The notes under the pieces: generated by a model
Database searches by the model: none
Told to the model about the DNA's origin: nothing
The model's input: the letters and a program-made list of their open reading frames with translations, nothing else
NCBI GenBank assembly: GCA_963781885.1
Contig: CAWAHW010000001.1
Span: 544,001 to 608,000, forward strand
Length of the DNA: 64,000 nt
Direction: 5' to 3'
Origin: an uncultured Spirochaetota bacterium
GTDB lineage: Bacteria; Spirochaetota; Spirochaetia; SZUA-6; Fen-1364
In this document: in pieces, positions 1-64,000 of the stretch
Layout of the letters: the number at the start of each line of letters is the position of its first letter
How positions within the stretch are numbered: position 1 is the stretch's first letter
Translations under genes and position numbers: made by a program

Positions 1-2158
1 GAAGTTCGGCAGCAACTTCCAGCCCTTTGTGCGCAAGCGCGACGTTAAACACAACGAAGACGACGACATGACCCGGGAACCCGAAATGGTGAAGGCCTAT
101 CGGGATACCTGGGAGCTGGGCCTGCACTCGTACCTCACCTACATGCGCGACCGCCTGCTTCTTGCCCGTGAGCTTCTTACCCCAAGCGGCAGCATCTTCG
201 TCCAGATCAGCGACGAGAACCTCCATCACGTCCGCGAGCTGATGGATGAGGTGTTCGGGGAGGAGAATTTTATATCTCAAATTACTTTTCTCAAGACATC
301 AGGATTTGAGACTACCACTATCTCTGCGCTTGGAGACTATCTGCTTTGGTTTGCCAAGGACGCGGCGCGGTTGCATGTCAGCAAATGCTACCAGAAGCAA
401 GAAATTGTCCTTGGAGAAGGTAATGCACGCTGGGTTTTTTTTCCTGACGGCACTTATAGAGGAGTCGCCGCGGACGAGAAGCGAGGCGAAACTGGCATAC
501 CGGCCGAGGCACGATTGTACAAACCGGACAACTTGGTCTCCCAAGGGCCCCCAAGCCAGCCACAGCCCTTCGACTATGAAGGCAAGCTATATCAACCGCC
601 CGAAAATTCGCATTGGAAAGCCAACTATCCCGTCGGAATGCAAAGATTGGCAGATGCAAATCGTATTCATGTTGCGCGAAACAGCATTCAATATAGACGT
701 TTTCCTGAGGACTTTCCTTTTGAGGAAATTGGGAACGTATGGACTGACACTCGGACTGGCAATTTTACTGACGATAAGGTTTACGTTGTACAAACCGGTA
801 CCAAGATAGTTGAACGCTGCCTCCTTATGACCACCGACCCCAGCGATCTCGTTCTTGACCCGACCTGCGGCTCTGGTACGACGGCATACGTCGCCGAACA
901 GTGGGGCAGGCGGTGGATAGCCATTGACACAAGCCGTGTTCCCCTCGCCTTGGCAAGGCAGCGCCTTCTCACCGCGACATTCCCTTGGTACGACCTCAAG
1001 GACGAAAGCCGCGGACCGGTCGGCGGCTTTGTCTATAAGCGCAAGCAGAACAACAAGGGCGAAGAGGTTGGCGGCATCGTGCCGCACATCACGCTCAAGT
1101 CCATCGCGAATGACGAGCCCCCGCAGGAAGAGGTGCTCGTAGATCGGCCCGAGGTCAAATCGGGGATCGTTCGAGTCTCAGGCCCCTTCGCTGTAGAGGC
1201 CACCATCCCGACGCCGGTGGATTGGGAGGGAGATGGAGAAGAAGACAGCGGGGCGGGCATAGGTGAAAGCCACGGAAACTTCGTGGACAGGATGCTGGAG
1301 GTTCTCAGGCGATCGCCTGTCCTTCACCTTGGCGGCGGCAAGACCGTCACGCTGAAGAACGTGAGACTACCTGCCAAGACGCTCACTCTCAGTGCGGAGG
1401 CGCTTGTCGATGCCACCGCGGAAGGGCAGAAGCCAACCCTCACCGACGCTGTGGAAGAATCGACCGAGAAGAACAAAAAGCTTCTCCCCTTCTCCCAGAA
1501 GCCGGTGGCTATCGTCTTCGGTCCCGAGAACGGTGCAGTCAGCGAGATGCTCGTCTACGAATCGGCTCGTGAGGCGCATGCAAAGAGCTACAGCCACCTG
1601 TACGTGATCGGCTTTGCCATTCAGCCCGGCGCTCGAAAGCTCGTCGAGACCTGTGACCAATCCGTGGGCGTTCCCGCGACATACGTACAGGCAACGCCCG
1701 ATCTCATGATGGGCGACCTGTTGAAGAACATGCGGTCAAGCCAGATCTTCAGCGTGTGCGGCTTGCCTGATGTGGCCCTCCGGAAGGCGAAAGCTCCCAA
1801 GGCGGGCAAACCACTGGAATACGTCGTCGAGCTGAAAGGCCTCGATGTTTTCGATCCGTCGACCATGGAAACCATGCCGCTCAAGCCCGACAACGTTCCT
1901 GCGTGGTTCCTCGATACCGACTACAACGGCCTCTGCTTCCATGTTTGCCAGGCGTTCTTCCCCCGTACGAGCGCGTGGGAGGGTCTCAAGAAGGCGCTCA
2001 AAGGAACCTACGATGAATCCGTGTGGGACCACCTGGCAGGTACGGAGAGCGCTCCATTCGAGGGGGGAGAGCACGCGCAGGTTGCGGTGAAGGTGATCGA
2101 CGACAGGGGCAACGAGCTGATGGTCGTCAGGCTTCTGGCCGAGGCCGACCACAAATGA
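1..2158 (+). CDS. mod: Type III restriction-modification methyltransferase (Mod), 5'-truncated by the window edge
   Basis: The frame is open from base 2 (KFGSNFQPF, which normally follows DPPY). Motifs GSIFVQISDEN and VLDPTCGSGTTA (SAM-binding motif I) are present. The stop overlaps the Res start (ATGA at 2155-2158). Confidence 0.9.
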   Translation, partial: KFGSNFQPFVRKRDVKHNEDDDMTREPEMVKAYRDTWELGLHSYLTYMRDRLLLARELLTPSGSIFVQISDENLHHVRELMDEVFGEENFISQITFLKTSGFETTTISALGDYLLWFAKDAARLHVSKCYQKQEIVLGEGNARWVFFPDGTYRGVAADEKRGETGIPAEARLYKPDNLVSQGPPSQPQPFDYEGKLYQPPENSHWKANYPVGMQRLADANRIHVARNSIQYRRFPEDFPFEEIGNVWTDTRTGNFTDDKVYVVQTGTKIVERCLLMTTDPSDLVLDPTCGSGTTAYVAEQWGRRWIAIDTSRVPLALARQRLLTATFPWYDLKDESRGPVGGFVYKRKQNNKGEEVGGIVPHITLKSIANDEPPQEEVLVDRPEVKSGIVRVSGPFAVEATIPTPVDWEGDGEEDSGAGIGESHGNFVDRMLEVLRRSPVLHLGGGKTVTLKNVRLPAKTLTLSAEALVDATAEGQKPTLTDAVEESTEKNKKLLPFSQKPVAIVFGPENGAVSEMLVYESAREAHAKSYSHLYVIGFAIQPGARKLVETCDQSVGVPATYVQATPDLMMGDLLKNMRSSQIFSVCGLPDVALRKAKAPKAGKPLEYVVELKGLDVFDPSTMETMPLKPDNVPAWFLDTDYNGLCFHVCQAFFPRTSAWEGLKKALKGTYDESVWDHLAGTESAPFEGGEHAQVAVKVIDDRGNELMVVRLLAEADHK

Positions 2159-5100
2159 ACTATGAGGTGGACGAGCCGATTCTCAACTCTCCCTATGAGG
2201 AGCCGCGAGAATACTGGCGCATTGTCGAAGGCGAGACGCCTGTCCGCATACAGGGTCGGCGCAGAGCGATGTACTACTATCGCCCGCCCAACGAAGAGAC
2301 ACAGCAGGGCGACGCGGGACATGGAACCGCGGTTGAGCTGACGCTCGTCAACGGCATCAGGGACCGGCTGGCGGAATGGCGCGTCGCTGGCTACGCCGGG
2401 GTGAGTCGAACAACGGCCGAGCTGCTGAAGTACTGGCGACGCGAAGGCAGACAGCACCGGCTCTTCTTCGCGCAGATCGAGGCGGCGGAAACCGTCATAT
2501 TCCTGACAGAAGCGCGCGCTGACCTCCGCCAGGGCGTGGACATTCCTCGGGACGAGCCAGGCGACGACGGCAAGCAGAAGGGCTACGAGTCGTTCCAGCG
2601 CTACGCATGCAAGATGGCAACCGGGACCGGCAAGACGATGGTCATGGGCATGCTTGCTGCATGGAGCATTCTCAACAAGGCTGCCTCACGAGCGGACAAC
2701 CGGTTTTCCGATACCATTCTCGTCGTATGTCCCAACGTCACCATACGCAGTCGACTGCAGGAGCTCGACCCCGGCCATGGAGAGGCCAGCATCTACAGGG
2801 TCAGAACCTGGTCCCGCCCCACCTCATGCCTGAGCTGTCCAAGGGCAAAGTCATCGTGACCAACTGGCACGTCTTCGAGCCGCAGGCGGTGCAGACAGGT
2901 GGCACGAGCGCACGGGTATCCCGAGCGGGTGTCGCGGTCAGGAGTCGGGAAACAATCACAATCGGACAGAAGACGGGAACCTCCCATGGAACGCGCTATC
3001 TCACAAAGAAGGAGCTGGAGAAGCAGATTGCCGCGGGCCTGATTGAGGTGAAAGAAGAGATAACGGATGCCGAGGGAAACCTCAAGAAGGTGAGTGTCGA
3101 TTCGACACGCTACGTCGAGAGCGACGCGGCCGTTGTGAATCGCGTGCTCGGCCGACAGGTGGGAGGCAAGAAGAACATCCTCGTTTTCAACGACGAGGCG
3201 CACCACGCGTACCGCATCAGGAAAGATGAGCCTGATGAAAACGAAGACCTCTTCGATGATGAAGAAGAGGAGGATACTGGTCAAGGAAGCCACTGTGTGG
3301 GTGGAGGGGCTGGATCGCATCCATTCTCTGCGCGGCATCAACTTCTGCCTGGACCTGTCGGCAACGCCCTATTTTCTTGCGCGGGTAGGACAGAGTACGA
3401 ACCAGACCTTTCCATGGGTGGTGAGCGACTTCGGGCTTACCGAAGCCATCGAGTCGGGACTTGTAAAGATTCCCCAGCTTGCGGTGCGCGACTCAACCGG
3501 CAAGGACATACCCGGCTATTTCAATATATGGCGGTACATTCTTGAAAAGCTGACACCGGCTGAAAAGGGCGGGAGCAAGGGCAGCCCAAAGCCCGAGGGG
3601 ATCCTCAAATACGCGAATCATCCCATCAGCATGCTTGCATCCCACTGGGATACGCTTCGCCAGGAGTGGGAGGCACGCAAGGAAGATCCGCGGCCACCGG
3701 TCTTTATTCTCGTCTGCAAAAACACGAAGATCGCGCGCGTTCTCTACGAATGGATCGCAGAGGACAAGCCACCAACCGGAATTCCATCCTGCGGCATCAC
3801 GGCATTTCGCAACACCCCTGACAGTGCGTGGACGATTCGCGTCGATTCCAAAGTGGTTCACGAGACGGACTCCGCGGAAGCGAAGAGCGACGAGTCAGCG
3901 TGGATGCGTCTGACACTGGACACCGTGGGCAGGATGAAGTGGCCCGAGGATCAACAGGGGAGGTCCCTCTATCCTGATGGATTCGAGGCGTTGGCAAAGA
4001 AGCTGCGCCGTCCGCTGAATCCTCCCGGTCGGGACGTGCGCTGCATCGTCAGCGTGGGGATGTTGACGGAGGGCTGGGACTGCAACACGGTGACTCACAT
4101 TGTAGGGCTGCGGCCCTTCATGTCGCAACTGCTCTGTGAACAGGTCGTCGGTCGCGGACTGCGGCGCGCAAGTTACGAAGTAGGGCCGGACGGCAAGTTG
4201 ACCGAAGAGGTCTCGAAGGTGTTCGGAGTGCCCTTTGAGATCATACCGTTCAAGGCCTCGCCTGGTGGCGCCCCGCCCGCACCACAGCAGCGACATCGCG
4301 TGCACGCGCTTCCGGAACGTGCCTCTTTGGAAATCAAATACCCTCGCGTGGAGGGCTACCGGCAAGCGATTCGCAATCGGCTGATGGTGGAATGGGAGGC
4401 TCTCGCACCATTGACTCTCGATCCCCTGAAGATTCCCGCCGAGGTGCAGGTAAAGGCAAGTCTCCCCACGAACACCGGCAGGCCTTCCCTCAGCGGACCT
4501 GGCAAGATGGAAAGCCTGGACCTCGACACATACCGGAGAGAAAGGCGCCTGCAGGAGCTTGCCTTTGGGCTGGCAAGAGACCTCACAAACGATTATCTGA
4601 AAGCAGGTCCGCATCCACCGGCGTATGTGCTTTTCCCGCAGGTGGTTGAGATCGTTCTTCGATACCTCCGCGAAAAGGTAGTCCCAATTCCCCCGGCGGA
4701 TCGGCTGGACGTATTTCTCTCTCCATATTATGGGTGGGTGATAGAGCGCCTTGGAGAGGCTATCAAACCCGACACCGCCCACGGGGAAGAAGCGGAGCTT
4801 CCCCGCTACGAATCAAGCCGCGGCCCGGGATCAACCGCGGATGTCGATTTCTGGACAAGCCGTGACGTTCGAGAGATCGTCAAGAGTCATCTCAACTTCG
4901 TGGTTGCTGATACAAAGGTCTGGGAACAAGCGGCGGCCTATGTAATCGATACGCATGATAAGGTGGAATCCTTCGTGAAGAATGCCGGGCTGGGCTTTGC
5001 GATACCTTATCTGCACAACGGAGAACCGCACGACTATGTGCCGGACTTCATCGTTCGTCTTGCGGGCACACCGCCCGCTCATCTCATCCTCGAAACAAAA

Positions 5101-5247
5101 GGATTTGACGATCTTGCCGAGATAAAAGCCCAGGCCGCCGATCGATGGGTGAAGGCAGTGAATGCGGACGGCAGGTTTGGCGCGTGGAAATATGCCGTCG
5201 CGCGTGACCCAAAGGACGTCCGCAAGATTCTTGATTCGGAGCGATAG
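2155..5247 (+). CDS. res: Type III restriction endonuclease/helicase subunit (Res), split by two frameshifts (~2805, ~3275)
   Basis: Consecutive ORF pieces give EPILNSPYEEP, MATGTGKT (Walker A), NDEAHH, MLTEGWD, QVVGRGLR and a C-terminal YVPDFIV..LILETKG (PD-(D/E)xK). Confidence 0.88.
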
Positions 5248-5249
5248 GC

Positions 5250-5312
5250 ATGTCGATGAGAAAACTCAAGGTCCTCAGAAGCGAAGCGGAGTACAGGACG
5301 GCGCGCTCATAG
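5250..5312 (+). pseudogene. 20-codon remnant resembling a HigA-type antitoxin N-terminus
   Basis: MSMRKLKVLRSEAEYRTARS* starts 2 bp after the res stop and resembles the 'IKxI(R/K)TEAEYxAAL' N-terminus. Confidence 0.35.
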
Positions 5313-5393
5313 GTCGACCATGAAATTTTCTCGTGTGGCAGACACGTGCGCTGCCTTGACTCCCCCGCGTAGCTCGCTACGATAGCCGTCATC

Positions 5394-7033
5394 ATGTCAC
5401 GAAAACTGCTGCTTCTCCTAACATGCGCTCTGCTCTTCTCCTCTTGCTTCAGCTTCCCCGACGCGGGTCCCGCTTCCGCTACGCCCGCGCCCGGTGCGAT
5501 CGTGCAGCCAGCGACTGGCGCCGCCGCTCCGTCAGCGGCACCCGGGCTTCCCCCGAGCTTGCGGCCCTTGCGCGCATCATCCAGGCGCCGCTGCCGGCAC
5601 CGCTTGCGGATGCGCCCACGCTCATCGACCTGCCGAAGGGCTATCCCGCCGATCGGGCGCTTGCGTTGAATCGGCTGAACCAGTATCGCGTGGCAGCGGG
5701 GCTCGTGCCGTACGTGTACGATCCGACGTTGAGCGCGATGGGTCAGGCGCATGCCGATTACCTGCTGGCCAACGCGGGTGCGAATATCGCCTTTGGGCAT
5801 TTCGAGCTTCCCTCGAACAGGTACTACACCAAGGCGGGAGACGAGGCGGCCAGGACGAGCGGACTTGTCGGAGCGGATCCGGATCCCCTGGACGCCCTGG
5901 AAGGGCTCATGAGCGGGGTCTTCCACAGGGTGCAGTTCCTGCGACCGGAAGAGACGCGCGTGGGAATGGGTTCCAGCTATGACGCTGCGAAGAATGGCGG
6001 CGGCACGCTTTTCGTGACGAGGGAGCCCGAGGCAGGATCGGCGAAGCCGAAGCGTCCTTCCCGATTCATCGTCTTTCCACCCGACGGATTCAACGACGTG
6101 CTCTCCACGTTCAACAATGAGTTTCCCGATCCGCGGCCGGGGCATCGCCCGGAGGATCCGCCCACAGGCTATCCCATCACCATCTCCCTCGGCTGGGACG
6201 ACGTGAAGGCTTTCGAGAACGCAGAGGTCACCGTCACGAATGGGCGCGGTGAATCGGTGCCGGCATGGGTGAGCTTTCCGGGAAAGCCCGCCGTTGCATC
6301 GCCTGACATGAGTATCTATTCGGGTGACGCTGCCTCCATCGCCCAGGGTTATCGCGACAACTACGGCGCGGTGTTCATCCTCCCGAAACAGCCGCTGGAA
6401 CGCGGCGCGGCGTACAGCGTCAGCGCCACGCTTCAGATCGCCGGGAAGACCGAGACGCTCTCCTGGGCATTCAGGACGCGCGGCGCGCGGCTCTGGGAGG
6501 TGAAGCCCCATGCCGCTGATCCCCGGCTGGATCTCGCCTCCGCGATTCGCAACGCCTCCGACGGCGACACGATCAGGCTCGCGGCCGGCGACTACGTGAT
6601 CACCGCCACCTTGAATCTTGACAAGTCCGTCCGCATCATCGGCGACCCGGGGCACACGGTGCTGAGATACGCGGGCAAGAGCGATCTTGCGGCCATCGGG
6701 GTCAGCTCCGATGTCATCCTGCAGGGCATGGATCTCATGGGCGCCGCGGGTCTCTACGTGGGCCGCAAAGGTCGCCTGCTGCTGGAAAACTGCCGCTTCA
6801 CGTACGATATCCGGGAGGCGTCGCTTGCCACGTGCGAGCGCGGCTCCATCCTTGTTGTCGAGCGATGCGATTTCACTGCCTATGCCAGCCCGACTCTTGC
6901 CTACTTCCTGGACAACCCTTCGGATGCGGCGGACGCCGCGCTGTATCTCGGTGTCGGCAACGCTTTCGCGGCGCCGGGAAAACATTCCTGGAACGCGGGC
7001 GTCGAGCAGGCTCTGTCCCGGCCCATCGACTGA
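5394..7033 (+). CDS. CAP (SCP) domain lipoprotein with C-terminal beta-helix-like region; frameshift near 5560
   Basis: Signal peptide and lipobox LLFSSC in ORF 5394. CAP motifs LNQYRVAAGL, AQAHADY-like and GVFHRVQFL in ORF 5423. DGDTIRLAAGDY is a typical beta-helix start. Confidence 0.7.
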
Positions 7034-7046
7034 GGCGCTGAAGCCG

Positions 7047-7454
7047 TTATTTGGCCTTCGGCTTCCGACCCCCGGTCGTTTTCTTTGAGACACGCGGCGT
7101 GCTTTTCCGTGGCGCGGTCTTTTTCGCCGCCTTCGCCGTGAGGGGCTTTTTCTCCACCGACGTCAAGTCGACAACGGAGTTATCGGTTCCGAATTGATTG
7201 CTCTCCACCGAATCGGCCTCATAATCGGTGTGCCAGACTCCCTGGTTGTCGTGGTAGCGAAAACGATACGATTTGCCTGCATCCAGCACGAGCCTGCCCA
7301 CCCACGTGCCATCCGGTTCCAGATCGAGCGGGAGACCCCTGACTTTCCAGGCGTTGAAGTCTCCGCAGAGATAAAGCTCGACGACGTCATCCATCGGCGG
7401 CATCCTGAATGTGACTTCGACCTTCCGGCCTGCAAGAGCCTTCTTTTGAATCAT
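7047..7454 (-). CDS. Isoamylase early-set / CBM48 domain protein with Lys-rich tail
   Basis: VTFRMP..LYLCGDFNAW..GKSYRFRY..W..D..AD..NQFGTDNSVV, then a KKTAPRK-rich C-terminus. Confidence 0.8.
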   Translation of the reverse strand: MIQKKALAGRKVEVTFRMPPMDDVVELYLCGDFNAWKVRGLPLDLEPDGTWVGRLVLDAGKSYRFRYHDNQGVWHTDYEADSVESNQFGTDNSVVDLTSVEKKPLTAKAAKKTAPRKSTPRVSKKTTGGRKPKAK

Positions 7455-7592
7455 ATGCTCCCCCTTCCCGGCGAACTCTTCCCCCCGTGTGGGTAAGGCA
7501 ATGGGAACATTCTAGCATTGGCACGGGCGCCGCGCCAGCCCTTTGTCGGTGACCTTTCATCTGCGCGAACCTTCCACCCGCCGCGGAGCCGA

Positions 7593-8561
7593 TCAGTATG
7601 CGGCTCCCCTCTCGGCAAGAGCCTTGTCGATCTCGGCGATCTCCGCGGGACCGAGGTCCCAATCCGCCCCGCCGCGGGTCTGCTCCACCTGCGCGGGTCC
7701 GCGTCCGCCGACGATGGCCGCCGTCACCTCGGGCCTGCGGAGCACCCACGCAATGGCAAGCTCCGCGACACTCCGCCCTTTGCCCGCCGCGATCGCCTTC
7801 AGCTTCTCCACGAGCGCAAGGTTGGCGCCGAGCGCGGGCTCCGTGAAGTGGGTGTTGCGCTTTCTCCAGTCGGTGTCAGGAAGCTTTGCAACGCGCTCCT
7901 TCGTGAACCTGCCCGCCAGCAGTCCCGCCTGCATCGGACTGTAGACGATCACGCCGATCTTGCTCGCCCCGCAGAAGGGAAGGAGCTCCGTCTCCACGTC
8001 GCGGCGCAGCATGCTGTACGGCGGCTGCAGCGATGCCACGGGATGTATCGCCTGGATCCGCTTGATCTGCGAGACCGAGAAATTGGAGACGCCGGCATAC
8101 CGGACCTTGCCGGCCTTCACCTGGCGCGCAATCTCGGTCCAGCCCTCCTCGATGTCGGGATCGGGATCGGGCCAATGGACCTGGTAGAGGTCGATGTAGT
8201 CGGTGCCGAGCCGCCGCAGGCTCGCCTCCAGCTCATCGCGCACGCTTTTGGCTTTCAGGCGGGAGACGGGCGAGGCGTTTCCCCCCTCGATGACGCGGCC
8301 GCACTTGGTTGCGACGAGCACTTTGTCGCGTCGGCCCGCGATCGCCTTGCCGACGACCTCCTCCGCGTGGCCGATGCCGTAGACGGCGGCCGTGTCGATC
8401 CAGTTGATGCCGACGTCCAGCGCCTTGTGGATTGCCGCGATGGAGGCCGCGTCGTCCTGGGGTCCCCAGCCGAATGCCCACTCTTCGCCGCCCATTGCCC
8501 ACGTCCCCAGGCCAATGCGCGTGATCTCCAGGTCCGAGTACCCGAGATTCCGTGTTTTCAT
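7593..8561 (-). CDS. Aldo/keto reductase
   Basis: IGLGTWAMGG, GINWIDTAAVYG, ATKCG, DLYQVHWPD, GVSNF, YSPMQAGLL. Confidence 0.93.
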   Translation of the reverse strand: MKTRNLGYSDLEITRIGLGTWAMGGEEWAFGWGPQDDAASIAAIHKALDVGINWIDTAAVYGIGHAEEVVGKAIAGRRDKVLVATKCGRVIEGGNASPVSRLKAKSVRDELEASLRRLGTDYIDLYQVHWPDPDPDIEEGWTEIARQVKAGKVRYAGVSNFSVSQIKRIQAIHPVASLQPPYSMLRRDVETELLPFCGASKIGVIVYSPMQAGLLAGRFTKERVAKLPDTDWRKRNTHFTEPALGANLALVEKLKAIAAGKGRSVAELAIAWVLRRPEVTAAIVGGRGPAQVEQTRGGADWDLGPAEIAEIDKALAERGAAY

Positions 8562-8686
8562 ATCATCATTGTGCCGACAAAATCGGGCGGTCGACAAGAA
8601 TCAAAAGCTTGGCCGTGTCGCGTGCTGAAAAAATATCTGCCATTCGGCCTTCGGCTGATGTAGAATCTGATGTTCCAGGGTCATCC

Positions 8687-11140
8687 ATGAAGGCGAAACA
8701 CCTCACCCCCTCCACGGCGGGAAAAAGAGTCACGTGGCAAGGTTTCACGCTTGGCGTCAAGGCCTCTTTGTTCGGCGCGGGTATCGTGCTGGCCAGCGCA
8801 ATCTCACTCCTCCTCCTGGCCGCGTGGGAGAGCGGCCAGTACAACAAGCTCGCCCAGGGAGAGGTCGACGGCCTGATCAATACCGATCTCGACAACATCA
8901 CGTTGGGCATCTACAACATGGTCGAGACGGAGAACGAGGCGGTCCAGCAGCAGGCGAGCGCGGAGCTCAAGGCGGCGCAACGTCAGCTTGCAGAGACGCG
9001 GGCCCGCGAGGCGATCATCCGCACGCGCGTCGGCAGGACCGGATACGTCTATGTCCTGGGCGGGAGCGGCGAAAAACGCGGTCATTACATCATCTCGCAG
9101 AATGGCGAGCGTGACGGGGAAAACATCTGGGACAGCACCGACAGCCAGGGCAATCCAGTGATCAAGGAGATCGTCGGCAAGGCTGTTGTGCTCCGGCCGG
9201 GGGAGCTTGCCACGGCGCACTATCTCTGGCAGAACCCCAATGAAAAAACCCCGCGCTGGAAGCTCGTCCGCCTGGCCTATTTCCAGCCGTGGGATTGGGT
9301 GATAGGAACAAGTGCCTACGATGACGAGCTCATGACCTACCGGACCATCCTCACCGAGGGGCGGCAGCGCATGACGGCCGTCATGGGCGGCGCGGGCATC
9401 GCCATCACCGTCCTCATGGGACTCCTGGGCGGCCTCCTCGGCTGGCTCATCCTCGTGCGTCCCGTCCGCCGCCTGACCGGCGCGCTGGAGACAGTGATCG
9501 GGGGCGACTTGAGCGGGGCAGTGGTCGTGCGCTCCCGCGACGAGATCGGGACACTGGCGCGGACATTCAACACGATGACGGAGAGACTGCGGGAAACGGT
9601 GGAAGGGCTGCGGCGGAGTGAGGAGAAGTACCGCGCGATCTTCGACAACGCCATCGAGGGGTTCTTCCAGTCCACGCTGGAGGGTGCTTTTCTCGCGGTC
9701 AATCCGACGATGGCGGTCATCCTGGGCTATGACTCGCCGGCGGACCTGATCGCCTCTGTCACCGACATGCGGTCGCAGCTCTACGTCCATGCCGCGGACC
9801 GCGACGAGCTGATCGCCACGCTCCTCAAGAAGGGGAAGTCGGTCGGCCGGGAGGTCCAGTTCCGGCGGAAGGACGGGTGTGAGATCTGGGTCTCCCTGAA
9901 CGAGCACCTCGTGCGCGACAGGGACCGGCCCCGCATCGAGGGCTTCCTCTTCGACGTCACCGAGCGCCGGCGGCTGGAGACGCAGCTTCTCCAGTCGCAG
10001 AAGATGGAGGCCATCGGGCTTCTTGCAGGCGGGGTGGCCCACGATTTTAACAACCTCCTGACGCCCATTCTTGGATACGCCGAGCTGCTGGAGGCAAGCC
10101 TCTCCGCCGACAAGACCTCCCGCGAGCAACTGGCGGACATCCGGCGGGCCGCGGAGCGCGCCCAGGCCCTCACCCGACGACTCCTCACCTTCAGCCGCAA
10201 GCAGATGATCGAGCTTTCCACGATCAATCTCGGCGACGTGATCCGCCGCCTGCACGGCATCCTGCGCCGGACCATCCGGGAAGACATCGGCATCGAGATC
10301 GCGATCGCCCCGACCGTGTCGCCGGTGCGCGCGGACGCGGGCCAGATCGAGCAGGTCCTTCTGAACCTGGCGATCAACGCGCAGGACGCCATGCCGGCCG
10401 GTGGGACACTCTCCATCGAGGCCGCAGACGTCGACATCGACGAGGCATTTGCCGCCGGCCACCCCGAGACTGCCCCCGGGCCATACGTGATGCTCACCGT
10501 GAGCGACACCGGCGTCGGCATGGACGCGCGGACCATGGAGCACCTCTTCGAGCCTTTCTTCACCACGAAGGAGCTGGGCAAGGGAACGGGCCTGGGGCTC
10601 TCCTCCGTGTACGGAATTGTCCGCCAGCACGGCGGCGCCATCAATGTCTATTCGGAGAAGAATCGCGGGAGCACGTTCAAGATCCTGCTGCCCCGGACGG
10701 CGGAGGGCGTGGAGGGCGAACGGCGCGCGGTGGAGCCGGCGGAGACGGCGCGCGGTGCGGAGACGATCCTCGTGGTGGAAGACAATACGATGGTGAGGAC
10801 GCTCGCGTGCAGGATGCTCACGAATCTCGGCTACCGGGTCCTTTCTGCCGAGACGGCGGAGGCGTGCATCGCGCTCGCGGAGGCGCAGGGGGACCGTATC
10901 GCCCTCGTGCTCACGGACGTCATCATGCCACATATGAACGGTCGGGAGATTCTCAACGAGCTGCGCCGGAAGCGCCCCGAGCTGAAGGCGCTCTTCATGT
11001 CGGGGTACCCCAGCAATGTGATCCAGCACCAGGGCGTTCTGGACGAGGGCATGCATTTCATCCAGAAACCCTTCACGTTGCAGGCCCTTTCGGCGAAGAT
11101 TCGCGAGGCGCTCGATTCCCCGGCAGAGCCGACGGCTTAA
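8687..11140 (+). CDS. Hybrid sensor histidine kinase (Cache-HAMP-PAS-HisKA-HATPase-REC)
   Basis: Two TM segments, HAMP (RDEIGTLARTFN), PAS, H-box [27 protein letters not shown] and a receiver domain LTDVIMP. Confidence 0.92.
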   Translation: MKAKHLTPSTAGKRVTWQGFTLGVKASLFGAGIVLASAISLLLLAAWESGQYNKLAQGEVDGLINTDLDNITLGIYNMVETENEAVQQQASAELKAAQRQLAETRAREAIIRTRVGRTGYVYVLGGSGEKRGHYIISQNGERDGENIWDSTDSQGNPVIKEIVGKAVVLRPGELATAHYLWQNPNEKTPRWKLVRLAYFQPWDWVIGTSAYDDELMTYRTILTEGRQRMTAVMGGAGIAITVLMGLLGGLLGWLILVRPVRRLTGALETVIGGDLSGAVVVRSRDEIGTLARTFNTMTERLRETVEGLRRSEEKYRAIFDNAIEGFFQSTLEGAFLAVNPTMAVILGYDSPADLIASVTDMRSQLYVHAADRDELIATLLKKGKSVGREVQFRRKDGCEIWVSLNEHLVRDRDRPRIEGFLFDVTERRRLETQLLQSQKMEAIGLLAGGVAHDFNNLLTPILGYAELLEASLSADKTSREQLADIRRAAERAQALTRRLLTFSRKQMIELSTINLGDVIRRLHGILRRTIREDIGIEIAIAPTVSPVRADAGQIEQVLLNLAINAQDAMPAGGTLSIEAADVDIDEAFAAGHPETAPGPYVMLTVSDTGVGMDARTMEHLFEPFFTTKELGKGTGLGLSSVYGIVRQHGGAINVYSEKNRGSTFKILLPRTAEGVEGERRAVEPAETARGAETILVVEDNTMVRTLACRMLTNLGYRVLSAETAEACIALAEAQGDRIALVLTDVIMPHMNGREILNELRRKRPELKALFMSGYPSNVIQHQGVLDEGMHFIQKPFTLQALSAKIREALDSPAEPTA

Positions 11141-11816
11141 TGAGGCTCGCCGACCGGACGTACAGGTCGCGCGCCAGCGGCGCGAGCTTCCGCCGGTCGA
11201 CGACCCGGATGCGGCCCCTTGTTGGATCGAGAATGCCTGCGTCGCGAAAGACGCGCACCACCCGCGCGAGCTGGCGGTAGCTTGCACCGAGGTAGTCTGA
11301 AATTTCCCCCAGATCGTCGGTGCCCAGGATCCAGCCCTCGCCGTCCGTGGAGGCAAGAAGGTAGCTGGCGAGCCGGTTCTCCACCGGGTAGCGCACGTTG
11401 ATCGACTCGGCGATGACGCGGTCCCTGAGCTTCGCGCCGAGCCTGCCGCAGAGGTACATGAGGAGGCGATAGTTCCGCGCGGCGCTCCTCCTGATGGCCG
11501 CGACGGGGAGGCCGAGGCAGACGGTGTCGGTGAGCGCCTCGACGCTCAGCGTGTACCGGTCGGCGGAAAAGAGCTCCACCTCGCCCAGGACGTCGAATGG
11601 CTTGTAGATGGCCGCGAGGAGCCGCTGTCCGTTTTCCATCGTGCTGTAGATCTTGATCCTCCCTTTCACGAAGAAAAGGAGGTCGGTGACCGGGTCATCG
11701 GCCCGGATCACGATCTCCCCGGGTGCGCGCCGCAGCGTCCGCAGCGCGGCGAGCAGGTCGGCTGACAGGAGCCGCTCCAGCGCATACCGCCGCACCCAGG
11801 TTTCCACCGCGTCCAT
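11073..11816 (-). CDS. Crp/Fnr family transcriptional regulator
   Basis: cNMP-binding region (FFVKGRIKIY..GEVEL), ENRLASYLL and HTH YLGASYRQLARV. RBS GAAGGAGA lies before ATG 11816. Confidence 0.85.
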   Translation of the reverse strand: MDAVETWVRRYALERLLSADLLAALRTLRRAPGEIVIRADDPVTDLLFFVKGRIKIYSTMENGQRLLAAIYKPFDVLGEVELFSADRYTLSVEALTDTVCLGLPVAAIRRSAARNYRLLMYLCGRLGAKLRDRVIAESINVRYPVENRLASYLLASTDGEGWILGTDDLGEISDYLGASYRQLARVVRVFRDAGILDPTRGRIRVVDRRKLAPLARDLYVRSASLIKPSALPGNRAPRESSPKGPAT

Positions 11817-11830
11817 GCCGTCTCCTTCCA

Positions 11831-11846
11831 TAAGACATATGTCCTA
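11831..11846. promoter_or_regulatory. Palindromic operator between the divergent Crp-family regulator and DMT transporter
   Basis: TAAGACATATGTCCTA is a 14/16 self-complementary palindrome in a 72-bp divergent gap. Confidence 0.6.
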
Positions 11847-11888
11847 TCAAGGAAGCCAGTATGTCCCCATACTCGGTGCATGGATAGG

Positions 11889-12812
11889 ATGAAAGGGCGA
11901 CTGCTCGGCGTTATCGTGCCCCTGATCGGCGCGCTTGTCACCGTCATGTCCGGCCTGAACAGCCGGCTTGCGGGCATGGTCGGGAGCACGGTCGCGACGC
12001 TCGTCATCCACGTTGCGGGGCTCACCGCGGTCTCCGTTGTGCTCCTGGTGAACCGGGAGGAACGCCGCCCCGGGCGTCTTCCCCTCCACTTCTACCTGGG
12101 GGGGTTTGTCGGCGTCGGCACGGTGTTTTCCAGCAACTACGCCTTTGCCGCCATCGGGGCGTCTCTTGCCGTGGCCCTCGGTCTCCTCGGCCAGACCCTC
12201 TTGTCCCTTGCCGTGGACGCGACCGGGTTCATGGGCAGGAAGAAATACCCGGTTTCCGCGCGACGCCTGCCGGGCATTGCGCTGGCTCTCGCGGGCGTGG
12301 CAGTGATGCTGCTTGGTGCCGCGCAGGGGAGCGGGAAGGTCCCCGCGGTCGCCGTCCTCCTCGCGCTTGCCGGAGGCGGGATGACGGGTCTTTCCTTCAT
12401 CCTCAACTCGGAGCTCGGCCGCAGGAAGGGGGTCACGCGCAGCACGCGCATCAACTACCTTGTGGGGCTTGGCACAACGCTCCTCATCGTGCTGATCGTG
12501 CGGCCGCCGGTTGTCGCATCCGCCCGTGCCGTCGTTGCCGCCGGCCCGCTGCTCGTTTTCGGCGGCGGCCTCATGGGTGTTGTTGTGGTGACGGTCATGA
12601 ACGCGGTCTTCCCGCGCCTGCCCGCGGTCTCCGCGACCCTGCTCCTTTTTGCCGGGCAGGCCCTGATGGGAGTCCTCGTCGATGCAGCGGCGAAGGGTGC
12701 CTTCGACGTGAGAAAGCTGGTCGGCATCATCATCCTGCTTGCGGGCCTGGCGCTGAACGCCCTTCTTCCGAGCCGGCCGGTCCGTGCGGCGGGGCGCGGC
12801 GGCTCTGAGTAG
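11889..12812 (+). CDS. DMT family transporter (duplicated YdcZ-like domains)
   Basis: About 10 hydrophobic helices in two repeats (LNSRL..YLGG..GQ / LNSEL..GGGLMG..GQ). Confidence 0.8.
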   Translation: MKGRLLGVIVPLIGALVTVMSGLNSRLAGMVGSTVATLVIHVAGLTAVSVVLLVNREERRPGRLPLHFYLGGFVGVGTVFSSNYAFAAIGASLAVALGLLGQTLLSLAVDATGFMGRKKYPVSARRLPGIALALAGVAVMLLGAAQGSGKVPAVAVLLALAGGGMTGLSFILNSELGRRKGVTRSTRINYLVGLGTTLLIVLIVRPPVVASARAVVAAGPLLVFGGGLMGVVVVTVMNAVFPRLPAVSATLLLFAGQALMGVLVDAAAKGAFDVRKLVGIIILLAGLALNALLPSRPVRAAGRGGSE

Positions 12813-12825
12813 TTGTCTGCCCCTT

Positions 12826-13266
12826 CATGAAGTGCCCGGGCTGCAGGTTGCGCGCCAGGAGAAGATCTACCTGGCATTTCCATTCGAAATGACCGAGCCC
12901 GACATGAATCGACGCGCGGACCCCGCCATCTTCATGATCAACAAGTCGGTGATGATCACCCCGCAGGGGGATATTGCCTACCAGTACGTAAAACACAACC
13001 TCCTGATCGGCCCCGAATCGGAGACCACGTTGCGCGGCCCGAGGGTCATCGACGCCATCGACGGCACGACATCCTCGAAGGGCAACCCGCTGCACTCCGT
13101 CATGGCGTCCTACCGCACGATTGAGGAAGGCTTCTCCCTACAACTCGGGGATTTCTTCCCGCTGCTCTGCGCGGCAGGGCTCGCCGCGCTGCTCGTCTTT
13201 GGCATCGGGACGGCGGTGCGGCGGAAGCGGCCCGCGCGGGTTGCCGATGCATCGCGTCCGCGGTAG
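12826..13266 (+). pseudogene. Relic of an Lnt-like carbon-nitrogen hydrolase with internal deletions
   Basis: Patches ARQEKIYL, NKSVMITPQGDIAYQYVKHNL, HSVMASYRTIEEGFS and LGDFFPLLC+TM are joined together. There is no clear start, and the catalytic Glu and Cys segments are missing. Confidence 0.55.
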
Positions 13267-13276
13267 CTTCAGGCTC

Positions 13277-13561
13277 ATGTGCCGAAACATCAAGCCGCTT
13301 TTCAATTTCGACCCGCCGGCAACGGATGAGGAGATACGCGGAGCCGCGCTGCAATTCGTGCGGAAGATATCCGGTTTCACGAAGCCGTCGAAGATCAACG
13401 AGCACGTCTTCAATTACGCCGTGGACGACGTTGCCGCGATCGCCCGGGGCCTCATGGGGCAGCTGGTGACGAACGCGGAGCCGCGCGATCGCGACGTGGA
13501 AGCCGCGCGTGCCCGCGCCCGGGCCGTGCACAGGTTCGGCAGCGCCGCGCAGGGGGCGTAG
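13277..13561 (+). CDS. DUF2277 family protein
   Basis: Signature N-terminus MCRNIKPLFNFDPPATDEEIRGAALQFVRKISG. Confidence 0.85.
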   Translation: MCRNIKPLFNFDPPATDEEIRGAALQFVRKISGFTKPSKINEHVFNYAVDDVAAIARGLMGQLVTNAEPRDRDVEAARARARAVHRFGSAAQGA

Positions 13562-13568
13562 GGGCTTC

Positions 13569-13913
13569 TCAGGGCAGCGGCTTGCGACCCGCGAAGCCTT
13601 CCTCCACGGGGTGATACCAGCCGAGCTCCTTCTCATCGCTGCGCCAGCAGAGGAACACCGCGGCGCCGTCGATCACGGAGGGAAAATCCACCAGGCCGAC
13701 TGAGAAGTCCCAGTCCTTGAAGAAGCATCCCATCTCATCAAGCTCGAGCATGTGCTCCTTGAGCTCGTCCTGCAGCCGGGGCAGCTCGTCCTGGTCCTCC
13801 TCCGGCAGCTCGCGGATGCTGCGCGCAGTTTCCAGGATGTCGCCCACGATTTGACGCACCAGGGGGAGCGCACTCTCCGCTTCCTGGCGCGTGAACAGTC
13901 TCTTGAACTCCAT
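13569..13913 (-). CDS. DUF2203 family protein
   Basis: FTRQEAESALP..GCFFKD...GLVDFP......FLCW...E..L.WYH....GFAGRKPL. Confidence 0.85.
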   Translation of the reverse strand: MEFKRLFTRQEAESALPLVRQIVGDILETARSIRELPEEDQDELPRLQDELKEHMLELDEMGCFFKDWDFSVGLVDFPSVIDGAAVFLCWRSDEKELGWYHPVEEGFAGRKPLP

Positions 13914-13971
13914 AGACCCGCGCATTCTTGCCCTCCTGCAGGGGGTCGTCAAGTGCCGCCCCGTAAAAATC

Positions 13972-14008
13972 GTGACATTTGTCACTGCCCGCGGGGGCGA
14001 CAGTTGTC
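13972..14008 (+). promoter_or_regulatory. Tandem inverted-repeat operator upstream of the ABC exporter/TCS operon
   Basis: Perfect GTGACA-TT-TGTCAC (13972-13985) and a second GACA-GT-TGTC (13999-14008). Confidence 0.6.
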
Positions 14009-14047
14009 CTACCTTCATCGCGTCCAATCAGAAGAAAGGGGACGTGA

Positions 14048-14992
14048 ATGAATATCGCGATCATGGAGGACGTCGTGAAGCGCTACGGTGCGACACTCGC
14101 CCTCGACCATGCCGACCTGGAGGTGCGCCAGGGAGAGATACTCGGTCTGCTGGGGCCCAACGGCGCCGGAAAAACCACGGCCATTCTCGTGCTCGCCGGT
14201 CTGCTGGGGATCGACAGCGGTTCCGTGCGGCTCTTCGGCCGGGCGCAGCGCCCCGGCGTGCTCGATCTGAAGCGCAGGGTGGGGCTCGTCACGCAGGAGA
14301 TCACCATCTTCGACGACCTCACCGCGTGGGAGAACCTTGCATTCTTTGCCGGTCTCTACGGCCTGAAAAGACCGCGGCTCCAGGAGCGCATCCGCGACAC
14401 CCTTGCATTCGTGGGACTGACCGAGCACGCGCACCGCCGACCGAAGAAGTTTTCCGGTGGCATGAAGAGACGGCTGAATCTCGCCTGCGCGCTCACGCAC
14501 CAGCCCGAGCTCTTGATCATGGACGAGCCCACGGTTGGCATCGACCCGCAGTCGCGTAACCATATCCTCGAATCGGTCCGCGCTCTCCGGGACGCCGGGA
14601 CCACGATCCTTTACACGTCGCATTACATGGAAGAGGTGGAGGCCATCGCATCGCGCGTCGCCATCATGGACCAGGGTCACGTCATTGCGTCGGGTACCAT
14701 CGGCGAGCTGGTGGAGCGCATCCAGTACGAGGAGCACGTCACGCTGGAGGTCGGCGCGCCAACGCTGGAGCTGGTCGGGGAGCTCAGGGCCATTGCGGGC
14801 GTCAAGGAAGTTTGCGGGGATGGGGGACGGCTGCGCATCGTCTCCGAGGTCGGTTCGGGGAACCTGGATCGGGTGATCGCCTGCGCGCAGAAGGCGGGGG
14901 GGGTGCGCTCCATTTCCGCGGAGAAGCCCACGCTGGAGGACGTGTTCCTCACGTTGACCGGCAAGAGCCTGAGGGATGGAGAGGCATCATGA
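14048..14992 (+). CDS. ABC exporter ATP-binding protein (LnrL/DrrA-like)
   Basis: GPNGAGKT, FSGGMKRR, MDEPTVGID, SHYMEE, PTLEDVFL. Confidence 0.93.
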   Translation: MNIAIMEDVVKRYGATLALDHADLEVRQGEILGLLGPNGAGKTTAILVLAGLLGIDSGSVRLFGRAQRPGVLDLKRRVGLVTQEITIFDDLTAWENLAFFAGLYGLKRPRLQERIRDTLAFVGLTEHAHRRPKKFSGGMKRRLNLACALTHQPELLIMDEPTVGIDPQSRNHILESVRALRDAGTTILYTSHYMEEVEAIASRVAIMDQGHVIASGTIGELVERIQYEEHVTLEVGAPTLELVGELRAIAGVKEVCGDGGRLRIVSEVGSGNLDRVIACAQKAGGVRSISAEKPTLEDVFLTLTGKSLRDGEAS

Positions 14993-15738
14993 GACGCTTC
15001 ATCATCGCGTTCCGGTATTCGTTCCTGCAGCTGGTGAGGAACATCCAAGGCATGATCTTTCTCCTCGTCATGCCGCTCTTCATCATCCCGATCCTCGCCG
15101 TGGTGTTTTCGCGGATTCCCGCCGGTACCGCCTACCTCAAGGGCGCCGATACGGCGACCTTCTTCGCCGTGGGCATGACGATTTTTTTCCAGCTCTTTGG
15201 GGGAACCTACAGCATGACGGGCGTCAGGGCGATGTTCCTGGGTCCGCGGCGCTGGCGCATCCATGCGCTGCCGTGCCGGCCGACGCCCATCCTGATGGGA
15301 GTTCTCGGGGCCAGCACGGTCATCAGTCTCGCGCAGGGTGTCCTGCTCGTGGTGTTTTCCCGGGTTCTGCTCGGCGCGCATTTCGGCAATGTGGGGATCG
15401 TCTTCGCGGTGCTCCTGGGAATTGCCCTGCTTGCACAGCTGATCTGGGTCACGCTCCTTCTCCTGGTGCGCGACTTCACGACGGCATTCGTCCTTGCGTG
15501 GATCGTCAGCTATGGGTGCGGCGTTCTGGGCGGCATCATCTTCCCCTTGCCGGAGAACCCTTTCTTCCATTTCACGGCAACGTATGGCACGCCGTTCTCA
15601 CTCGCGCAGACCGCTTTGCTGGACGCATCCCGCGGAGGGCCGACGGGAGAGATTGCGCTCTGCGTCGGCGTCCTTTTCCTGGCAGCGGCGGTGTTCGCCT
15701 GCCTCACGGCCATCCTGGGCAGGAGGAAGCTCGCATGA
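14989..15738 (+). CDS. ABC-2 type permease
   Basis: ATGA overlap with the ATPase, about 6 TM helices, LGGIIFP motif. Confidence 0.82.
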   Translation: MRRFIIAFRYSFLQLVRNIQGMIFLLVMPLFIIPILAVVFSRIPAGTAYLKGADTATFFAVGMTIFFQLFGGTYSMTGVRAMFLGPRRWRIHALPCRPTPILMGVLGASTVISLAQGVLLVVFSRVLLGAHFGNVGIVFAVLLGIALLAQLIWVTLLLLVRDFTTAFVLAWIVSYGCGVLGGIIFPLPENPFFHFTATYGTPFSLAQTALLDASRGGPTGEIALCVGVLFLAAAVFACLTAILGRRKLA

Positions 15739-16421
15739 TCATCCTTCGATTTGCCCTGAGGCGTGGATTGGGCAATCCCATCCTCACCGCCATGCTGTTC
15801 CTGCTGCCGGCGGCGGTGGTCTTCCTCCCCCGCACGCCCAATACGGTGCTGCCCGTGGGCTTCCACATCTACGGCATCCTTCTCCTTTTCACCGCGTTCC
15901 TCATGATACGCATCATTGTCGAGGACAGGGAGAGCGGGGTGTTCCTGCGAATCGGGGCTGCTCCTGTTACTCATTTCCGCTACCTGCTGGAGAGCCTCAT
16001 TGCATACGCGATCGTGCTGCTCGTGCAGAATGCCCTGGTGGTCGGCCTTGGGGTCCTCGTGCACGGGAAGAGTCTCATCGCGCCATGGCGGCTGTTCGCG
16101 GCCTATGCGGTCTTTTCCTCCACGGCCATTGCCTTCTGCCTTGCCGTCTGCGCGATGTTCCGCCTGCGGGAGGCGGCCTATGGGACGTGCTCGAGCCTCA
16201 TCATCGTGATCTCGATGCTGGGAGGCGCCTACTTTTCCACGGAGATCATGCCGGTGAGCCTTCAGCGCGTCGCAATGGTGACGCCCACCTACTGGCTTTT
16301 CAACGCGCTGCGCATCGCGGAGACTGGTGGCGCGCGGTCCGGGTTTGCGCTGTCACTCGGCATCATGCTACTCTTCACCGTGGCTTTCCTCATCGCGGGG
16401 AGCAAGCGGCGCCTGGTGTGA
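15735..16421 (+). CDS. ABC-2 type permease
   Basis: ATGA overlap, EDRESGVFLRIGAAPV, MLGGAYF..EIMP..LQRVA..TPTYW. Confidence 0.85.
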   Translation: MIILRFALRRGLGNPILTAMLFLLPAAVVFLPRTPNTVLPVGFHIYGILLLFTAFLMIRIIVEDRESGVFLRIGAAPVTHFRYLLESLIAYAIVLLVQNALVVGLGVLVHGKSLIAPWRLFAAYAVFSSTAIAFCLAVCAMFRLREAAYGTCSSLIIVISMLGGAYFSTEIMPVSLQRVAMVTPTYWLFNALRIAETGGARSGFALSLGIMLLFTVAFLIAGSKRRLV

Positions 16422-17591
16422 AGACGAATGTCCGACTGGCTTCCCCGGCGGCCGCCCTTGCGTGGCGGCTTCTGGGGGAGATCCTTCTCTGTATCCTCTG
16501 GATTCAAGGGCCTGACAGGCCGGTCGGGCTCGTCCTCGTTCTTTTCCTCTGCATCCTCAGCCTTGCCCGGTGGCGCTTCACCCTTCCGGCATGGACCGTG
16601 CTGATCGACCAGGCAGCGTGCATCGCCGTCATGCAGATCTGGCCGGATGCTGCCTTCGGGCTCGCCCTGCCCGGTCTTCGATGCCGTGTGCGCCGCGGCG
16701 CCGTGGCTCGCGCTGCCCGTTGTCGTCGCGGTGTCCGTCGACAGGCTCTGGGTGCTCCCGCTGGACGCCGCTCTCTGTCTTGCCGCCGCGGCAGGGGGAA
16801 GCATCCTGCTTTGGGGCCGGGAGGCGGCGCGGCTGCGCCAGGAGGCGGACGCGGACCGGCGGGAGAAGTACGAGATGGCCCGGCTCAAGGACGACCTGCT
16901 CGTGGCGAATGTCCAGGTTGCGCGGATCGCCGGGCTCGCCGAGCGCGCCCGCATCGCGCGGGACCTGCACGATCACCTTGGGCACGAGCTCACGGCCGCG
17001 GGGCTCGCCCTCCAGGCATTCGACCAGCTCTGGAAGGAAGGCGACGTGCAGGCCGGCGAGCTTTTGTCCCAGGCGGAACGGCGCATCGCGGAAGGAATGG
17101 CCGTGCTGCGTTCCACGGTGAGCGGCATCGCCCCGCCGCGCGAGACGGGCGTGGGAGGCCTGGAGGAAATATGCCGCGGCCTCACCGATCCTGCGCCCGA
17201 GCTCGTGGTGCACGGCAATGCGGAGCTGATCCCGTCCCATGCATGGGCGGTCCTCGAGCCGTGTCTGAAGGAGGGCCTCACGAACGCGGCGCGGCACGGT
17301 GCGCCGGGCAGGGTGTCGGTGAGCCTCGACATCGGACCGCGCATCGTGCGCCTGTGCGTGCACAATGAGGCAGACGGCGCGGGGCGCGCGCAGGCCCGTG
17401 CGGCCAAAGGCAACGGTCGCGGCCTTCCGGCGCGCCTGAGGGCGGAAGCGTCAGATGCGGAAGGACACGGCCTGGGTCTCCGCAGTCTTCGGCAGCGCGC
17501 GCGGGCGGTGGGCGGCAGCGTCACGACGGACGCCACCAACGGTTTCCGCCTCATTTGCGTGCTGCCGCTTCCGGGAGCGCGCGAGCCGTGA
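16418..17591 (+). CDS. HisKA_3 membrane sensor histidine kinase, frameshift near 16670
   Basis: GTGA overlap and a TM N-terminus, then after the frameshift ERARIARDLHDHLGHEL, EGLTNAARHG and GLGLRSLRQR. Confidence 0.82.
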
Positions 17592-18196
17592 CGCTTCTCA
17601 TTGTGGACGACGATCCCCTGGTCACGCAGAGTCTGAAGGTGCTGCTCTCCCGCGAAGCGGACATCCAGGTCGTGGGAACGGCGAGTGACGGCGCGCACGC
17701 GGTGAAGGCCTGCGAACGGAGCGTGCCGGACGCGGTCCTCATGGACATCCGCATCCCGGGCATGGACGGCATCGAGGCAACGCGCCTCATCAAGCAGCGG
17801 TGGCCCGCGGTGCACGTCGTGTTTCTCACGACATTCACGGACGACGAAAGCGTGCGCACGGCGCTCCAGGCGGGAGGCGACGGCTACCTGCTGAAGTCGG
17901 CGCCGGCGGCGGGCATGGCACAGCGCCTGCGCGCCCTCACGACGCAGACGTCGGTGATCGACACCGCGGTGCTGAAGCGCCTCACCGAGCCCGACGGGGA
18001 GCCGCTCCCGGGGCTCACGCCGCGGGAGAACGACGTGGCCGCGCTCGTCGCGCAGGGTTGCTCCAACCGGGAGATCGCCGACCAGCTCTTCATCGGCGAA
18101 GGCACGGCGCGCAACATCCTTTCCATCGTGCTGGAAAAGCTCGATCTGCGGGATCGCACGCAGCTTGCAATCTTTTACTGGAGACGACGGCTCTAG
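17588..18196 (+). CDS. NarL/LuxR family response regulator
   Basis: [26 protein letters not shown] and Lux[24 protein letters not shown]. Confidence 0.92.
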
Positions 18197-20292
18197 GAGC
18201 CCCGCGTTTCCTCGACGGCGGCCGGCGCCTCCGGCTTTTCGCCGGCAACGACGAGGCCCGTCTCGGCGATCTTGAACTGCGACGTCATCTTCTGCAGCTC
18301 ATGCGCCATTGTGGCGAGCTCTTCCGTGGCGGTGGACATCTCCTGCGCCGCCGTGGCGGCGTTCTGGGTGACGTCATTCACGTTCTCGACGGCCTTGGAG
18401 ACCTGTTTCGCGTTCAGTGACTGTTCCCCGGTGGCCGCCGAGATGTTCAGGCTCATCTCGCTGATGCTGGACAGAGCGAAGGACAGCTCCTGCACGGCCT
18501 CCACCTGCTGCGTCATCGCGCCCGACAGCCCACCGATCATCTCCTTCACCTTTTCCGAGGCGACGCGGATCTGCTCCATCGCCGCCTGCGAGCCCTGCGC
18601 CGTCTTCACGCCCGTCGTCACGTTGCGCGCGCTCTCCTTGAACAGCCGACCGATCTCCTTCGTCGACGCGGAGCTCTTTTCCGCGAGCTTGCTCACCTCG
18701 GCGGCGACAACGGCGAATCCTCGGCCGTGCTCGCCGGCGCGCGCCGCCTCGATGGAGGCGTTCAGCGCCAGGAGATTCGTCTGGTCGGCGATTTCCGAGA
18801 TCACGTTCACGATCCCGCTGATCTTCTCCGAGCTTCCCGCGATTAGGTTGATGCCCTCCACCACCTGGGCGACCGCCTTCGCGCCTTCCTGCGCGTTCTC
18901 CACCGACTTGCCCGCCAGCGCGGCGATCTCCTGCAGGTTCTTCGTCACCTCCGCGATGGATTGCTGCACGCGCCCCATCGAGCGGGAGCCATTGCCCACG
19001 GCCTCGGCCTGGCCGTGCGCGTGCTCGGCAACCTGGTCGACGGACGCCGCCAGCTCCTCCACCGCCGCGCTGGTCTGCTCCAGGGTGGATGCCTGGCTCT
19101 GCGCGCCTTCCGCGAGGTCCTGCGCCTTGCCCGTGATGTGCTCGGAGGTGGAAGCGACCTTCACGGCGTTCTCCTGGATCGTCGCGACCATGCCGCGGAG
19201 GTTCTCCGACATGCCGTTCAGCGCGGCGACGAGCTTGCCGATCTCGTCCTTGCGATGGATCGGAAGCTGCTGCGCGAAGTCGCCGGATGCGACGAGCTCC
19301 GCGAATGCGACGCTGCGGGCAAGCGGCCGCGTGATGCTGCGGGAGAAGAGAAGGTACACGAGCAGGGCCGCGACGATCGCCGCCCCCGAGATGATGAGGA
19401 TGAGATTCTGCAGGTCGGTTGCCGGGGCGAGATACTCCGCGTCGGGAAGCGTCATGCCGACGCTCCACCCCGTTGCTTTCACGGGCGCGAAGCCCGCGGT
19501 CATGGGCACATCGCGGAACACGTAGGTGCCGACGCCGCTTTCACCCGCGATCATGCGCGCGGTGAGTGCGCGCGTGCCATCCATCTGCGACAGGTTCGTG
19601 GCAAAGACATTCGACGCGACCGGATGCGCGATCACGAGCCCCGTTTGGTCGATCACGTAGGCGTAGCCGCTGATGCCGATCTTTCCCTCTCGGATCAACG
19701 GATCCAGGAACTGCGCGTCGAGCACGAGGACGTAGACGCCCACGACCTTGCCGTCGGACAGGATGGGAGCCGCCACGGGAACGACCGGCTTGCTCGTCAC
19801 GTGATTGATGACCGCGGCGCCGGCGTTCGGCGTGCCGTCCAGGGCAGTCTTGATGTATGGCTCATCGGCGTAGCTCTGACCGATGTAGGCGGGACTGGAG
19901 GCGGCAAAGGCCACCCCGTCGGTGCCGATGCACATGATGGCTTCGTAGCCCTCGCCGAGCCCCTTCGACTTCTTCACTGCCACGATCCTATCGGTGGCGT
20001 TCTTCATCGCCTCCGCGACGACCTTCGACGCCGGCTTTCCCGCCGCGAGCGCCGCGGCAACGATGTCGCCGTCGAGGGCCTGCCCAACGGCGATCTTCTG
20101 CTCCTCGAGAAACACGCTGTTGATGGAGGAGGCGACAAGGCCCGCGGCGCGCGAAAGCTGCTCTGTTTCACTTCCCGTGACGGCGAGGGTCGATCTCTGG
20201 ACGGCGAGGAATGTCACCACGGCGAGCGGAATGACCATCAGGATCGTGCCCACGGCGGTGAGCTTGATTCCCAACCTCAAATTCCTCAGCAT
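18193..20292 (-). CDS. Methyl-accepting chemotaxis protein (dCache-HAMP-MCP)
   Basis: [30 protein letters not shown], two TMs, Cache motif GYAYVID..GLVIAHP. Confidence 0.93.
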
Positions 20293-20386
20293 GGCAAACT
20301 CCGATCCGCATCTCGCCGCGATGGCACGGCGCGCCCCGCGATTATATGCTACCGGCGCCTCGGCGCAAGGGCGCGCCGCGGCTGGT

Positions 20387-20746
20387 TCAGGGATCCCGGT
20401 CCGGCAGGGACGCCCCGGGGAAACCCCGCACGGGGTGGAGCTCATAGGTGAAAATACCGGCCTTCACACCCGGGTCTTCATCCATGATCGCCCTGACCTC
20501 CGCTTCTTCGACGCAGAAGACGCCAAAGCCCCGCAGCGGACCGCCGTCCACCACGGGACAGATGATCGGAAGCTTCCCCGCCTTGCGCAGCGACATATTC
20601 CGCCGTCCGTGCTCGTAGATGATCGCCTTGGAACCGGGAGAGTCGTAGTTCGGACCGGCCTTCAGGATCAGGCCGCAGTAGCTTCGCGCGTGCGCGAGCG
20701 ATTCGCGGAACTCGTCATCGCCGATGATGTCCACGTTGTCTTTCAC
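20387..20746 (-). CDS. YCII-related small protein
   Basis: H..R...L...G.L...P.......G..VF.......[18 protein letters not shown]. Confidence 0.6.
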
Positions 20747-20842
20747 GGCTTTAACCTACACCGGGAACGGCGAATCGCCAAGAAGGACCCGGCTCGCCCC
20801 TGCCGCATCGCTCATGATAGGCTTGACGTGAACGGAGGGAGT

Positions 20843-21832
20843 ATGGCGAAAAAGGCCGGGACCCCGGGCGCCGCAAAGAAGCCGGCGAGGCCGCGCAAAA
20901 AGAAGGGCGCGCTCTCAATCGAGGGGCTGAGCGCCGTCGAGGTGACCGCGGAGCCGTCGCCGCCGGAGATCGAAGGCATGGGCCGGTTGATACGGGAAAG
21001 CGGCGGCGGGGTGGTGGGGACGTACCGCGACCCCGTGGGCGGGCACTGGCACCTGATCGCCAGCCTGCCCATAGACAAGGTCGAGCCGACCCCGTTCCAA
21101 CGCGACCTGTCGAAGACCCACGTGGAAAGGCTCGGCAGCGTCATCGGGCGCATGGGCCGTTTCCTCGATCCCATCATCGTCGTGCGCGCGGCGTCGGGAG
21201 TCTTCTGGACGCCCAACGGCCACCATCGCCTTGCCGCAATGCGGCAGCTTGGCGCGCGTTCCATACTCGCGGTTGTCGTTCCCGAGCTCGCCGTCGCCTA
21301 CCAGATCCTCGCCATGAACACGGAGAAGGGTCACAACCTGAGGGAAAAGGCCCTGGAGGTGATCCGCATGGCGCGCTCCCTGGCCGAGCTCGACCCGGCA
21401 TCCGGGCGGATAGAGAAGGACTGCGCGCTGGAGTTCGAGGAGCCGGCCTATCTTACCCTCGGCGTAGCCTACGAAAAGCGCGGGCGCCTGAGCGGCGGGG
21501 CCTACCACCCGGTGTTGAAGCGCGTGGAGCAATTCCTCGAGTCGCCGCTGCCGCAGGCGCTGGAGGTGCGCGCCGCGCGCGCCGACAAGCTCCTGGCGCT
21601 TGACGACCTTGTGGCGGCGGCGGTTGCCGCCCTCAAGGACCGGGGCTTCACGAGCCCCTACCTGAAGGCATTCGTCGTGGCGCGGCTGAACCCGCTTCGG
21701 TTCCGCAAGGGCGCGACGATGAGCGCCGACGAGGCCCTTGATGCAATGGCCGCCGCCGCGCAGAAGTTCGACGCGGAGAAGGTGAAGGTCGGAGATCTCG
21801 CGGCCGCCCCGCCCGGGCCGGCGGAGGAATGA
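20843..21832 (+). CDS. Orphan ParB/Srx-like N-terminal domain protein
   Basis: LPIDKVEPTPFQRDLS, FLDPIIVV, TPNGHHRL, LAMNTEK. Lys-rich N-terminus. GGAGGG RBS. Confidence 0.75.
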   Translation: MAKKAGTPGAAKKPARPRKKKGALSIEGLSAVEVTAEPSPPEIEGMGRLIRESGGGVVGTYRDPVGGHWHLIASLPIDKVEPTPFQRDLSKTHVERLGSVIGRMGRFLDPIIVVRAASGVFWTPNGHHRLAAMRQLGARSILAVVVPELAVAYQILAMNTEKGHNLREKALEVIRMARSLAELDPASGRIEKDCALEFEEPAYLTLGVAYEKRGRLSGGAYHPVLKRVEQFLESPLPQALEVRAARADKLLALDDLVAAAVAALKDRGFTSPYLKAFVVARLNPLRFRKGATMSADEALDAMAAAAQKFDAEKVKVGDLAAAPPGPAEE

Positions 21833-21838
21833 CGCCGC

Positions 21839-22684
21839 ATGCACACGACACTGGTCAACACGACAACCGCTGCCGCGCGTATTGCCAACCCCGACTGGCT
21901 TTTCGTCGACTGCCGCTTCAACATGCAGGATCCTGCGGCAGCCTTGCGCGACTACCAGGCTTCCCACATTCCCGGCGCACTGCGTGCAGATCTGGATGCT
22001 GACCTTTCGGGTCCCATCGTGCCGGGCCGGACGGGACGTCATCCCCTTCCGGCGCCCGACGCCCTTGTGCGCGTTTTTTCAGATTGGGGTATCGGGCCGC
22101 AGACCCAGGTCGTCGCCTATGATGAATCGACGGGCGCGATGGCCGCCGCGCGGCTGTGGTGGCTCCTGAAATGGGCAGGCCACGATCCGGTGGCGGTCCT
22201 GGACGGCGGCCTCAAAGCCTGGAGAGCCGCGGGGCTTCCCTGCAGCGAAGGGGCAGAGTCGCGGCAGGTGACGCCTTTTGCCGCGAGCTTCCGTCACGAG
22301 ATGGCCGTGGATGCGCGGCAGGTGCTCTCCGTGCTGAAAGATCCCGACTGGGTCGTGCTCGATGCAAGGGCTGCCGACCGGTATCATGGGCAGAATGAGA
22401 CGATCGACCCTACGGCCGGCCATATCGCAGGCGCCTTCTCCGCGCCGTACGCCGCCGCCCTTCGGGAGGACGGCACGTTCAAAGCGCAGGCGGAGGTCTC
22501 TGCCCTTTACCGTGCCGCGATGACCGGCCATGATGCCACACACACCGTTTTCTACTGCGGCTCGGGAGTCACCGCGACGCACGGCATCCTTGCCTGCGCG
22601 CACGCGGGTCTGGGCACGCCGCGACTCTACGCCGGCTCCTGGAGCGAATGGATCACCGACCCGTCGAGGCCGACCGCGCGATAA
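21839..22684 (+). CDS. Two-domain rhodanese / 3-mercaptopyruvate sulfurtransferase
   Basis: HIPGA, GRHPLP, AARLWW, LDGG, LDARA..RY.G, YCGSGVTA, LYAGSWSEW. Confidence 0.92.
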   Translation: MHTTLVNTTTAAARIANPDWLFVDCRFNMQDPAAALRDYQASHIPGALRADLDADLSGPIVPGRTGRHPLPAPDALVRVFSDWGIGPQTQVVAYDESTGAMAAARLWWLLKWAGHDPVAVLDGGLKAWRAAGLPCSEGAESRQVTPFAASFRHEMAVDARQVLSVLKDPDWVVLDARAADRYHGQNETIDPTAGHIAGAFSAPYAAALREDGTFKAQAEVSALYRAAMTGHDATHTVFYCGSGVTATHGILACAHAGLGTPRLYAGSWSEWITDPSRPTAR

Positions 22685-22714
22685 GGGTCGGGCCATACGG
22701 GCGGCCCTTCGTTC

Positions 22715-22734
22715 GCCTGAGGCTCCCCTCAGGC
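22715..22734. terminator. Hairpin between convergent genes
   Basis: Perfect 8-bp stem GCCTGAGG-CTCC-CCTCAGGC, with no clear U-tract. Confidence 0.4.
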
Positions 22735-22739
22735 TGACC

Positions 22740-24143
22740 TTATGCCTCCGATGCGTTCCGTTCGAGCGATGCGGTCGGCACCATGCCCCGATACGCGCGC
22801 AGGTACAAAGCCCCGCCGAGCACCACCACGAGGGAGAAGCCCATCATCAGGTTGCTGTAAGCAGATCCGGTGGATGCTGCGATACGCGGTAGCAACGCCA
22901 CGTTCAGCCACGTGCCCGCAAGGAGCCTGCCGACCACTGCGGTGCCGATTGCCCCCGACATGACGCCGACGAGATTGAAAAGACCCATGCCGACGCCCGT
23001 CTCGTGCTCGGGCAGCGTCTGGGAGACGCTGTTGATCATCGCCGTCTGGAAGAGCGCGAAGCCGATGTAGGTGGCGAGCAGCCCCGCCGCCACGACGAGC
23101 GACGAGACACTTTCCAGGAATGCCATCACGACGAAGCTCGTCGCCAGGAGCGCCAACCCCAGGGCGACCACGAAGCTGTTGCCTTTCCGGTCCGCCAGCC
23201 TGCCGCCAATGGGCCCGAATATCACGGAGCTGATCGCGCCGGGGAAAAGGATGAGCCCGATCTGGCTCGTGCCCAGGTGATGGACGTCGCTCAACATCAG
23301 CGGAACGAGGAAAAGCACGCCGATCACGACGAAAAAGAGGCAGAAACCGACGATCACGCCGTTGCGGAACCGGACGTTCGCAAAAAGTGACGGTGCAATG
23401 AACGGATCCGGCGCGCGCCGGATGCGAATGATGAAAAGGGCCAGCAGGACCACGAACGCCGCCAGGTAATACCAGGCGCTGAAGTTGAGATAGACCACGA
23501 TGGATCCGAGCGTGAGAGCAACCAGCGCGGCGCCGAGCAGGTCCACCTTTCCCTCCCGGCGCGGCTCGCGCGGCAGCTCCCGTGCAAGGAAGGGTATCGC
23601 GACCAGGAGGAGCAGCGGAATCAGGAAGAGGAAGGACCAATGCAGCTTCGCGGAGACGAAGCCGCCGATGACCGGCCCCAGCCCGATTGCAAGGGAAACC
23701 GTGGAGGTGATGATGCCGAAGACCCTGCCGCGCGCCTCCGGGGCAAAGTAGCGCGCCACCACGACGAAGATCAACGCCGGAATCGCCGAGCCGCCCATGC
23801 CCTGGATGGCCCTGGCGACCACCACGAGGGGATAGGAAGACTGCAGCGCGAATCCCATGACCGAGCCCACGAGGTAGAGGGTCACCCCGATCATGATGAG
23901 CCGCCGCAAGCTGTAGATGTCGGAGAGCTTTCCGTAGATGACCGAGCCGATGCCAAAGAAGACCATGAAGATCGTCATCATCCAGCTCACGCCGGCCGGG
24001 GTGAGGGAGAACTGGCGCGCGATCATGGGGGTGGAGACGTTGAAGACGGTCTCATTCAGGACCGCAAAGAATATGAGATAGATGATCCAGGGGACCAGGC
24101 GCTTGGGGTTCAAAAAATGCTCCTTTGCCGGAGAAAATAACAT
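22740..24143 (-). CDS. 14-TMS MFS efflux transporter, Tet(L)/Tet(K)-related DHA2 group
   Basis: FFAVLNETVFNVSTP, YGKLSDIY, ARAIQGMG, GLGPVIGG, GLILFPGA, GRLADRKG. Confidence 0.85.
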   Translation of the reverse strand: MLFSPAKEHFLNPKRLVPWIIYLIFFAVLNETVFNVSTPMIARQFSLTPAGVSWMMTIFMVFFGIGSVIYGKLSDIYSLRRLIMIGVTLYLVGSVMGFALQSSYPLVVVARAIQGMGGSAIPALIFVVVARYFAPEARGRVFGIITSTVSLAIGLGPVIGGFVSAKLHWSFLFLIPLLLLVAIPFLARELPREPRREGKVDLLGAALVALTLGSIVVYLNFSAWYYLAAFVVLLALFIIRIRRAPDPFIAPSLFANVRFRNGVIVGFCLFFVVIGVLFLVPLMLSDVHHLGTSQIGLILFPGAISSVIFGPIGGRLADRKGNSFVVALGLALLATSFVVMAFLESVSSLVVAAGLLATYIGFALFQTAMINSVSQTLPEHETGVGMGLFNLVGVMSGAIGTAVVGRLLAGTWLNVALLPRIAASTGSAYSNLMMGFSLVVVLGGALYLRAYRGMVPTASLERNASEA

Positions 24144-24371
24144 ATGGAATTTTGCATATACTTGGCAAATGGAAAGCCGGGAACTGCCGATGTATTTCTC
24201 TGTGGGGGAAAGTTTACCGTGCGGAAATAGGGCAGCCAGCTCCTGCTGCCACTCGTATTCCTTGACTCCGGCCGGGGCCGTTTGTAGCTTCTCTCACCGG
24301 GAGGGTACAGCCGTCGCCCTGGCGCGCCTCCTGGCCCTCGCCCGGACGTCGAGCGTTCGAGGAGGGTGGTG

Positions 24372-25271
24372 ATGGCAGCACATGCGTCCTGGAAGGGATT
24401 CCTGAAGCTCAGCCTCGTGTCGGTTCCCGTCAAGGCATACACGGCAACGGCCACCGGCAGCGACATCACGCTGCATCAGCTTCACGCGCAGACCCATACC
24501 CGCATCCAGTACAAGAAATTCGCCCCCGAGGTCGGCGAGGTATCGAGCGACCAGATCGTGAAGGGCTACGAATACGACAAGGGCCAGTACGTCATCATCG
24601 ACGAGGATGAGCTGGACAAGCTGCGCACGGAGAACGACAAGGCCATCCGCATCGACGGCTTCATCCCGCCCGACCAGTTGAGCACGGTCTATCTCGGCGG
24701 CAGGACCTACTTCCTGACCCCGGACGGCCCCGTGGGACAGAAGCCGTACAACCTCCTCATGAAAGGGATGGAAAAGGCGGGCCTCTGCGCCATCGCGGAA
24801 GTGGTCATTTCCCAGAAGGAGCAGGTCGTCATGGTGAGGCCCGTCGACGGGGTGCTCGCGATGACGGTGCTCAACCGCAAGGACGAGGTGAAGGCAGCCT
24901 CCGCGTTCAAGGACGAGATCACGGAGACGGAGGCCACGGAGGCGGAGAGATCGCTCGCCGATACCCTCATCCAGGCGTCGATCATCAAGGAGTTTGATTT
25001 CGGCCGCTACCACGACGTCTACAAGGAGAAGCTCACGAAGCTCATCCAGCTGAAGATTGAAGGCAAGGAGGTGGTCCAGGTGCGCGACCCCGAGGAGCCG
25101 AAGATCATCAACCTGATGGAGGCCCTCAAGCGCAGCGTGGAGGAAGCCCAGGCCGCGGGACGCACCGGTGGCGAGGAAAAGAAGAAGGCAAAGGCCGGCC
25201 TGAAGCAGACCGCCAGCGCCAAGCCTGCAAAGACGGTCACGGCTGCGCCGAAGAAGAGGAAGGTTGTCTAA
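24372..25271 (+). CDS. ku: Ku protein (NHEJ end-binding)
   Basis: SWKGFLKLSLVSVPVKAYTAT, RIQY, IVKGYEY, FDFGRYHDVYKEKL, INLMEALKRS and a basic C-terminal tail. Confidence 0.95.
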   Translation: MAAHASWKGFLKLSLVSVPVKAYTATATGSDITLHQLHAQTHTRIQYKKFAPEVGEVSSDQIVKGYEYDKGQYVIIDEDELDKLRTENDKAIRIDGFIPPDQLSTVYLGGRTYFLTPDGPVGQKPYNLLMKGMEKAGLCAIAEVVISQKEQVVMVRPVDGVLAMTVLNRKDEVKAASAFKDEITETEATEAERSLADTLIQASIIKEFDFGRYHDVYKEKLTKLIQLKIEGKEVVQVRDPEEPKIINLMEALKRSVEEAQAAGRTGGEEKKKAKAGLKQTASAKPAKTVTAAPKKRKVV

Positions 25272-26157
25272 GCACCTCCCGCGCCTCGTGCCGCCCATGC
25301 TGGCCGTGATGGGCCAGCCCTTCGATTCGGACACCCATTTCTTCGAGTTCAAGTGGGACGGCTACCGCGCCGTGGCGATGGTGGAGGACGGCGCCGTTCG
25401 CCTGGTGAGCAGGAAGGGCATCGACCTGACGGGTCGCTACCCGGCCCTTGCGCCGCTGGGCACGCTCCCCGCGGGGCTCGCGCTCGACGGGGAGATCGTC
25501 GCCTTTCGCAACGGCGTGCCGAGCTTCGAGCTGGTCGCGCACCACGATCGCGCGGCAACGGAGCCGCTGAAGTTCATTGCGTTCGACATCCTCTATCAAG
25601 CGTTCGAGCCGGTCATGGACCGGCCGTTCACGGAGCGCCGCGCGATGCTGGAGCGCGTGATCGCGGAGTCGCCACGCCCGCCGCTCGTTCTCTCGGAAGG
25701 CGTAGCGGCCACGGGAAAGGCCCTCTTCGAGAGGGCCTGCGTCCAGGGCCTCGAGGGCGTGGTGGCAAAACGGCTGGGGAGCACGTACGCCCCGGGCAAG
25801 AGGAATGGCGCCTGGGTCAAGATCAAGAGGCGTCTCAGCGTCCAGGTCGTCATCATCGGGTATATCGAAAAGGAAGGCCGCGATTTCCAGAGCCTCCTGG
25901 TGGCCTCCAACGGAATCCCGGGCGGCACGGGCGGACCGCTCCTCTACATCGGGAAGGTGGGGGGCGGGTTCACGGACGCAGTACGCGCGGAGCTGAACGC
26001 GCTCCTGCGGGAGCATCCCCGGGCAAAGCCCCTGGTGGCCTGTCCCGAGCGTGGCACATGGGTTGAGCCGGGCCTCTACTGCACGGTAAGCTTTGCAGAG
26101 ATGACCGGGGCCGGCATGCTTCGCGCTCCGGTCTTCGAGGGACTGATACACGCGTAA
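25264..26157 (+). CDS. Stand-alone ATP-dependent DNA ligase (LigD/LigC-type NTase+OB)
   Basis: Motif I EFKWDGYR, III LDGEIV, IIIa AFDIL, IV LEGVVAK, V WVKIK, OB-fold GKVGGGF..LRAPVF. Overlaps the ku stop. Confidence 0.92.
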   Translation: MSKHLPRLVPPMLAVMGQPFDSDTHFFEFKWDGYRAVAMVEDGAVRLVSRKGIDLTGRYPALAPLGTLPAGLALDGEIVAFRNGVPSFELVAHHDRAATEPLKFIAFDILYQAFEPVMDRPFTERRAMLERVIAESPRPPLVLSEGVAATGKALFERACVQGLEGVVAKRLGSTYAPGKRNGAWVKIKRRLSVQVVIIGYIEKEGRDFQSLLVASNGIPGGTGGPLLYIGKVGGGFTDAVRAELNALLREHPRAKPLVACPERGTWVEPGLYCTVSFAEMTGAGMLRAPVFEGLIHA

Positions 26158-26163
26158 GGACCG

Positions 26164-27354
26164 ATGGACACCACACCGTTGACGGGGGCAGAGGTCGCCC
26201 TGACAGGTCGTCTTCTCTCCATGACGCGCGCGCAGGCCGTGAAGCTCCTGCAGCAGGCGGGAGCGCGGCACGCGCGCGAGCCCGGCGCGTCCACCGCGCT
26301 GCTCGTGGCCGGGGAGGCCATCGGCAACCTCACCTCGGACGGCCGGATATCGCACAGCCTCGAGCTGTTCCGGCAGCTGAAGAGGCAGGGCAGCGCCATC
26401 CGCCTGGTGGAGGAGACGGAGTTCCTCCGCCTGCTGGGCGCGCAGGACTCGCTCGCCGACATCTCCCGGCTGTACACCGCTGAGCAGGTGAGCCGCATCG
26501 TGGAGGCGCCGCTTTCCGAGGTGCGCGCCTGGGTGCGCAAAGGCCTGCTCCAGCCGGCCCGGCAGCACAACCGGCTTGCCTGGTTCGAGTTCAAGAACAT
26601 CGTTCAGGCGCGCAACCTGAGCAGGCTCACCGCTTCAGGCGTACCGGCATCGCAGATCCACAGGAGCCTGTCGGAGATCGCGCGCTGGCTGCCCGACGGT
26701 GAGCGCATCATCGGCCGGCTGGAGGCCTACGCGCGCGGCCTGCGTGTGAGGCTTCCCGATGGCGGGCTCGCCGAGCCCAGCGGGCAGCGCCTCATGGATT
26801 TCCAGCGCAGCGGCAGGGGCGATGCGAGCCTCCAAGAGGTGAGGCGGGTATCGGTCTTTCCGTCCGAGGTTGCCGCGCCGCCGAAAGCCGGCACGCCTTC
26901 TGCCGCGGACTGGCGCGCTGCTGCCGAAGAGGCCGAGGAGCAAGGCGACCTCGGCGCGGCCGCGCTGGGCTATGCGCGGGCGGTTGCGGACGCACCCGAC
27001 GCGGAGACATTCTTCGACCTGGGCAATGTCCTCTACGAGCTGGGCAGGGAGGGGGAGGCGGCGGAGCGCTACTTGCAGGCCATCCAGCTCGAGCACGACT
27101 TCGCCGAGGCGTGGAACAACCTGGGCAACGCGCTCGTGGCGCTCCGCAAGCTGGAGGACGGCGTGCGCGCCTACGAGATGGCGCTTGCCCTGGAGCCCGG
27201 CTATCCCGACGCGCACTGCAATCTTGCCACCGTTCTGGAACGGCTGGGTCTCTCAGAGAAAGCCATGGCCCACCGGGGCGCCTGCCTGCGCGGGCTTCCT
27301 AGCGAAGCGCATCTCAGCCTGCTGCGCCAGCCGGCACGCGCTGACGAGGATTAG
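26164..27354 (+). CDS. BRCT + MerR-type HTH + TPR protein
   Basis: LigA-type BRCT (LTGAEVALTGRLLSMTRAQAVKLLQQAGA..LLVAGE..EETEFLRLL), MerR-like YTAEQVSRIV..VRAWVRKGLLQP, and TPRs FDLGNVLYELG / AWNNLGNAL / AHCNLA. Confidence 0.8.
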   Translation: MDTTPLTGAEVALTGRLLSMTRAQAVKLLQQAGARHAREPGASTALLVAGEAIGNLTSDGRISHSLELFRQLKRQGSAIRLVEETEFLRLLGAQDSLADISRLYTAEQVSRIVEAPLSEVRAWVRKGLLQPARQHNRLAWFEFKNIVQARNLSRLTASGVPASQIHRSLSEIARWLPDGERIIGRLEAYARGLRVRLPDGGLAEPSGQRLMDFQRSGRGDASLQEVRRVSVFPSEVAAPPKAGTPSAADWRAAAEEAEEQGDLGAAALGYARAVADAPDAETFFDLGNVLYELGREGEAAERYLQAIQLEHDFAEAWNNLGNALVALRKLEDGVRAYEMALALEPGYPDAHCNLATVLERLGLSEKAMAHRGACLRGLPSEAHLSLLRQPARADED

Positions 27355-27695
27355 CTGAAGTCTTCTTGAATGGGAGGACATGGCCGATACCACGCGGGAA
27401 GAGCTTTGCAGTGGCAACGGGGTCTGACTCCTGGTGGATCCTTGCTGGGCCCACTTGAGAGGGGGTACAAACCACGTCAAAGCCCGCCACGAGCGTCCTT
27501 ACGAAGACGAGCAAAGCTTTTCGGAAGTGGGGTACAACAGTCTTCTCGCTGAAACACTAGAACGATTTGTTTGACGTGAATATGAGTGAATAAGTAATAT
27601 TAATTGAGCACAGGGACTCTTCCAGCAGCGCACGGCTCGCCGTCGCAGCCAGGAAAAGCTCTTTAGTCTTTTCCGCGAGGGGGTAAGAGGTTTTT

Positions 27696-28913
27696 ATGAA
27701 AAGGATTTTATTCTTAGGTGCTCTGTTGCTCGTATTGGGTCTGGCGGCTTGTAAAACGCCGTCGCCGAGTGGAACTTCCTACTCCTACTGGCAAGCATAT
27801 TCGAGCGCAGTTGATTCCAGCGGCAACTACTACGTCGCCGGAACGCTCGCAACCTCGGCTCAGGCGTCGAACTCCACAAATACCCAAGGCATCCCGGTCT
27901 ACTGGGAAAACGGCGAAGCAGCACCGCAGCCACTGCCGATGGGCACAAATGGGGATAGCACGGCCAACAACTTTGGTTTTGCAGAGCGCGTTGTGACCCA
28001 AGGGACTCATGTTTATATCGTAGGCGGAGTGAATCACACCACGACCAGTGGCGTGGCCAACTCTCAAGCGGTCTACTGGAAAGACGGCGCGATAAACGTA
28101 CTATCCCTGAGCGGCGGCAACACTTGGGGGTGGGCAGACTGCATTGCCGTTGATGGCTCAGGGAACGTTTATGTTCTAGGTGAAGAGGGCAATAGCTCTA
28201 CCTATTACGCAATCTGGAAGAATGGCACTGTCCTTGCTTCCGCCGCAGCGAACCCATACTTCAACAATCAAGGGATCGCCGTGGACTCCAGCGGCAACAT
28301 ATGGGTCATTGGTCTCTATGGAACTTCGAACAACACCGCCGCAGCCGCATACGGTGAGTACAGTTCTTCCGGAAGCTTGCTAGCCAATGGCACGCCGTCA
28401 GGCGCCACAAACCTTACCGGCATTGTCGCGGACGCTTCCGGACACGTGTACATGTCAGGAACAACTGGAGGATCGCCTTTCTCCTATTCGACAGGCTATA
28501 GCAACAATTGGACACCAACCGTCTGGAAAAACTTGGTCGCTACATCTCAGGCCCTCACGGTGGGAGCCACAACCTACACCTACGGGTTTGCAAGGTCCCT
28601 CGCTCTTGACTCCTCGGCAAATATCTACGCCAGCGGAGTTGTGTTCAGTCCAGGCCCCACCGTACCTGTGTACTGGAAGTTGAACACCACCGCGACGGAG
28701 CTGAATGTGACAGGCTTCAGCTCTAATGCGGCTTGGCAACAATCAAGCATCGCTGTTGACGGATCGGGGAATGTGGATGCCGAAATCGAGACTACCCCTG
28801 GTACGGCGACTCAGACGAACAATTTCTTTGTCGCTCCTACGGCCTTGATCAATTGGATGGGAGCTTCAAACGCGCCAACGACCCTGATGAGCAATCCCGT
28901 GACTGTGCAATAG
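27696..28913 (+). CDS. Lipoprotein with beta-propeller (SBBP-like) repeats
   Basis: Lipobox LAAC. Repeated IAVDxSGNxY and xYWKxG units. Ser/Thr/Asn-rich. Confidence 0.75.
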   Translation: MKRILFLGALLLVLGLAACKTPSPSGTSYSYWQAYSSAVDSSGNYYVAGTLATSAQASNSTNTQGIPVYWENGEAAPQPLPMGTNGDSTANNFGFAERVVTQGTHVYIVGGVNHTTTSGVANSQAVYWKDGAINVLSLSGGNTWGWADCIAVDGSGNVYVLGEEGNSSTYYAIWKNGTVLASAAANPYFNNQGIAVDSSGNIWVIGLYGTSNNTAAAAYGEYSSSGSLLANGTPSGATNLTGIVADASGHVYMSGTTGGSPFSYSTGYSNNWTPTVWKNLVATSQALTVGATTYTYGFARSLALDSSANIYASGVVFSPGPTVPVYWKLNTTATELNVTGFSSNAAWQQSSIAVDGSGNVDAEIETTPGTATQTNNFFVAPTALINWMGASNAPTTLMSNPVTVQ

Positions 28914-28936
28914 GCCGCGATGGACATTCGCTCTTG

Positions 28937-28965
28937 CTCGGGGCTCACTCAGCCGGGCCCCGAGC
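28937..28965 (+). terminator. GC-rich hairpin after the propeller lipoprotein
   Basis: GCTCGGGGC...GCCCCGAGC inverted repeat. Confidence 0.45.
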
Positions 28966-29023
28966 CTATGCGGGGTGACCCTGCGCCCACAGTTTGAACG
29001 AATAGAAGCGCTGCAATGTCACG

Positions 29024-29051
29024 AAAAACGGACCGGCCACGGCCGGTCCGT
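29024..29051 (-). terminator. Intrinsic terminator for the minus-strand lipoprotein pair
   Basis: Stem ACGGACCGGCC/GGCCGGTCCGT with an adjacent A5 run (U-tract on the minus strand), 20 bp past the stop at 29071. Confidence 0.7.
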
Positions 29052-29070
29052 CATGGAAAACATGAGATTG

Positions 29071-29916
29071 CTAATTGCGTGCGAGGTGTCTGGCAGCCAT
29101 CACATCGGTCATGAGAAGGTAGGAACCATCACTTGCAACGCTGAATGTCCTGCTGCTTCCCGAGTTATTGTATAGCGTGGAAGTGCCTGCGGTGAAAGTA
29201 GTCCCCGAGGTCCATGTGTACGGAGTATTCACGTATTGCAGGTAATTATAGGTGAGGGTTTTCCCCTTGGCACTGTCGAGGCTCGTCACACTGTTCGGCA
29301 CGATCGCGCTCACCGTGTAGACACTGTTGGACTTGCTGCCATTGGTTGCCGTGCCAGTTGCGTCGTAGCTTACAGATTCCGAGGTGTACGTGACAGTCGA
29401 GAAATCGGGAGCGATGACAATAGTCCAGGTATACGTGTTTGACGTACCATCCCAGTAGGTTGTGTTTTGACTTTCAACGTAATTGCCGCCGCTTCCCGGG
29501 AGAGCTTCATACTCGTTGGAAGAACCGAATACTTCAGTGTATGAATATGTCCTGGTGGAAGTGGATGGCGAGCTGAGCATGACGTAGCTTCCACCAATGC
29601 CGCCATTCCATATCTGGGTGTAGGTGATCGTCATCATTCGCGTGCCGGTGTTGTAGGAGTACGTGCCTTTGTCGCCACCGGATTGCTCCCACGTGGAACT
29701 TGTGGCATCCCAACTCTTACTGATGTCTTCGTATGTGCCATCGGCCGCGTATGTCTCCGTATAGGAGCCATAAAAGGTATACGTCACATCCTTTGTCATG
29801 TGCCCATTGCTGTCAAAAGCAACCTCAGTATCGCTGTATGACCAGATCGGGCTGCACGCCGTCAGAAGCAACGCCCCAGCGGCCATCGCGATCAGAAGGA
29901 AGATGAGTTTCTTCAT
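29071..29916 (-). CDS. Hypothetical Ser/Thr/Tyr-rich lipoprotein, paralog 2
   Basis: MKKLIFLLIAMAAGALLLTAC lipobox, AAGGAG RBS. Confidence 0.8.
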   Translation of the reverse strand: MKKLIFLLIAMAAGALLLTACSPIWSYSDTEVAFDSNGHMTKDVTYTFYGSYTETYAADGTYEDISKSWDATSSTWEQSGGDKGTYSYNTGTRMMTITYTQIWNGGIGGSYVMLSSPSTSTRTYSYTEVFGSSNEYEALPGSGGNYVESQNTTYWDGTSNTYTWTIVIAPDFSTVTYTSESVSYDATGTATNGSKSNSVYTVSAIVPNSVTSLDSAKGKTLTYNYLQYVNTPYTWTSGTTFTAGTSTLYNNSGSSRTFSVASDGSYLLMTDVMAARHLARN

Positions 29917-30888
29917 GCCGACTCTCCTTGAATATTTACCAAAAGCATTTTTACGGGCTCTCACGTTGCCGGGACAACGGAGAGGCTATTTGATTCCAAG
30001 GTGCTTCGGCACATTCATATTGGGATAGACGATGTAGGAACCGTCGCTTGCAATGCTAAATGTGTCGCTTTCCGAGTTATTGTATGTCGTGGAAGCGCCT
30101 GCGGTGAAGTCAGTCCCCGAGGTCCATGTGGACGGAGTGTCGACGTAACTCAGGTAATTATAGGTAAGGGTTTTCCCCTTGGCACTGTCGAGGCTCGTCA
30201 CTCCGCTTGGGAAGATCGCGCTCACCGTGTAGACGTCGCTGGACTTGCTGCCACCGTTTGGCGCGCCAGATGCGTCGTAGCTTACAGATTCCGAGGTGTA
30301 CGTGACAGTCGAGAAATCGGAGGGGATGACAATGGTCCAGGTATATGTGTTTGACGTACCATTCCAATAGGTCCTGTTTTGACTTTCAATGTAGTTGCCG
30401 CCGCTCCCGGGGAGAGCTTCATACTTGTTGGAGGAACTGAATACTTCAGTGTATGAATATGTCTTGCGGGAAGTGGACAATGAGGTGAGCGTGACGTAGC
30501 TTCCACCAATGCCGCCATTCCATATCTGGGTGTAGGTGATCGTCATCATTCGTGTGCCGGTATTGTAGGAGTACGTGCCTTTGTCGCCACCGGATTGCTC
30601 CCACGCGGAGTCAATGGCATTCCAACTCGTTCTGATGTCTTCATATGTGCCATCGGCCGAGAAAGTCTCCGTGTAAGAGCCACGAACGATATACGTGACA
30701 TCCTTTGTCATGTGCCCATTGCCGTCAAAAGCAACCTCGGTATCGCTGTATGACCAGATCGGACTGCATGCCGTCAGAAGCAACGCCCCTGCCGCCGTCA
30801 CGATCAGAAGGAAGATGAGTTTCTTCATGCCGCCACTCCTTGAACATTTACCAAAAATCTTTTTGAGAGCTCACTTCGCCGGGACAAT
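29120..30888. repeat. Tandem duplication, unit ~912 bp (gene plus ~60 bp upstream leader)
   Basis: Long identical DNA blocks in both genes. The upstream leaders also align (TCCTTGAA.ATTTACCAAAA...GCCGGGACAA at ~29925-29978 and ~30837-30888). Confidence 0.85.
29986..30828 (-). CDS. Hypothetical Ser/Thr/Tyr-rich lipoprotein, paralog 1
   Basis: MKKLIFLLIVTAAGALLLTAC lipobox. Collinear and highly similar to 29071-29916. Confidence 0.8.
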   Translation of the reverse strand: MKKLIFLLIVTAAGALLLTACSPIWSYSDTEVAFDGNGHMTKDVTYIVRGSYTETFSADGTYEDIRTSWNAIDSAWEQSGGDKGTYSYNTGTRMMTITYTQIWNGGIGGSYVTLTSLSTSRKTYSYTEVFSSSNKYEALPGSGGNYIESQNRTYWNGTSNTYTWTIVIPSDFSTVTYTSESVSYDASGAPNGGSKSSDVYTVSAIFPSGVTSLDSAKGKTLTYNYLSYVDTPSTWTSGTDFTAGASTTYNNSESDTFSIASDGSYIVYPNMNVPKHLGIK

Positions 30889-30928
30889 GCACGTCCCCGC
30901 GCCCATCATATAATGATGGCGCATCATG

Positions 30929-33900
30929 TCAACATGGTCCTGGTGTCGCGATCTCTTTCGCCATCTCACGGTAGCGACACAGGCCATTTGCCCACCGCAT
31001 CTGCTCGGGCGTGCTGCATTCCGGCTCCAGGAGGCGGCGCGCCGCCACAAGGATGCATACGCACTGGGCGCGGCTGGTGGCCACGTTCAACCGGTTTGGA
31101 TTGAAGAGGAAACCCATGCCGCGAGGCGCGTCGATGGCGGAGGAGCTTGCCATCGAATAGATGACCACGGGAGCTTCCTGGCCCTGGAACTTGTCCACGG
31201 TTCCCACGCGGAGCGCGGGAAGACGGGCCGAAAGCGCCGCCACCTGCGCGTTGTAGGGCGCCACGACTAGTATGTCGGATGCGTGCAGCCTGCGCGCCGT
31301 GCCGTGCGAATCGGTCCACGTCACGTCGGGTGAGAGAAGGCTCTCCGCAATGGCCGCGATTGCCGCCACCTCCTCCGGAGAGCTGTTCTGATTGCCTTCG
31401 TGGTCCACGGGCACGTAGAAAAGGCCGCTGCCGGCAAAGGGCGTATCACCGTTGATGGCCTGTCGCTCCAGCCCCGCGCGGGAACGGAGCCGGCCTTCGT
31501 AGAAAAGCTCGGAGGTGAACGCGCATATGCGGGGGTGCAGCCTCCAGGTCTCGTCGAGGAAAAGCCCCGCCTCATCGGCAAGCGTCTTCCGCCCCTCCAG
31601 CACGTGCACAAGAGCCGCCACCTCCGCACCTTCGGGATGCGCGCCGCGCTGGGGCTGCTCGAGCTGCTGCGGGTCGCCCAGGAGAACGAGGTTGCGCGCG
31701 GACCTCGCAGCGGCGAGCGCGAACGCCAGCGACATCTGTCCTGCCTCATCGATGAAGAGGTAATCCACCGATTCGATCATGTCGTCCCGGGCCCAGAACC
31801 AGCAGGTTCCGCCGACCACCTTGCCCTGGCCGAGCCCTGCCGCTGCCTTTTCGTTCTTGTCCGTCTCTTCGACGCCCGGCGTCTTTTCCACGCCCCGCTT
31901 GCTCACCTTGTGAATGGCAGCCACGGGCGCACCTGCGGGGGCCGCGCGGACGACCTGCTCCAGGAAGTGCCTGATCACCTTGTGACTGACAGCCGTGACC
32001 CCAATGCGCTTTCCGGCGGTCGCGAGGGCGACGATCATCCGCGCGCCCGTGTACGTCTTTCCCGTCCCGGGCGGCCCCTGCACCGGCAGCACCCCGTTGT
32101 CCAGGTCCCGGGCAAGGCGAATGGCCGCATCCACCAGGTTCTCCCCCGACCGCCGGAGCGCGCCCTGCGCGGGTGTGCGAAGCCGCGGCTTCCTCTTCAG
32201 GAGCAGGTCCCGGGCGGCGCGATAAGGCCCGTTGCCGTTCACGCCGCGGCGCGCGCTGGACACGCCGAGCTCCAGCAGCGCCTTGTCCACGGGCCGCGGC
32301 GGCACCCTTTCGTTCACCATGACGGCAAAGGGATGCCGGTCCGCGGTTGACGGCCTCCGTTCGATGTCGATCGTGCCGTCTGCAAGATCCAGCGCGCTCA
32401 CCTTCCCGATGACGCCGCCGCCGATCTCGTAAAGCTCGTCTCCGTCGCCGAAGGCAGCCTCCTGCGCGGGAAAGGCGTAGCGGTGCACGGGTGATCGCGC
32501 GCTGCCGCCGACGGCCTGGAGAAAGCGCAGACCGGAAATGGCCTTTCGTTCCTCCATGAGCTCCTCGTGATCGAGGCCGTGGATCCGGAAGAACTCCCAC
32601 CACGCGCACTTGTCCTCGCGGCGGAAATATTCGAGCTGGTGCGCAAGGAGCCATTGCCCCCGATGCTCCTCTCCCCATTCTTCGCGATCGTCGGGAAGCG
32701 CGCCGGTCAATTCCTCAAAAGCGGCCTTCACCTCCCCGGCCTGCTCCGCCACCGCCTCGCTTGCCTCACCGGTCTTCTCTTCAGGCCGGGGCACGCGCCG
32801 TCCTTTTGCCGCCCATTCCTCCCGGCGCTCCTCCAGCCATGCCTGGAGCGCGGCGGTTGCCCGGCAGTCATCGCAGTTGTAGGACTCCACCGCGTCGCGG
32901 TCGGAGGCGAAAATCTCCAGGTCCGCCGTGCCGGGTGCAAGCTCCAGCACGCGCGCGATCCTGCGGAGCGCCTGGCCTGCCGCGCGAAGCTCCAGGGACC
33001 GGTGAAATGCAAATGCCGGCTCGAGCGACTTCAGCGAATAGCTTTCCACGCTGACCCGCATGCCTTGCCGCGTCACGGCGAGCAGGTCCACGAACTTTTC
33101 CGCGCGCAGCAGACGGTCCAGCTCCTCCTCCCGTATGCCGTGCCGGCCGATCATCCTTTTCACCGCGCCGGGCTCGTACGGCGAGAAGTGGTAGATGTGC
33201 ATGCCGGGGTGCCCCCGCCATCTGTCCATGACAAAATCCATGATCTCTTCGAGGGCCTTTTTTTCTTCCGCCATGGTGAAGGCCCAGAGCGGCCGATAGG
33301 ACAGGACGCCGTCCGGTGCGACGAATGCCACGCCGAGCAGGTATTCCAGGCCTGTCTCCAGGGCAAAGGGATCCGACTCGATATCGAACCAGATGTCACC
33401 CGGATCCGGCGCGGGCAGGAGCGCCAGCCCCTTGCCAGGCTCGATCGGCAGGAGCTCGTGGAGGATGCGGCCCGCTTCCCGTCCGGCAAGCTGGATGCGC
33501 GCCTGGCCGTGCACGCGCGCGAATGCCTCATCGCTTCCCCGCGCCGGCTTGCGGCGAAACGGCGCCGGCTCCCGCGCGAGCTTCTCCAGCGTGCCGATGC
33601 CTTGCTGCTCGAGCTCGGCAATATGGAGCGGACGGATGCCGGCAACGAGGCAGAGGTGATCGTCGGCGTGCCGGCGCGCATCGCACTCCTTCCACCACCG
33701 GCAGACGTCGCAATGCGCCACGGGGTAGGGGTAGGTGGCTGCCGGTGCGGCGGCCACGGTCTGCTCCAGTCTTCGCTTGACCAGGCGGCAGTACGCGCTG
33801 TAGTCGCTGAAGCGAAAGCTTTCCCGGACAAAATCCTGGCCCGGCTTTATCACGTGCATGTGCTCGGGAGGCAGCCCCTGCAGGTATCCCACAAGCTCCG

Positions 33901-34351
33901 AGTAGAGGCAGAGCTGCAGCACCGTACCCGCGCGTGTCTCCTGCGCCAGCTTTGTATCGGCAACCTCGTAGGACCAGTCACCCAGGTTGCTCGGCCTTGG
34001 CACGCGCAGCAGGAGGTCCGCGCGGCCGACCCATCGTCCCTCGCCAAGCTGGGCCTGCACGATGGCTCCAGCCCCCGCGGCCATGGCGTTCCGGGTCCTT
34101 TCAAGCGACGTTGCGACGGCGTCCGCGGGGAGCTCCACGACCTCGACGCCGCTTTTTTTCAGATGCTCCACGTACGCCCGTTCATGGATGGCGCCCCGTT
34201 GCCGCAAGAGCTCCACGCTTGGATCCATCCACGACGGGGCCGCGATGCGCCGCTCTGCAACGGCGCGGTCGAGCTGCGTGAGGTGACGGCAGGCCAGATG
34301 GTTGGCGATGTCGGTCGCGGACAGAAAGAGCTCTCCGCCCTCCACGTGCAT
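30929..34351 (-). CDS. TM0106-family RecB-like nuclease + RNase H-fold exonuclease + SF1B (Dna2/UPF1-like) helicase
   Basis: LSATDIANHLAC, GRADLL..YEVADTKLA, QLCLYS, HCDVCRWWKEC, WFDIESDP..YNCDDC, QGPPGTGKT, IDEAGQ, GDPQQL, TVDKFQGQEA, NRLNVATSRA. RBS AGGAG before 34351. Confidence 0.88.
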   Translation of the reverse strand: MHVEGGELFLSATDIANHLACRHLTQLDRAVAERRIAAPSWMDPSVELLRQRGAIHERAYVEHLKKSGVEVVELPADAVATSLERTRNAMAAGAGAIVQAQLGEGRWVGRADLLLRVPRPSNLGDWSYEVADTKLAQETRAGTVLQLCLYSELVGYLQGLPPEHMHVIKPGQDFVRESFRFSDYSAYCRLVKRRLEQTVAAAPAATYPYPVAHCDVCRWWKECDARRHADDHLCLVAGIRPLHIAELEQQGIGTLEKLAREPAPFRRKPARGSDEAFARVHGQARIQLAGREAGRILHELLPIEPGKGLALLPAPDPGDIWFDIESDPFALETGLEYLLGVAFVAPDGVLSYRPLWAFTMAEEKKALEEIMDFVMDRWRGHPGMHIYHFSPYEPGAVKRMIGRHGIREEELDRLLRAEKFVDLLAVTRQGMRVSVESYSLKSLEPAFAFHRSLELRAAGQALRRIARVLELAPGTADLEIFASDRDAVESYNCDDCRATAALQAWLEERREEWAAKGRRVPRPEEKTGEASEAVAEQAGEVKAAFEELTGALPDDREEWGEEHRGQWLLAHQLEYFRREDKCAWWEFFRIHGLDHEELMEERKAISGLRFLQAVGGSARSPVHRYAFPAQEAAFGDGDELYEIGGGVIGKVSALDLADGTIDIERRPSTADRHPFAVMVNERVPPRPVDKALLELGVSSARRGVNGNGPYRAARDLLLKRKPRLRTPAQGALRRSGENLVDAAIRLARDLDNGVLPVQGPPGTGKTYTGARMIVALATAGKRIGVTAVSHKVIRHFLEQVVRAAPAGAPVAAIHKVSKRGVEKTPGVEETDKNEKAAAGLGQGKVVGGTCWFWARDDMIESVDYLFIDEAGQMSLAFALAAARSARNLVLLGDPQQLEQPQRGAHPEGAEVAALVHVLEGRKTLADEAGLFLDETWRLHPRICAFTSELFYEGRLRSRAGLERQAINGDTPFAGSGLFYVPVDHEGNQNSSPEEVAAIAAIAESLLSPDVTWTDSHGTARRLHASDILVVAPYNAQVAALSARLPALRVGTVDKFQGQEAPVVIYSMASSSAIDAPRGMGFLFNPNRLNVATSRAQCVCILVAARRLLEPECSTPEQMRWANGLCRYREMAKEIATPGPC

Positions 34352-34364
34352 GGCCTGTCTCCTT

Positions 34365-36398
34365 CTACGACTGCAGGAGCTTTTCCAGCGCCTTGATGCC
34401 CCGACCGAGGTCCTGGGGGTTTGCCTGCGCGGTGCGGAAGAGGTCTCCCGTCCGCTCGATGCGCGCGGCGGCGTTTGCAAGCGTGAAATCCGCGACGTGC
34501 AGCTCCCCTTCCAGCTCGTCCCATGCCAGCGGCATGGAAACCGAGGCAGCCTCAACGGGCCGCACGACGTAAGGCGGCACCACGGTCTGTTCGCGCCGGT
34601 TCTGCAGGAAATCGATATAGACGCGGCCGGCCCGGCGGCCCACGACGCGCTCCACCGTGGCGATGTCCCCGTGATCGCGCACGACCATGCGGGCAATCGT
34701 CTCGCAGAACATCCTGCTCTGATCGTAGGTGAAGCCGGGCGTGAGCGGGATGCACACGTGCAGCCCCGACGAGCCCGAGGTCTTCAGGTATGGCTCGATG
34801 CCGATGCCGCGGAGCAGCTTGCCGACCACCCGCGCAATCTTCACGACGTCCGTGAAAGGCGCCTCCTTGGGATCGAGGTCCAGGATGGCCCAGTCCGGCG
34901 ATTCGAGGCTGTCCGTGCGTGACAGCCAGGGGTGCAGGTCGATGCTGCCCGCGTTGACGAGCGTGAGGAGGGCCTTGCGGTCGTTGCAGACCGCGTACAG
35001 GGTCGGCTCCTCACCATCCCGCGCAACGTCCACCGTTTCGCACTGGTCCAGCAGCTCCGGCGGGAGCTGCTTCTGATAAAAGGATTTACCGCGAATCCCG
35101 TCCGGCCACCGGTAGAGGTGCAGCGGGCGATCCTCCAGGTACGGCAGCAGCCAGTTCGCGACCCGGTCGTAGTAGCGCGCGAGATCCCCTTTCGTGTAGC
35201 CCTGTTCCGGCCAGTAGACCTTGCGCGGATGCGTGATGGCGACGCCCGTCGGCGCGTCCTTTTTCTGGGACCGCTTCTTTGCCGGCGTCTTTGGCTTCAT
35301 GCCCGGCACCACGCGCACCCTCTGCCAATCCTCCGATACTCCAGAACGATAGGGACTGTCCGCGCGCTTGGCGATGATGCCCGGCAGACCCGATTGCGCC
35401 GCGGCGTCCGCAAAAGCCAGGCCGTGCTCTGCCACCGGGTCGACCGTCAGGACGCGGCCGGATTCCGGCACGAGGGACCGGAGCACCGCCTTGCGCTCGC
35501 GTAGGGGCAGGCGCGTGAGGTCCCACTCTTCTGCATAGAGGATGTCGAAAAGGTAGAGCACCGCGTGCGCGCCACCGGATCGCAGCTCTTCTTCCAGCGC
35601 CGCCTCGGTGGGAACGCCGCGCGCGTCCATTGCCACGATGACCCCGTCCAGGAGCGCCGTGCCGGCGCGCACCGCGGCCAGCCCTGCGGCAAGCGCAGGC
35701 AGCCGGGGCGCAAGATCTTCCTTCTTCGTGCGGAGGCTGACCGTGGAGTCCTGGACGCGCGCCAGGACGCGCCGGCCGGCAAAGAGAGGCTCGAAGAGCC
35801 ACGCGGGGTCGTCAAACGCCCCCGCGCGGTCCGCCGGCTCCATGCGCGCGCGGCCGCGGGGCGCGGCCTTCTGCCGCGCAAGGCTCATGTCCGCGGCGCC
35901 GAAGAGGTCGCTGCCGGATCCGGCGTAGCGGTCGCGCGCCTTGAAGAGCAGCCAGTTCCTGCCGTCGCCGGTCTTCGTGCGCACCATGTGCCATTCCCCG
36001 CGCAGGTGCCGGCCCTTCAGCTCAAGCTTCAGCTCGCCCTTTTCCAGCGCCGCGGCGATCGTCGGTGATTTGCGCACCTCGTACACCCCGGCGTCCCAGA
36101 TGCGCATCGTGCCGGCGCCGTACTGGCCCTTGGGGATGGGACCTTCGAAGTCCCGGTACAGAAGCGGGTGGTCCTCCGTGCGCACGGCGAGCCTCTTGTC
36201 CCCGGGCGCATAGGAGAAGCCCTTCGGCACGGCCCAGCAGGCAAGTACGCCATTTGCCTGGATGCGCAGGTCATAGTGCAGGTTGCGCGCCTCGTGGCGA
36301 TGGACGACGAATGCGTTTCCTTTGGCGCCGCGTTTCCCCGGCCGCGGCTCGGGGGTCTTCCTGAAGTCGCGCTTGCCGCGATAATCATCCATCGCCAT
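34365..36398 (-). CDS. ligD: LigD-like protein: phosphoesterase + degenerate ligase + primase-polymerase
   Basis: PE domain (HRHEARNLHYDLR, WAVPKG, TEDHP..Y..FEG.IP.GQYGAG) and Pol domain (DLDP, KTSGSSGLHV, YIDFLQN). The central ligase-like domain lacks KxDG. Confidence 0.9.
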   Translation of the reverse strand: MAMDDYRGKRDFRKTPEPRPGKRGAKGNAFVVHRHEARNLHYDLRIQANGVLACWAVPKGFSYAPGDKRLAVRTEDHPLLYRDFEGPIPKGQYGAGTMRIWDAGVYEVRKSPTIAAALEKGELKLELKGRHLRGEWHMVRTKTGDGRNWLLFKARDRYAGSGSDLFGAADMSLARQKAAPRGRARMEPADRAGAFDDPAWLFEPLFAGRRVLARVQDSTVSLRTKKEDLAPRLPALAAGLAAVRAGTALLDGVIVAMDARGVPTEAALEEELRSGGAHAVLYLFDILYAEEWDLTRLPLRERKAVLRSLVPESGRVLTVDPVAEHGLAFADAAAQSGLPGIIAKRADSPYRSGVSEDWQRVRVVPGMKPKTPAKKRSQKKDAPTGVAITHPRKVYWPEQGYTKGDLARYYDRVANWLLPYLEDRPLHLYRWPDGIRGKSFYQKQLPPELLDQCETVDVARDGEEPTLYAVCNDRKALLTLVNAGSIDLHPWLSRTDSLESPDWAILDLDPKEAPFTDVVKIARVVGKLLRGIGIEPYLKTSGSSGLHVCIPLTPGFTYDQSRMFCETIARMVVRDHGDIATVERVVGRRAGRVYIDFLQNRREQTVVPPYVVRPVEAASVSMPLAWDELEGELHVADFTLANAAARIERTGDLFRTAQANPQDLGRGIKALEKLLQS

Positions 36399-36427
36399 AT
36401 TCGTCCAATGTAACAGGAAGGCGGCGT

Positions 36428-37057
36428 GTGAGCGACATACCTGTTCTTGTCGATGAGCCGCGCGCGGGAAAGACGATCGCCACGATCGTGCTTGCGCATG
36501 GGGCAGGGGCGGCCATGGATTCGGACTTCATGGAGGACGTCGCCCACGCCCTTGCCGCGGAGTCGCTGCGGGTCGTCCGCTTCGAGTTCCCCTACATGCG
36601 GGAGAAGCGGGAAACGGGGAGACGGGGGCCGCCGGATCCCACGGCCGTGCTGGAGGAGACCTGGCTTTCCGTGATCGCGCAGCTCGGGACGCAGACGAAG
36701 CTCGTGATCGGCGGCAAATCAATGGGGGGCAGGATCGCCAGCATGATCGCGGACACGGCGGCGGTGCATGGCCTTGTCTGCATGGGTTATCCGTTCCACC
36801 CCACCGGCCGGCCTACAAGCCTGCGCGTCTCCCATTTGAAGGACCTGAAGACGCCCACACTGATCCTGCAGGGCGAGCGCGACACACTCGGGAGCCGCGA
36901 CGAGATTGCCGGCTACGTCTTGTCGTCGAGAATACGCCTGTCCTTTCTTCCCGACGGCGACCATTCCTTCAAGCCTCGAAAGAGCTCGGGTCGTACTTAT
37001 GAGCAGAATCTTGCGGAGGCTGTAAGAGAGACCGTGGCTTTTTGCAGAAATCTGTAG
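36428..37057 (+). CDS. Alpha/beta hydrolase (KANL3/Tex30-like)
   Basis: LAHGAGAAMDS, RFEFPYM, GGKSMGGRIAS, QGERD, DGDHSF. Confidence 0.88.
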   Translation: MSDIPVLVDEPRAGKTIATIVLAHGAGAAMDSDFMEDVAHALAAESLRVVRFEFPYMREKRETGRRGPPDPTAVLEETWLSVIAQLGTQTKLVIGGKSMGGRIASMIADTAAVHGLVCMGYPFHPTGRPTSLRVSHLKDLKTPTLILQGERDTLGSRDEIAGYVLSSRIRLSFLPDGDHSFKPRKSSGRTYEQNLAEAVRETVAFCRNL

Positions 37058-37077
37058 CTTTGGTGTTGATATTGCAT

Positions 37078-37105
37078 GTTAACGGTGTTACAGTAACGAT
37101 GTTAC
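37078..37105 (+). promoter_or_regulatory. Tandem TAAC-N3-GTTA operators upstream of tetR
   Basis: GTTAACGGTGTTAC and GTAACGATGTTAC. The same motif recurs at 37716. Confidence 0.65.
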
Positions 37106-37116
37106 GGAAGCTGAGA

Positions 37117-37695
37117 ATGACTAGAGCAGCCAATATCGACCTTGCGGCAAGAATCCTCGCAGAGGCAGAGAAAGTCGTCGTGGCATCCGGCCACGAAGGC
37201 ATAAACATGAGGCGGCTTGCCAGCCAAGTCGGCGTGAGCGCAACATCGATCTACCGCTACTATGAGAGCAAGGAAGCGATACTCAGGAAACTGAGGATAA
37301 AGGCCGCGGAAAAGCTCAACGACAGGATAAGGTCGATAGATTCCCGCCTCCCTGCGCACGAGTTCCTTCACGAGCTGGGCCGGCAGTATGTCGCCTATGC
37401 GCAGGAAAATCCGCAGATGTACCGCATGCTCTTCGAAGCGCCATTTGACGAGCGCGGCGAGGCGGAGGATCACCCGGTGCTCTATTACACCTACCTCGCG
37501 GCGCGTGGCGCGCTTGAAAAGGCATCGAAAGAGAGCTTGAAAGAGGTTGATCCGGGACTCCAAGCCATGATGGGCTGGATCTTGCTGCATGGCTTTTGCT
37601 CGCTCATGATGTCGGGAATGCTTCCCCCTGCGGAGGGCATGAGCCGGGAAAAGCTGCAGGAAGTCTTCATGCGTTTTTATTCGGAGGGCAAGTGA
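37117..37695 (+). CDS. TetR/AcrR family regulator
   Basis: HTH INMRRLASQVGVSATSIYRYYESKEAI and a WHG-like C-terminus (WILLHG). Confidence 0.9.
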   Translation: MTRAANIDLAARILAEAEKVVVASGHEGINMRRLASQVGVSATSIYRYYESKEAILRKLRIKAAEKLNDRIRSIDSRLPAHEFLHELGRQYVAYAQENPQMYRMLFEAPFDERGEAEDHPVLYYTYLAARGALEKASKESLKEVDPGLQAMMGWILLHGFCSLMMSGMLPPAEGMSREKLQEVFMRFYSEGK

Positions 37696-37715
37696 GGCTT
37701 TTTTTTCGGCCTGAA

Positions 37716-37742
37716 GTTAACATTGTTAACATAACATCGTTC
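37716..37742 (+). promoter_or_regulatory. TAAC-N3-GTTA operator pair upstream of the oxidoreductase
   Basis: Palindrome GTTAACATTGTTAAC followed by TAACATCGTT. Confidence 0.65.
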
Positions 37743-37760
37743 TAATACAAGGAGGAGAGC

Positions 37761-39144
37761 ATGAAGATCGTCGTTTTGAATGGAAGCCCAAAGGGGGAGG
37801 TGAGCGTGACACGGCAATACGTCCTTTTCCTGGAAAAGGCCTTTCCCCAGCACCAATTTGTCGTGGTGCATGCTGCCCAGCAGTCCAGGAAAATGGAGAA
37901 GGATCCCGCGGCCTTCGACGCTGTCATCGACGAGGTGAGGTCGGCGGACGGCGTGGTCTGGGCCTTCCCGCTGTACATCCTGCTGGTCTGCTCTCAGTAC
38001 AAGAGGTTCATCGAGCTGGTGGCCGAGCGTGGCGTGGGCTCCGCATTCAGGGGCAAGTACGCCGTGACCCTGTCCACCTCCATCAACTACCACGACTGGA
38101 GCGCCCATGCGTACATGCGATCCGTCTGCGAAGACTTCGGCATGCGGTATGCCGGGTTCTATTCGGCGAACATGGACGACATCACGCGCCCGTCGGAGCG
38201 GCGCCGCCTCGCCGCTTTCGGGGAAGACTTCTTCGCCGCGATTGCCGGCGGCGTGAGCTTCCCGCGTCTCACTGCCGTGCTGCCCGGCGGAGGCGGCTCC
38301 CGCATATCGGCCGACGGCGCCGCAGCTTCACGTCGACGTCCACGGCAGGAAGGTCGTCATCCTCACCGACGCCGTCGACGGGCAGGACAACCTGGCCGGC
38401 ATGGTGGCGCGCATGGCAGCGGCGTACGGGGACAGTGCGCGCGTGGTGAATCTGCACGACCTGGACATCAAGGGCGGCTGCCAGGGCTGCCTGCGCTGCG
38501 GCGCGGCGTACGTGTGCGCCTACACAGGCAAGGACGGTTTCATCGAATTCTATAATTCGGTCCTCGTCCCTGCTGATGTCATCATCTTTGCCGGCGCGCT
38601 GGTCTGCCGCCAGCTCTCCTGGAAGTGGAGGGAGTTCTTCGACAGGAGCTTCTTCAACACGCATACCCCGTCCCTTGTCGGCAAGCAGATCGCCTTCCTC
38701 GTCGCGGGGCCTCTCCGCTTCCTGCCCGAGCTTCGCGAGACCTACGAGTCCTGGGTCGAGCTTCAGCAGTCGAATCTCGTTGCCTTCGTCTCCGACGAGG
38801 AGCCCGGCGGCCTGGATGCAACGCTCGACCAGCTTGCTGCACGGACGATCAGGCTTGCCGAGGCGGCGTACGTGCGGCCGCGCACCTTCCTCGGCATCGG
38901 GGGCATGAAGATATTCCGCGACGATATCTGGTCGCAGCTCAAGGTCGTCTTCCGCGCCGACCATAAGGCGTACAAGGCGCGCGGCTTCTACGATTTCCCC
39001 CAGAGGAAGGTCGGCAAAAGGGTCGTGGTGGCGATCGCCCATTTTGTCACGGGGCTGCCCGGCATCAGGAGCCAGTTCCCTTCCATGATCAGGACGCAGA
39101 TGATCGTGCCGGCACGGAAGGCCGCTCTTCGCGGCACGAGCTGA
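37761..39144 (+). CDS. Tandem flavodoxin-fold NAD(P)H-dependent oxidoreductase / iron-sulfur flavoprotein-like, frameshift near 38330
   Basis: MKIVVLNGSPKG..S.T. The second domain has GGCQGCLRCG....C. AAGGAGG RBS. Confidence 0.75.
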
Positions 39145-39217
39145 GACCGGAAGCCCAAGGGCCGTCTGCGGCGACGGCCCTTGCCCGGGGGCGGAAAATC
39201 CGGGACATTTGACCATC

Positions 39218-40519
39218 ATGCGCGTTTCGCTGCGCTACGGAACAACCGGGCTTTCACTCGACCTGCCCGAATCCTGGGACGTCACGCTCGTCGAACGCAG
39301 GCCCATGCCCGCCGTTGCCGATCCCGGCGGCTGCGTCCGCGCCGCCCTTTCATCCCCCGGCGGACTCGCCCGCGAGGCCCGGGGAGCGAGAAGCGCCTGC
39401 ATCATGATCTGCGACATCACCCGCCCGGTTCCCAACGGCCTCATCCTGCGGCCGCTCGTCGAGGCATTGCTCGACGCGGGGCTCGCGCCGACGGGCATCA
39501 CCGTGCTCGTGGCAACGGGCCTGCATCGGCCGAACGAAGGTGAGGAGCTTGCAGCCCTCATTGCCGACCCGTGGGTGGCCGCTCACGCGACGATTGCCAA
39601 CCATTTCGCCCGGCGCGACGACGAGCACGTGCTGCTGGGCACCACGAGCCAGGGCGTGCCGGTCCGCATCGACCGGCGGGTCGTCAACGCCGATGTACGC
39701 ATCGCGGTGGGCCTCGTGGAGCCGCACTTCATGGCCGGCTGGTCGGGCGGCAGGAAGCTCGTGCTCCCCGGCTGCGCGCACGCGGACAGCATCATGGCTT
39801 TCCATGCCACGCGCATGCTGGAGCACCCCCGCGCGGATTCCTGCAGCCTTGAAGGCAACCCCCTGCACGAGGCGCAGACCGAGGCGCTCCGCATGCTGGG
39901 AAGAACTCTTGCGATGAGCGTCGTGATCAACGACGCGCGCGCGCTTTCCTTCGCGAGCTTCGGCGGCGTCGAGGAGAGCCTTGCAGCGGCAGTGGCCTTC
40001 GCGGATCCCTACGTGCGCGTCGCCGTGCCGGAAGCCTTTCCCGTGGTGCTCTCCACGGCCGCGGGTTTTCCCCTGGACGCGACCTACTACCAGGCCGTGA
40101 AGGGGATATGCGCCGGCGCATCGATCCTTGCCCCCGGGGGGCATCTGTTCGTCGCGGCGCGCTGCGCGGAAGGGTTCGGCTCCCGGGATTTCCGCGCGTC
40201 ACAGGAGCGGCTCTGCAGGGTCGGAAAGGACGCATTCCGCGCGGAGGCGCGAAGCAGGGCGCGCGCCGCCATCGACGAGTGGGAGACGGTGATGCTCCTG
40301 AGGGCCCTGGATGTCGGCACCGTGCACCTTTTCGCGGAGTCGCTGTCTCCCGAGGACGCGGCGATCACCGCCGCCGTGCCGGTCCGCGACCTTCCCGCGG
40401 ACCTGCGCTCCGCCGTGGAAACCGCACCAGGGCGAAGGCTCGCCGTGATCCCGGAAGGGCCCTACGCGTCTCCGTACGTCCCCGTCCCCATGCCGTCAAA
40501 AGGAAGGCAACGGCCATGA
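39218..40519 (+). CDS. larA: Nickel-pincer-dependent lactate racemase family protein
   Basis: DITRPVPN, VATGLHRP, NH, VEPHFMAGWSGGRK, YQAVKG, VIPEGPY. Confidence 0.85.
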   Translation: MRVSLRYGTTGLSLDLPESWDVTLVERRPMPAVADPGGCVRAALSSPGGLAREARGARSACIMICDITRPVPNGLILRPLVEALLDAGLAPTGITVLVATGLHRPNEGEELAALIADPWVAAHATIANHFARRDDEHVLLGTTSQGVPVRIDRRVVNADVRIAVGLVEPHFMAGWSGGRKLVLPGCAHADSIMAFHATRMLEHPRADSCSLEGNPLHEAQTEALRMLGRTLAMSVVINDARALSFASFGGVEESLAAAVAFADPYVRVAVPEAFPVVLSTAAGFPLDATYYQAVKGICAGASILAPGGHLFVAARCAEGFGSRDFRASQERLCRVGKDAFRAEARSRARAAIDEWETVMLLRALDVGTVHLFAESLSPEDAAITAAVPVRDLPADLRSAVETAPGRRLAVIPEGPYASPYVPVPMPSKGRQRP

Positions 40520-41082
40520 AGAATACGGTGCTCGTGGCCCTCCTGCGCGGCATCAATGTCGGAAACGCCAAGCGCGTGGCGATGGCGGACCTGCGCGCGC
40601 TGGTGGAGGGGCTGGGTTTTCGCGACGCGCGCACGCTCCTCAACAGCGGCAACGCGGTCTTCTCCGCTCCGGGCAAGAGCGCGCCTGCCCGCGCGGCGTC
40701 ATCGATCCAACGCGGTTTGGGGGAGAAACTCGGCGTCGCCGCGCGCGTGATCGTCGTGAGCGCGGAGGAGCTTTCCCGGGTCATCGCGGCGAATCCGTTT
40801 ACCGGAATCGCCGACAATCCCTCCCGGCTTCTCGTCGCGATACTGGCGGATGAGGCGGAGGGTGCAAAGCTTTCCGCCATCGCCGCGGCGGACTGGGGCA
40901 AGGAGCGTCTTGCTTTCGCGGCAGCGCGCGCCGTCTACTTGTGGATACCCGACGGCGTGATCCAAAGCAGGCTGTACGCCGCCGTGGCCAGGGCGCTGAA
41001 AGACGGCGTGACGGCGCGCAACTGGGCGACGATGCTGAAGCTGCAGGACATGACGCGGGGGATGGAACCTCGTCACCGTTGA
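40516..41082 (+). CDS. DUF1697 family protein
   Basis: VALLRGINVG..VAMADL..TLLNSGNAVF..TARNWAT. ATGA overlap with larA. Confidence 0.88.
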   Translation: MKNTVLVALLRGINVGNAKRVAMADLRALVEGLGFRDARTLLNSGNAVFSAPGKSAPARAASSIQRGLGEKLGVAARVIVVSAEELSRVIAANPFTGIADNPSRLLVAILADEAEGAKLSAIAAADWGKERLAFAAARAVYLWIPDGVIQSRLYAAVARALKDGVTARNWATMLKLQDMTRGMEPRHR

Positions 41083-41143
41083 AAGCGCGCCGCGCCGCGT
41101 GTGGATGATCCGCATCAGGCCGCGCGCGCGACAATGTTCTCGG

Positions 41144-42816
41144 TCAGGAGACGGGCCCTGGCGGCGGACCCTTTTTTTCCCGCTTTTCGGCCTCCGCTTC
41201 CAACACGTCCCGTACACGCTCCAGCAGGTTTTCCGCGGTAAAGGGCTTGAGGATGACGGACCGCGCCCCCTGCTCCATGAGATTGCGGGGCAGGAGCTCT
41301 CCGTAGTAGCCGCTGGCGATGAGGACATTGACCCCGGGGTCGACGCGGAGCAGCTCCTGCAGACATTGATAGCCGCCCATGCCGGGCATGTTGATGTCAA
41401 GGATCACGAGCGCAGGCGCCGTTTCCCGATAGCGCGTCACCGCCTCTTCCCCGCTGCGCGCGTGCACGAGCGCGTAGCCGCCGCCCTCCAGGACCTTGCT
41501 CTCCCATTTGAGGATGTGCTCGTCGTCATCCACGACGAGGATTTTTTCCCGGCCGGTGGGCATGTTCCTCGCGGCCCGGGGGCAATGGCGGGACCCGGCA
41601 GCGGCGCGCCCCCGGCGGGAAGTAAGATGTCGAACCTCGTGCCCTTGCCGGGCTCGCTCGTGCATGAAATGTGGCCGTGATGATTGGTGACGACGCCGTA
41701 GACGACGGAAAGCCCGAGCCCGGTCCCCCGGCCGATCTCTTTCGTCGTGAAAAAAGGGTCGTAGATGTGCGTGAGCGTTTCCGCATCCATGCCGATTCCC
41801 GTGTCGATGATGGAGAGCCGGACATAATCCCCTTCCTGAACCCCCGGGTGCTCTCGCACGGAAGTCCCGTCGAGCGTGACATTCCGCGTCTCGAAGACCA
41901 GACGGCCGCCATCTGGCATTGCATCGCGCGCGTTCAGGGAAAGATTCATGATGAGCTGAAGGACCTGGCCGGGGTCCGCGTCCACGGGCTTGAGATCCTC
42001 CGCGAGCAGGGTCTCCAGCCTGATCATCTTGGGAATCGTCCCCTCGAGGAGCCGCACGACTTCTGCGATGCTCGCGTTGATGTCCAGCGACTGGAAGGCG
42101 GTCTCTTCCTGTCGGCTGAAAAGGAGCAGCTGGCGCGTGAGGCGGATGGCATGATCCGTTGCCGACTCGATGACCTTGAGCCTGTCGATGTCCTCGTCAC
42201 CGCCCGTCCTTTCCGAAAGGATGAGACGCGTGTAGCCAGAGATCATCTGGAGCACATTGTTGAAATCGTGAGCGATCCCGCCGGCCAGGACCCCGACGGA
42301 TTCCAGCCGTTGGACCTCCAGCAGGCGGCTTTCCAGCTTTTTTCTCTCCGTCTCCATGCGCTCCCGTTCCGCGAGCTCGCGCGAGAGCTGGTCATTGGCC
42401 GCGCGAAGCTCCGCGGTCCCCGCGGCGACACGCGCCTCCAGCTCAGCCTGCGCCGCGCGGAGCGCGTTCTCCTGGATGCGTATCCGTCCCACGAGCTGGC
42501 CGACGAGACCGAAGGTCACGCTCATGGCAACCCCGGCAATCCCCTCGGGCCAATGGCCATTGGCCGCGAAGGTGACCGGCATCCCCGAGAAATGGAACAG
42601 GGCGAGGCTCGCGGCAGTGATCACGATTCCCGCGATCGCGCCGCCGACGGGCCCCAGGAGGTAGCCGGACACGGCGAATGCGATGATGGCAAACTCCAGG
42701 ACGCGGACATGCGCGATCCGATCGACCAGGAGGAAGAGGCCGGCATAAAAGAGCAGGGAACAGAGAGAAAGCGCAATGCTCGTTTTCCAGGGCAGGGGGA
42801 GAAGAAGTTTTCTCAT
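41144..42816 (-). CDS. Membrane hybrid histidine kinase-receiver, frameshift near 41590
   Basis: TM region, GGIAHDFNN, NLSLNARDAM, GTGLGL. The receiver (ILVVDDD, LDINMP) is in the next frame. Confidence 0.85.
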
Positions 42817-42932
42817 GACGGTGCCCACGGGTCGTGCATGCCCAACGAAGCATAGCACGCCCCGGAAATCAGAGAAAGGGAGAACGGCCGCGCAGAGCGC
42901 CGCTCTCGCCAGGGGGGCCTGCCGCCCCGGCC

Positions 42933-43598
42933 TCAGGGATGCAACCCCGCGGCCGGTCCGGCGCCTTGCGGCCTGTACTGCCCGCGCGCCTCCAGGTAAT
43001 GAGCCCACAGGAGACGCGCAGCCACCGAGCGCCAGGGCGCCCACCGGGCCGCGCGGGCACGCTGATCCTCCCGGCTGGGCAGGAAGCGCAAGCGCTTGAC
43101 CTCGCGCAGGGCGACGGCGAGGGCAAGGTCGCCCTGAGGCCAGACGTCGGGTCGCCGCAGGGCCATCAGGAAGTAGATGTCGATGCTCCATGGCCCGAGA
43201 CCGGGCACGCGCAGGAGCGCCTCGCGGCCTTCGTCATCCGGCAGGCCGGCGACCGCGGAGAGGTCGAGCGTCCCGTCCAGGATGCGCAGGGCAAGCCCGT
43301 GGCAGTACCGCGCCTTCTGCCGGGTGAGGCCCAGCTCCCGCAAGCCCTGCTCGCCGCAGGCGGCGAGGCTCGCCACGCTCATGCCGCCCAGCGCACGGCT
43401 GAGACGGGCGTACATCGTGCGCGCGGCGGCCAGTGACACCTGCTGCTCGAGTATGATGCGCACGAGGGTGGGAAAGCCGGGACGGCGTCCCCACAAGGGA
43501 GGTTCTCCGAGCCTTTCCAGTATGCGGCGAAGATCGCGATCCCGGGCGCCCAGCTCCCGGGCGCCCTCGCGCAGCGTGTCACGTGTCAGGGACCTCAT
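42933..43598 (-). CDS. alkA: DNA-3-methyladenine glycosylase II (HhH-GPD)
   Basis: ILEQQVS, GLTRQKA, PGLGPWSIDIYFLMALRRPDVWPQGDL, WAPWRS. Confidence 0.85.
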   Translation of the reverse strand: MRSLTRDTLREGARELGARDRDLRRILERLGEPPLWGRRPGFPTLVRIILEQQVSLAAARTMYARLSRALGGMSVASLAACGEQGLRELGLTRQKARYCHGLALRILDGTLDLSAVAGLPDDEGREALLRVPGLGPWSIDIYFLMALRRPDVWPQGDLALAVALREVKRLRFLPSREDQRARAARWAPWRSVAARLLWAHYLEARGQYRPQGAGPAAGLHP

Positions 43599-43701
43599 CG
43601 TCTTCCACTATCCCTCGCGCGCTCGTGATCGTCAAAGCCGCCCGGCCGCCGCGGAAGTGATGCCGGGCGGCGCCGCGCGGCGGGGAAGCCCGCGCGCCTC
43701 T

Positions 43702-46128
43702 CTACGCGTCCACGACGATGGTGAGCACCGTCCCGCTCGGGCCGGGAGGAATCACCGGGGAGACATGAGGCGCGCCCTGCACGGTGATCGTCGCGCCTTC
43801 GCGGCGGCCCGCGTTGCGGATCGTGATGCGGTATGTACAGCCCCGGAATATGCGCGTGATCTGCACCGAGGTGAAGTCCTTTGGGAGGCAGGGCTCGATG
43901 CGCAGGCCATCGAAGTCGGCGCGGACGCCGAGCATCCACTGCGACACGGCGATGAAATTCCATGCCGCCGTTCCCGTGAGCCACGAGTTCTTTGCCTCGC
44001 CGTGCCGTCGTGATGCCTTGCCCGCGATCATCTGCGCGTACACGTACGGCTCGGTGCGGTGCAGCTCCTGCATGCCCTCACGGTGGGCGGGGCTGATCCG
44101 CTTGTAGTAGTCGTAGGCGCGCTCGGGCCTTCCCGCGATGCATTCGGCGATCATGATCCAGGGGTTGTTGTGGCAGAAGACGCCGCCATTCTCCTTGAAG
44201 CCGGGGGGATAGGAGGAGACTTCGCCGAGCTCGATGTGATAGCGGCGGTACGGGGGATCGAGGATCACGATGCCGTGCGGCGTCGCCAGCCGCGCGTGCA
44301 CGGCCTCCAGCGCGGCCACGGGCCGACCGGTGTCCGCGCCGATCTGCGCCATGGCGCAGAAGGCATTCGATTCGATGAAGATCTGCCCGTCTTCGCATTC
44401 GTGCGAACCGACCTTTGCTCCCGCATCGTCGTAGGCGCGCAGGAACCATTCCCCGTCCCACCCGTGCGCGAGCACGGCGGCGCGCATGCCGGAAACGGCC
44501 CTCTCCGCGCGGCGCGCCTCCTCCGCGCGCCCCGACCGCCTGCAGATCTCGACGTAGTCGCGGCCGATGAGCACGAACATCCCGGCGATGAGCACCGATT
44601 CCGCGGTCCGCCCGTCCCTGCTCGTCGAGGTCTGGAAGGACTCGTTGGGGTCGGTGGAGAAGCAGTTCAGGTTCAGGCAGTCGTTCCAGTCCGCGCGGCC
44701 GATGAGGGGGAGCCCGTGCGGCCCCAGGTTGTTGAGGACGTGGTCGAATGACCGGGTGAGATGCGTGAAAAGGCTCGCGCGGTTGCCGGCGTCGTTGTCG
44801 AACGGCACCTGTTCGTCAAGGAATGCCCAGTCGCCGGTCTCCTTGATGTAGCCGGCCACGCCCATGATGAGCCAGAGCGGATCGTCGTTGAATCCGCCGC
44901 CCACGTCCGCGTTGCCCCGTTTCGTGAGCGGCTGGTACTGGTGCCAGGCGCCCCCGTCGGCGAACTGCGTGGAGGCGACGTCGAAGAGGCGCTGGCGCAC
45001 GCGGTCCGGCACTTGGTGCACGCAGCCCAGCAGGTCCTGGCTGGTGTCGCGGAAGCCGATGCCGCGGCCGATGCCGCTTTCAAAAAAGCTCGCGCTGCGT
45101 GCGAGGTTGCAGGTGACCATGCACTGGTACTGGTTCCAGATATTCACCATCCGGTCCAGCTTCTCGTCTCCCGACGCGACGGTGAAGCGTCCCAGGAGAT
45201 CGTCCCAGCGCGCGCGCAGCGCGTCGAGCTCCGCGTCCACCTTTGCGTCCGTGTCGAATCGCGCGCGCAGCGCGTCCGCCTTCTCCGTGTTGGGTCGGCC
45301 CGGTGCCTGCCACTTCCTGTCATCGGGGTTTTCCACGTACCCCAGGAGAAACACCATGCTCGTCTCTTCCGCCGGCGCGAGCTCCACGTCGATCTGGAAC
45401 CCGGCAATCGGCGACCAGCCCGGATCCCTGCCGTTGGCGAGCTTTCCGTTGGCCACCGCCTCGGGCCTCTCAAAGCCGCCGTAGACGCCGGTGAATGCGC
45501 GCCTGTCCGTCTCGAATGCCGCGATCGGCCTGTTCACCGAGTAGAAGGCGAAGTGGCTCCGCCGCTCGCGGTATTCCGTGAGGTGGTAGATGACGCTGCC
45601 GTCCACCGCGACCTCACCGGTGGACAGGTTCCTCTGGAAGTTGGTCATGTCGTCCAGGGCATTCCAGAAGCAGAACTCCGTGAGGGCAAAGAGCGTCAGG
45701 CGCTTCTTTTCAGCCGTGTTGTTCTTCAGCACCACGCGCTGGACCTCGCAGTCGGCGCCAACGGGCACGAAGAAAAGCACGTCCGCCTCCACGCCGTTCT
45801 TGCGCGCGCACAGCCGCGTATAGCCCATGCCGTGGCGGCAGACGGAGAAATCCAGCGGGGTGCGGGTCGGGCGCCAGCCGGGGTTCCAGATCGTCTCCCC
45901 GTCGCGGACATAGAAGAGCCTGCCATTGGAATCCAAGGGAACGTCGTTGTAGCGGTAGCGGGTGAGCCGGCGCAGGCGCGCGTCCTTGTAGAAGGAGTAG
46001 CCGCCGCCGGCGTTGGAGACCAGGGAGAAGAAGTCGTCGCTTCCCAGGTAATTGATCCACGGCCACGGGGTGTCAGGCCTTGTGATCACGTATTCGCGTC
46101 TGGCGTCGTCAAAGTGTCCGAAGCTCAT
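43702..46128 (-). CDS. GH94 cellobiose phosphorylase
   Basis: [56 protein letters not shown]. Confidence 0.9.
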
Positions 46129-46133
46129 ACGCG

Positions 46134-46250
46134 TCAGCCCTTCACCGCAGAGGGAATGCCGCGGATGTATTCCGTGCACGGATAGATCGCCGTCGGGCAG
46201 ACCCGAGCCGATGTAAATGATGAGGACTGATTCTGAAGGGGCTCACCCAT
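46134..46250 (-). pseudogene. 38-codon ORF; relic of a carbohydrate ABC permease (MalG-type)
   Basis: Strong RBS AAGGAG. Encodes ..[18 protein letters not shown], and the overlapping frame reads [11 protein letters not shown]. Confidence 0.5.
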
Positions 46251-46285
46251 GGCCTTACTCCTTCCCGCCGTAGCCTTTCTCGACT

Positions 46286-47311
46286 TCAACGAGGGGTCTT
46301 TTCTCCGTCACGAGGCGCGACACAGGAGTCGCGCTCCACCAGATGCGGGGCGATGATCATCGCCTGACGCTCCGGTTCCCGTCCCGCCATCAGCTCGAAG
46401 AGCATCTGCACCGCCGCGGCAGCCAGCTCCTCGATGGGCTGGGCCACGGCCGTGATGCCGGGCGAGAGATGGGCGAAAAAGGGATGGTCGTCGAATGACA
46501 CCACGGAAATGTCATGCGGAACGGAAAGCCCCATCCCTGCGCAGGCCTTCAAGGTGCCCACGACGAGGTCACCCGCGGCCACGAAAATCGCGCTGACGGC
46601 CGGGCGGGAGAGCAGGATGCCCTGCGCGCAGCGGGCGGCTTCCAGTGCGTCATAGGAGCAGTGCACGACAACGGGATCCGGCAGACCGTGCTCCCGGAAG
46701 ACCTCCCGCGCCCCCCGGATGCGGTCATCCACGTACGGCAGCCAGTCTGGCCCCGCCAGAACAGCGACGCGGGCATGGCCTTTCGCCACCATGTGCTCGG
46801 AGGCGATGCGGGCGCCCCGCACGTTGTCCACGTCCACGTAGTAGGAGGAAATCTTGGCGCTGCGCCCCATCATCACGAAAGGAAGGCTCTTCAGGAGAAG
46901 CTCGGCGAGCTGCTTGTCGCCGAACTGCTCCGCCCCGATGATGGCGCCGTCGATGCGGCGGCCCTTCAGGATGGTCCGGAAGGCCGAATCCACGTCGTCC
47001 TCCGCCCGTGCCGTGGAAAGCAGGACATTGATGCCGCGGGCGGCTGCCTCCTGGGTGACCACGGTGAGGAACATCGGCCAGAACGTGCTCGTGAGTGTGT
47101 ACTTGCCCGTATGGGGAATCACGAAGCCCATCGTGTTCGTTTTACGGGCCGCAAGGCCCCGCGCGGACGCATTGGGATGAAAATCAAGGGATTCGACCAG
47201 CTTCATGACCCTTCGGCGCGTGTCTTCGCCGACGCCGGGAACGCCGTTGATGACTCTGGACACTGTGCCCTTCGAAACATGGGCCATTTCGGCAATATCG
47301 TTGATTGTCAA
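46286..47311 (-). CDS. LacI family transcriptional regulator
   Basis: TINDIAEMAHVSKGTVSRVIN, PNASARGL, VDVDN, DISVVSFDD. Confidence 0.93.
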   Translation of the reverse strand: MTINDIAEMAHVSKGTVSRVINGVPGVGEDTRRRVMKLVESLDFHPNASARGLAARKTNTMGFVIPHTGKYTLTSTFWPMFLTVVTQEAAARGINVLLSTARAEDDVDSAFRTILKGRRIDGAIIGAEQFGDKQLAELLLKSLPFVMMGRSAKISSYYVDVDNVRGARIASEHMVAKGHARVAVLAGPDWLPYVDDRIRGAREVFREHGLPDPVVVHCSYDALEAARCAQGILLSRPAVSAIFVAAGDLVVGTLKACAGMGLSVPHDISVVSFDDHPFFAHLSPGITAVAQPIEELAAAAVQMLFELMAGREPERQAMIIAPHLVERDSCVAPRDGEKTPR

Positions 47312-47334
47312 AGGTCGGTTCCGTCACACATTGC

Positions 47335-47432
47335 TGAAACTGTTTCCATGAGAACGGTTTCGTTCATGCATTTGTAACTGAGATTTTTGCCCATAAAACG
47401 AGACTTTGTCATAATTCCTTGCAACCGATTGC
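47335..47432 (-). promoter_or_regulatory. LacI-type operators upstream of the lacI-family gene
   Basis: TGAAACTGTTTCCA (47335-47348), GAACGGTTTC and GCAACCGATTGC (47421-47432) resemble LacI-family palindromes. Confidence 0.5.
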
Positions 47433-47592
47433 CCTGTATACCATCGGGAGATCACGCTGTCAAGAATTTTTTGGCAGTTATTTAATTGTTTATATTAAAG
47501 ATATTTACAACTCGACCAAAGACATCTTTCTCATCCGACGCGACGCCCGGCCCTATAAAGGAGTATTTTGATATACCGTTTTCGTAGTTGAT

Positions 47593-48621
47593 CTAAGGTG
47601 ACATCCGGGCGGCGTCTCGAGCGAATCGCTCCGCGAGCTTGCGGCCGGAAAGCCATGCTGCCTGGATGCCGCCTCCCGGCGAAAAGAGGTCGCCCGCGAT
47701 TCCCACGCGCGAGTCGCCCACCTTCATCTCGAGGGGTCCGGCGAGCTCATTGGCGCGATCCAGGCGGGAATACCTCCAGCGATGCACATGCATCCATTCC
47801 GGAGACTCAGCCCACGCACCCAGGCGCCGGCCGGCTGCCGCCAGGAGCTCCCGCGCCCATTCGTCCTTCGGCGTTTCCATGCGCTCGCGCGACCATTTTG
47901 GCGTGGCCTGGAGTGTCATGACCACCGTGTCGGATCCGGGGCGTTTCGAGGATTCATTGCTCAGGAGCATGAGGGCATGATCGTCCTCGGGATACTGGAT
48001 GTCGAAGTCCGGGACCGGCGCGCCGCGCGGGTAGCCGGCGATCACCGCGAGACAGGGAAGGCTCACGAAAAGCCGCAGGAGGGCCATGATTCCGTCGCGG
48101 CCTTCCGCCTCATCCAGCGCCGCCACGAACGGCATCGTCTGCTCCAACGCCATGGCAAGGACGAGGTCGCGGCCTTCCAGCCTTTCACCCGTGGTGCTCG
48201 TGACGTGCATGCCGCCCCTGGTCCTGCCGATCGCGGCGACCTGGGTCCGCAACCTGACGGAAAGACCCGCGGCAAGGGCCCGCGGGAAGGCGTTGATGCC
48301 GCCGCGGAGCGCCAGGCGCTTTTCATCGGGTGCGTACGCATCGGGCTGGCACGGGGAACCGCGGCCGAGCCTGCGCAGGGGCCAGTCCGGAAGGCAGTCG
48401 CTTCCGGCGGCTTGCTCCACCGCGGCGATAAATCGCGCGTCGCGGCCGTGGACGAAAAGGGGACCGTAGTCGGCTGGCTGTCCGCCAAATGACCGCGTCG
48501 CGCATCGGCCGCCCGGCTTGTCCGCCCTGTCGACCACCAGGACATCCGCGCCCGCCGTTGAAAGGCCGCGCGCACACTCCAACCCGGCGACACCGGCGCC
48601 GACGACGATGACATCGTGCAT
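47593..48621 (-). CDS. FAD-dependent oxidoreductase, renalase-like
   Basis: VVGAGVAGL, GGRCATR, DYGPLF, HRWRYS, AGD....GGIQAAWLSG. Confidence 0.82.
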   Translation of the reverse strand: MHDVIVVGAGVAGLECARGLSTAGADVLVVDRADKPGGRCATRSFGGQPADYGPLFVHGRDARFIAAVEQAAGSDCLPDWPLRRLGRGSPCQPDAYAPDEKRLALRGGINAFPRALAAGLSVRLRTQVAAIGRTRGGMHVTSTTGERLEGRDLVLAMALEQTMPFVAALDEAEGRDGIMALLRLFVSLPCLAVIAGYPRGAPVPDFDIQYPEDDHALMLLSNESSKRPGSDTVVMTLQATPKWSRERMETPKDEWARELLAAAGRRLGAWAESPEWMHVHRWRYSRLDRANELAGPLEMKVGDSRVGIAGDLFSPGGGIQAAWLSGRKLAERFARDAARMSP

Positions 48622-48764
48622 CTCCGACCCCCGGAGGTAACGATACGACGCTTCGCTGCCGCGGTCAAATGCCGGCATCTGGCTGCCGCGGGACTCCGTA
48701 AGAGAGGTGAGACTTTCCCTCACCGCGCGGACGGAGTATCTTGTGGGCAAGCACAGGAGAACAC

Positions 48765-49520
48765 ATGGCACTGACGCAGCAGCAGATCAAAGCGCTTCTG
48801 GACGAGAACAGCTGTCACGACTGCGAGGGCGTGGGCAGGGACAAGATATGCGTGCGCATCGCCGCCATTGCGGATCTCCCGTCGCGCTTCGGCAAATTCC
48901 AGGTGGTTGCCTTCTGGAACAACCGCGACGGCAAGGAGCACGCCGCCTTCGTCCACGGGGACGTGACCGATGCAGAGGACGTACCCGTGCGCCTGCACTC
49001 CGAGTGCCTCACCGGCGATGCCATCGGGTCCCTGCGCTGCGACTGCCGCGATCAGCTGGAAGCGGCGCTCACCACCATCGGCAAGCTGGACAGGGGCATC
49101 CTCCTCTACCTCCGGCAGGAAGGGCGCGGCATCGGCTTCCTCAACAAGATACGGGCCTACGGGCTGCAGGACCACGGCATGGACACCGTGGAGGCCAATC
49201 TCGCGCTGGGCTTCAAAGACGACGAGCGGGACTACAGCGTGGCGGCGCATATGATCTTCAGCTTGAAGGTGAAATCGATCAGGCTGATGACGAATAATCC
49301 GAAGAAGATCGGCGGCCTGGAGCGGCTCGGGGTGAAGATCACCGGGCGCATCCCCCACATCATGGCCCCCAACCAGTTCAACCGCTTCTATCTGGAGACG
49401 AAGAAGGAAAAGTCGGGCCACCTGCTGGATCCACTGGGCAAGGAGCATCTCGTCGAGCAGCTGGACAGGCCCGTGCTGGAAGGCATGACGCCCGAGATCG
49501 CGGAGCGGCTGCAGGACTGA
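48765..49520 (+). CDS. ribA: GTP cyclohydrolase II
   Basis: VRLHSECLTGD..GSLRCDC..QL, QEGRGIG, DERDY, MTNNPKK. Confidence 0.92.
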   Translation: MALTQQQIKALLDENSCHDCEGVGRDKICVRIAAIADLPSRFGKFQVVAFWNNRDGKEHAAFVHGDVTDAEDVPVRLHSECLTGDAIGSLRCDCRDQLEAALTTIGKLDRGILLYLRQEGRGIGFLNKIRAYGLQDHGMDTVEANLALGFKDDERDYSVAAHMIFSLKVKSIRLMTNNPKKIGGLERLGVKITGRIPHIMAPNQFNRFYLETKKEKSGHLLDPLGKEHLVEQLDRPVLEGMTPEIAERLQD

Positions 49521-49558
49521 GCTCTCCTGAGCAGGCCCCCGTCTCCCGATAATGAACC

Positions 49559-50365
49559 GTGAACCTTCAATCACGTACGGTCCTGCTCGTCGGCGCCGTC
49601 TTGCTCGCCTTTTCCCCGGTCGCCGGCGCATCCGGCGCCCGCATCAGCGCGGACTTCTCCCTGTCCTCCCGCGATGTGACGGCAATGATCCAGACCCTGC
49701 CGAAAGCCGTCCAGGAGCGCATCCTTTCGGACACGGAGGGCTTCTTTCAGCTCGTCGCGGCCGTTCTGGATGAGAGCCCGGACTTTTTCCTCCTGGTCGA
49801 CAAGACGCATGCCCTGCCCGCCGACTACGTTCCACCCGATCTCGTGTCGCTGGCCGACTATGCGCTGAGCGTCAGCCGGCGCGACGTCACGATCCGCAAG
49901 GCCATCATGGGCGCGGCCGTGCAAATGGCAAAGGCGGCGCAGGCGGACGGTGCAATGCTCCTGTTCTCATCCGGGTATCGCTCCTACGAGGACCAGAAAT
50001 CGGTCTACCATCGGGAGGTGGAGGAATACGGCCAGGCCGCCGCGGACCGGGAGTCGGCGCGTCCCGGCTATTCCCAGCATCAGATGGGCACGGCCATCGA
50101 CTTCGGCTCCATCACGGATGCATTCGCCGAGACCCGCGCGGGGAAGTGGCTTGCCCTTCACGCGGAGGAATACGGCTTTTCCCTCTCGTACCCCGACGGC
50201 TTCGAGTCCGTCACCGGTTATCGGCACGAGAGCTGGCACTACCGTTACATCACGCGCGCCGGAACGCGCCTGCAGAAGGAATACTTCAGCGACATCCAGC
50301 AATACATGATGGAGTTCCTCTCCGGGAACAGGAAGGCGCTCGAGGAAAAACGCCGCCGGCACTAG
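49559..50365 (+). CDS. M15B D-alanyl-D-alanine carboxypeptidase (VanY/LdcB-like)
   Basis: Signal peptide, SGYRSY, SARPGYSQHQMGTAIDF, ESWHYRY. Confidence 0.88.
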   Translation: MNLQSRTVLLVGAVLLAFSPVAGASGARISADFSLSSRDVTAMIQTLPKAVQERILSDTEGFFQLVAAVLDESPDFFLLVDKTHALPADYVPPDLVSLADYALSVSRRDVTIRKAIMGAAVQMAKAAQADGAMLLFSSGYRSYEDQKSVYHREVEEYGQAAADRESARPGYSQHQMGTAIDFGSITDAFAETRAGKWLALHAEEYGFSLSYPDGFESVTGYRHESWHYRYITRAGTRLQKEYFSDIQQYMMEFLSGNRKALEEKRRRH

Positions 50366-50410
50366 TCCTCATATCGAAAAAATCTCTCGCATTCGGACAG
50401 AAGTCGGGTT

Positions 50411-51844
50411 ATGATCGGCGAGGCACGAGGACGGAAAGCGGCAACCCTGAGTAACCAGACCGGTTCGTCCATACGCATTCTCATCGTCGATGACGAGGAC
50501 CAGGTCCTCCAGTTCCTCACGGATTTTCTCACCCACATCGGCTACGACGTGGAGGGAGCTTCCGGCGGGGCGCCCGCCCTTGACCGTATCGAAAAAAGCC
50601 ATTTCGACATCCTGCTCCTCGACCTGAAGATGCCCGGCATGGACGGTCTGGAGGTCCTGCGCCGCGCGCGCGACTTGGACAGCGGGCTTTCTGTCATCAT
50701 CATGACCGGCTATGCGACGCTGGAGGCGGCGCTCTCCGCCTTGAAGCTGGGCGCGGATGACTTCCTGCTCAAGCCGCTGGAGCTCGAGGTCCTCCAGCTC
50801 GCGCTGGACCGGACGCTGAGCCACCGGCGGCTCCGCATGGAGAATGCGCTCCTGCAGGAGCGCATGGCGTCGCTCGGCCATTCCCACGGCATCATCACCC
50901 GCAGCAAATCCATGGAGGACATCCTCACCCTGGCGGCCAAGGTGGCGCCCCTGCGGAGCACCATCCTCATCCAGGGGGAGAGCGGCACGGGCAAGGAGCT
51001 GCTCGCGCGCGCCATCCACGCGGGCAATCCCCGGCCCGATCGGCCTTTCGTGGCCATCAACTGCGGCGTCATTCCGCTCACGCTCCTGGAAAGCGAGCTG
51101 TTCGGGCACGAGCGCGGATCGTTCACCGGCGCGGAAGCGCGGCGCGTCGGATACTTCGAGGCAGCCGCCGGCGGGACGATCTTTCTCGACGAGATCTCCG
51201 AGACCTCGCTCGATCTCCAGGTGAAGCTGCTGCGGGTGCTGCAGGAGCGCACGTTCCGGCGGGTGGGCGGGGCGGAAGAGATCGCCACGGACGCCCGGGT
51301 CATCGTGTCCACCAACCGCAATCTCGAGGAGGAGATAAAGGCAGGGCGGTTCCGGCAGGACCTCTACTATCGCCTGAACGTCATCATCCTCCGCGTGCCG
51401 CCCCTGCGCCAACGGCCGGAAGACATCTCCGTGCTCGCCCATTACTTCCTCGCGAAATACAGCGGCGAGTTCGGGAAAAAGGGCCTGGCGATCTCCTCCC
51501 CGGCCATGGAGCGGCTTCTGGCGCACACCTGGCCGGGCAACGTACGGGAGCTGGAAAACGCCGTCGAGCGTGCCGTTGCGCTCTCCGATGGTGGTGCAAT
51601 CGATGCCACCGACATCCTTCCTCAAACGTCCGGTGCCCCGTCGGCGGCGGCTACCCCCGATCTCCCCCACGCGGTTCCGACTTACGTGGACGCAAGAACG
51701 ATTTTCGAGCGCGACTATCTCAACCGGTTGCTGAAGGCGACGGGTGGCAATGTCACCGAGGCGTCCCGGCTGGCGGGGATAGCGCGTCAGAATCTCTATG
51801 CAAAGATAAAGAAGCTTGGTCTTTCGAAAGCAGGCCAGATATAG
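50411..51844 (+). CDS. Sigma-54-dependent response regulator (NtrC/AtoC family)
   Basis: Receiver domain, GESGTGKE, ESELFGHERGSFTGA, FLDEI, WPGNVREL, Fis-type HTH. Confidence 0.93.
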   Translation: MIGEARGRKAATLSNQTGSSIRILIVDDEDQVLQFLTDFLTHIGYDVEGASGGAPALDRIEKSHFDILLLDLKMPGMDGLEVLRRARDLDSGLSVIIMTGYATLEAALSALKLGADDFLLKPLELEVLQLALDRTLSHRRLRMENALLQERMASLGHSHGIITRSKSMEDILTLAAKVAPLRSTILIQGESGTGKELLARAIHAGNPRPDRPFVAINCGVIPLTLLESELFGHERGSFTGAEARRVGYFEAAAGGTIFLDEISETSLDLQVKLLRVLQERTFRRVGGAEEIATDARVIVSTNRNLEEEIKAGRFRQDLYYRLNVIILRVPPLRQRPEDISVLAHYFLAKYSGEFGKKGLAISSPAMERLLAHTWPGNVRELENAVERAVALSDGGAIDATDILPQTSGAPSAAATPDLPHAVPTYVDARTIFERDYLNRLLKATGGNVTEASRLAGIARQNLYAKIKKLGLSKAGQI

Positions 51845-51863
51845 TATATGTGATAATGCTATA

Positions 51864-52017
51864 TGTAATCATACAGTTACAATGTAAACGAATCGTGACA
51901 TGCTTTTATGACAACGACCTGATAAAAGAATAGCGATCTTCGCCTTTGGTTTTAACTACATATTAAGTAATAAATTAGAATCATACCAACTAATCTCTGG
52001 CTTGGCATGCATCCTGC
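51864..52017 (+). promoter_or_regulatory. Sigma-54 promoter with upstream activator sequences
   Basis: -24/-12 element TGGCATGCATCCTGC (52003-52017). TGTAA-N8-TTACA (51864-81), TGTAA-N8-TGACA (51883-900) and TGACA-N8-TGACA (51896-913). AT-rich spacer between them. Confidence 0.7.
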
Positions 52018-52043
52018 TTTGAGTGGCGTGCGGGAGCCTGAGA

Positions 52044-54554
52044 ATGCAAAACGCCAATTCAAGAGTATTGTCCATGGTTGGAGATCCCCAGTTCACTGCC
52101 TCGAGACAGCAGCACTGTCTCTCTGCCGCGCGAATTGCGGCGTTTTGCATATTCATCGCCGGAGCGTGCGGAATCGTGGGGTGGATCGGCGATATCATGC
52201 CCCTCGCCCAGCCGTCCCCGCTCCTTGCCCCCATGTCACTCGTCACGGCCATGCTTCTCTGCCTGGTGGCAATCGCGCTCGTCATGCGGAGTTTTGCCCG
52301 CAGCAATTTGCTGCGCGGCGGCTCGCTCCTCATCGGGCTTGTCGTCTGCGCCATCGGTCTCTGGACGCTGAAGGCCTATTCATTTGGCGGCGGGCTGCCA
52401 TTCGACACGTGGCTCGCCGACCGCAGCCTCGCCGCAAGCCTGGGCCACCGCCTCAACCGCATGTCCCCGGTCTCGGGGATTTGTTTCGCCTTGTTCGGGG
52501 CCGCCTCCTGTCTCGGCATTCCCTCGCGGCGCGGAAGCAGTGCCGCCCTGCAGATCCTGGCAGCCGCGGGTGTCCTGATCTCCCTGGTCTCGCTCATTGG
52601 GTATCTCTACAGCATCGCCTCCCTGGTCTCCCTGGCCGACTACAAGCCGATCGCGCCCCAGAGCGCTCTTGCCTTTCTCTTCTGCTTCGTTGCGCTCTTC
52701 CTTTCCTCGCCCGACAAGGGCGTCATGGCGACGATCCTGAGCGACGAGCTGGGCGGCATCCTCGCGCGGCGACTCCTCGTGTTCGTGTTCATCCTCCCCG
52801 TGCTGCTGGGCGGCATCGCATCCGCAGGGCTGCGCCTTGGAGTCCTCACCGGCCCGACGAGCATCTTCTTCCTGACCGCCTCCACGGACCTGAGCCTTGC
52901 GGGGCTTCTCCTTTTCAATGCGTTCACCATCAACCGGTCCGAGCAGGGACGCCGCGGCGCCCAGAAGTCCCTCATGGAGTCCGAGCGGGCCTACCGCGCG
53001 CTCTTCGAGAACGCGGCGGACCCGATGTTCCTCGTGAGCCGGGACCTCGTCGTGCAGGAGGCAAACACGGCGGCCGCTGCCAGCCTCGGCCGGCCGGCGC
53101 CCCTCATGCGGGGCTCGCACTTCACCGATCTCGCCTGCACTGCGGACGTCGGGAGGAAGCTGCAGAACGCGTTCGTGGGACAGGAGGCATCCTTCGAGGT
53201 CTGCGCCCACGCCGCCGACGGCCACGACGTTCCCCTGGAGGTGCGGGCCCGCGAGGTGGAGTTTCGCGGTGCGCCGACCGTCCTCATCATTGCGCGCGAC
53301 CTGAGCGAGCGCCGCCGGGCGGACCGGGCCCTCGCGGAGAAGGAGGCGCTGCTCCAGCAGGCGCAGAAGATGGAAGCCATCGGCCGCCTGGCGGGCGGCG
53401 TTGCGCACGACTTCAACAACCTGCTCACGGTGATCATGGGCTACTCGGAGCTCCTCATGGGCAAGCTAGGGCCGTCACACGAGGGGCATCCCGACGCCAT
53501 GGAGATCAAGATGTGCGCCGGCCGCGCCGCGGCCCTCACCCGTCAGCTCCTGGCCTTCAGCAGGCGTCAGCCCAATGCCCCGCGCTCCGTCGACGTGAAC
53601 GGCATCGTGCGGGAGATGACGCCGCTCCTCGGCAGGCTGCTTGGGGAGAAGATCTCACTCGACGTACAGTTGCATGCCCATCAGTCCTGCATCCGCATCG
53701 ACCCGAACCAGCTCGAGCAGATCGTCCTTAATCTCGCCGTCAACGCGCGCGACGCCATGCCGGACGGCGGCACCCTTATCATCGAAAGCGCGGAACGGAG
53801 CGTGGCCGGGGAGATCCTGCCGCTCTCCCCCGCGCCCCCGGACGGCGCGTACGTGGAGCTGGCGGTGCACGATACGGGGACCGGCATTCCCGCCGAGGTG
53901 CAGCCGCACATCTTCGAGCCCTTCTACACGACGAAGACCGAGGGGCAGGGAACGGGGCTGGGGCTCTCCACCGTCTACGGGATCGTCACGCAGAACAACG
54001 GCACCATTGGCGTGCAGTCGTCGTCGGCCGGCACGACGATGCGTCTCTTGTTCCCCCTCATGGCGGCGGCGGAGGACGAGCCGCTCTCCCCGCCGGGAAG
54101 GACGTCTCCGGCGGTGCAGCCCACCAGCGCGCTTCTGCTCGTGGAGGATGAGTCCTGCGTGCGCCAGTATCTTGCCGCCGGTCTGCGGCGCGAGGGATAC
54201 GCCGTCCTGGAGGCCTGCTCGGGGGAGGAGGCGCTGCGCCTGGCAGGCTCCTTCGGCGGTTCGATCGACGTCGTGGTCTCCGACGTGGTCATGCCGGGGA
54301 TTGGCGGGCGTCGCCTGGCCGACGAGCTGGTCCGCAGGCTCCCGCGCGCGCGCATCCTCTTCATGTCCGGCTATGACCGCGACGAGGGGGAGGAGGCGGA
54401 CCGCTTGTGCGGCGGTTTCGACCTGATCGGCAAGCCGTTCACGGCGGCCGAGCTCGTGGAACGGATCGGAAAACTGGAAAAAAACGAGCCCGCGGCATCT
54501 GCCGCAGGCTTGAAGGACGCGATCCAGGGCGGGCCGTCCGCCGCTTCTGTCTGA
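52044..54554 (+). CDS. Multi-TM PAS hybrid histidine kinase-receiver
   Basis: About 8 TMs, [30 protein letters not shown], receiver SDVVMP. Confidence 0.9.
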
Positions 54555-54576
54555 CATCAGTTTGAGGAGGATATCC

Positions 54577-56592
54577 ATGTTCAAGAATCTGCGTTTCGGC
54601 GTGAAGATCGGCGGTGGCTTCGCCATCATACTCTGTCTCCTGGGGTTCGTCGCCGCCATGGGCTATGTCGGGCTCCGCCAGGTCCAGCGCACGACGGTGG
54701 GCATGAAGGCGGCGAAGGACATCTCCAGCGACATCCTCGAAGCCCGGCGCGAGGAGAAGAACTTCATCATCCGCGGAGGTCAGAGCTACATCGACCTCGT
54801 TGCGACGGCCGTGAAGAGCCTGAACGCCTCCCAGGCCGTGCTCGTTGGCAGCGGTCTCACCGGGACGGAATTGACCCAGGCGAACGCGATCCGCCAGGCA
54901 TCGAAGGACTACGAGACGGCATTCGCCACGTACGTCACGACGTTCAATACGGTTGCCGACTCGACGGCGCTGTGGAAGAAGACCGGCAACCAGCTTGTGG
55001 AGTACCTGCGGCCCGCGCCGGGCCCGGTCGCGGAGGGGTGCCTGACGCTGCGGCTGGCGGCTGTCTACTTCCTGAAGGACCGTACCGCGGACGAATGGAA
55101 GACCTTCCAAAGCGCGGCGGCGGACTTCCAGCCCGTCCTCATGCGTTGGATCGACGCGACAAAGAGAGGCATCGACGGCCCCGGCATCGCGCAGAGCTTC
55201 CAGGACTACCTGAAGCTCGGCGACCAGATGAACGACCTCTTTGCCCAGCAGGCCGATCTCGACACCGCCCTGGTGAATGCCGGCAGGGTCGTCATCGACA
55301 ACGCGTCAAAGGTCGACGGCGCGCTGGACAAGGCCACGACGCAGATCACGACGCTTTCCGTCCTCCTCATACTCGCGTCGGCAGGCGGTGCGCTCCTCAT
55401 CGGCATCCTGCTTGCCTTTGTCCTGACGCTCGGCATCACCCGGCCGGTGCGCCGCGCCGTGCACTTTGCCGGCCTCCTCTCCTCCTGCGACTTCACCTCG
55501 ACGCTGGACATGCGGCAGAAGGACGAGATGGGCGACCTTGCCGTGAGCCTCAACGACATCTCCGTGCGGCTGCGCGCGATGTGCACGAGCATCACGGACA
55601 GCGCGGAACAGGTGTCGGCGAGCAGCACGCAGATCGCGGCGAGCGCGCAGATGCTCGCCACTGGCTCGCAGAGCCAGGCGTCGGCCATCGAGGAGACCAG
55701 CGCCGCCGTCCAGGAGCTCACCGCGTCGGTGGAGCAGGTCGCCGAGCATGCCCAGGCGCAAGCCGCGTCGGGCGAGCAGGGATCCACGGCCATCACCCAG
55801 GTGCGCACTTCTATAGAAGAGATATCCAGGAGTCTTTCGGGCATCGCGAGCCTCGCCTCCCAGTCCGTGGAGAAATCCGTGGAGGGCGCGCAGGCGGTGC
55901 AGAAGGTCGTGGAAGCGATCACCCAGATCTCCAGCGGCTCCGACAAGATCGCGGGCATCGTTACCGTGATCTCCGACATCGCCGACCAGACCAACCTGCT
56001 CGCGCTGAACGCTTCCATCGAGGCGGCGCGCGCCGGCGAGCACGGCCGGGGCTTCGCGGTCGTCGCCGAGGAGGTGAGCAAGCTCGCCGACCGCAGCGCC
56101 TCCTCCACGAAGGAGATCGCGAATCTCATCAAGGAAAGCGTGCGCAACGTCACGAGCGGCGTGCAGATCGCCGAGGGATCGCATCTTGCCATGGAGCAGA
56201 TCGCCGCCTCCTCCCGGCAGGTGAAGACCATGATCGTGGATCTCTCCGCCTCCATGGATCAGCAGGTGACCGCGTTGAAGGACCTCGTGTCCGCGATCGA
56301 GAACATCAGCGAGATGAGCCAGAGCATTTCCGCGGCGACCGAGGAGCAGTCGACGAACTCGAAGGAGGTCGCGAAGGCCATGGAGAACGTGAGCGACCTG
56401 ACCCAGAGCGCCGCCTCTGCGGCGGAGGAGATGTCCGCCTCCACGGAGCAGCTCATGGCGATGTCGAAACAGCTGCGCGGCATGATCTCCGGCTTCAAGA
56501 TCCACGCGGCGGCGGGCAACGGCGGCAATGGCTCCGACCTGCGCCTCGTGCGCGCCGACGAGCATCCGGCGCTCGCGCGGCCCGCGGTCTAG
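54577..56592 (+). CDS. Methyl-accepting chemotaxis protein (helical periplasmic domain)
   Basis: [53 protein letters not shown]. Confidence 0.93.
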
Positions 56593-56600
56593 GAGTGGTC

Positions 56601-57428
56601 ATGTCGACAAGCGCCCGTCGGCTGCTCCTGGCCTTTCTCTCCTTTGCCCGGGAATGCAGCGGGTGCGCGGCGGGCGGCGTCAGGCTCCGGTCCGGTCAGG
56701 GTTTTCCTTACTGGCAGACGGCAGGTTTTCCTTCCTTCTTTGCGGCTGCGGAGAATCCGCGGTGCGGATTCTCCGACGGCCGCGTTACCGTCGGTGACGC
56801 CGGGGAGATCCCGACGTGCCGCTGCATCTGCGGCGTCGTGCTTCGCCGGGAATGCGACCCCGGTCTTTCCTATTGCACCGCGCACGGCAGCTTCTGGAGC
56901 AACAGCCTGAGCGAGCTTCTTACCGCCGTCTTCGACCAGGAGGACGGCATCTGGGTCCGCAACCGCTGCACGCAGGCGGGCTACGAATCGATGGCGCTCA
57001 TTCCCCTTGCGCGGGGGAACGCGGTCGTCGGCATCCTGCAATTGAACGATCGCGCGAAGAACAAGTTCACCCCGGAGCTGCTCTCTTTCCTGGAAGAGGC
57101 GGCGCGTCGCGTCGCCGAGCAGCTGGCGTCACTCCCGCGCGAAGCGGCCGTCGGCGTGGACTTCCGCTGTCCCGCGCCGGCTTCCGACCGGGAGGACCCG
57201 GTGGGCGCGCTTGCCGCGGGGGTGGCCCACAACCTCAACAACCTCCTCACGCCCGTGCTCGGCTATTCGCAGCTTCTCATGGACACGATGGAGCCGGGCA
57301 GCGACGCGCGGCGGCAGGTCGCCCAGATCCACCGGGCCGCCGAAAGGTCGCGGAGCTTCGTCCAGCAGCTCCTCGTCTACGGGCAGCGGGAGTCCCTCCT
57401 GACGGAGTCCACCGACCCGTTATCTTGA
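56601..57428 (+). CDS. Cys-rich GAF + HisKA protein lacking an HATPase domain
   Basis: AGGAG RBS. CRCICG..GSFWSN..RNRC..GYESMALIPL..GILQLND, then AGVAHNLNNLL and a stop. Confidence 0.6.
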   Translation: MSTSARRLLLAFLSFARECSGCAAGGVRLRSGQGFPYWQTAGFPSFFAAAENPRCGFSDGRVTVGDAGEIPTCRCICGVVLRRECDPGLSYCTAHGSFWSNSLSELLTAVFDQEDGIWVRNRCTQAGYESMALIPLARGNAVVGILQLNDRAKNKFTPELLSFLEEAARRVAEQLASLPREAAVGVDFRCPAPASDREDPVGALAAGVAHNLNNLLTPVLGYSQLLMDTMEPGSDARRQVAQIHRAAERSRSFVQQLLVYGQRESLLTESTDPLS

Positions 57429-57486
57429 CACCTTCCGGCGCCCTACGTACCTTCATGACACACTCCTGACATGAAAGGGGACGCGG

Positions 57487-58598
57487 ATGCCGGTCACCAT
57501 TGAACGGGTCGCGACGAAAAAGCAGCTCAAAGAGTTCGTGCAGCTCCCTTACACTCTCTACAGGAACGATCCCAACTGGGTGCCTCAGCTTCGGACGGAC
57601 GATCTCAAGAAGCTGGACAAGAAGCGGCACCCCTTCTGGCAGCACGCGGCGGGTGAGTTCTTTCTCGCGCGCGTGGACGGGAAAGTCACGGGCAGGATCG
57701 CCGCCATCCACGACAGGATCTGGGAAGAGACGCACCACGAGAAGGCGGCCTATTGGGGCTGGTTCGAGTGCGTGAACGACGTCGAGGCGGCACGCGCCTT
57801 GTTCGACGCCGCAGACGAGTGGGCGCGGGCGCGCGGCTGCGTGCGCATCATCGGGCCCATGACGCCGAACGCCAACGACTTCATCGGCACCCAGATCGAG
57901 GGCTTCGAAGGATCGCCCGCCATCATGATGCCGTACAACGGGACGTACTATGATGCGATCATCCAGGCCTGCGGCAACACCAAGTGGAAGGACCTCGTCG
58001 CGTGGCTGATGGACAACCCCGAGATCCCGAGCGTCTGGCCCGCATCATGCCCCGGGTGGAGGCCAAGGGGGGATTTAAGATCCGCACCCTCAACATGAGG
58101 GATTTCAACCGGGAGTACGACCGGTTCCAGGAGCTGTACAACCAGTTCGAGCAGGTGAACGCCGTCTTCACCCCCATGACGCCGCCGGAAATGGCGATGG
58201 TCGCCAAGGACCTGAAGATGGCCCTGGATCCGGACCTCGTGTTTTTTGCGGAAGTGGATGGAAAGCCGGTGGGGGTGTCCCTCACCATGCCGGACTTCAA
58301 CGTCGCCTACAAGGCGGCCAAGGGACGGCTCTTCCCCTTCGGGCTCTTCTACCTGCTCACGGGGAAGCGCCGCACTCATCTCGTGCGGACGCTCAGCATG
58401 GGCGTGCTGAAGGACTACCGGAACCGCGGCATCGACCTTGCCTTCTACTATTACAGTTACAAGAACGGGGTGCCCAAGGGCTACACCGCCGCGGAGATGT
58501 CCTGGGTGGAGGAAGACAACACCGCCATGACCAACACCGCGCTGAAGCTCGGCGGCAAGCCCTATCGCAAGTACAGGGTCTACGAGCGCGTCCTGTAG
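57487..58598 (+). CDS. Tandem GNAT-fold N-acetyltransferase-like protein, frameshift near 58030
   Basis: FVQLP..LY..DPNWVP, HPFW, GRIAA, WGWFE, MPYN. The second frame has MGVLKDYRNRG, EMSWVEEDN and KYRVY. Confidence 0.78.
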
Positions 58599-60170
58599 AT
58601 GTCCGATCTTCTCCTCGTCAACGGCATCGTCCATACGATGGATCCCGCGCGGCCGCGTGCCACTGCGGTGGCCATGCGCGGCGGGCATTTTCTTTTTGTC
58701 GGGGATGACGCCGCCGCGCGGGCCGCATGCGCCGGCACGCCCCACGTGATCGACCTCCGGGGCGCCTGCGTCCTGCCCGGCCTCACCGACGCCCACCTTC
58801 ATTTCCGCTGGTACGCCGAGGCGCTCCATGCGGTGGACGTGGAAACCCCGACGCTGGAGGAGGCCATGGCGCGCGTGGCGGCCCGCGCCGAGACGGCGCC
58901 GCCCGGGGCATGGATCACGGGGTCGGGATGGAACCACAACGTCTGGGGCGCCGGAGCCCTCCCGGACCTGCGGCCTCTGGACAGGGCGGCGCCGCGGAAT
59001 CCGGTGGCCCTGAAGGCCAAGAACGGCCACGCCTTCTGGGTCAACTCCCTCGCGCTCCAGCAGGCGGGCATCAGGCTGGACACGCCCGATCCAGAGGGCG
59101 GAAAGATCGCGCATGGCCGCGACGGGCTGCCGTCGGGCATCCTGCTGGAAAACGCGATGGACATCGTCCAGGCAGTGGTTCCGCGGCCTTCAACACCCGA
59201 GCTTGCCGCGATGATGCGCGCCGCGCAGGCCGCGGTGCACCGCCTTGGTCTCACGGGCATCCACGATTTCGACAGCTCGCTGGCGATGCGCGCGTTCCAG
59301 GAGCTGCTCGGCCGCGGCGAGCTTCGCCTGCGCGTGGTCAAGGGCATTCCACAAGAGGATCTGGGCGCCGCGATCGACCTCGGCCTGCGCACGGGCTTCG
59401 GCGGAGATCTGCTCACCATCGGCGCCGTGAAGATGTTCGCCGACGGGGCGCTGGGGCCGCAGACCGCATGGATGCTTGCCCCGTATGAGGGAAGCTGGTC
59501 GACCGGCATCGGCAGGCTCACCGAGGAGCAGATGGTGGCGGACATCAGCCGCGCGAACGCCGCCGGCATCTGGTGCGCCATCCATGCCATCGGCGACGCG
59601 GCCTGCCACGTCGTGCTCGACGCGTACGGGCGCGCGGGCACGGCCGGGTGCCGCAACCGCATCGAGCACGTCCAGCTCCTGCACCCTGACGACATCGCGC
59701 GCCTGGCCCGGCAGGGCGTCATCGCATCGATGCAGCCCGTGCACGCCACCTCCGACATGCTCATCGCGGACCGCTACTGGGGCGGCCGCTGCGCGGGCGC
59801 CTACGCGTGGAAGTCCCTCCTGGACAGCGGTGCGGCACTGGCCTTCGGATCCGACTGTCCCGTGGAGTCCCCCGATCCTCTTGCCGGCATCCACGCCGCG
59901 GTGACGCGTCGGCGGCCGGACGGCAGCCCCGGCCCTGGCGGATGGAGGCCCGCGCAGCGCGTGAGCGTCGCACAGGCCGTGCACGCCTATACGCTGGGCG
60001 CCGCCTTTGCCGCGGGGCGCGAGGCGAGCCTCGGCTCGATACAGCCGGGCAAGCTTGCCGACCTCACGATCCTTTCTGAGGACATCTTCGCCGTCGATCC
60101 GCACGAGATACGCGCCGTGCCGGTGCGGGCGACCATGGTCGGCGGCACTTTCGTCCACGGGGAGCCCTGA
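58599..60170 (+). CDS. Amidohydrolase (YtcJ-like, Amidohydro_3)
   Basis: PGLTDAHLH, KMFADGALG, IHAIGD, RIEHVQ, GSDCPV, GKLADL. Confidence 0.9.
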   Translation: MSDLLLVNGIVHTMDPARPRATAVAMRGGHFLFVGDDAAARAACAGTPHVIDLRGACVLPGLTDAHLHFRWYAEALHAVDVETPTLEEAMARVAARAETAPPGAWITGSGWNHNVWGAGALPDLRPLDRAAPRNPVALKAKNGHAFWVNSLALQQAGIRLDTPDPEGGKIAHGRDGLPSGILLENAMDIVQAVVPRPSTPELAAMMRAAQAAVHRLGLTGIHDFDSSLAMRAFQELLGRGELRLRVVKGIPQEDLGAAIDLGLRTGFGGDLLTIGAVKMFADGALGPQTAWMLAPYEGSWSTGIGRLTEEQMVADISRANAAGIWCAIHAIGDAACHVVLDAYGRAGTAGCRNRIEHVQLLHPDDIARLARQGVIASMQPVHATSDMLIADRYWGGRCAGAYAWKSLLDSGAALAFGSDCPVESPDPLAGIHAAVTRRRPDGSPGPGGWRPAQRVSVAQAVHAYTLGAAFAAGREASLGSIQPGKLADLTILSEDIFAVDPHEIRAVPVRATMVGGTFVHGEP

Positions 60171-60221
60171 GCCGGCCGCGTGCTTCTCCCGGCACGGCGC
60201 CCGTGCTACAGTGGCCGCGGA

Positions 60222-60854
60222 ATGTCGGTTGCCAGTGAGCTTTTCACCATCTTCCTCGCCGTCTTCATCGTGGTCGATCCCTTTGGCATTGTCCCTGTCT
60301 TCATCTCCCTCACGGGCAGCTTCTCCGCGCGCAAGCGGCGCGCCACGGTGCTCAAAGCGACCATCGTCGCCTTTATCGTCTTGTGCCTCTTCATTTTCAC
60401 GGGGAACGCCATCCTGCGCTTCCTCGGCATCCAACCCGGCTCCTTCTTCATCGCCGGCGGCATCCTCATGTTCATCATCTCCATCGACCTGCTCCTGGGA
60501 CGGCAGGGCAGGACAAAGACGTCCGGCACCGAGGGGGACGAGGAGCGCGAGGACGTCTCCATTTTTCCGCTCGCCATCCCGATGCTCGCCGGGCCCGGCG
60601 CCATCACCACCGTTCTGCTCTACGTGAGCGAGGATCGGGTGTCCGGTTTCATTTTCCCCGCGCTCGTGGGATCGGTGGCGCTCACCCTTGCTTTCGCCGC
60701 GCTCACCATGCTCCTCAGCAGCTTCTTCCTCCGCGTGCTGGGAAAGACAGGGGTGTCGGTGATCGAGCGCATCATGGGCATCGTGCTCACGGGGCTTTCC
60801 GTCCAGTTCGTCTACGACGGTCTCCTGAAGCTGGGGGTCCTCGCGGCGCGGTAG
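60222..60854 (+). CDS. MarC family membrane protein
   Basis: VVDPFG..PVFISL, FFIAGGI, FPLAIPMLAGPGAIT, ERIMG. Confidence 0.9.
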   Translation: MSVASELFTIFLAVFIVVDPFGIVPVFISLTGSFSARKRRATVLKATIVAFIVLCLFIFTGNAILRFLGIQPGSFFIAGGILMFIISIDLLLGRQGRTKTSGTEGDEEREDVSIFPLAIPMLAGPGAITTVLLYVSEDRVSGFIFPALVGSVALTLAFAALTMLLSSFFLRVLGKTGVSVIERIMGIVLTGLSVQFVYDGLLKLGVLAAR

Positions 60855-60887
60855 CCCGCGCGGCGCCTTGAGCACGCCGCCGTCCCA

Positions 60888-61376
60888 ATGCTACAAGAGG
60901 GCATGCCTGCAGCAGACCTTTCCCATTACCGTTATCGCGGCGCGAGGGCCCTCGTGCTGCTCCATGAGCGCGCCCTGCGCGCGTATCTTGTGACCTGGCG
61001 GCGTGCCCGCGCGGCCGGCGTGAAGCTTCCCGCCACGGAAGACCCCAACTATGCCTCCCTCCAGACCCTGCTCGTGCACGGCCTGCGGGCGGCGCGAAAC
61101 TACATGACGTGGCTCTGCGAGAAGCTCGGCCTGCCCGACCCGGGCATCGACGAGCCCCCGACGCCGGAAAAGGTGGAGGCGGAGGCGGAGCGTTACGTCG
61201 CGCACCTTCTGGCCCGGTGGAGACTTCCCCTTGCCGACGTGGAGGAGTCGCGGTTCACCGCCGTTCACAAGTCACGATGGGGCGAGGACATGAGCCTGGA
61301 GGGCATGCTCGAGCACGCGGCCATGCATCCGCAGAGGCATGGCTTCCAGCTCGAAGAGCTGATGGAGAAGCCATAG
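60888..61376 (+). CDS. DinB/YfiT-like metal-binding helical protein
   Basis: SLQTLLVH and C-terminal LEHAAMHPQRHGFQL His pattern. Confidence 0.6.
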   Translation: MLQEGMPAADLSHYRYRGARALVLLHERALRAYLVTWRRARAAGVKLPATEDPNYASLQTLLVHGLRAARNYMTWLCEKLGLPDPGIDEPPTPEKVEAEAERYVAHLLARWRLPLADVEESRFTAVHKSRWGEDMSLEGMLEHAAMHPQRHGFQLEELMEKP

Positions 61377-61426
61377 TCGCGCACCGCTCCGCCGGGCTCG
61401 ACCCGGCGGGCCCGGCCACGGCCCAA

Positions 61427-64000
61427 TCAGCTCGCCCGCTGCGAAAGGAATCCTGCGAGGAAGCGCGCCGTATAAGACCCTGACCGCACGCGCGCGACCT
61501 GCGCCGGCGTGCCCTGCGCCACGATCCTGCCGCCCCCGTCGCCGCCTTCCGGCCCCAGGTCGATGATCCAGTCAGCCTCCGCGATGATGTCGAGATTGTG
61601 CTCGATGACGACCACGGTGTTTCCGGCATCCACGAGCCTGTGCAGCACGCGGATCAGCTTCTCCACGTCGGCCATGTGCAGACCGATTGTGGGCTCGTCC
61701 AGGACGTACAGCGAGCGCAGCGGCTTCTGCGCGAATCTTCCCCCGCCGTCCTTTTCCACGGCGGCCTGCGCGACGGCTTCCTCTTCCGGCACGCGCGCCT
61801 TTGCAAGCTCCGTGACCAGCTTGATGCGCTGCGCCTCGCCGCCGCTCAGGGACGGGCTCTGCTGTCCGAGCGTAAGGTAGCCCAGGCCGACCTGCTGGAG
61901 AAGCCGCAGCGCGTGGCGGATGCCCGGATGAAAGTCGAAATAGACAACCGCCTCGTCCACGCTCATGGCCAGGACCTCGGCGATGCTCTTGTCCCTGAAC
62001 CGGACCGCGAGCGTCTCCGGGTTGAATCGCGCGCCGCGGCAGGCGTCGCAGGGCACCGTGACGTCGGGCAGGAAGCTCATCTCGATCTTCTTCATGCCCT
62101 GGCCTTCGCACTCCTCGCACCGGCCGCCGGTGACGTTGAAAGAGAACCTGCTTCCCGTGTAGCCGCGCAAGCGCGCCTCGGAGGTTGCGGCGAAAAGTTT
62201 TCGGATGTCGTCCCAAATCCCCACATAGGTCGCCGGGCAGGATCGCGGGGTCTTGCCGATCGGCGTCTGGTCCACCTCCAGCGTGCGCGCGATGCTTTGC
62301 CAACCGTCCAGGCCGGCGCATCCATGCAGCGGGGCATCCCGGGCGCGGCGCTTCCCGGCCAGAAGGTGGCGCACGTTCTCATAGAGGATGTTGCGCACGA
62401 GCGTGCTCTTGCCGCTGCCGCTCACGCCCGTGACGCAGGTGAGCCTGCCGACGGGGATCTGCACGTCCAGGCCGTCGAGGTTGTGCAGACGCGCGCCGCG
62501 CACGGTGATCGGGGGGCTGTCGGCAGGCCGCTCGCGGCGCCCGCCCGTCACCAGCGGGTGCAGGAGCGGATGCGTGAGGAACCGGCCTGTCATGGACGCG
62601 CGGCTGCGCATGATCGCGGCGACGGTGCCCTGGGCCACGACGTGGCCGCCGTTTACGCCGCCCCCCGGCCCCAGGTCAACGACGTGCGCGGCCCTGCGGA
62701 TGGTCTCCTCGTCGTGCTCCACGACAATGACGGTGTTGCCCTTGGCGCGGAGCGCCTCCAGCGTGTCCAGCAGCACAAGGTTGTCGCGCGCGTGCAGGCC
62801 GATGGTCGGCTCGTCGAGGATGTAGCAGACCCCGCGCAGGTTCGACCCGAGCTGCGACGCCAGGCGTATGCGCTGCGCCTCCCCGCCGCTCAGCGTCGGC
62901 GCCGACCTGTCCAGCGCGATGTAGGAAAGCCCCACGCTCTGCAGGAACGCCAGGCGCGAGACGATCTCCGCGACGATGTCCCGCGCGATCTCTCCCTCAC
63001 GGAGAGAGAGGCGCAGCCCCTTCATCTGCTTCATGAGCTCCACGACCGGGAGCTTCGTATAGCCCGAGATGGGGCGATCGCGGAACCGAACGGCAAGGGC
63101 TTCCGGCCGCAGGCGCTCGCCGTTGCAGACCGGGCACGTCTTCTCGGGGCCGCCCCACCAGTCGTTCCACCAGATCTCCTCCCCCGTCTGCTCGGCGTCG
63201 AAACCGGAAAGATGAAGACCCGTTCCATAGCACGCAGGGCACCACCCATGCCGCGAGTTGTAGGAGAAGAGCCGGGGGTCGAGCTCCTCGAAGCTCCTGC
63301 CGCACTTCGGGCAGGCGCGCCGGGTGGAGAAGACCGTCTCCTTTGCGGGCCTTTCGCGCGCGTCTCTGCCACGACGCGTATCGCGCCCTTGCCGAAGTCC
63401 AGGCCCCGCGTCAGGAGCTCACGGAGGACACGCTCGCGGTCCGCCGAGACCCGCTCGCGTCCGACGGGAAGCTCGATGGTATGCTCCTTGAATCGGTCCA
63501 ACCGGGGCCAGGCCGCCGTGGGCAAAAGCTCGCCGTCCACGCGCAAGTGCTCGAAGCCCTTTGCCGCGGCCCAGGCGGCAAGGTCCGTGTAGTAGCCCTT
63601 GCGCGCCGTGATGAGCGGGGCGAGCACGAGGATCCGTTTCTCCCGATAGTCCCTGAGCACGCGCGCGGCGATTGCGTCCGGCGTCTGTGACTGGATGGGA
63701 AGACCGCAATCGGGGCAGTGCTGGATGCCCAGCTTCACGAAGAGGAGGCGGAGGAAGGGATAGATCTCGGTGAGTGTTGCAACGGTGCTCTTGCGGCCGC
63801 CGCGGCTCGTGCGCTGCTCGATTGCCACCGTCGGGGGAACGCCGTAGACGCCGTCCACGTCCGGTCTGCTCGCCGGCTGCACGAACTGCCGCGCGTACGC
63901 GTTCAGGGACTCCAGGTAGCGGCGCTGGCCCTCGGCAAAGAGGATGTCGAAAGCGATGGTGCTCTTCCCGCTCCCGCTCACGCCCGTGATGACGCTGAGC
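61427..64000 (-). CDS. uvrA: UvrA excinuclease subunit A (5' end outside the window; frameshift near 63345)
   Basis: GVSGSGKS twice, [10 protein letters not shown], zinc-finger CxxC pairs, LSGGEAQRI twice, LDEPTIGLH twice. Confidence 0.9.

Follow-up and report, generated by a model that had tools for sequence, protein, structure and literature searches.

Does this locus encode a double-strand-break repair machine of five components, as a preliminary description of the sequence had proposed, or a smaller conserved set with a local addition? The locus lies in a window of 64,000 nucleotides (the whole stretch of DNA analyzed) from an uncultured Spirochaetota bacterium, a soil spirochaete. Positions are counted from the first letter of the window.

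Layout of the locus

All five genes are located in the window, with the spacing first described for them. The + strand carries ku, then a stand-alone ligase gene (lig) that overlaps it, then a BRCT/MerR-like/TPR gene; the - strand carries ligD and, 13 nt downstream of it, a nuclease-helicase gene.

24372-25271, + strand: ku, 299 aa from its ATG (an alternative GTG at 24366 is possible)
25264-26157, + strand: lig, LigD-type ATP-dependent DNA ligase, NTase and OB domains, 297 aa
26164-27354, + strand: BRCT/MerR-like winged HTH/TPR gene, 396 aa, starting 6 nt past lig
30929-34351, - strand: nuclease-helicase, 1140 aa, TM0106 family, three modules
34365-36398, - strand: ligD, domain order PE, NTase-like, Pol

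The lig gene starts with TTG and overlaps the 3' end of ku by 8 nt; this overlap and the 6-nt gap between lig and the BRCT gene, both reported earlier, are borne out by the coordinates. The ligD stop codon, TAG, is separated from the ATG of the nuclease-helicase at 34351 by 13 nt, AAGGAGACAGGCC, and the junction contains the expected ribosome-binding site, AAGGAG. The two operons had also been described as converging. They do face each other, but they do not abut, being separated by 3.6 kb that do not belong to the repair set.

27355-30928, no strand assigned: interruption, 3.6 kb, lower GC, three lipoprotein genes
27696-28913, + strand: lipoprotein gene, beta-propeller-like, signal peptide and lipobox
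29071-29964 and 29986-30828, - strand: lipoprotein genes, tandem copies 80% identical, signal peptide and lipobox

The GC fraction is 0.537 for 28001-30000, and the island has a promoter-like site of its own at 30932-30905. None of the three lipoprotein genes had a match in the loci of 20 relatives. A conserved neighbor that the preliminary description had missed lies on the other side of ligD.

36428-37057, + strand: alpha/beta hydrolase PF20408 (257.9 bits), divergent from ligD

This hydrolase adjoins ligD in 13/13 same-genus loci with ligD and in 0/5 loci from other genera. We regard it as a candidate accessory gene, a neighbor conserved at the level of the genus.

Ku and the stand-alone ligase

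The ku product was positively identified as a bacterial Ku by TIGR02772 (254.1 bits against a cut-off of 150, model positions 1-259 of 259), and it also matches PF02735. Its C-terminal tail carries KQTASAK, a variant of K-x-A-P-S-A-K, followed by a run of lysines; the motif is conserved across two phyla. The lig product contains both an NTase domain (PF01068, 103.7 bits) and an OB domain (PF04679, 61.5 bits), with intact motifs I (FEFKWDGYR), III (LDGEIV), IV (EGVVAKR), and V (WVKIK), and scores 223.8 bits with TIGR02779, just below the cut-off of 227.75. Among stand-alone ligases encoded beside BRCT-family genes, motifs I, III, and V are kept in 34/34, as are the Glu and Lys of motif IV. The genome, 92.55% complete and searched with 16,000 bases withheld, has a single Ku; its NTase matches of the ligase type number just two, lig, which is live, and the dead ligD module described below.

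LigD retains a dead ligase module

The LigD-like protein consists of three parts.

35931-36389, - strand: PE (3'-phosphoesterase), aa 4-156; TIGR02777, 193.5 bits against a cut-off of 144; PF13298
35316-35822, - strand: dead NTase module, aa 193-361; PF01068, 46.7 bits
34437-35243, - strand: Pol (primase-polymerase), aa 386-654; PF21686, 276 bits; TIGR02778, 241.6 bits against a cut-off of 214.7

By score, both PE and Pol are full family members. The NTase module reaches only 109.8 bits with TIGR02779 (cut-off 227.75), a match limited to model positions 9-183 of 302, and its motifs are FEPLFAGRR (I, no Lys), LDGVIV (III, no Glu), PGIIAKR (IV), and WQRVR (V). The catalytic NTase on which LigD membership was judged, with the KxDG lysine and the motif III, IV, and V residues, is therefore missing. 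There was no PF04679 match in the protein, and since the NTase-like part ends only ∼43 residues short of Pol, it has no OB domain. Judged by these motifs, the ligase module is catalytically dead. Source annotations name the protein NHEJ DNA ligase or LigD.

This loss is not peculiar to the window. The motif I Lys and motif III Glu are absent from 15/15 aligned single-ORF LigDs, including that of the window, and two of the 15 are at 49-50% identity; four further LigDs, each divided among several ORFs, were excluded from this alignment. Among 31 LigD ORFs beside BRCT-family genes, 30 are dead, with a PE-to-Pol segment of 192-268 aa. By title, these comprise 13/13 whose names begin with Spirochaet and 17/18 titled Planctomycetota or unclassified. 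The sole live full-length LigD (L070) has a 398-aa segment with HEIKFDGYR, and its locus contains Ku and the BRCT gene and lacks a separate lig.

Is the dead module simply a decaying remnant without function? It does evolve faster than its neighbors, with 58-64% identity within the genus against 76-84% for PE and Pol. Against decay, these 30/31 LigDs from two phyla retain the module, which is 39-51% identical from one phylum to the other, and both its length and its non-catalytic motif positions, such as the AKR in motif IV, are conserved. Its dN/dS over 5 pairs was 0.09-0.19, compared with 0.05-0.13 for PE and 0.04-0.10 for Pol. We conclude that purifying selection acts on the dead module, and we consider the remnant explanation very improbable. 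The proposal that a separate polypeptide has taken over ligation is supported: LigD keeps a dead module, and the stand-alone lig is intact.

The BRCT/MerR-like/TPR protein

The third product of the ku operon combines three kinds of domain. Residues 1-100 gave 17.5 bits with PF00533 (E = 0.0051), below the gathering score of 21.3, and NCBIfam models of a Pol III epsilon and of LigA also match this part through their BRCT ends. A model of the N-terminal part (pLDDT 79) has the BRCT fold, in the order beta1-alpha1-beta2-beta3-alpha2-beta4-alpha3. A search with Foldseek identified the BRCT domains of RFC1, LigA, and PARP1, including 2ebu, 9a6z_B, 1l7b, and 2cok, with an rmsd of 1.8 over 89 columns for 9a6z_B. 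The central part is a MerR-type winged HTH (wHTH) by MerR_1 (PF13411, 29.3 bits, cut-off 21.6), and its model matches, by Foldseek, the MerR-type proteins BrlR, NmlR, and GlnR (5xbt, 5d90, and 4r4e). The remainder contains four to five TPR repeats, with TPR families above the Pfam cut-offs, and its model matches TPR proteins. Literature searches found no published description of a Ku-linked BRCT/TPR protein.

A complex of Ku2 with the BRCT protein was modeled. The score was 0.40, against 0.00 for the best of 3 controls, with contact agreement between runs of at least 39% and partner pLDDT of at least 66. This is a weak prediction, with no interface in the output: the mark used is passed by 116/157 solved complexes and 2/215 mismatched pairs, and scores of 0.60 or less comprise only 18/157 solved complexes and both of the mismatches that pass. 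The modeling thus lends weak support to a contact between Ku and the BRCT protein.

A MerR-type HTH also raises the possibility of a purely regulatory role, in which the protein would be a damage-sensing autoregulator of the NHEJ genes and not a subunit of a repair complex. The score of this HTH and its likeness to BrlR, NmlR, and GlnR are consistent with such a role, as are the position of the gene, last in its operon, and the location of certain BRCT-family members away from NHEJ genes. The ku promoter, however, is not of the kind that a MerR-type activator would be expected to use.

24262-24290, + strand: ku promoter-like element, TTGACT, 17-nt spacer, TAGCTT

MerR-type activators classically use promoters with 19- to 20-nt spacers and a dyad operator. 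When the upstream regions of 10 ku genes were aligned, TTGACT proved invariant, as did the TA...T of the second hexamer, and the 17-nt spacer was conserved, but no conserved palindrome was seen. Downstream of the element are a conserved GGGAGGG and a leader of ∼75 nt. The BRCT domain, moreover, belongs by Foldseek to a DNA-end-binding class, and the weakly supported contact with Ku points the same way. A regulator in place of a repair subunit seems unlikely to us, and the two roles are not mutually exclusive.

Conservation of the four-gene set

A search of relatives' loci found ligD in 18/20, always on the strand opposite lig and the BRCT gene; 12 of these 18 also gave a Ku. A profile of the BRCT protein gave 80 loci, 62 of them with family members. 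Both flanks were available for 51 family loci, 29 of which contain Ku, Lig, and LigD and 2 Lig and LigD; these loci and those of the relatives partly share contigs, and kin among them are not independent. Both Spirochaetota and Planctomycetota contain the set, with ku, a live lig, and BRCT-wHTH-TPR converging on PE-deadNTase-Pol. An NHEJ gene is absent within 10 kb in 15/51 of the loci with both flanks, and in one same-genus genome (L037) the BRCT gene lacks both a lig within 1.8 kb upstream and a ligD within 15 kb downstream; linkage of the BRCT protein to the cluster is therefore not strict. The survey supports the BRCT/wHTH/TPR gene as a conserved member of the cluster. Of the earlier idea of a dedicated scaffold or regulator, this membership stands, and the scaffold role is one that the fold prediction weakly favors. 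Co-occurrence was likewise confirmed for ku, lig, the BRCT gene, and ligD in two phyla, but not for the nuclease-helicase.

The nuclease-helicase is a lineage-specific add-on

The nuclease-helicase contains an N-terminal PD-(D/E)xK nuclease of the Fe-S type, in which four Cys are conserved, a DEDD exonuclease of RNase H fold, which was absent from the preliminary description, and a C-terminal SF1B (Upf1/Dna2-like) helicase. It belongs to TIGR03491 (251.9 bits, cut-off 97.45, model positions 3-462 of 462) and matches PF13482, AAA_11, and AAA_12. All three catalytic modules are intact in their invariant residues. It gave no full-length match to the Mokosh proteins (MkoA/MkoC), to which the helicase region 840-1130 alone matches.

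If the nuclease-helicase were a dedicated, co-evolved end-processing subunit of a five-component NHEJ machine, one could cite the 13-nt gap with AAGGAG, the repetition of the ligD-helicase order in other loci, the three intact modules, and an Fe-S nuclease plus SF1B helicase architecture similar to that of Dna2. The distribution of the gene argues otherwise. The gene occupies the interval from the BRCT gene to ligD in 8/13 same-genus loci but in 0/5 loci from other genera, and in none of the BRCT-profile loci titled Planctomycetota or unclassified; among metagenome loci of helicase relatives, ligD is upstream in only 7/74. In five relatives (G009, G014, G015, G017, and G023), the NHEJ locus is free of the helicase, which is found on a different contig or 1.1 Mb away. 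The gene is present in 16/20 genomes of the genus and was not found in the other 4/20, and a phylum sample yielded it in 2/301 genomes, that of the window counted. In the helicase tree, the ligD-linked copies form one terminal clade, within a single genus, with unlinked copies nested within it, and helicase relatives have different neighbors (DUF429, RmuC, RNA ligase, and Schlafen/DUF4062/UvrD-like genes). The five-component machine is thus not upheld, and a dedicated NHEJ subunit appears quite improbable. The nuclease-helicase is a lineage-specific add-on, outside the conserved NHEJ set, and its gene is a widespread one that otherwise stands alone.

It could instead be an anti-phage or anti-plasmid defense gene, or a general repair gene, that arrived by chance at a rearrangement-prone spot. 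Its helicase part resembles the helicase regions of Mokosh MkoA/MkoC and DpdJ, certain relatives adjoin Schlafen/DUF4062/UvrD-like or RhuM/Fic and DUF2130 genes, and the family is large, spread across many phyla at 54-58% identity. The BRCT-ligD interval has, in addition, acquired an MFS gene and lipoprotein genes. There was, however, no full-length match to PADLOC system proteins, the neighbors of relatives are often housekeeping-like, and presence in 16/20 genomes of the genus suits a core function. We hold this origin to be possible, although somewhat short of an even chance. In the sub-lineage with the linkage, the tight ligD-helicase junction persists down to ∼58-72% helicase identity; there, the nuclease-helicase is probably co-transcribed with ligD, and a functional link between the two may exist.

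Proposed working of the system

We think it likely that the locus encodes a conserved four-gene NHEJ variant, consisting of Ku, the live lig, the BRCT protein, and the dead-ligase LigD, with the helicase as a local add-on. Gene content, catalytic motifs, conservation, selection, and distribution were observed here; the division of labor, which we infer from the domain families, is a proposal, as are the adaptor role of the BRCT protein and any helicase role in end joining. Ku would bind the broken ends, as its domain family suggests. The LigD-like protein would carry out only end healing (PE) and gap filling (Pol), its NTase module, having lost its OB partner, presumably being retained as a non-enzymatic module. 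The LigD-type stand-alone ligase, translationally coupled to ku, would seal the break. The BRCT/wHTH/TPR protein is most likely an adaptor at the break: its BRCT domain, being of the RFC1/LigA/PARP1 class, probably contacts DNA ends or nicks, its wHTH would contact DNA, and its TPR part would bind a partner peptide, possibly the conserved motif of the Ku tail.

Comparison with known systems

Like eukaryotic Dna2 (PDB 5eax and 5ean), the nuclease-helicase has an N-terminal PD-(D/E)xK nuclease with four conserved cysteines and a C-terminal SF1B helicase. Only part of the helicase, residues 757-957, matches DNA2 (E = 7e-12); the resemblance is one of architecture. Unlike in Dna2, a DEDD exonuclease domain sits between nuclease and helicase, the top PDB matches are Upf1 and IGHMBP2, and the nuclease part, which matches TIGR03491, had no PDB match to Dna2; nor is the link to NHEJ conserved. 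The BRCT domain is single and of the same fold class as those of RFC1 (2ebu and 2k7f), LigA (1l7b, 2owo, and 9a6z_B), and PARP1 (2cok), with Foldseek TM values of 0.56-0.58, normalized to the target; it also matches the BRCT of LigA in sequence. Unlike these, it is joined in one protein to a MerR-like wHTH and TPR repeats and encoded in a ku operon. The suggested closeness to the eukaryotic layout survives as an analogy, in the BRCT adaptor and the separate ligase, but not as homology of systems.

Canonical bacterial NHEJ, as PMC1920237 and PMC8656161 describe it for Pseudomonas aeruginosa and Agrobacterium, uses Ku and a three-domain LigD in the order PE-LIG-POL. The present system shares the bacterial-family Ku, the LigD domain order, bona fide PE and Pol, and the clustering of ku and ligD-type genes. 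It differs in a LIG module without any catalytic residues or OB domain, in a separate LigD-type ligase coupled to ku, and in a ku operon whose third gene is BRCT-wHTH-TPR. In nonconventional or split NHEJ, described in PMC4797286 (Methanocella paludicola) and PMC5124664 (Streptomyces) and classified in PMC7719229, separate proteins carry the LigD domains. The ligase activity here is similarly on its own polypeptide beside Ku, whereas a multidomain LigD is kept that still contains the ligase module in dead form. A census by HMM in which a LIG match counts would class such a dead-ligase LigD as "conventional."

Layout of the end-joining locus

The locus encodes a conserved four-gene variant of nonhomologous end joining (NHEJ), in which ku is accompanied by a ligD whose ligase module is dead, a live ligase supplied in trans, and a gene for a protein with BRCT, MerR-like winged-helix (wHTH), and TPR parts, here called the BRCT gene. 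These genes and the features around them, placed by ORF listing and by Pfam and NCBIfam scans, are as follows.

Features of the end-joining locus
within 24262-24371, conserved promoter-like element of ku (TTGACT, 17 nt, TAGCTT)
24372-25271, plus strand, ku (TIGR02772, 254 bits against a cut-off of 150)
25203-25223, Ku tail motif, window copy KQTASAK, Ku residues ~278-284
25264-26157, plus strand, stand-alone ligase gene (lig), 297 aa, TTG start, overlapping ku by 8 nt
26164-27354, plus strand, BRCT gene, 396 aa, starting 6 nt past lig
27355-30928, island between the two operons
30929-34351, minus strand, nuclease-helicase gene, 1140 aa, ATG at 34351
34365-36398, minus strand, ligD, with PE, NTase-like, and Pol parts

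The preliminary description had listed overlaps, gaps, and a ribosome-binding site among these genes. They are real: the ku/lig overlap and the 6-nt gap follow from the coordinates above, and between ligD and the helicase gene TAG is followed by 13 nt (AAGGAGACAGGCC) and then ATG. The two operons converge, as had been proposed, but do not adjoin, because the island intervenes. Rfam and tRNA scans of 22000-38000 gave no match. A search for RNA runs containing the stretch, as evidence of co-transcription, listed none; the single DNA run listed had a 0.19 share of words.

A dead ligase module and a separate ligase

The stand-alone ligase consists of NTase and OB domains, and its motifs FEFKWDGYR, LDGEIV, EGVVAKR, and WVKIK are intact. 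LigD scores above cut-off for PE (TIGR02777, 193.5 bits against 144) and Pol (TIGR02778, 241.6 bits against 214.7). Its ligase-like part reaches 109.8 bits against 227.75 for TIGR02779, covers only model positions 9-183 of 302, and carries FEPLFAGRR, LDGVIV, PGIIAKR, and WQRVR at the motif positions; since only ~43 residues separate it from Pol, there is no OB domain. The proposal that ligation had moved to a separate polypeptide thus holds, the LigD module being dead by its motifs and those of the ligase being intact. A scan of the genome itself (92.55% complete, 16000 bases left out) found one Ku, and its only ligase-NTase matches were the ligase and the LigD module.

The same division is seen in relatives. 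The motif I Lys and motif III Glu are absent from the LigD of the window and from all 14 single-ORF LigDs of relatives, two of them at 49-50% identity (four LigDs split over several ORFs were excluded from the alignment), and both residues are kept in 16/16 stand-alone ligases. Among loci from a wider profile search, some of which lie on the same contigs and which include kin that are not independent, 30 of 31 LigD ORFs are dead, and their PE-to-Pol segment measures 192-268 aa. None of the 34 stand-alone ligases has lost motif I, III, or V, or the Glu or Lys of motif IV. The sole live LigD (locus L070) has a 398-aa segment with HEIKFDGYR, and Ku and the BRCT gene are present there while a separate ligase is absent.

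We considered whether the dead module is a decaying remnant. In five pairs, dN/dS was 0.09-0.19 for the module, 0.05-0.13 for PE, and 0.04-0.10 for Pol; the first of these values argues against decay and indicates that the module is maintained. Public sources label the dead-ligase LigDs (P0126-P0194) "non-homologous end-joining DNA ligase" or "bifunctional NHEJ protein LigD"; these names are probably misannotations as to ligase activity.

Conservation of the four-gene set

Strong matches to the BRCT-gene protein, full-length or fragmentary, were found in 18/20 genomes of the same genus and in 5 genomes from other genera of the order. Around such matches 20 loci were fetched. ligD is present in 18 of them, always encoded on the other strand from lig and the BRCT gene, which makes the two gene sets convergent; one further contig stops just past the BRCT gene. 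Ku is present in 12 of the 18 ligD loci, and the other six have no Ku match in the sequence upstream of lig. One same-genus locus (L037; genome G011, contig 54) has the BRCT/MerR/TPR gene but lacks lig across the 1.8 kb upstream of it and ligD across the 15 kb downstream; nor was the helicase found in G011.

A profile of the BRCT protein, searched against one genome per species, returned 80 loci. Of these, 62 are family members, titled as Spirochaetota or Spirochaetia MAGs, Planctomycetota MAGs, or a few unclassified MAGs; the remainder match through TPR repeats only. Gene content was counted in the 51 family loci with both flanks.

Neighboring genes at family loci with both flanks
Ku + Lig + LigD, 29/51
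Lig + LigD, 2/51
Ku + Lig, 2/51
Ku only, 3/51
Ku + LigD, 1/51
Hydrolase only, 1/51
None of these genes, 15/51

The BRCT gene and ligD lie tail to tail with their ends 9-50 nt apart in 14 loci, an arrangement that is probably the ancestral layout. The neighborhood survey that had been proposed for five genes gives a divided answer: ku, lig, the BRCT gene, and ligD recur together, and the helicase gene joins them only in one sub-lineage of the genus.

Repair genes in several relatives (L031, L032, L039, L040, and L041) are frame-split or contain in-frame TGA, through assembly errors or real decay. The genes affected include that for the helicase in four genomes (G003, G008, G009, and G018) and, in three loci (L039, L040, and L041), the BRCT gene or lig.

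The BRCT-wHTH-TPR protein

The MerR_1 and TPR families score above Pfam cut-offs in the BRCT-gene protein, and the Pfam BRCT score is subthreshold. In NCBIfam the protein matched the BRCT end of LigA (E 6.3e-5) and, more strongly, that of a Pol III epsilon (E 3.9e-7), and a PDB sequence search matched E. coli LigA (E 0.0086). The N-terminal 200 residues were folded separately, because TPR proteins, which match the C-terminal part, swamped the whole-protein Foldseek search. The model of residues 1-200 (mean pLDDT 79.4) has the secondary-structure order of a BRCT domain; Foldseek identified the BRCT domains of RFC1, LigA, and PARP1, as well as the MerR-type proteins BrlR, NmlR, and GlnR. PPR-repeat rows from a phmmer search of the N terminus against the PDB were discarded as spurious (0 stretches). 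Searched against 1.84 billion proteins, a BRCT+wHTH profile gave 341 cluster representatives at E <= 1e-30 and 1227 at E <= 1e-10; among the 150 matches listed, most are 360-460 aa long.

The C-terminal tails of Ku from Spirochaetota and Planctomycetota share a K-x-A-P-S-A-K motif before a lysine run, which is a candidate docking peptide. A predicted fold of Ku2 with the BRCT protein scored 0.40, the best of three controls scoring 0.00; the mark that it passed is reached by 116/157 solved complexes and 2/215 mismatched pairs, and at 0.60 or under by only 18/157 solved complexes and both passing mismatches. Across the runs, contact agreement was at least 39% and partner pLDDT at least 66. The model, which yielded no interface, lends weak support to a contact between Ku and the BRCT protein. 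We regard this conserved, unstudied BRCT/TPR protein as a concrete candidate accessory factor of bacterial NHEJ.

The wHTH may have a regulatory role. The ku promoter-like element is conserved; downstream of it lie a GGGAGGG, also conserved, and ~75 nt of GC-rich leader that three relatives lack; the region 24262-24371 had no Rfam match. A classical MerR-type operator is judged by its spacer and by a palindrome. None was seen in the aligned upstream regions, and such an operator at the ku promoter is not favored, because the spacer is 17 nt and no conserved palindrome was seen.

Insertions and neighboring genes

The NHEJ locus is prone to rearrangement. The island lies in a lower-GC stretch (GC 0.537 over 28001-30000; its surroundings are at about 0.64-0.68) and holds three lipoprotein genes, one beta-propeller-like and two in tandem, 80% identical and 912 nt apart, together with a strong promoter-like site of its own (TTGACA, 16 nt, TATGAT) that overlaps the end of the helicase gene. 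The 20 relatives' loci hold no match to any of the three genes. The tandem ORFs had no usable match in Pfam, NCBIfam, PADLOC, or PHROGs, bar one PHROG match at 0.0046; the third has only weak SBBP beta-propeller matches in the same four collections, and the protein Atlas gave only sub-0.9 "lipoprotein" leads for the island ORFs. Sister genomes carry an MFS gene in the BRCT-ligD interval. In one sub-clade of the genus, ku and lig are parted by a block of ~5 kb (L046, 4261-8238; L047, 5348-8686). Its genes are for an ECF sigma factor, just upstream of lig, and for a wHTH protein, an alpha/beta hydrolase, and a BNR/sortilin-like protein. A PF20408 alpha/beta hydrolase gene diverges from ligD in 13/13 same-genus ligD loci and 0/5 loci of other genera; in the window it shares 16 nt with the start of a TetR-family gene (36428-37695).

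The nuclease-helicase

The protein encoded 3' of ligD belongs to the TM0106 family (TIGR03491, 251.9 bits against 97.45) and combines an Fe-S nuclease, a DEDD exonuclease, and an SF1B helicase. Cys21, Cys214, Cys217, and Cys223 are invariant, as are D112, E129, K134, and Y150, and Q146 is conserved in at least 90%; the DEDD-type motif FDIE...YxxxD is also invariant, and Walker A (GPPGTGKT) and Walker B (DEAGQ) are intact. Its nearest solved relatives are the Upf1, IGHMBP2, and DNA2 helicases, so "Dna2-like" is a fair description of its architecture.

Its distribution does not follow that of the four genes. The helicase gene lies between the BRCT gene and ligD in 8/13 same-genus loci, 0/5 loci of other genera, and no locus titled Planctomycetota or unclassified. 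By genome, it was found in 16/20 of the same genus, 1/4 others of the family, 0/16 of other families of the order, and 2/301 in a phylum-wide sample, the window's own counted. Five relatives (G009, G014, G015, G017, and G023) have the NHEJ locus without it, their copy lying on a separate contig or at a distance of 1.1 Mb. Its family is very large, with E <= 0.001 for 7849 of 8000 scored candidates, and has members at 54-63% identity named by source as KSB1, Thermoanaerobaculia, Planctomycetota, and Chryseolinea; ligD lies directly upstream in 7/74 metagenome loci of its relatives. In a tree of 50 full-length copies and that of the window, all 10 ligD-linked copies fall in one terminal clade of 14, whose other 4 members are unlinked; across the whole tree, ligD is absent from the 2.5 kb upstream of 30 copies, and for 11 the upstream sequence is too short to tell.

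We conclude that the link between the helicase and NHEJ is local and that the helicase is a lineage-specific addition. The five-component machine put forward in the preliminary description is not borne out: given this distribution, four of its components stand and the fifth does not. The helicase may be a defense or general-repair gene; unlinked relatives adjoin DUF429, RmuC, RNA ligase, UvrD-like/DUF4062/Schlafen, or RhuM/Fic and DUF2130 genes, and PADLOC matched the protein only in its helicase region. It is unlikely to be the only resection enzyme, because contig 7 of the genome (L200/L201, 121831-125082) holds two adjacent PDDEXK_1 matches on one strand that resemble AddAB. One of the two has an internal TGA, and RecC was not found in the genome.

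Proposed working and comparison with known systems

Teaching and censuses alike treat bacterial end joining as the work of two proteins, Ku and LigD. Here a whole group of lineages appears, from its motifs, to keep a nonligating "LigD," a separate ligase, and a conserved, unstudied BRCT/TPR partner gene. The four genes span ~5 kb, short enough for the cluster to be tried in laboratory strains as a heterologous module for end joining in genome editing. In the proposed working of the cluster, Ku would bind the ends, PE and Pol of the LigD-like protein would heal and fill them, the separate ligase would seal, and the dead module and the BRCT/TPR protein would keep the separated parts together at the break. 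That a catalytically dead module is under purifying selection points to a structural role of LIG in assembly of the repair complex, one that would here be separable from catalysis for testing.

NHEJ in split form, its LigD domains carried by separate proteins, is described for Methanocella and for Streptomyces; the "nonconventional" class of PMC7719229 is a further case, and a domain census of the kind outlined there, counting a LIG match, would score the dead-LigD system as conventional. Neither Planctomycetes, Spirochaetes, nor an inactive LIG comes up in the accessible portions of PMC7719229 and PMC8656161. Subscription journals and supplements aside, our searches turned up no account of a LigD whose LIG module is dead, and none of a bacterial BRCT/TPR partner in NHEJ; abstracts on bacterial NHEJ, BRCT, and LigD name, at that level, no bacterial BRCT partner. 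BRCT is mentioned only for PolX proteins in PMC9226535, and both BRCT and TPR are absent from the text of PMC6379672 and PMC11936186. A search for "TM0106" returned unrelated papers only.

A fuller picture, which we think rather unlikely to hold as a whole, is that the NHEJ enzymes of Spirochaetota and Planctomycetota are joined by noncatalytic modules and not by fusion. The dead NTase module would serve as a docking or nick-sensing platform from which the ligase in trans receives the repaired nick. True scaffolding would fall to the BRCT-wHTH-TPR protein, with BRCT on the break and TPR on the K-x-A-P-S-A-K tail of Ku. The Dna2-like enzyme, in the sub-lineage where its gene comes after ligD, would have been taken on to trim blocked ends. 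If it is such a scaffold, the BRCT-wHTH-TPR protein would be a functional analogue of the XRCC4- or XRCC1-type adaptors of eukaryotes.

Follow-up and report, generated by a model that had tools for sequence, protein, structure and literature searches.

The closest described counterparts of the locus studied here are the two-component Ku and LigD systems of Mycobacterium, Bacillus, Pseudomonas, and Sinorhizobium. The window (the whole stretch of 64,000 nucleotides analyzed, from an uncultured Spirochaetota bacterium) likewise encodes Ku, a ligase with an intact motif I, a phosphoesterase, and a primase-polymerase. However, its ligase is a separate protein, its LigD-like protein lacks the catalytic lysine and the OB domain, and its cassette has a third conserved gene. 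The product of this gene carries a BRCT domain, a MerR-type winged helix-turn-helix (HTH), and TPR repeats (BRCT-HTH-TPR protein). The terms TPR, MerR, and BRCT each have no occurrence in the main text of PMC6379672, and the terms searched for in that of PMC11936186 have none either. Our literature search found no paper describing a BRCT/MerR-HTH/TPR family, which agrees with the statement in the initial annotation that no characterized protein is known to have such an architecture.

The gene had been placed third in the ku–ligase operon, and this position was confirmed. The open reading frame was as predicted, ku and the ligase gene overlap by 8 nt, 6 nt separate the ligase stop codon from the BRCT-HTH-TPR gene, and the cluster is conserved at related loci (Table 1). 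The gene is the last of the operon and lies on the same strand as ku and the ligase gene. The ligase matched Pfam DNA_ligase_A_M (E = 1.4e-29) and DNA_ligase_A_C (E = 1e-16), its TIGR02779 score of 223.8 bits was slightly below the cut-off of 227.75, and its K30, D32, and G33 were invariant among 38 sequences. On the other hand, the view of the initial annotation that this is a minimal ligase locus did not hold, since the window contains a gene for a phosphoesterase, a dead ligase domain, and a polymerase. The product of this LigD-like gene matched Pfam LigD_N (E = 2.8e-39), DNA_ligase_A_M (E = 4.1e-12), and LigD_Prim-Pol (E = 3.6e-82) as well as TIGR02778 (245 bits), and it is its nucleotidyltransferase domain that is without the motif-I lysine and a following OB domain. 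At many related loci, the LigD-like homologue is convergent and located just past the BRCT-HTH-TPR gene. In the window and several close relatives, a helicase-nuclease-like gene sits between the two end-joining genes, and its homologues occupy the equivalent position in L039–L046, L049, and L080.

Both hexamers of the promoter-like element upstream of ku recur with equal spacing upstream of ku at related loci. A consensus promoter scan did not list this element because its second hexamer agrees with TATAAT at only 3 of 6 positions. An Rfam search of positions 23900–27800 at E ≤ 1 gave no match, and the sole PADLOC match was a weak one to an HTH (mad1, E = 2.8e-5), with no pointer to a defense system.

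Table 1 Features of the ku–ligase operon, the nearby genes, and the domains of the BRCT-HTH-TPR protein in the window.
Feature	Position	Strand	Description
BRCT / MerR-HTH / motif / TPR gene (subject)	26164..27354	+	396 aa, ATG start
ku	24366..25271	+	301 aa; Pfam Ku E 1.9e-44; TIGR02772 E 1.4e-75, 254 bits, cut-off 150
Stand-alone ATP-dependent DNA ligase	25264..26157	+	297 aa; nucleotidyltransferase and OB domains only; motif I KWDG intact
Promoter-like element 5' of ku	24262..24290	+	TTGACT 24262-24267, 17-nt spacer, TAGCTT 24285-24290; read from the sequence
LigD-like gene	34365..36398	-	677 aa; 3'-phosphoesterase, ligase nucleotidyltransferase domain, primase-polymerase
Helicase-nuclease-like gene	30929..34696	-	1255 aa; Pfam AAA_11, AAA_12, RNase_H_2
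BRCT domain, LigA / RFC1 / PARP1 single-BRCT kind	26191..26442	+	aa ~10-93; profiles, fold
MerR-type winged helix-turn-helix	26470..26682	+	aa 103-173; Pfam MerR_1, model
Conserved central stretch	26686..26808	+	aa 175-215; WLP..., short helix, R-x-R-x-x-D-G...G-Q-x-L-x-D-F
Four TPR repeats and capping helix	26902..27327	+	aa 247-388; Pfam TPR families, model

The N-terminal domain is a BRCT domain of the LigA/RFC1/PARP1 kind, as the initial annotation had proposed from its likeness to LigA. The whole window protein gave no BRCT match in Pfam at E ≤ 0.1, and the domain alone scored 17.5 bits against Pfam BRCT (cut-off, 21.3), but 18 of the 22 family members matched this profile at E ≤ 0.01. 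NCBIfam gave matches to a DnaQ-BRCT protein (E = 3.9e-7) and to LigA (E = 6.3e-5), in both cases at their BRCT ends. Additionally, a profile of 22 N-terminal domains matched residues 596–670 of E. coli LigA (E = 1.6e-7) and the RFC1 BRCT domain (E = 2.7e-5). The AlphaFold model of residues 1–98 (pLDDT 79.6) showed the element order beta-alpha-beta-beta-alpha-beta-alpha. When this model was compared with the PDB using Foldseek, the matches listed were BRCT or BRCT-like domains only, with RFC1 (top match; E = 3.5e-5, TM 0.66), LigA, and PARP1 in the lead and the BRCT domains of XRCC1 and Lig IV ranking lower. An insertion of about 14 residues precedes the second BRCT helix, and the pLDDT fell to 56 in the block of residues 51–60. 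Designer pentatricopeptide proteins, which headed the PDB sequence searches, were dismissed as spurious, given that all matches listed in the fold search were BRCT or BRCT-like domains; their scores were sums of many weak matches (each E ≥ 8) between one hairpin (residues ~53–92) and the repeat.

In yeast Rfc1, T166, G167, R174, and K209 hold a 5' phosphate, according to PMC9359705. T14, G15, and R22 of the window protein have the same spacing as the corresponding Rfc1 residues. G15 was invariant in the family, whereas T14 is replaced by alanine in one clade and also in L042 and by serine in L046, and R22 is substituted in some sequences. No residue in the family alignment corresponds to the Rfc1 lysine; the invariant T44 is not preceded by one.

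The MerR-like winged HTH named in the initial annotation was also found: Pfam MerR_1 matched residues 104–170 above its cut-off (E = 9.2e-7; 29.3 bits against 21.6), and the model of this region contains a helix-turn-helix, a beta wing, and two more helices. HTHs of the MerR type are by far mostly modules of transcription factors. MerR regulators have a long C-terminal coiled-coil helix for dimerization, and the promoters that they activate have a palindromic operator and a spacer of 19–20 nt. MerR-like HTHs that lack the dimerization helix are also present in some small architectural proteins, BldC and excisionases among them. A long dimerization helix was not seen in the model of the window protein; the helix after the HTH spans only residues 179–191 (13 residues) and is followed by a conserved stretch of low confidence and a variable linker.

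This conserved stretch, which had been missed in the initial annotation, lies between the HTH and the TPR repeats. Its residues W175, R196, G200, G207, and Q208 are invariant or nearly invariant, and it aligns in the betaproteobacterial homologue as well. Model confidence was low at residues 193–241, including residues 193–215 of the stretch. For the C-terminal part, three to four TPRs had been suggested, and four were found. Several Pfam TPR families exceeded their cut-offs (best E = 4.9e-17), the model contains four helical hairpins (residues ~247–376) and a capping helix, and Foldseek superposed it on four-repeat consensus TPR proteins with an rmsd of 1.1–1.7 Å. When the model of the entire protein was used for the fold search, TPR proteins were the only matches, so that this search was uninformative on the HTH and the central motif.

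The BRCT-HTH-TPR proteins form a large, unnamed family of at least 271 clusters. Among the 61 genomes of the order to which the window belongs, 28 have the gene and 26 have Ku; both are present in 26, the gene only in 2, Ku only in 0, and neither in 33. These genomes are mutually related, and no statistical test is claimed for the counts. ku or an intact ligase gene is directly upstream of the gene at 46 of 49 Spirochaetota/Planctomycetota loci, a set that overlaps the 61 genomes and is not independent of them. At 43 of the loci, a ligase gene on the same strand precedes it by no more than 251 bp; at one, the ligase gene is 907 bp upstream, and at two, ku is directly upstream. At 34 of the 49 loci, ku lies within 260 bp ahead of the ligase gene. 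In some relatives, ku is displaced from the ligase gene by unrelated genes, and the BRCT-HTH-TPR gene remains with the ligase gene.

The family extends to Betaproteobacteria. The family profile matched residues 106–371 of a Paraburkholderia protein (probability 99.9%, E = 2.2e-33). In plasmid searches using tblastn, the window protein retrieved TPR pieces only, and its N-terminal 216 aa retrieved Burkholderiaceae homologues. No Sinorhizobium record was among the matches listed in the plasmid searches, one of which listed 40 of its 85 records. Full-length homologues were present in 41 plasmid records, and numerous copies in Betaproteobacteria reside on large plasmids. Ten betaproteobacterial plasmid loci from among these 41 were inspected, and each has a BRCT-less homologue −4 to +60 nt behind an annotated Ku gene. 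Members of this BRCT-less form lie behind ku in soil bacteria that are in culture and non-pathogenic, for example Cupriavidus necator N-1, on its plasmid pBB2, and Paraburkholderia terrae. The adjacency is retained down to about 29–40% identity in three phyla, while the remaining neighborhood changes. The gene occurred without detectable Ku in four genomes (L068, L072, L054, and L044), and its neighbors in L068 and L072 are unrelated genes (radical SAM, sulfatase, and Tex). No family member was found in 300 genomes sampled from other Spirochaetota lineages; seven of these genomes have Ku, in a canonical ku–ligD pair. Since it is absent from these other sampled Ku lineages of the phylum, the protein is not a general end-joining factor.

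The BRCT domain is optional, and the conserved core of the family is composed of the HTH, the central motif, and the TPR repeats, with Ku as the near-constant neighbor. BRCT-less forms are encoded behind the same stand-alone ligase gene in G056, G059, and L085 and, in Betaproteobacteria with a complete LigD, behind ku, and BRCT-bearing forms occur without a stand-alone ligase gene in L082 and L084. The core function therefore cannot depend on the BRCT domain. No fused form was found among proteins of 694–2000 aa searched for matches to residues 1–216 at E ≤ 0.001, which is weak evidence.

The link between the gene and end joining is well supported by co-occurrence and by gene neighborhood in three phyla, and the protein is a strong candidate for an additional factor in the repair of DNA breaks in bacteria, its role being predicted. 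The best reading is that it serves as an accessory or scaffold factor at the break site, to which we assign a probability of roughly one half. It would then be the accessory subunit of a cassette type consisting of ku, a stand-alone ligase gene, the BRCT-HTH-TPR gene, and a convergent phosphoesterase/dead-ligase/polymerase gene, and would act at the break rather than at a promoter. The winged HTH, together with the BRCT domain where present, may bind duplex DNA close to a 5'-phosphorylated end, and the TPR repeats and/or the central motif may hold a protein partner; Ku is the likeliest one, and the ligase and the polymerase protein are further possibilities. The outcome would be an end-joining assembly that is stabilized or ordered. 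A complex prediction for the ligase and the BRCT-HTH-TPR protein gave a score of 0.00 in both runs; these were made without controls, and the score speaks neither for nor against binding. The initial annotation had proposed an end-joining accessory factor that lends a BRCT domain in trans to the minimal ligase. The end-joining part of this proposal is retained, whereas the lending of the BRCT domain is not a general rule because the domain is optional, with BRCT-less and BRCT-bearing forms found respectively with and without that ligase, and Ku is the near-constant neighbor.

Bacterial end joining is usually taught as a two-protein system. We suggest more tentatively that the protein could be a third core subunit in this cassette type, i.e., a noncatalytic scaffold whose LigA/RFC1-type BRCT domain and HTH would read the 5'-phosphorylated end and which would tether Ku and the split ligase and polymerase, as a prokaryotic functional counterpart of scaffolds of the XRCC1 or XRCC4 type. 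In such an arrangement, the TPR repeats and the central motif would do the tethering, for Ku perhaps by way of its conserved tail peptide.

The main rival to a role at the break, and a weaker reading, is that the protein is a damage-sensing transcription regulator, with the HTH bound to an operator close to the promoter of ku, while DNA ends or a partner protein are sensed by the BRCT domain and/or the TPR repeats, so that breaks switch the operon. We regard this as possible but rather unlikely. The MerR_1 match above the Pfam cut-off is in line with it, as are an Atlas search with residues 95–245, whose neighbors were MerR-family clusters (every score below 0.9, leads only), and the RefSeq name of one homologue, "MerR family transcriptional regulator". 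Such regulators are commonly encoded beside their targets, and the strict co-occurrence with ku suits a dedicated regulator equally with an accessory factor. However, the gene is the last one in a tightly packed operon, neither divergent nor leading, and where unrelated genes split ku from the ligase gene, it keeps to the ligase gene and not to the ku promoter. The model lacks the long dimerization helix, and the spacer of the conserved ku promoter is 17 nt and not 19–20 nt. No palindrome was common to the regions upstream of ku at 38 loci; the best inverted repeat occurred in 2 of the 38 regions, as in shuffled sequences, although this search considered exact matches only and is a weak test. 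As sensors in a MerR regulator, a BRCT domain of the DNA-end type and TPR repeats would also be unusual.

The near-constancy of Ku in three phyla, with a ligase or LigD position that varies or is absent from the flank, would also suit a protein that acts on Ku and not on joining, namely a loader, unloader, chaperone, or inhibitor that times Ku rings on DNA without direct contact with the ligase. The Spirochaetota/Planctomycetota Ku proteins linked to the gene share the tail motif K-[QM]-A-P-S-[AV]-K, a peptide that the TPR repeats could read and that is absent in five Ku proteins of other Spirochaetota, which have no copy of the gene. However, the Ku proteins of Betaproteobacteria do not retain the motif, the comparison covered few and mutually related Ku proteins, and in the clade of the window the gene is packed against the ligase gene and stays there when ku is displaced. 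We consider a purely Ku-directed function improbable. That the gene is only a passenger of a mobile ku cassette, with an unrelated function, is very improbable. Two Planctomycetota genomes do have it in unrelated surroundings without Ku, and large plasmids carry many of the betaproteobacterial copies, but its adjacency persists to about 29–40% identity across three phyla despite the changing neighborhood, 0 of the 26 Ku-positive genomes in the order of the window lack it, and both of its DNA-binding domains suit a DNA-repair setting.

A third conserved gene in three phyla would revise the picture of Ku plus LigD, as given in the papers searched, for this whole class of cassettes. The division of labor, in which a small active ligase is set apart from a LigD-like protein with a dead ligase domain, may be the reason why a scaffold is needed. 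The protein may also be relevant to genome editing that employs Ku/ligase pairs from bacteria as helpers, and its role is directly testable with the BRCT-less members behind ku in cultured bacteria.

The eukaryotic repair scaffolds XRCC1 and Lig IV-XRCC4 likewise feature a noncatalytic protein in which a BRCT domain is joined to protein-binding modules and which is encoded or recruited with a ligase. This likeness is an analogy only: their domain make-up differs, there is no sequence kinship beyond the BRCT domain, and ligase binding is conjectural in the present case. With the MerR-family regulators, the window protein shares the winged HTH, including the wing and the two further helices. In contrast to them, its model lacks a long antiparallel coiled-coil helix, forms with a BRCT domain have the HTH in an internal position, TPR repeats take the place of a C-terminal effector pocket, and the ku promoter has its shorter spacer and no shared palindrome. 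The fold order of the BRCT domain is the same as in the single BRCT domains of LigA, RFC1, and PARP1. Compared with the phosphate site of Rfc1 described in PMC9359705, the Thr-Gly pair and the arginine seven residues after the glycine (eight after the threonine) match, and the lysine is missing. Unlike in LigA, RFC1, and PARP1, the domain is dispensed with in part of the family, and where it is present, it stands N-terminal to a winged HTH and TPR repeats and not within a ligase or a clamp loader.

The gene for the BRCT, MerR-type HTH, central motif and TPR protein (hereafter the TPR gene) lies where the initial annotation had placed it, as the third gene of the ku-ligase operon, and starts 6 nt after the stop codon of a stand-alone ligase gene that overlaps ku by 8 nt. 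The identity of ku is certain from its profile score. The stand-alone ligase is of the end-joining type (TIGR02779, 223.8 bits, below the cut-off of 227.75), and its motif I, KWDG, is invariant across 38 orthologues.

Positions of the end-joining genes and the features between them in the window
Feature	Position	Strand	Length	Remarks
ku	24366..25271	+		TIGR02772 254 bits vs cut-off 150
Stand-alone ligase gene	25264..26157	+	297 aa	Nucleotidyltransferase and OB domain only
TPR gene	26164..27354	+	396 aa	BRCT / MerR-HTH / motif / TPR
Low-GC island	about 27.5-30.9 kb			GC 0.52-0.59 vs 0.64-0.70 around
Beta-propeller-repeat lipoprotein-like gene	27696-28913			In low-GC island
Two paralogous genes	29071-29964, 29986-30828	both -		Lipoprotein-like N-termini; in low-GC island
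Helicase-nuclease gene	30929..34696	-	1255 aa	Superfamily-1 helicase (AAA_11, AAA_12), RNase_H_2-like nuclease domain
LigD-like gene	34365..36398	-	677 aa	Phosphoesterase, ligase nucleotidyltransferase domain, primase-polymerase

All three domains proposed in that annotation were recovered. The MerR-type winged HTH matched Pfam above the cut-off at aa 104–170, and the 3–4 TPRs appeared as four hairpins and a cap at aa 247–388 of the full-length model (pLDDT 82, pTM 0.78), with which a separate fold search agrees. The central stretch between them (aa ca. 175–215) ranks with the most conserved regions of the family and is mostly of low confidence in the model. For the N-terminal BRCT, Pfam BRCT gave no match in the whole protein at E ≤ 0.1; NCBIfam gave two alignments, one of aa 2–90 with a DnaQ-BRCT protein at its BRCT end (E 3.9e-7), the other of aa 3–55 with the LigA BRCT (E 6.3e-5). 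A profile built from 22 N-terminal domains of related loci matched E. coli LigA 596–670 (E 1.6e-7), the human RFC1 BRCT (E 2.7e-5) and more LigA BRCTs, and Pfam BRCT recognised 18 of these 22 domains at E ≤ 0.01, the window's own scoring 17.5 bits, under the cut-off. In the AlphaFold model of aa 1–98 (pLDDT 79.6), the secondary-structure elements follow the BRCT order. Among the matches listed by Foldseek against the PDB, there were only BRCT or BRCT-like domains, with RFC1 at the top (E 3.5e-5), followed by LigA, RFC1 in clamp-loader/DNA complexes, and PARP1. One of the helical hairpins in the BRCT (aa 53–92; 26320–26439) resembles the pentatricopeptide repeat consensus. Because weak matches to this hairpin are summed, designer PPR proteins top the PDB sequence searches, and these matches, which rank above the BRCTs, were rejected as repeat-summed artefacts.

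A word-index search listed 120 relatives, mostly full-length and 55–88% identical, from Spirochaetia metagenome bins, under generic names only (e.g., 'tetratricopeptide repeat protein' or 'DNA-binding transcriptional MerR regulator'). Searching 1.84 billion representatives with a profile of aa 1–216 gave at least 271 clusters at E ≤ 1e-30, most of them 370–430 aa long. Among 61 genomes of the window's order, the TPR gene occurs in 28 and Ku in 26; all 26 Ku-positive genomes have the TPR gene, 33 have neither, and two (G011, with a ligase fragment only, and G012) have the TPR gene without Ku. Apart from the window's own genome, 27 genomes bear the TPR gene, and in 26 of these the ligase immediately precedes it. 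In three genomes, G009 (loci L031/L037), G018 (L028) and G034 (L027/L036), the gene matches in 2–3 pieces in different frames, which are frameshifts or assembly errors. None of 300 sampled Spirochaetota genomes outside the order has the TPR gene, although seven have Ku; therefore, the gene is part of one cassette type and not of end joining generally. In five such loci examined, Ku is ~30% identical; in four, a LigD with a ligase domain is directly beside ku, and in the short flank of the fifth (L100) the only matches are to phosphoesterase and polymerase.

A species-genome scan yielded 49 loci from Spirochaetota and Planctomycetota, overlapping partially with the 61 genomes. In 43 of them, a same-strand ligase ends ≤251 bp upstream of the TPR gene; in one, this distance is 907 bp; in two (L082, L084), ku is directly upstream; and one has only a ligase fragment (L054). 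In L068 and L072, neither ku nor ligase was found within 6 kb and the neighbours are unrelated genes. The genomes that carry L068, L072, L054 and L044 yielded no Ku. Upstream of the ligase, ku is ≤260 bp away in 34 loci and 0.9–4.9 kb away in six (L042, L045, L049, L062, L063, L069), and it is beyond the flank in four. In those six loci, the separated pair of ligase and TPR gene must have its own promoter. The inserted genes are unrelated in the two loci examined: methionine sulfoxide reductase in L049, and an ECF sigma factor, an alpha/beta hydrolase, a DUF3224 protein, a MarR-like HTH protein and a BNR-repeat protein in L045.

The plasmid search with the N-terminal 216 aa matched Burkholderia and Paraburkholderia proteins, and the Paraburkholderia protein as a query retrieved 41 full-length homologues from Burkholderiaceae and Variovorax plasmids. 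The family profile aligned with this protein over aa 106–371, including the central motif (probability 99.9%, E 2.2e-33). These homologues (244–314 aa) have the HTH, motif and TPR without a BRCT, and in 10/10 plasmid loci examined their genes follow one annotated as 'Ku protein' at −4 to +60 nt, with LigD upstream, divergent, downstream or beyond the flank. BRCT-less forms also follow the stand-alone ligase in genomes G056 and G059 and locus L085. Since BRCT-less forms stand behind ku or the stand-alone ligase, the family core is HTH, motif and TPR, with the BRCT as an optional add-on, and the proposal that the protein supplies a BRCT in trans to the minimal ligase does not hold generally. Linkage of homologues to ku/ligD, the proposed check, was found with an intact ligase or ku directly upstream in 46/49 loci and in all ten plasmid loci. 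Ku is a near-constant neighbour of the family, and there is good support for linking the TPR gene to end joining.

The window's LigD-like protein has no room for an OB domain, and its motif I has no lysine, which is likewise missing in 24/24 alignable related loci having the stand-alone ligase. L082 and L084, which have no stand-alone ligase, carry a LigD whose ligase domain is complete and whose E-I-K-x-D-G is intact. In many relatives the LigD-like gene lies just beyond the TPR gene in convergent orientation; in the window, the helicase-nuclease gene and the low-GC island separate them, and the island looks like an insertion between genes adjacent in relatives. The helicase-nuclease gene also lies between these two end-joining genes in L039–L046, L049 and L080, and PADLOC reported similarity of its product to MkoA/MkoC and DpdJ helicase parts.

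From linkage and domain identity, we infer that the protein would sit on DNA at the break and hold a partner via its TPR or central motif, with a probability of about 0.5. The initial annotation had also offered a damage-sensing regulator, and regulation of the end-joining locus, to which the HTH might point, is possible but less likely. MerR regulators dimerise through a long helix, and MerR-activated promoters typically have a long spacer. The HTH, as modelled, appears to be without this helix, the conserved ku promoter (TTGACT, 17 nt, TAGCTT; 24262–24365 region) is without such a spacer, and exact matching across 38 ku upstream regions found no shared palindrome; therefore, the break-site role is favoured over that of a regulator. 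A conserved GGGAGGG lies just 3′ of the −10 hexamer, followed by a ~75-nt leader, whose CCTCC could pair either with this element or with the ribosome-binding site. The promoter/leader region has no match in Rfam.

A role directed at Ku is improbable. It is suggested by the tails of gene-linked Ku proteins of Spirochaetota and Planctomycetota (window 25170–25268; ku of L038–L086), which have in common the motif K-[QM]-A-P-S-[AV]-K and a basic end, KKKK-x-G; five Ku from other Spirochaetota without the TPR gene have short tails and no motif. This comparison is small, and the gene-linked betaproteobacterial tails differ and do not keep the motif.

Full-text literature searches revealed no publication on a BRCT-MerR-TPR or Ku-linked TPR protein, in agreement with the initial annotation, which knew of no characterised protein of such architecture. 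The searched article text on Ku evolution (PMC11936186), PolX and end-joining neighbourhoods (PMC9226535) and S. meliloti end joining (PMC6379672) contains nothing on this family. The BRCT probably falls in the class that binds DNA. According to the searched part of PMC9359705, the Rfc1 BRCT favours duplexes whose phosphorylated 5′ end is recessed and holds the 5′ phosphate via T166, G167, R174 and K209. The window's protein is without a lysine matching K209, but it has T14, G15 and R22 at equal spacing to the first three residues, T14 and R22 being not universal among family members.

What the first reader, a model, noticed from the sequence alone, without database searches (positions are those of the whole stretch)
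35305..35845. LigD carries a catalytically dead ligase domain while PE and Pol remain intact
Seen: motif I reads WLFEPLFAGRR (35775-35792 for EPLFAG) instead of ExKxDGxR, so the adenylated Lys is absent. Motif III is LDGVIV (Glu lost), motif IV is LPGIIAK (Glu lost), motif V is WQRVR (not WxKxK), and the OB domain is replaced by a Lys-rich linker. Structural segments (YLFDILY..DL..LPLRERK..L, AKRADSPY) survive with no stop or frameshift. The separate ligase at 25264 keeps all these residues. Inference: this is a selected pseudo-enzyme serving as a scaffold or DNA-binding spacer, complemented in trans.
Basis: partly seen in the sequence, partly recalled or inferred. Interest (0 to 1): 0.82.

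Follow-up and report, generated by a model that had tools for sequence, protein, structure and literature searches.

The report
LigD with a conserved dead ligase domain
This soil spirochaete's DNA-break repair protein LigD keeps working end-trimming and polymerase parts, but its ligase part has lost its catalytic residues yet is still conserved, and a separate ligase encoded next to Ku most likely does the sealing.

Summary
ORF 34365-36398 (-), 677 aa, is PE + ligase NTase domain + Pol with no OB domain. Aligned to M. tuberculosis LigD, motif I Lys->Leu and Asp->Ala, motif III Glu->Val, motif IV Glu->Pro, motif V Lys,Lys->Arg,Arg.

It is not a strain lesion. All 20 aligned orthologue rows lack the Lys, as do 53 of 53 database relatives that cover motif I. 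The domain sits in an all-dead 33-row clade (SH-aLRT 99 and 96). Members are labelled Spirochaetota, Planctomycetota and Acidobacteriota.

The domain is under purifying selection: dN/dS 0.10-0.27, bootstrap upper bounds <=0.44. That is the range of the live stand-alone ligase's NTase domain (0.06-0.20). It folds confidently as a ligase NTase domain (pLDDT 91.4).

An intact stand-alone ligase lies next to Ku in the window. One lies near psi-LigD in 19 of 24 related loci; the other 5 lack flank. A Ku-ligase pair occurs in 4 of 5 non-spirochaete psi-LigD genomes.

No description was found in print. What the dead domain does is unresolved.

The parts
34365..36398 (-). psi-LigD gene, 677 aa: PE, dead ligase NTase domain, basic linker, Pol
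   Evidence: ORF list and translation; Pfam and NCBIfam domains.
35904..36398 (-). 3'-phosphoesterase (PE) domain, residues 1-165, active-site motifs kept
   Evidence: PF13298 at 134 bits; TIGR02777 at 193.5 bits against a cut-off of 144. The alignment to P. aeruginosa LigD PE (2lj6, 3n9b) keeps the H-x-H...H-Y-D-x-R and E-D-H-P-x-x-Y motifs.
35304..35816 (-). Pseudo-ligase (psi-NTase) domain, residues 195-365. Motif I Lys and Asp, motif III Glu, motif IV Glu and both motif V Lys are lost.
   Evidence: Sequence evidence. AlphaFold2 model pLDDT 91.4. Foldseek top hits are ATP-dependent DNA ligases, including Mtb LigD 6nhx at TMq 0.72. dN/dS 0.10-0.27.
35220..35303 (-). Lys/Arg-rich, poorly conserved linker in the place of the OB domain, residues 366-393
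   Evidence: No PF04679 hit. Mean identity 0.34 and median dN/dS 0.58. Net positive charge in 18 of 19 rows. pLDDT drops below 60 at the end of the domain model.
34368..35219 (-). Primase-polymerase (Pol) domain, residues 394-677, catalytic motifs kept
   Evidence: PF21686 at 276 bits; TIGR02778 at 241.6 bits against a cut-off of 214.7. The alignment to NHEJ polymerases 5dmu, 2fao and 2iru keeps DLDP, SGxxGLHV and YxDFLQN.
24366..25271 (+). Ku
   Evidence: PF02735 at 152 bits; TIGR02772 at 254 bits against a cut-off of 150.
25264..26157 (+). Intact stand-alone LigD-type ATP-dependent ligase (NTase + OB). Its start overlaps the end of Ku by 8 bases.
   Evidence: PF01068 at 103.7 bits and PF04679 at 61.5 bits. 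All catalytic residues present. It is one of only two PF01068 matches in the genome.
26164..27354 (+). Third gene of the Ku-ligase cluster: MerR-type HTH plus TPR protein with a weak N-terminal BRCT-like match
   Evidence: Pfam MerR_1 and TPR families. BRCT E 0.0058, 17.3 bits, below the 21.3 cut-off. Present in all 19 related loci that hold the stand-alone ligase, and in the Planctomycetota-labelled locus L138.

Best explanation
This is a LigD-derived end-processing protein (psi-LigD). Its 3'-phosphoesterase and primase-polymerase domains are catalytically competent. Its central ligase module has become a non-catalytic pseudo-enzyme domain.

The NTase fold is kept. The adenylate-accepting Lys, the metal- and phosphate-binding acidic and basic residues and the whole OB domain are gone, so it cannot self-adenylate or seal DNA (inferred from sequence, not assayed). 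Strand sealing at breaks is done in trans by the intact stand-alone LigD-type ligase encoded directly after Ku (inferred from co-occurrence).

The dead domain is kept by purifying selection (shown) for a non-catalytic role. My rough split of that role:
- About 40%: a DNA-end or Ku/ligase docking surface that couples end healing to sealing.
- About 35%: a rigid structural spacer that sets PE-Pol geometry.
- About 10%: a nucleotide-binding sensor.
- The rest unknown.

The inactivation is ancient and is shared by a clade labelled as three phyla.
For: Dead site:
- The alignment to Mtb LigD shows K, D, E, E, K and K replaced.
- 12 positions that are >=86% conserved in 131 live domains are lost in the dead clade.
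- The review PMC8656161 (passages seen) states that Mtb LigD Glu613Ala and Lys637Ala lack nick sealing. By my offset, Glu613 aligns to Pro339 here. Lys637 lies beyond the alignment; I assign it to motif V (Arg362) by inference only.
- No OB domain.

Not an artefact:
- 20 of 20 aligned rows and 53 of 53 motif-I-covering relatives among P0002-P0056 lack the Lys.
- 17 of 20 same-genus genomes hold the gene.
- 10 of 10 distant representatives are PE + NTase + Pol without OB.

One old event: the window's domain lies in a 33-row all-dead group with SH-aLRT 99 (LG+G4) and 96 (LG+C20+F+G4).

Selection:
- dN/dS is 0.270, 0.164, 0.157 and 0.105 in four pairs, with bootstrap upper bounds 0.44, 0.28, 0.25 and 0.18.
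- The live ligase NTase domain gives 0.20, 0.16 and 0.06 in three of the same pairs.
- The dead clade has its own conserved residues (VRA, AEEWD, P263, R307, P311).

Fold: pLDDT 91.4; the Foldseek hits are ATP-dependent DNA ligases.

PE and Pol are intact. Their catalytic His, Asp and Arg columns are invariant across 12 psi-LigDs.

Trans ligase:
- Only two PF01068 matches in the genome.
- A stand-alone ligase lies within 10 kb in 19 of 24 psi-LigD loci. The 5 without have at most about 1.7 kb of downstream flank.
- A Ku->ligase pair is present in 4 of 5 non-spirochaete psi-LigD genomes.

Precedent: a Nat Commun 2017 introduction (PMC5663958, passage seen) reports that LigC sealed about 20% of DSBs in a mycobacterial strain whose LigD ligase function was mutated.
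Against: - No biochemical test exists: loss of activity, and the trans role of the second ligase, are inferred.
- The domain evolves 2-3 times faster than Pol (dN/dS 0.10-0.27 against 0.04-0.11).
- It shows erosion in some lineages. Three orthologues (L032, L035, L038) have an in-frame deletion of about 20 residues after motif III. Three Acidobacteriota-labelled members have lost the motif III Asp, and they also carry Arg for the motif IV Lys.
- A Pyrinomonadaceae-labelled PE-Pol protein has only a basic linker of about 110 aa and no NTase remnant. So PE and Pol can be fused without this domain.
- Outside the spirochaete clade, psi-LigD is not next to Ku or the ligase.
- One psi-LigD genome (G041) showed neither Ku nor another ligase. 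Its completeness is not given.
- G012, 97% complete, showed no Ku.
- 16,000 bases of the window's own genome are withheld, and it is 92.55% complete.
Confidence: 0.8

Rival explanations
1. Passive relic. The dead domain has no function of its own. It persists only because its fold is a convenient inert spacer between PE and Pol, and it is slowly eroding towards a plain linker.
For: Intermediate and end states exist:
- An in-frame deletion of about 20 residues in L032, L035 and L038, and further motif loss in the Acidobacteriota-labelled loci L060, L061 and L099.
- A PE-basic linker-Pol protein with no NTase remnant in L091.

Its dN/dS is 2-3 times that of Pol.
Against: - dN/dS is 0.10-0.27 with upper bounds <=0.44.
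- That matches the active ligase's NTase domain in the same genome pairs.
- The clade has its own conserved surface-type residues, such as AEEWD and VRA, that are not conserved in live ligases.
- The domain is retained across a clade labelled as three phyla.
Confidence: 0.2
2. psi-LigD does not work in Ku-dependent end joining. It is a PE + Pol gap-filling or 3'-end-cleaning enzyme of an excision-repair type pathway, and the Ku-ligase pair acts independently of it.
For: - Outside the spirochaete clade, psi-LigD is unlinked to Ku and the ligase.
- In the window it is followed on the same strand by a nuclease-helicase gene.
- A related mycobacterial LigC/Prim-PolC complex is reported to act in base excision repair (PMC5663958, abstract and passages seen).
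Against: - In the spirochaete clade the gene sits within 10 kb of the ligase cluster in 19 of 24 loci. It is often directly convergent on it.
- Ku, ligase and psi-LigD together supply exactly the canonical NHEJ activities.
Confidence: 0.15
3. The domain is still an active ligase or adenylyltransferase that uses another nucleophile.
For: Several nucleotide-pocket residues survive: the Glu before motif I, the motif I Gly and Arg, the motif IIIa Phe-Asp and the motif IV Lys.
Against: - No conserved Lys replaces the motif I Lys. That position reads L, A, S, E, V, C, Q or R across the clade.
- The metal- and phosphate-binding Asp, Glu, Glu, Arg, Arg, Lys and Lys are lost together.
- The OB domain needed for step 1 and for DNA clamping is absent.
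Confidence: 0.03
4. Sequencing error or a strain-specific lesion in a normal LigD.
For: None found.
Against: The same substitutions occur in independent assemblies from many studies.
Confidence: 0.01

Closest known systems
Pseudomonas aeruginosa-type LigD (PE-Lig-Pol)
   Same: Same domain order. PE and Pol align with their catalytic motifs intact to the solved P. aeruginosa domains 2lj6/3n9b and 2fao.
   Different: The ligase module here lacks the motif I Lys and Asp, the motif III and IV Glu, both motif V Lys and the whole OB domain. It scores below the NCBIfam cut-offs for whole LigD (361.1 against 373.2) and for the ligase domain (109.8 against 227.75).
Engineered ligase-defective mycobacterial LigD backed up by LigC
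   Same: A LigD that keeps its polymerase and nuclease functions while another ATP-dependent ligase seals. A passage in the PMC5663958 introduction says LigC joined about 20% of DSBs in such a strain.
   Different: That is a laboratory point mutant with an intact OB domain. Here the state is natural, ancient and conserved, and the partner ligase is encoded with Ku. The original papers (Gong 2005; Aniukwu 2008) were not held, so their details are recalled, not read.
Split archaeal or bacterial NHEJ sets with stand-alone Ku, ligase, Pol and PE
   Same: Sealing is done by a stand-alone LigD-type ligase next to Ku. The survey preprint 10.1101/869602 calls organisms that encode these domains in separate proteins 'non-conventional NHEJ' (passage seen).
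   Different: Here PE and Pol stay fused across a retained dead ligase domain. The survey text holds none of 'active site', 'lysine' or 'catalytic residue'. The Methanocella example is recalled from memory, not read here.
PE-linker-Pol fusion without a ligase remnant (L091, labelled Pyrinomonadaceae)
   Same: PE and Pol in one frame, joined by a Lys/Arg/Gly-rich linker. There is a weaker LigSolo-like ligase match (E 1e-14, 29% identity over query residues 94-288) about 1.6 kb upstream on the opposite strand.
   Different: No NTase-like domain at all. It is the likely end state of the same trend.
Non-catalytic role of eukaryotic DNA ligase IV in end synapsis
   Same: A ligase protein needed for NHEJ independently of its catalysis (PMC3549972; only the search listing and the start of the abstract were seen).
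   Different: Ligase IV is still an active enzyme. It is a different lineage with different partners.

Membership tests
DNA ligase D, whole protein (NCBIfam TIGR02776 NHEJ_ligase_prk) | Score at or above the curated equivalog cut-off of 373.2 bits | tested here: not met
   361.1 bits in two stretches. PRK05972 gives 558 against 895, and PRK09632 gives 414 against 989.
LigD 3'-phosphoesterase domain (TIGR02777 / PF13298) | Score above the cut-off, with the metal- and phosphate-binding His, Asp, Arg, His and Tyr motifs present | tested here: met
   193.5 bits against 144. The motifs align to 2lj6 and 3n9b and are invariant in 12 psi-LigDs. Which residues are catalytic rests on the review passage and on recall.
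LigD polymerase domain (TIGR02778 / PF21686) | Score above the cut-off, with the DxD and third Asp motifs present | tested here: met
   241.6 bits against 214.7. DLDP, SGxxGLHV and YIDFLQN align to 5dmu, 2fao and 2iru. The naming of the catalytic Asp residues is recalled.
NHEJ ligase domain (TIGR02779) | Score at or above 227.75 bits over the full 302-position model (NTase + OB) | tested here: not met
   109.8 bits, covering model positions 9-183 only.
ATP-dependent DNA ligase adenylation domain (PF01068), fold | Pfam gathering score and the NTase fold | tested here: met
   46.7 bits against 26.2. Model pLDDT 91.4. Foldseek TMq 0.70-0.79 to ATP-dependent DNA ligases.
ATP-dependent DNA ligase, as an enzyme | Motif I KxDGxR lysine nucleophile | tested here: not met
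   Leu205 is at the Lys position and Ala207 at the Asp position. The Lys is 100% conserved in 131 live domains.
ATP-dependent DNA ligase, as an enzyme | Motif III Glu, motif IV Glu, motif V Lys-x-Lys | tested here: not met
   Val253, Pro339 and Arg360/Arg362.
ATP-dependent DNA ligase, as an enzyme | C-terminal OB domain (PF04679) | tested here: not met
   No hit in the window protein, nor in 10 of 10 distant psi-LigDs.
ATP-dependent DNA ligase, as an enzyme | Self-adenylation and nick sealing | not testable with these tools
   Needs purified protein.
Stand-alone NHEJ ligase (gene 25264-26157) | NTase + OB domains, all catalytic motifs, and a TIGR02779 score | tested here: inconclusive
   PF01068 at 103.7 bits and PF04679 at 61.5 bits; all motifs present. 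TIGR02779 gives 223.8 bits, just under the 227.75 cut-off.

The most novel reading that the evidence does not exclude
The dead NTase domain is a new kind of non-catalytic module in bacterial end joining. On this reading its clade-specific conserved patch (AEEWD, VRA), its remaining adenine-pocket residues and the basic linker bind a DNA 5' end, Ku's C-terminus, the stand-alone ligase or a nucleotide. That binding would time the hand-off from end healing (PE, Pol) to sealing. This would be a pseudo-enzyme regulator that defines a distinct, multi-phylum three-protein NHEJ architecture: Ku, ligase and psi-LigD, perhaps with the BRCT-like MerR/TPR protein as a fourth part.
Probability: 0.4. Interest if true: 0.75.

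Novelty: new variant of a known kind. Interest (0 to 1): 0.62.

Why it matters
- Bacterial NHEJ is usually described as a two-protein system in which LigD seals. Here a sizeable, old clade of proteins annotated as 'non-homologous end-joining DNA ligase' or 'LigD' (source names) very probably cannot ligate.
- Surveys that call NHEJ by domain presence alone would misclassify them. One such survey's text mentions no active-site check.
- The clade is a natural experiment on the non-catalytic roles of a ligase domain. Such roles are otherwise approached only with engineered mutants in mycobacteria and with eukaryotic ligase IV.
- The graded series (full LigD, then dead NTase without OB, then plain basic linker) can be used to ask what the ligase module contributes besides chemistry.

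Tried and rejected
- Structure of the whole protein without an alignment: pLDDT 37.6, unusable and discarded. The domain was refolded with alignment A2.
- Complex prediction of the dead domain (A2) with the stand-alone ligase (A3): score 0.00 in two runs. The tool's verdict was 'no answer', so it is no evidence either way.
- A 'careful' IQ-TREE search did not finish in two 300 s calls. Only the quick trees (SH-aLRT, no bootstrap) are reported. The AU test was not run.
- For the tree I kept 92 of 222 eligible rows: all 39 non-spirochaete 'dead' rows including the window, a random 12 of 52 spirochaete-clade dead rows, a random 40 of 130 live rows, and the window's stand-alone ligase.
- dN/dS over all 171 pairs is partly saturated and affected by high G+C. 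Only the four closest independent pairs are used for the claim.
- L034, L042 and L044 gave no single long frame under my crude filter and were left out of the codon set.
- I compared the M. tuberculosis LigD ligase-domain residues reported to contact Ku (D522, K579, L580; abstract of PMC13717202) with the alignment by hand. They align to Ala245, Ala304 and Val305, which is inconclusive. I draw nothing from it.
- Literature: four searches and passages of PMC8656161, PMC7470946 and 10.1101/869602 gave no description of a naturally dead LigD ligase domain. Subscription journals and all supplements were not searchable, so this is 'not found', not 'not in print'.
- The control for the ligase association is small. 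In 5 canonical-LigD genomes every PF01068 match lay in an open frame of 538 aa or more. I did not check those loci for Ku adjacency.
Full report
**What is there.** The window holds an open frame at 34365-36398 on the minus strand, 677 aa.

- Pfam finds a LigD 3'-phosphoesterase domain (residues 33-140).
- It finds an ATP-dependent DNA ligase adenylation domain (198-359; 46.7 bits, cut-off 26.2).
- It finds a LigD primase-polymerase domain (402-654).
- It finds no ligase OB domain.
- NCBIfam agrees. The PE and Pol domain models pass their cut-offs. The ligase-domain model reaches 109.8 of 227.75 bits over its first 183 of 302 positions only. The whole-LigD equivalog falls just short, at 361.1 of 373.2 bits.

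**The active site.** phmmer against solved structures aligns residues 198-353 to the M. tuberculosis LigD ligase domain (1vs0, 6nhx, 6nhz; E about 1e-10 to 1e-11).

| Motif | Mtb LigD | Window protein | Change |
|---|---|---|---|
| I | FEGKWDGYR | FEPLFAGRR | Lys->Leu, Asp->Ala |
| III | LDGEAV | LDGVIV | Glu->Val |
| IIIa | FDLLY | FDILY | kept |
| IV | WEGVIAKR | LPGIIAKR | Glu->Pro; motif IV Lys kept |
| V | W-x-K-x-K (live consensus) | WQRVR | Lys,Lys->Arg,Arg |

I compared 131 live domains with 71 dead ones. Twelve positions that are 86-100% conserved in live enzymes are replaced in the dead clade. They are:

- the motif I Lys and Asp;
- an Arg after motif I;
- the motif III Glu;
- a Phe and a Gln between motifs III and IIIa;
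- a Gly after motif IIIa;
- the motif IV Glu-Gly;
- an Arg before motif V;
- both motif V Lys.

Fold-core and some adenine-pocket residues stay: W200, E203, G208, R210, D251-G252, F284-D285, R302, K344, Y350 and W358.

The review PMC8656161 (passages seen) records that Mtb LigD Glu613Ala and Lys637Ala abolish nick sealing. By my offset, Glu613 aligns to Pro339. Lys637 lies beyond that alignment; I assign it to motif V (Arg362) by inference.

**PE and Pol.** Both keep their catalytic motifs against solved P. aeruginosa, mycobacterial and archaeal domains. Those columns are invariant across 12 diverse members.

**The linker.** The segment in place of the OB domain (residues about 364-392) is Lys/Arg-rich. 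It is net positive in 18 of 19 aligned rows and is otherwise unconserved.

**Not a lesion or an artefact.**

- The genome search found the gene in 17 of 20 other genomes of the same genus, and in some genomes of two other families of the same order. In all, 23 of 41 searched genomes had a match, counting the window's own genome.
- The three same-genus genomes without a match are 84-96% complete.
- In my alignment of the window protein and 19 orthologues, all 20 rows lack the Lys.
- In the 5.8-billion-protein collection, the 55 closest relatives (P0002-P0056) score 122-332 bits on the domain. A canonical-motif relative follows at 103 bits, and canonical LigDs with an OB domain score 96 bits or less. 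Of the 55, 53 cover motif I and 53 of 53 lack the Lys.
- Record titles name the carriers as uncultured Spirochaetota or Spirochaetia from several independent projects.

**Breadth and origin.** An exhaustive HMMER scan with the domain alone gave 9845 hits at E<=1e-3.

- Of the 150 best representatives, 144 cover motif I with at least 150 aligned residues.
- Of those 144, 27 lack the Lys and 35 lack at least one of K/D/E/E.
- Ten long distant representatives were all PE + NTase + Pol without OB (10 of 10). One is labelled Phycisphaerales.
- Further loci are labelled Planctomycetota (L042, L058) and Acidobacteria or Vicinamibacteria (L060, L061, L099). Their domains are closest to members of the same dead group.

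I built a tree of 92 NTase domains with the six trait columns removed.

- The window's domain falls in a group of 33 rows, all dead. SH-aLRT is 99 under LG+G4 and 96 under LG+C20+F+G4.
- The whole tree needs 9-10 changes of state, so other, independent inactivations exist among LigD-type ligases.
- These are quick trees. The careful search did not finish, and the root is not inferred.
- MAG taxonomic labels are taken as given.

**Selection.** Nei-Gojobori estimates on four close, unsaturated, non-overlapping pairs (whole-gene dS 0.39-0.61):

| Region | dN/dS | Bootstrap upper bounds |
|---|---|---|
| Dead domain | 0.270, 0.164, 0.157, 0.105 | 0.44, 0.28, 0.25, 0.18 |
| Pol | 0.112, 0.067, 0.060, 0.043 | not listed here |
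| Linker | 0.36-0.81 where measurable | not computed |

In three of the same genome pairs, the NTase domain of the live stand-alone ligase gives 0.200, 0.160 and 0.061. So the dead domain is constrained about as strongly as a working one.

It also carries residues conserved only in the dead clade: R244-A245, P263, E290-E291-W292, R307, P311 and A330.

With a 33-row alignment, AlphaFold2 folds the domain at pLDDT 91.4. Foldseek matches ATP-dependent DNA ligases, including Mtb LigD (TMq 0.70-0.79).

**Who seals?** The genome holds only two PF01068 matches: this domain and a 297-aa ligase at 25264-26157. The genome is 92.55% complete and 16 kb of it is withheld.

- That ligase has NTase and OB domains and every catalytic residue.
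- Its start overlaps the stop of Ku (24366-25271).
- A MerR-HTH/TPR gene follows it (26164-27354).

In 24 psi-LigD loci from named assemblies, 19 hold the stand-alone ligase and the MerR/TPR gene within the fetched flank. The usual layout is Ku->ligase->MerR/TPR convergent on psi-LigD. The 5 without have at most about 1.7 kb of downstream flank.

Ku is in 13 of those 19 loci.

- In three more genomes Ku lies about 5 kb beyond the ligase.
- In one genome (G012) none was found.
- In the remaining two (L028, L031) the locus ends at the ligase.

In 4 of 5 non-spirochaete psi-LigD genomes a Ku->ligase pair exists elsewhere in the genome. The fifth genome (G041) showed neither.

In 5 genomes with canonical LigD, every PF01068 match lay in an open frame of at least 538 aa. 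That is a small, non-independent control.

**Mechanism.**

- Shown: the fold is retained, the catalytic residues and OB domain are absent, the state is old and conserved, the domain is under purifying selection, and a complete ligase co-occurs with Ku.
- Inferred: psi-LigD heals ends with PE and Pol but cannot adenylate or seal, and the Ku-linked ligase seals in trans.
- A laboratory precedent is cited in PMC5663958 (passage): LigC sealed about 20% of breaks when LigD's ligase function was mutated.
- What the dead domain does is open. The candidates are a DNA, Ku or ligase docking surface, a rigid spacer, or a nucleotide sensor.
- A complex prediction with the stand-alone ligase returned no answer and carries no weight.

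**Evidence for erosion.**

- Three orthologues have an in-frame deletion of about 20 residues.
- The Acidobacteriota-labelled members have lost still more motifs.
- A Pyrinomonadaceae-labelled protein is PE-basic linker-Pol with no NTase remnant.

These support a rival view of the domain as a slowly decaying spacer. The dN/dS values and the clade-specific conserved residues argue against pure decay.

**Comparison and novelty.** This is a LigD derivative. It is not a member of the LigD equivalog or of the ligase enzyme class, because defining features were tested and not met (membership table).

Four full-text searches and targeted reading of two reviews and one NHEJ survey found no account of a naturally dead LigD ligase domain. 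Subscription journals and supplements could not be searched.

I rate it a new variant of a known kind: a conserved pseudo-ligase domain inside a repair multi-enzyme, with the ligation outsourced.

Noticed in passing
window 26164-27354 (+): The third gene of the Ku-ligase cluster encodes a MerR-type HTH + TPR protein. Its first ~90 residues give a weak BRCT match (E 0.0058, 17.3 bits, below the cut-off). It is conserved next to the stand-alone ligase in all 19 related loci that hold the ligase, and in a Planctomycetota-labelled genome (L138). It may be an unrecognised NHEJ accessory factor or regulator.
   Followed up: partly
window 30929-34318 (-): Directly downstream of psi-LigD on the same strand is a ~1129-aa protein with an RNase_H_2/RecB-like nuclease region and a superfamily-1 helicase (AAA_11, AAA_12). 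In most related loci the region between psi-LigD and the MerR/TPR gene is much shorter, so this gene looks like a lineage-specific insertion. I did not search for it in those loci.
   Followed up: partly
L034 (= G017:C339), near the end of the psi-domain; also L020/L045 (G003): One orthologue carries an in-frame TAG at the end of the dead domain, which splits the gene into PE-psiLig and Pol frames. Another has TGA stops and a frame change. These could be assembly errors, pseudogenes or natural splits; this was not resolved.
   Followed up: no
L032, L035, L038 (psi-domain, after motif III): Three related orthologues share an in-frame deletion of about 20 residues between motifs III and IIIa of the dead domain.
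   Followed up: partly
L091:3022-4701 (+), labelled Pyrinomonadaceae: A PE-Pol protein in one frame, joined by a ~110-aa Lys/Arg/Gly/Ala-rich low-complexity linker, with no ligase-like domain. There is a weaker ligase-like match about 1.6 kb upstream on the other strand.
   Followed up: partly
P0071, P0074, P0102, P0110, P0119, P0171, P0172, P0207, P0223, P0225: Other LigD-type ligase domains with partly or fully degenerate motifs sit among live ones in the tree. This suggests repeated independent inactivation. Some keep the Lys but lose the Asp or Glu residues.
   Followed up: partly
L062-L064 (labelled Pseudonocardia): PE and Pol matches are separated by about 220 residues. In one case (L062) these give a partial match to the second half of the psi-domain only. 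This may be another degenerate LigD form in Actinomycetota.
   Followed up: no
window 36428-37057 (+) and 37042-37695 (+): Upstream of psi-LigD and divergent from it lie an Abhydrolase_11 family hydrolase and a TetR-family regulator. There is no evident link to the finding.
   Followed up: no
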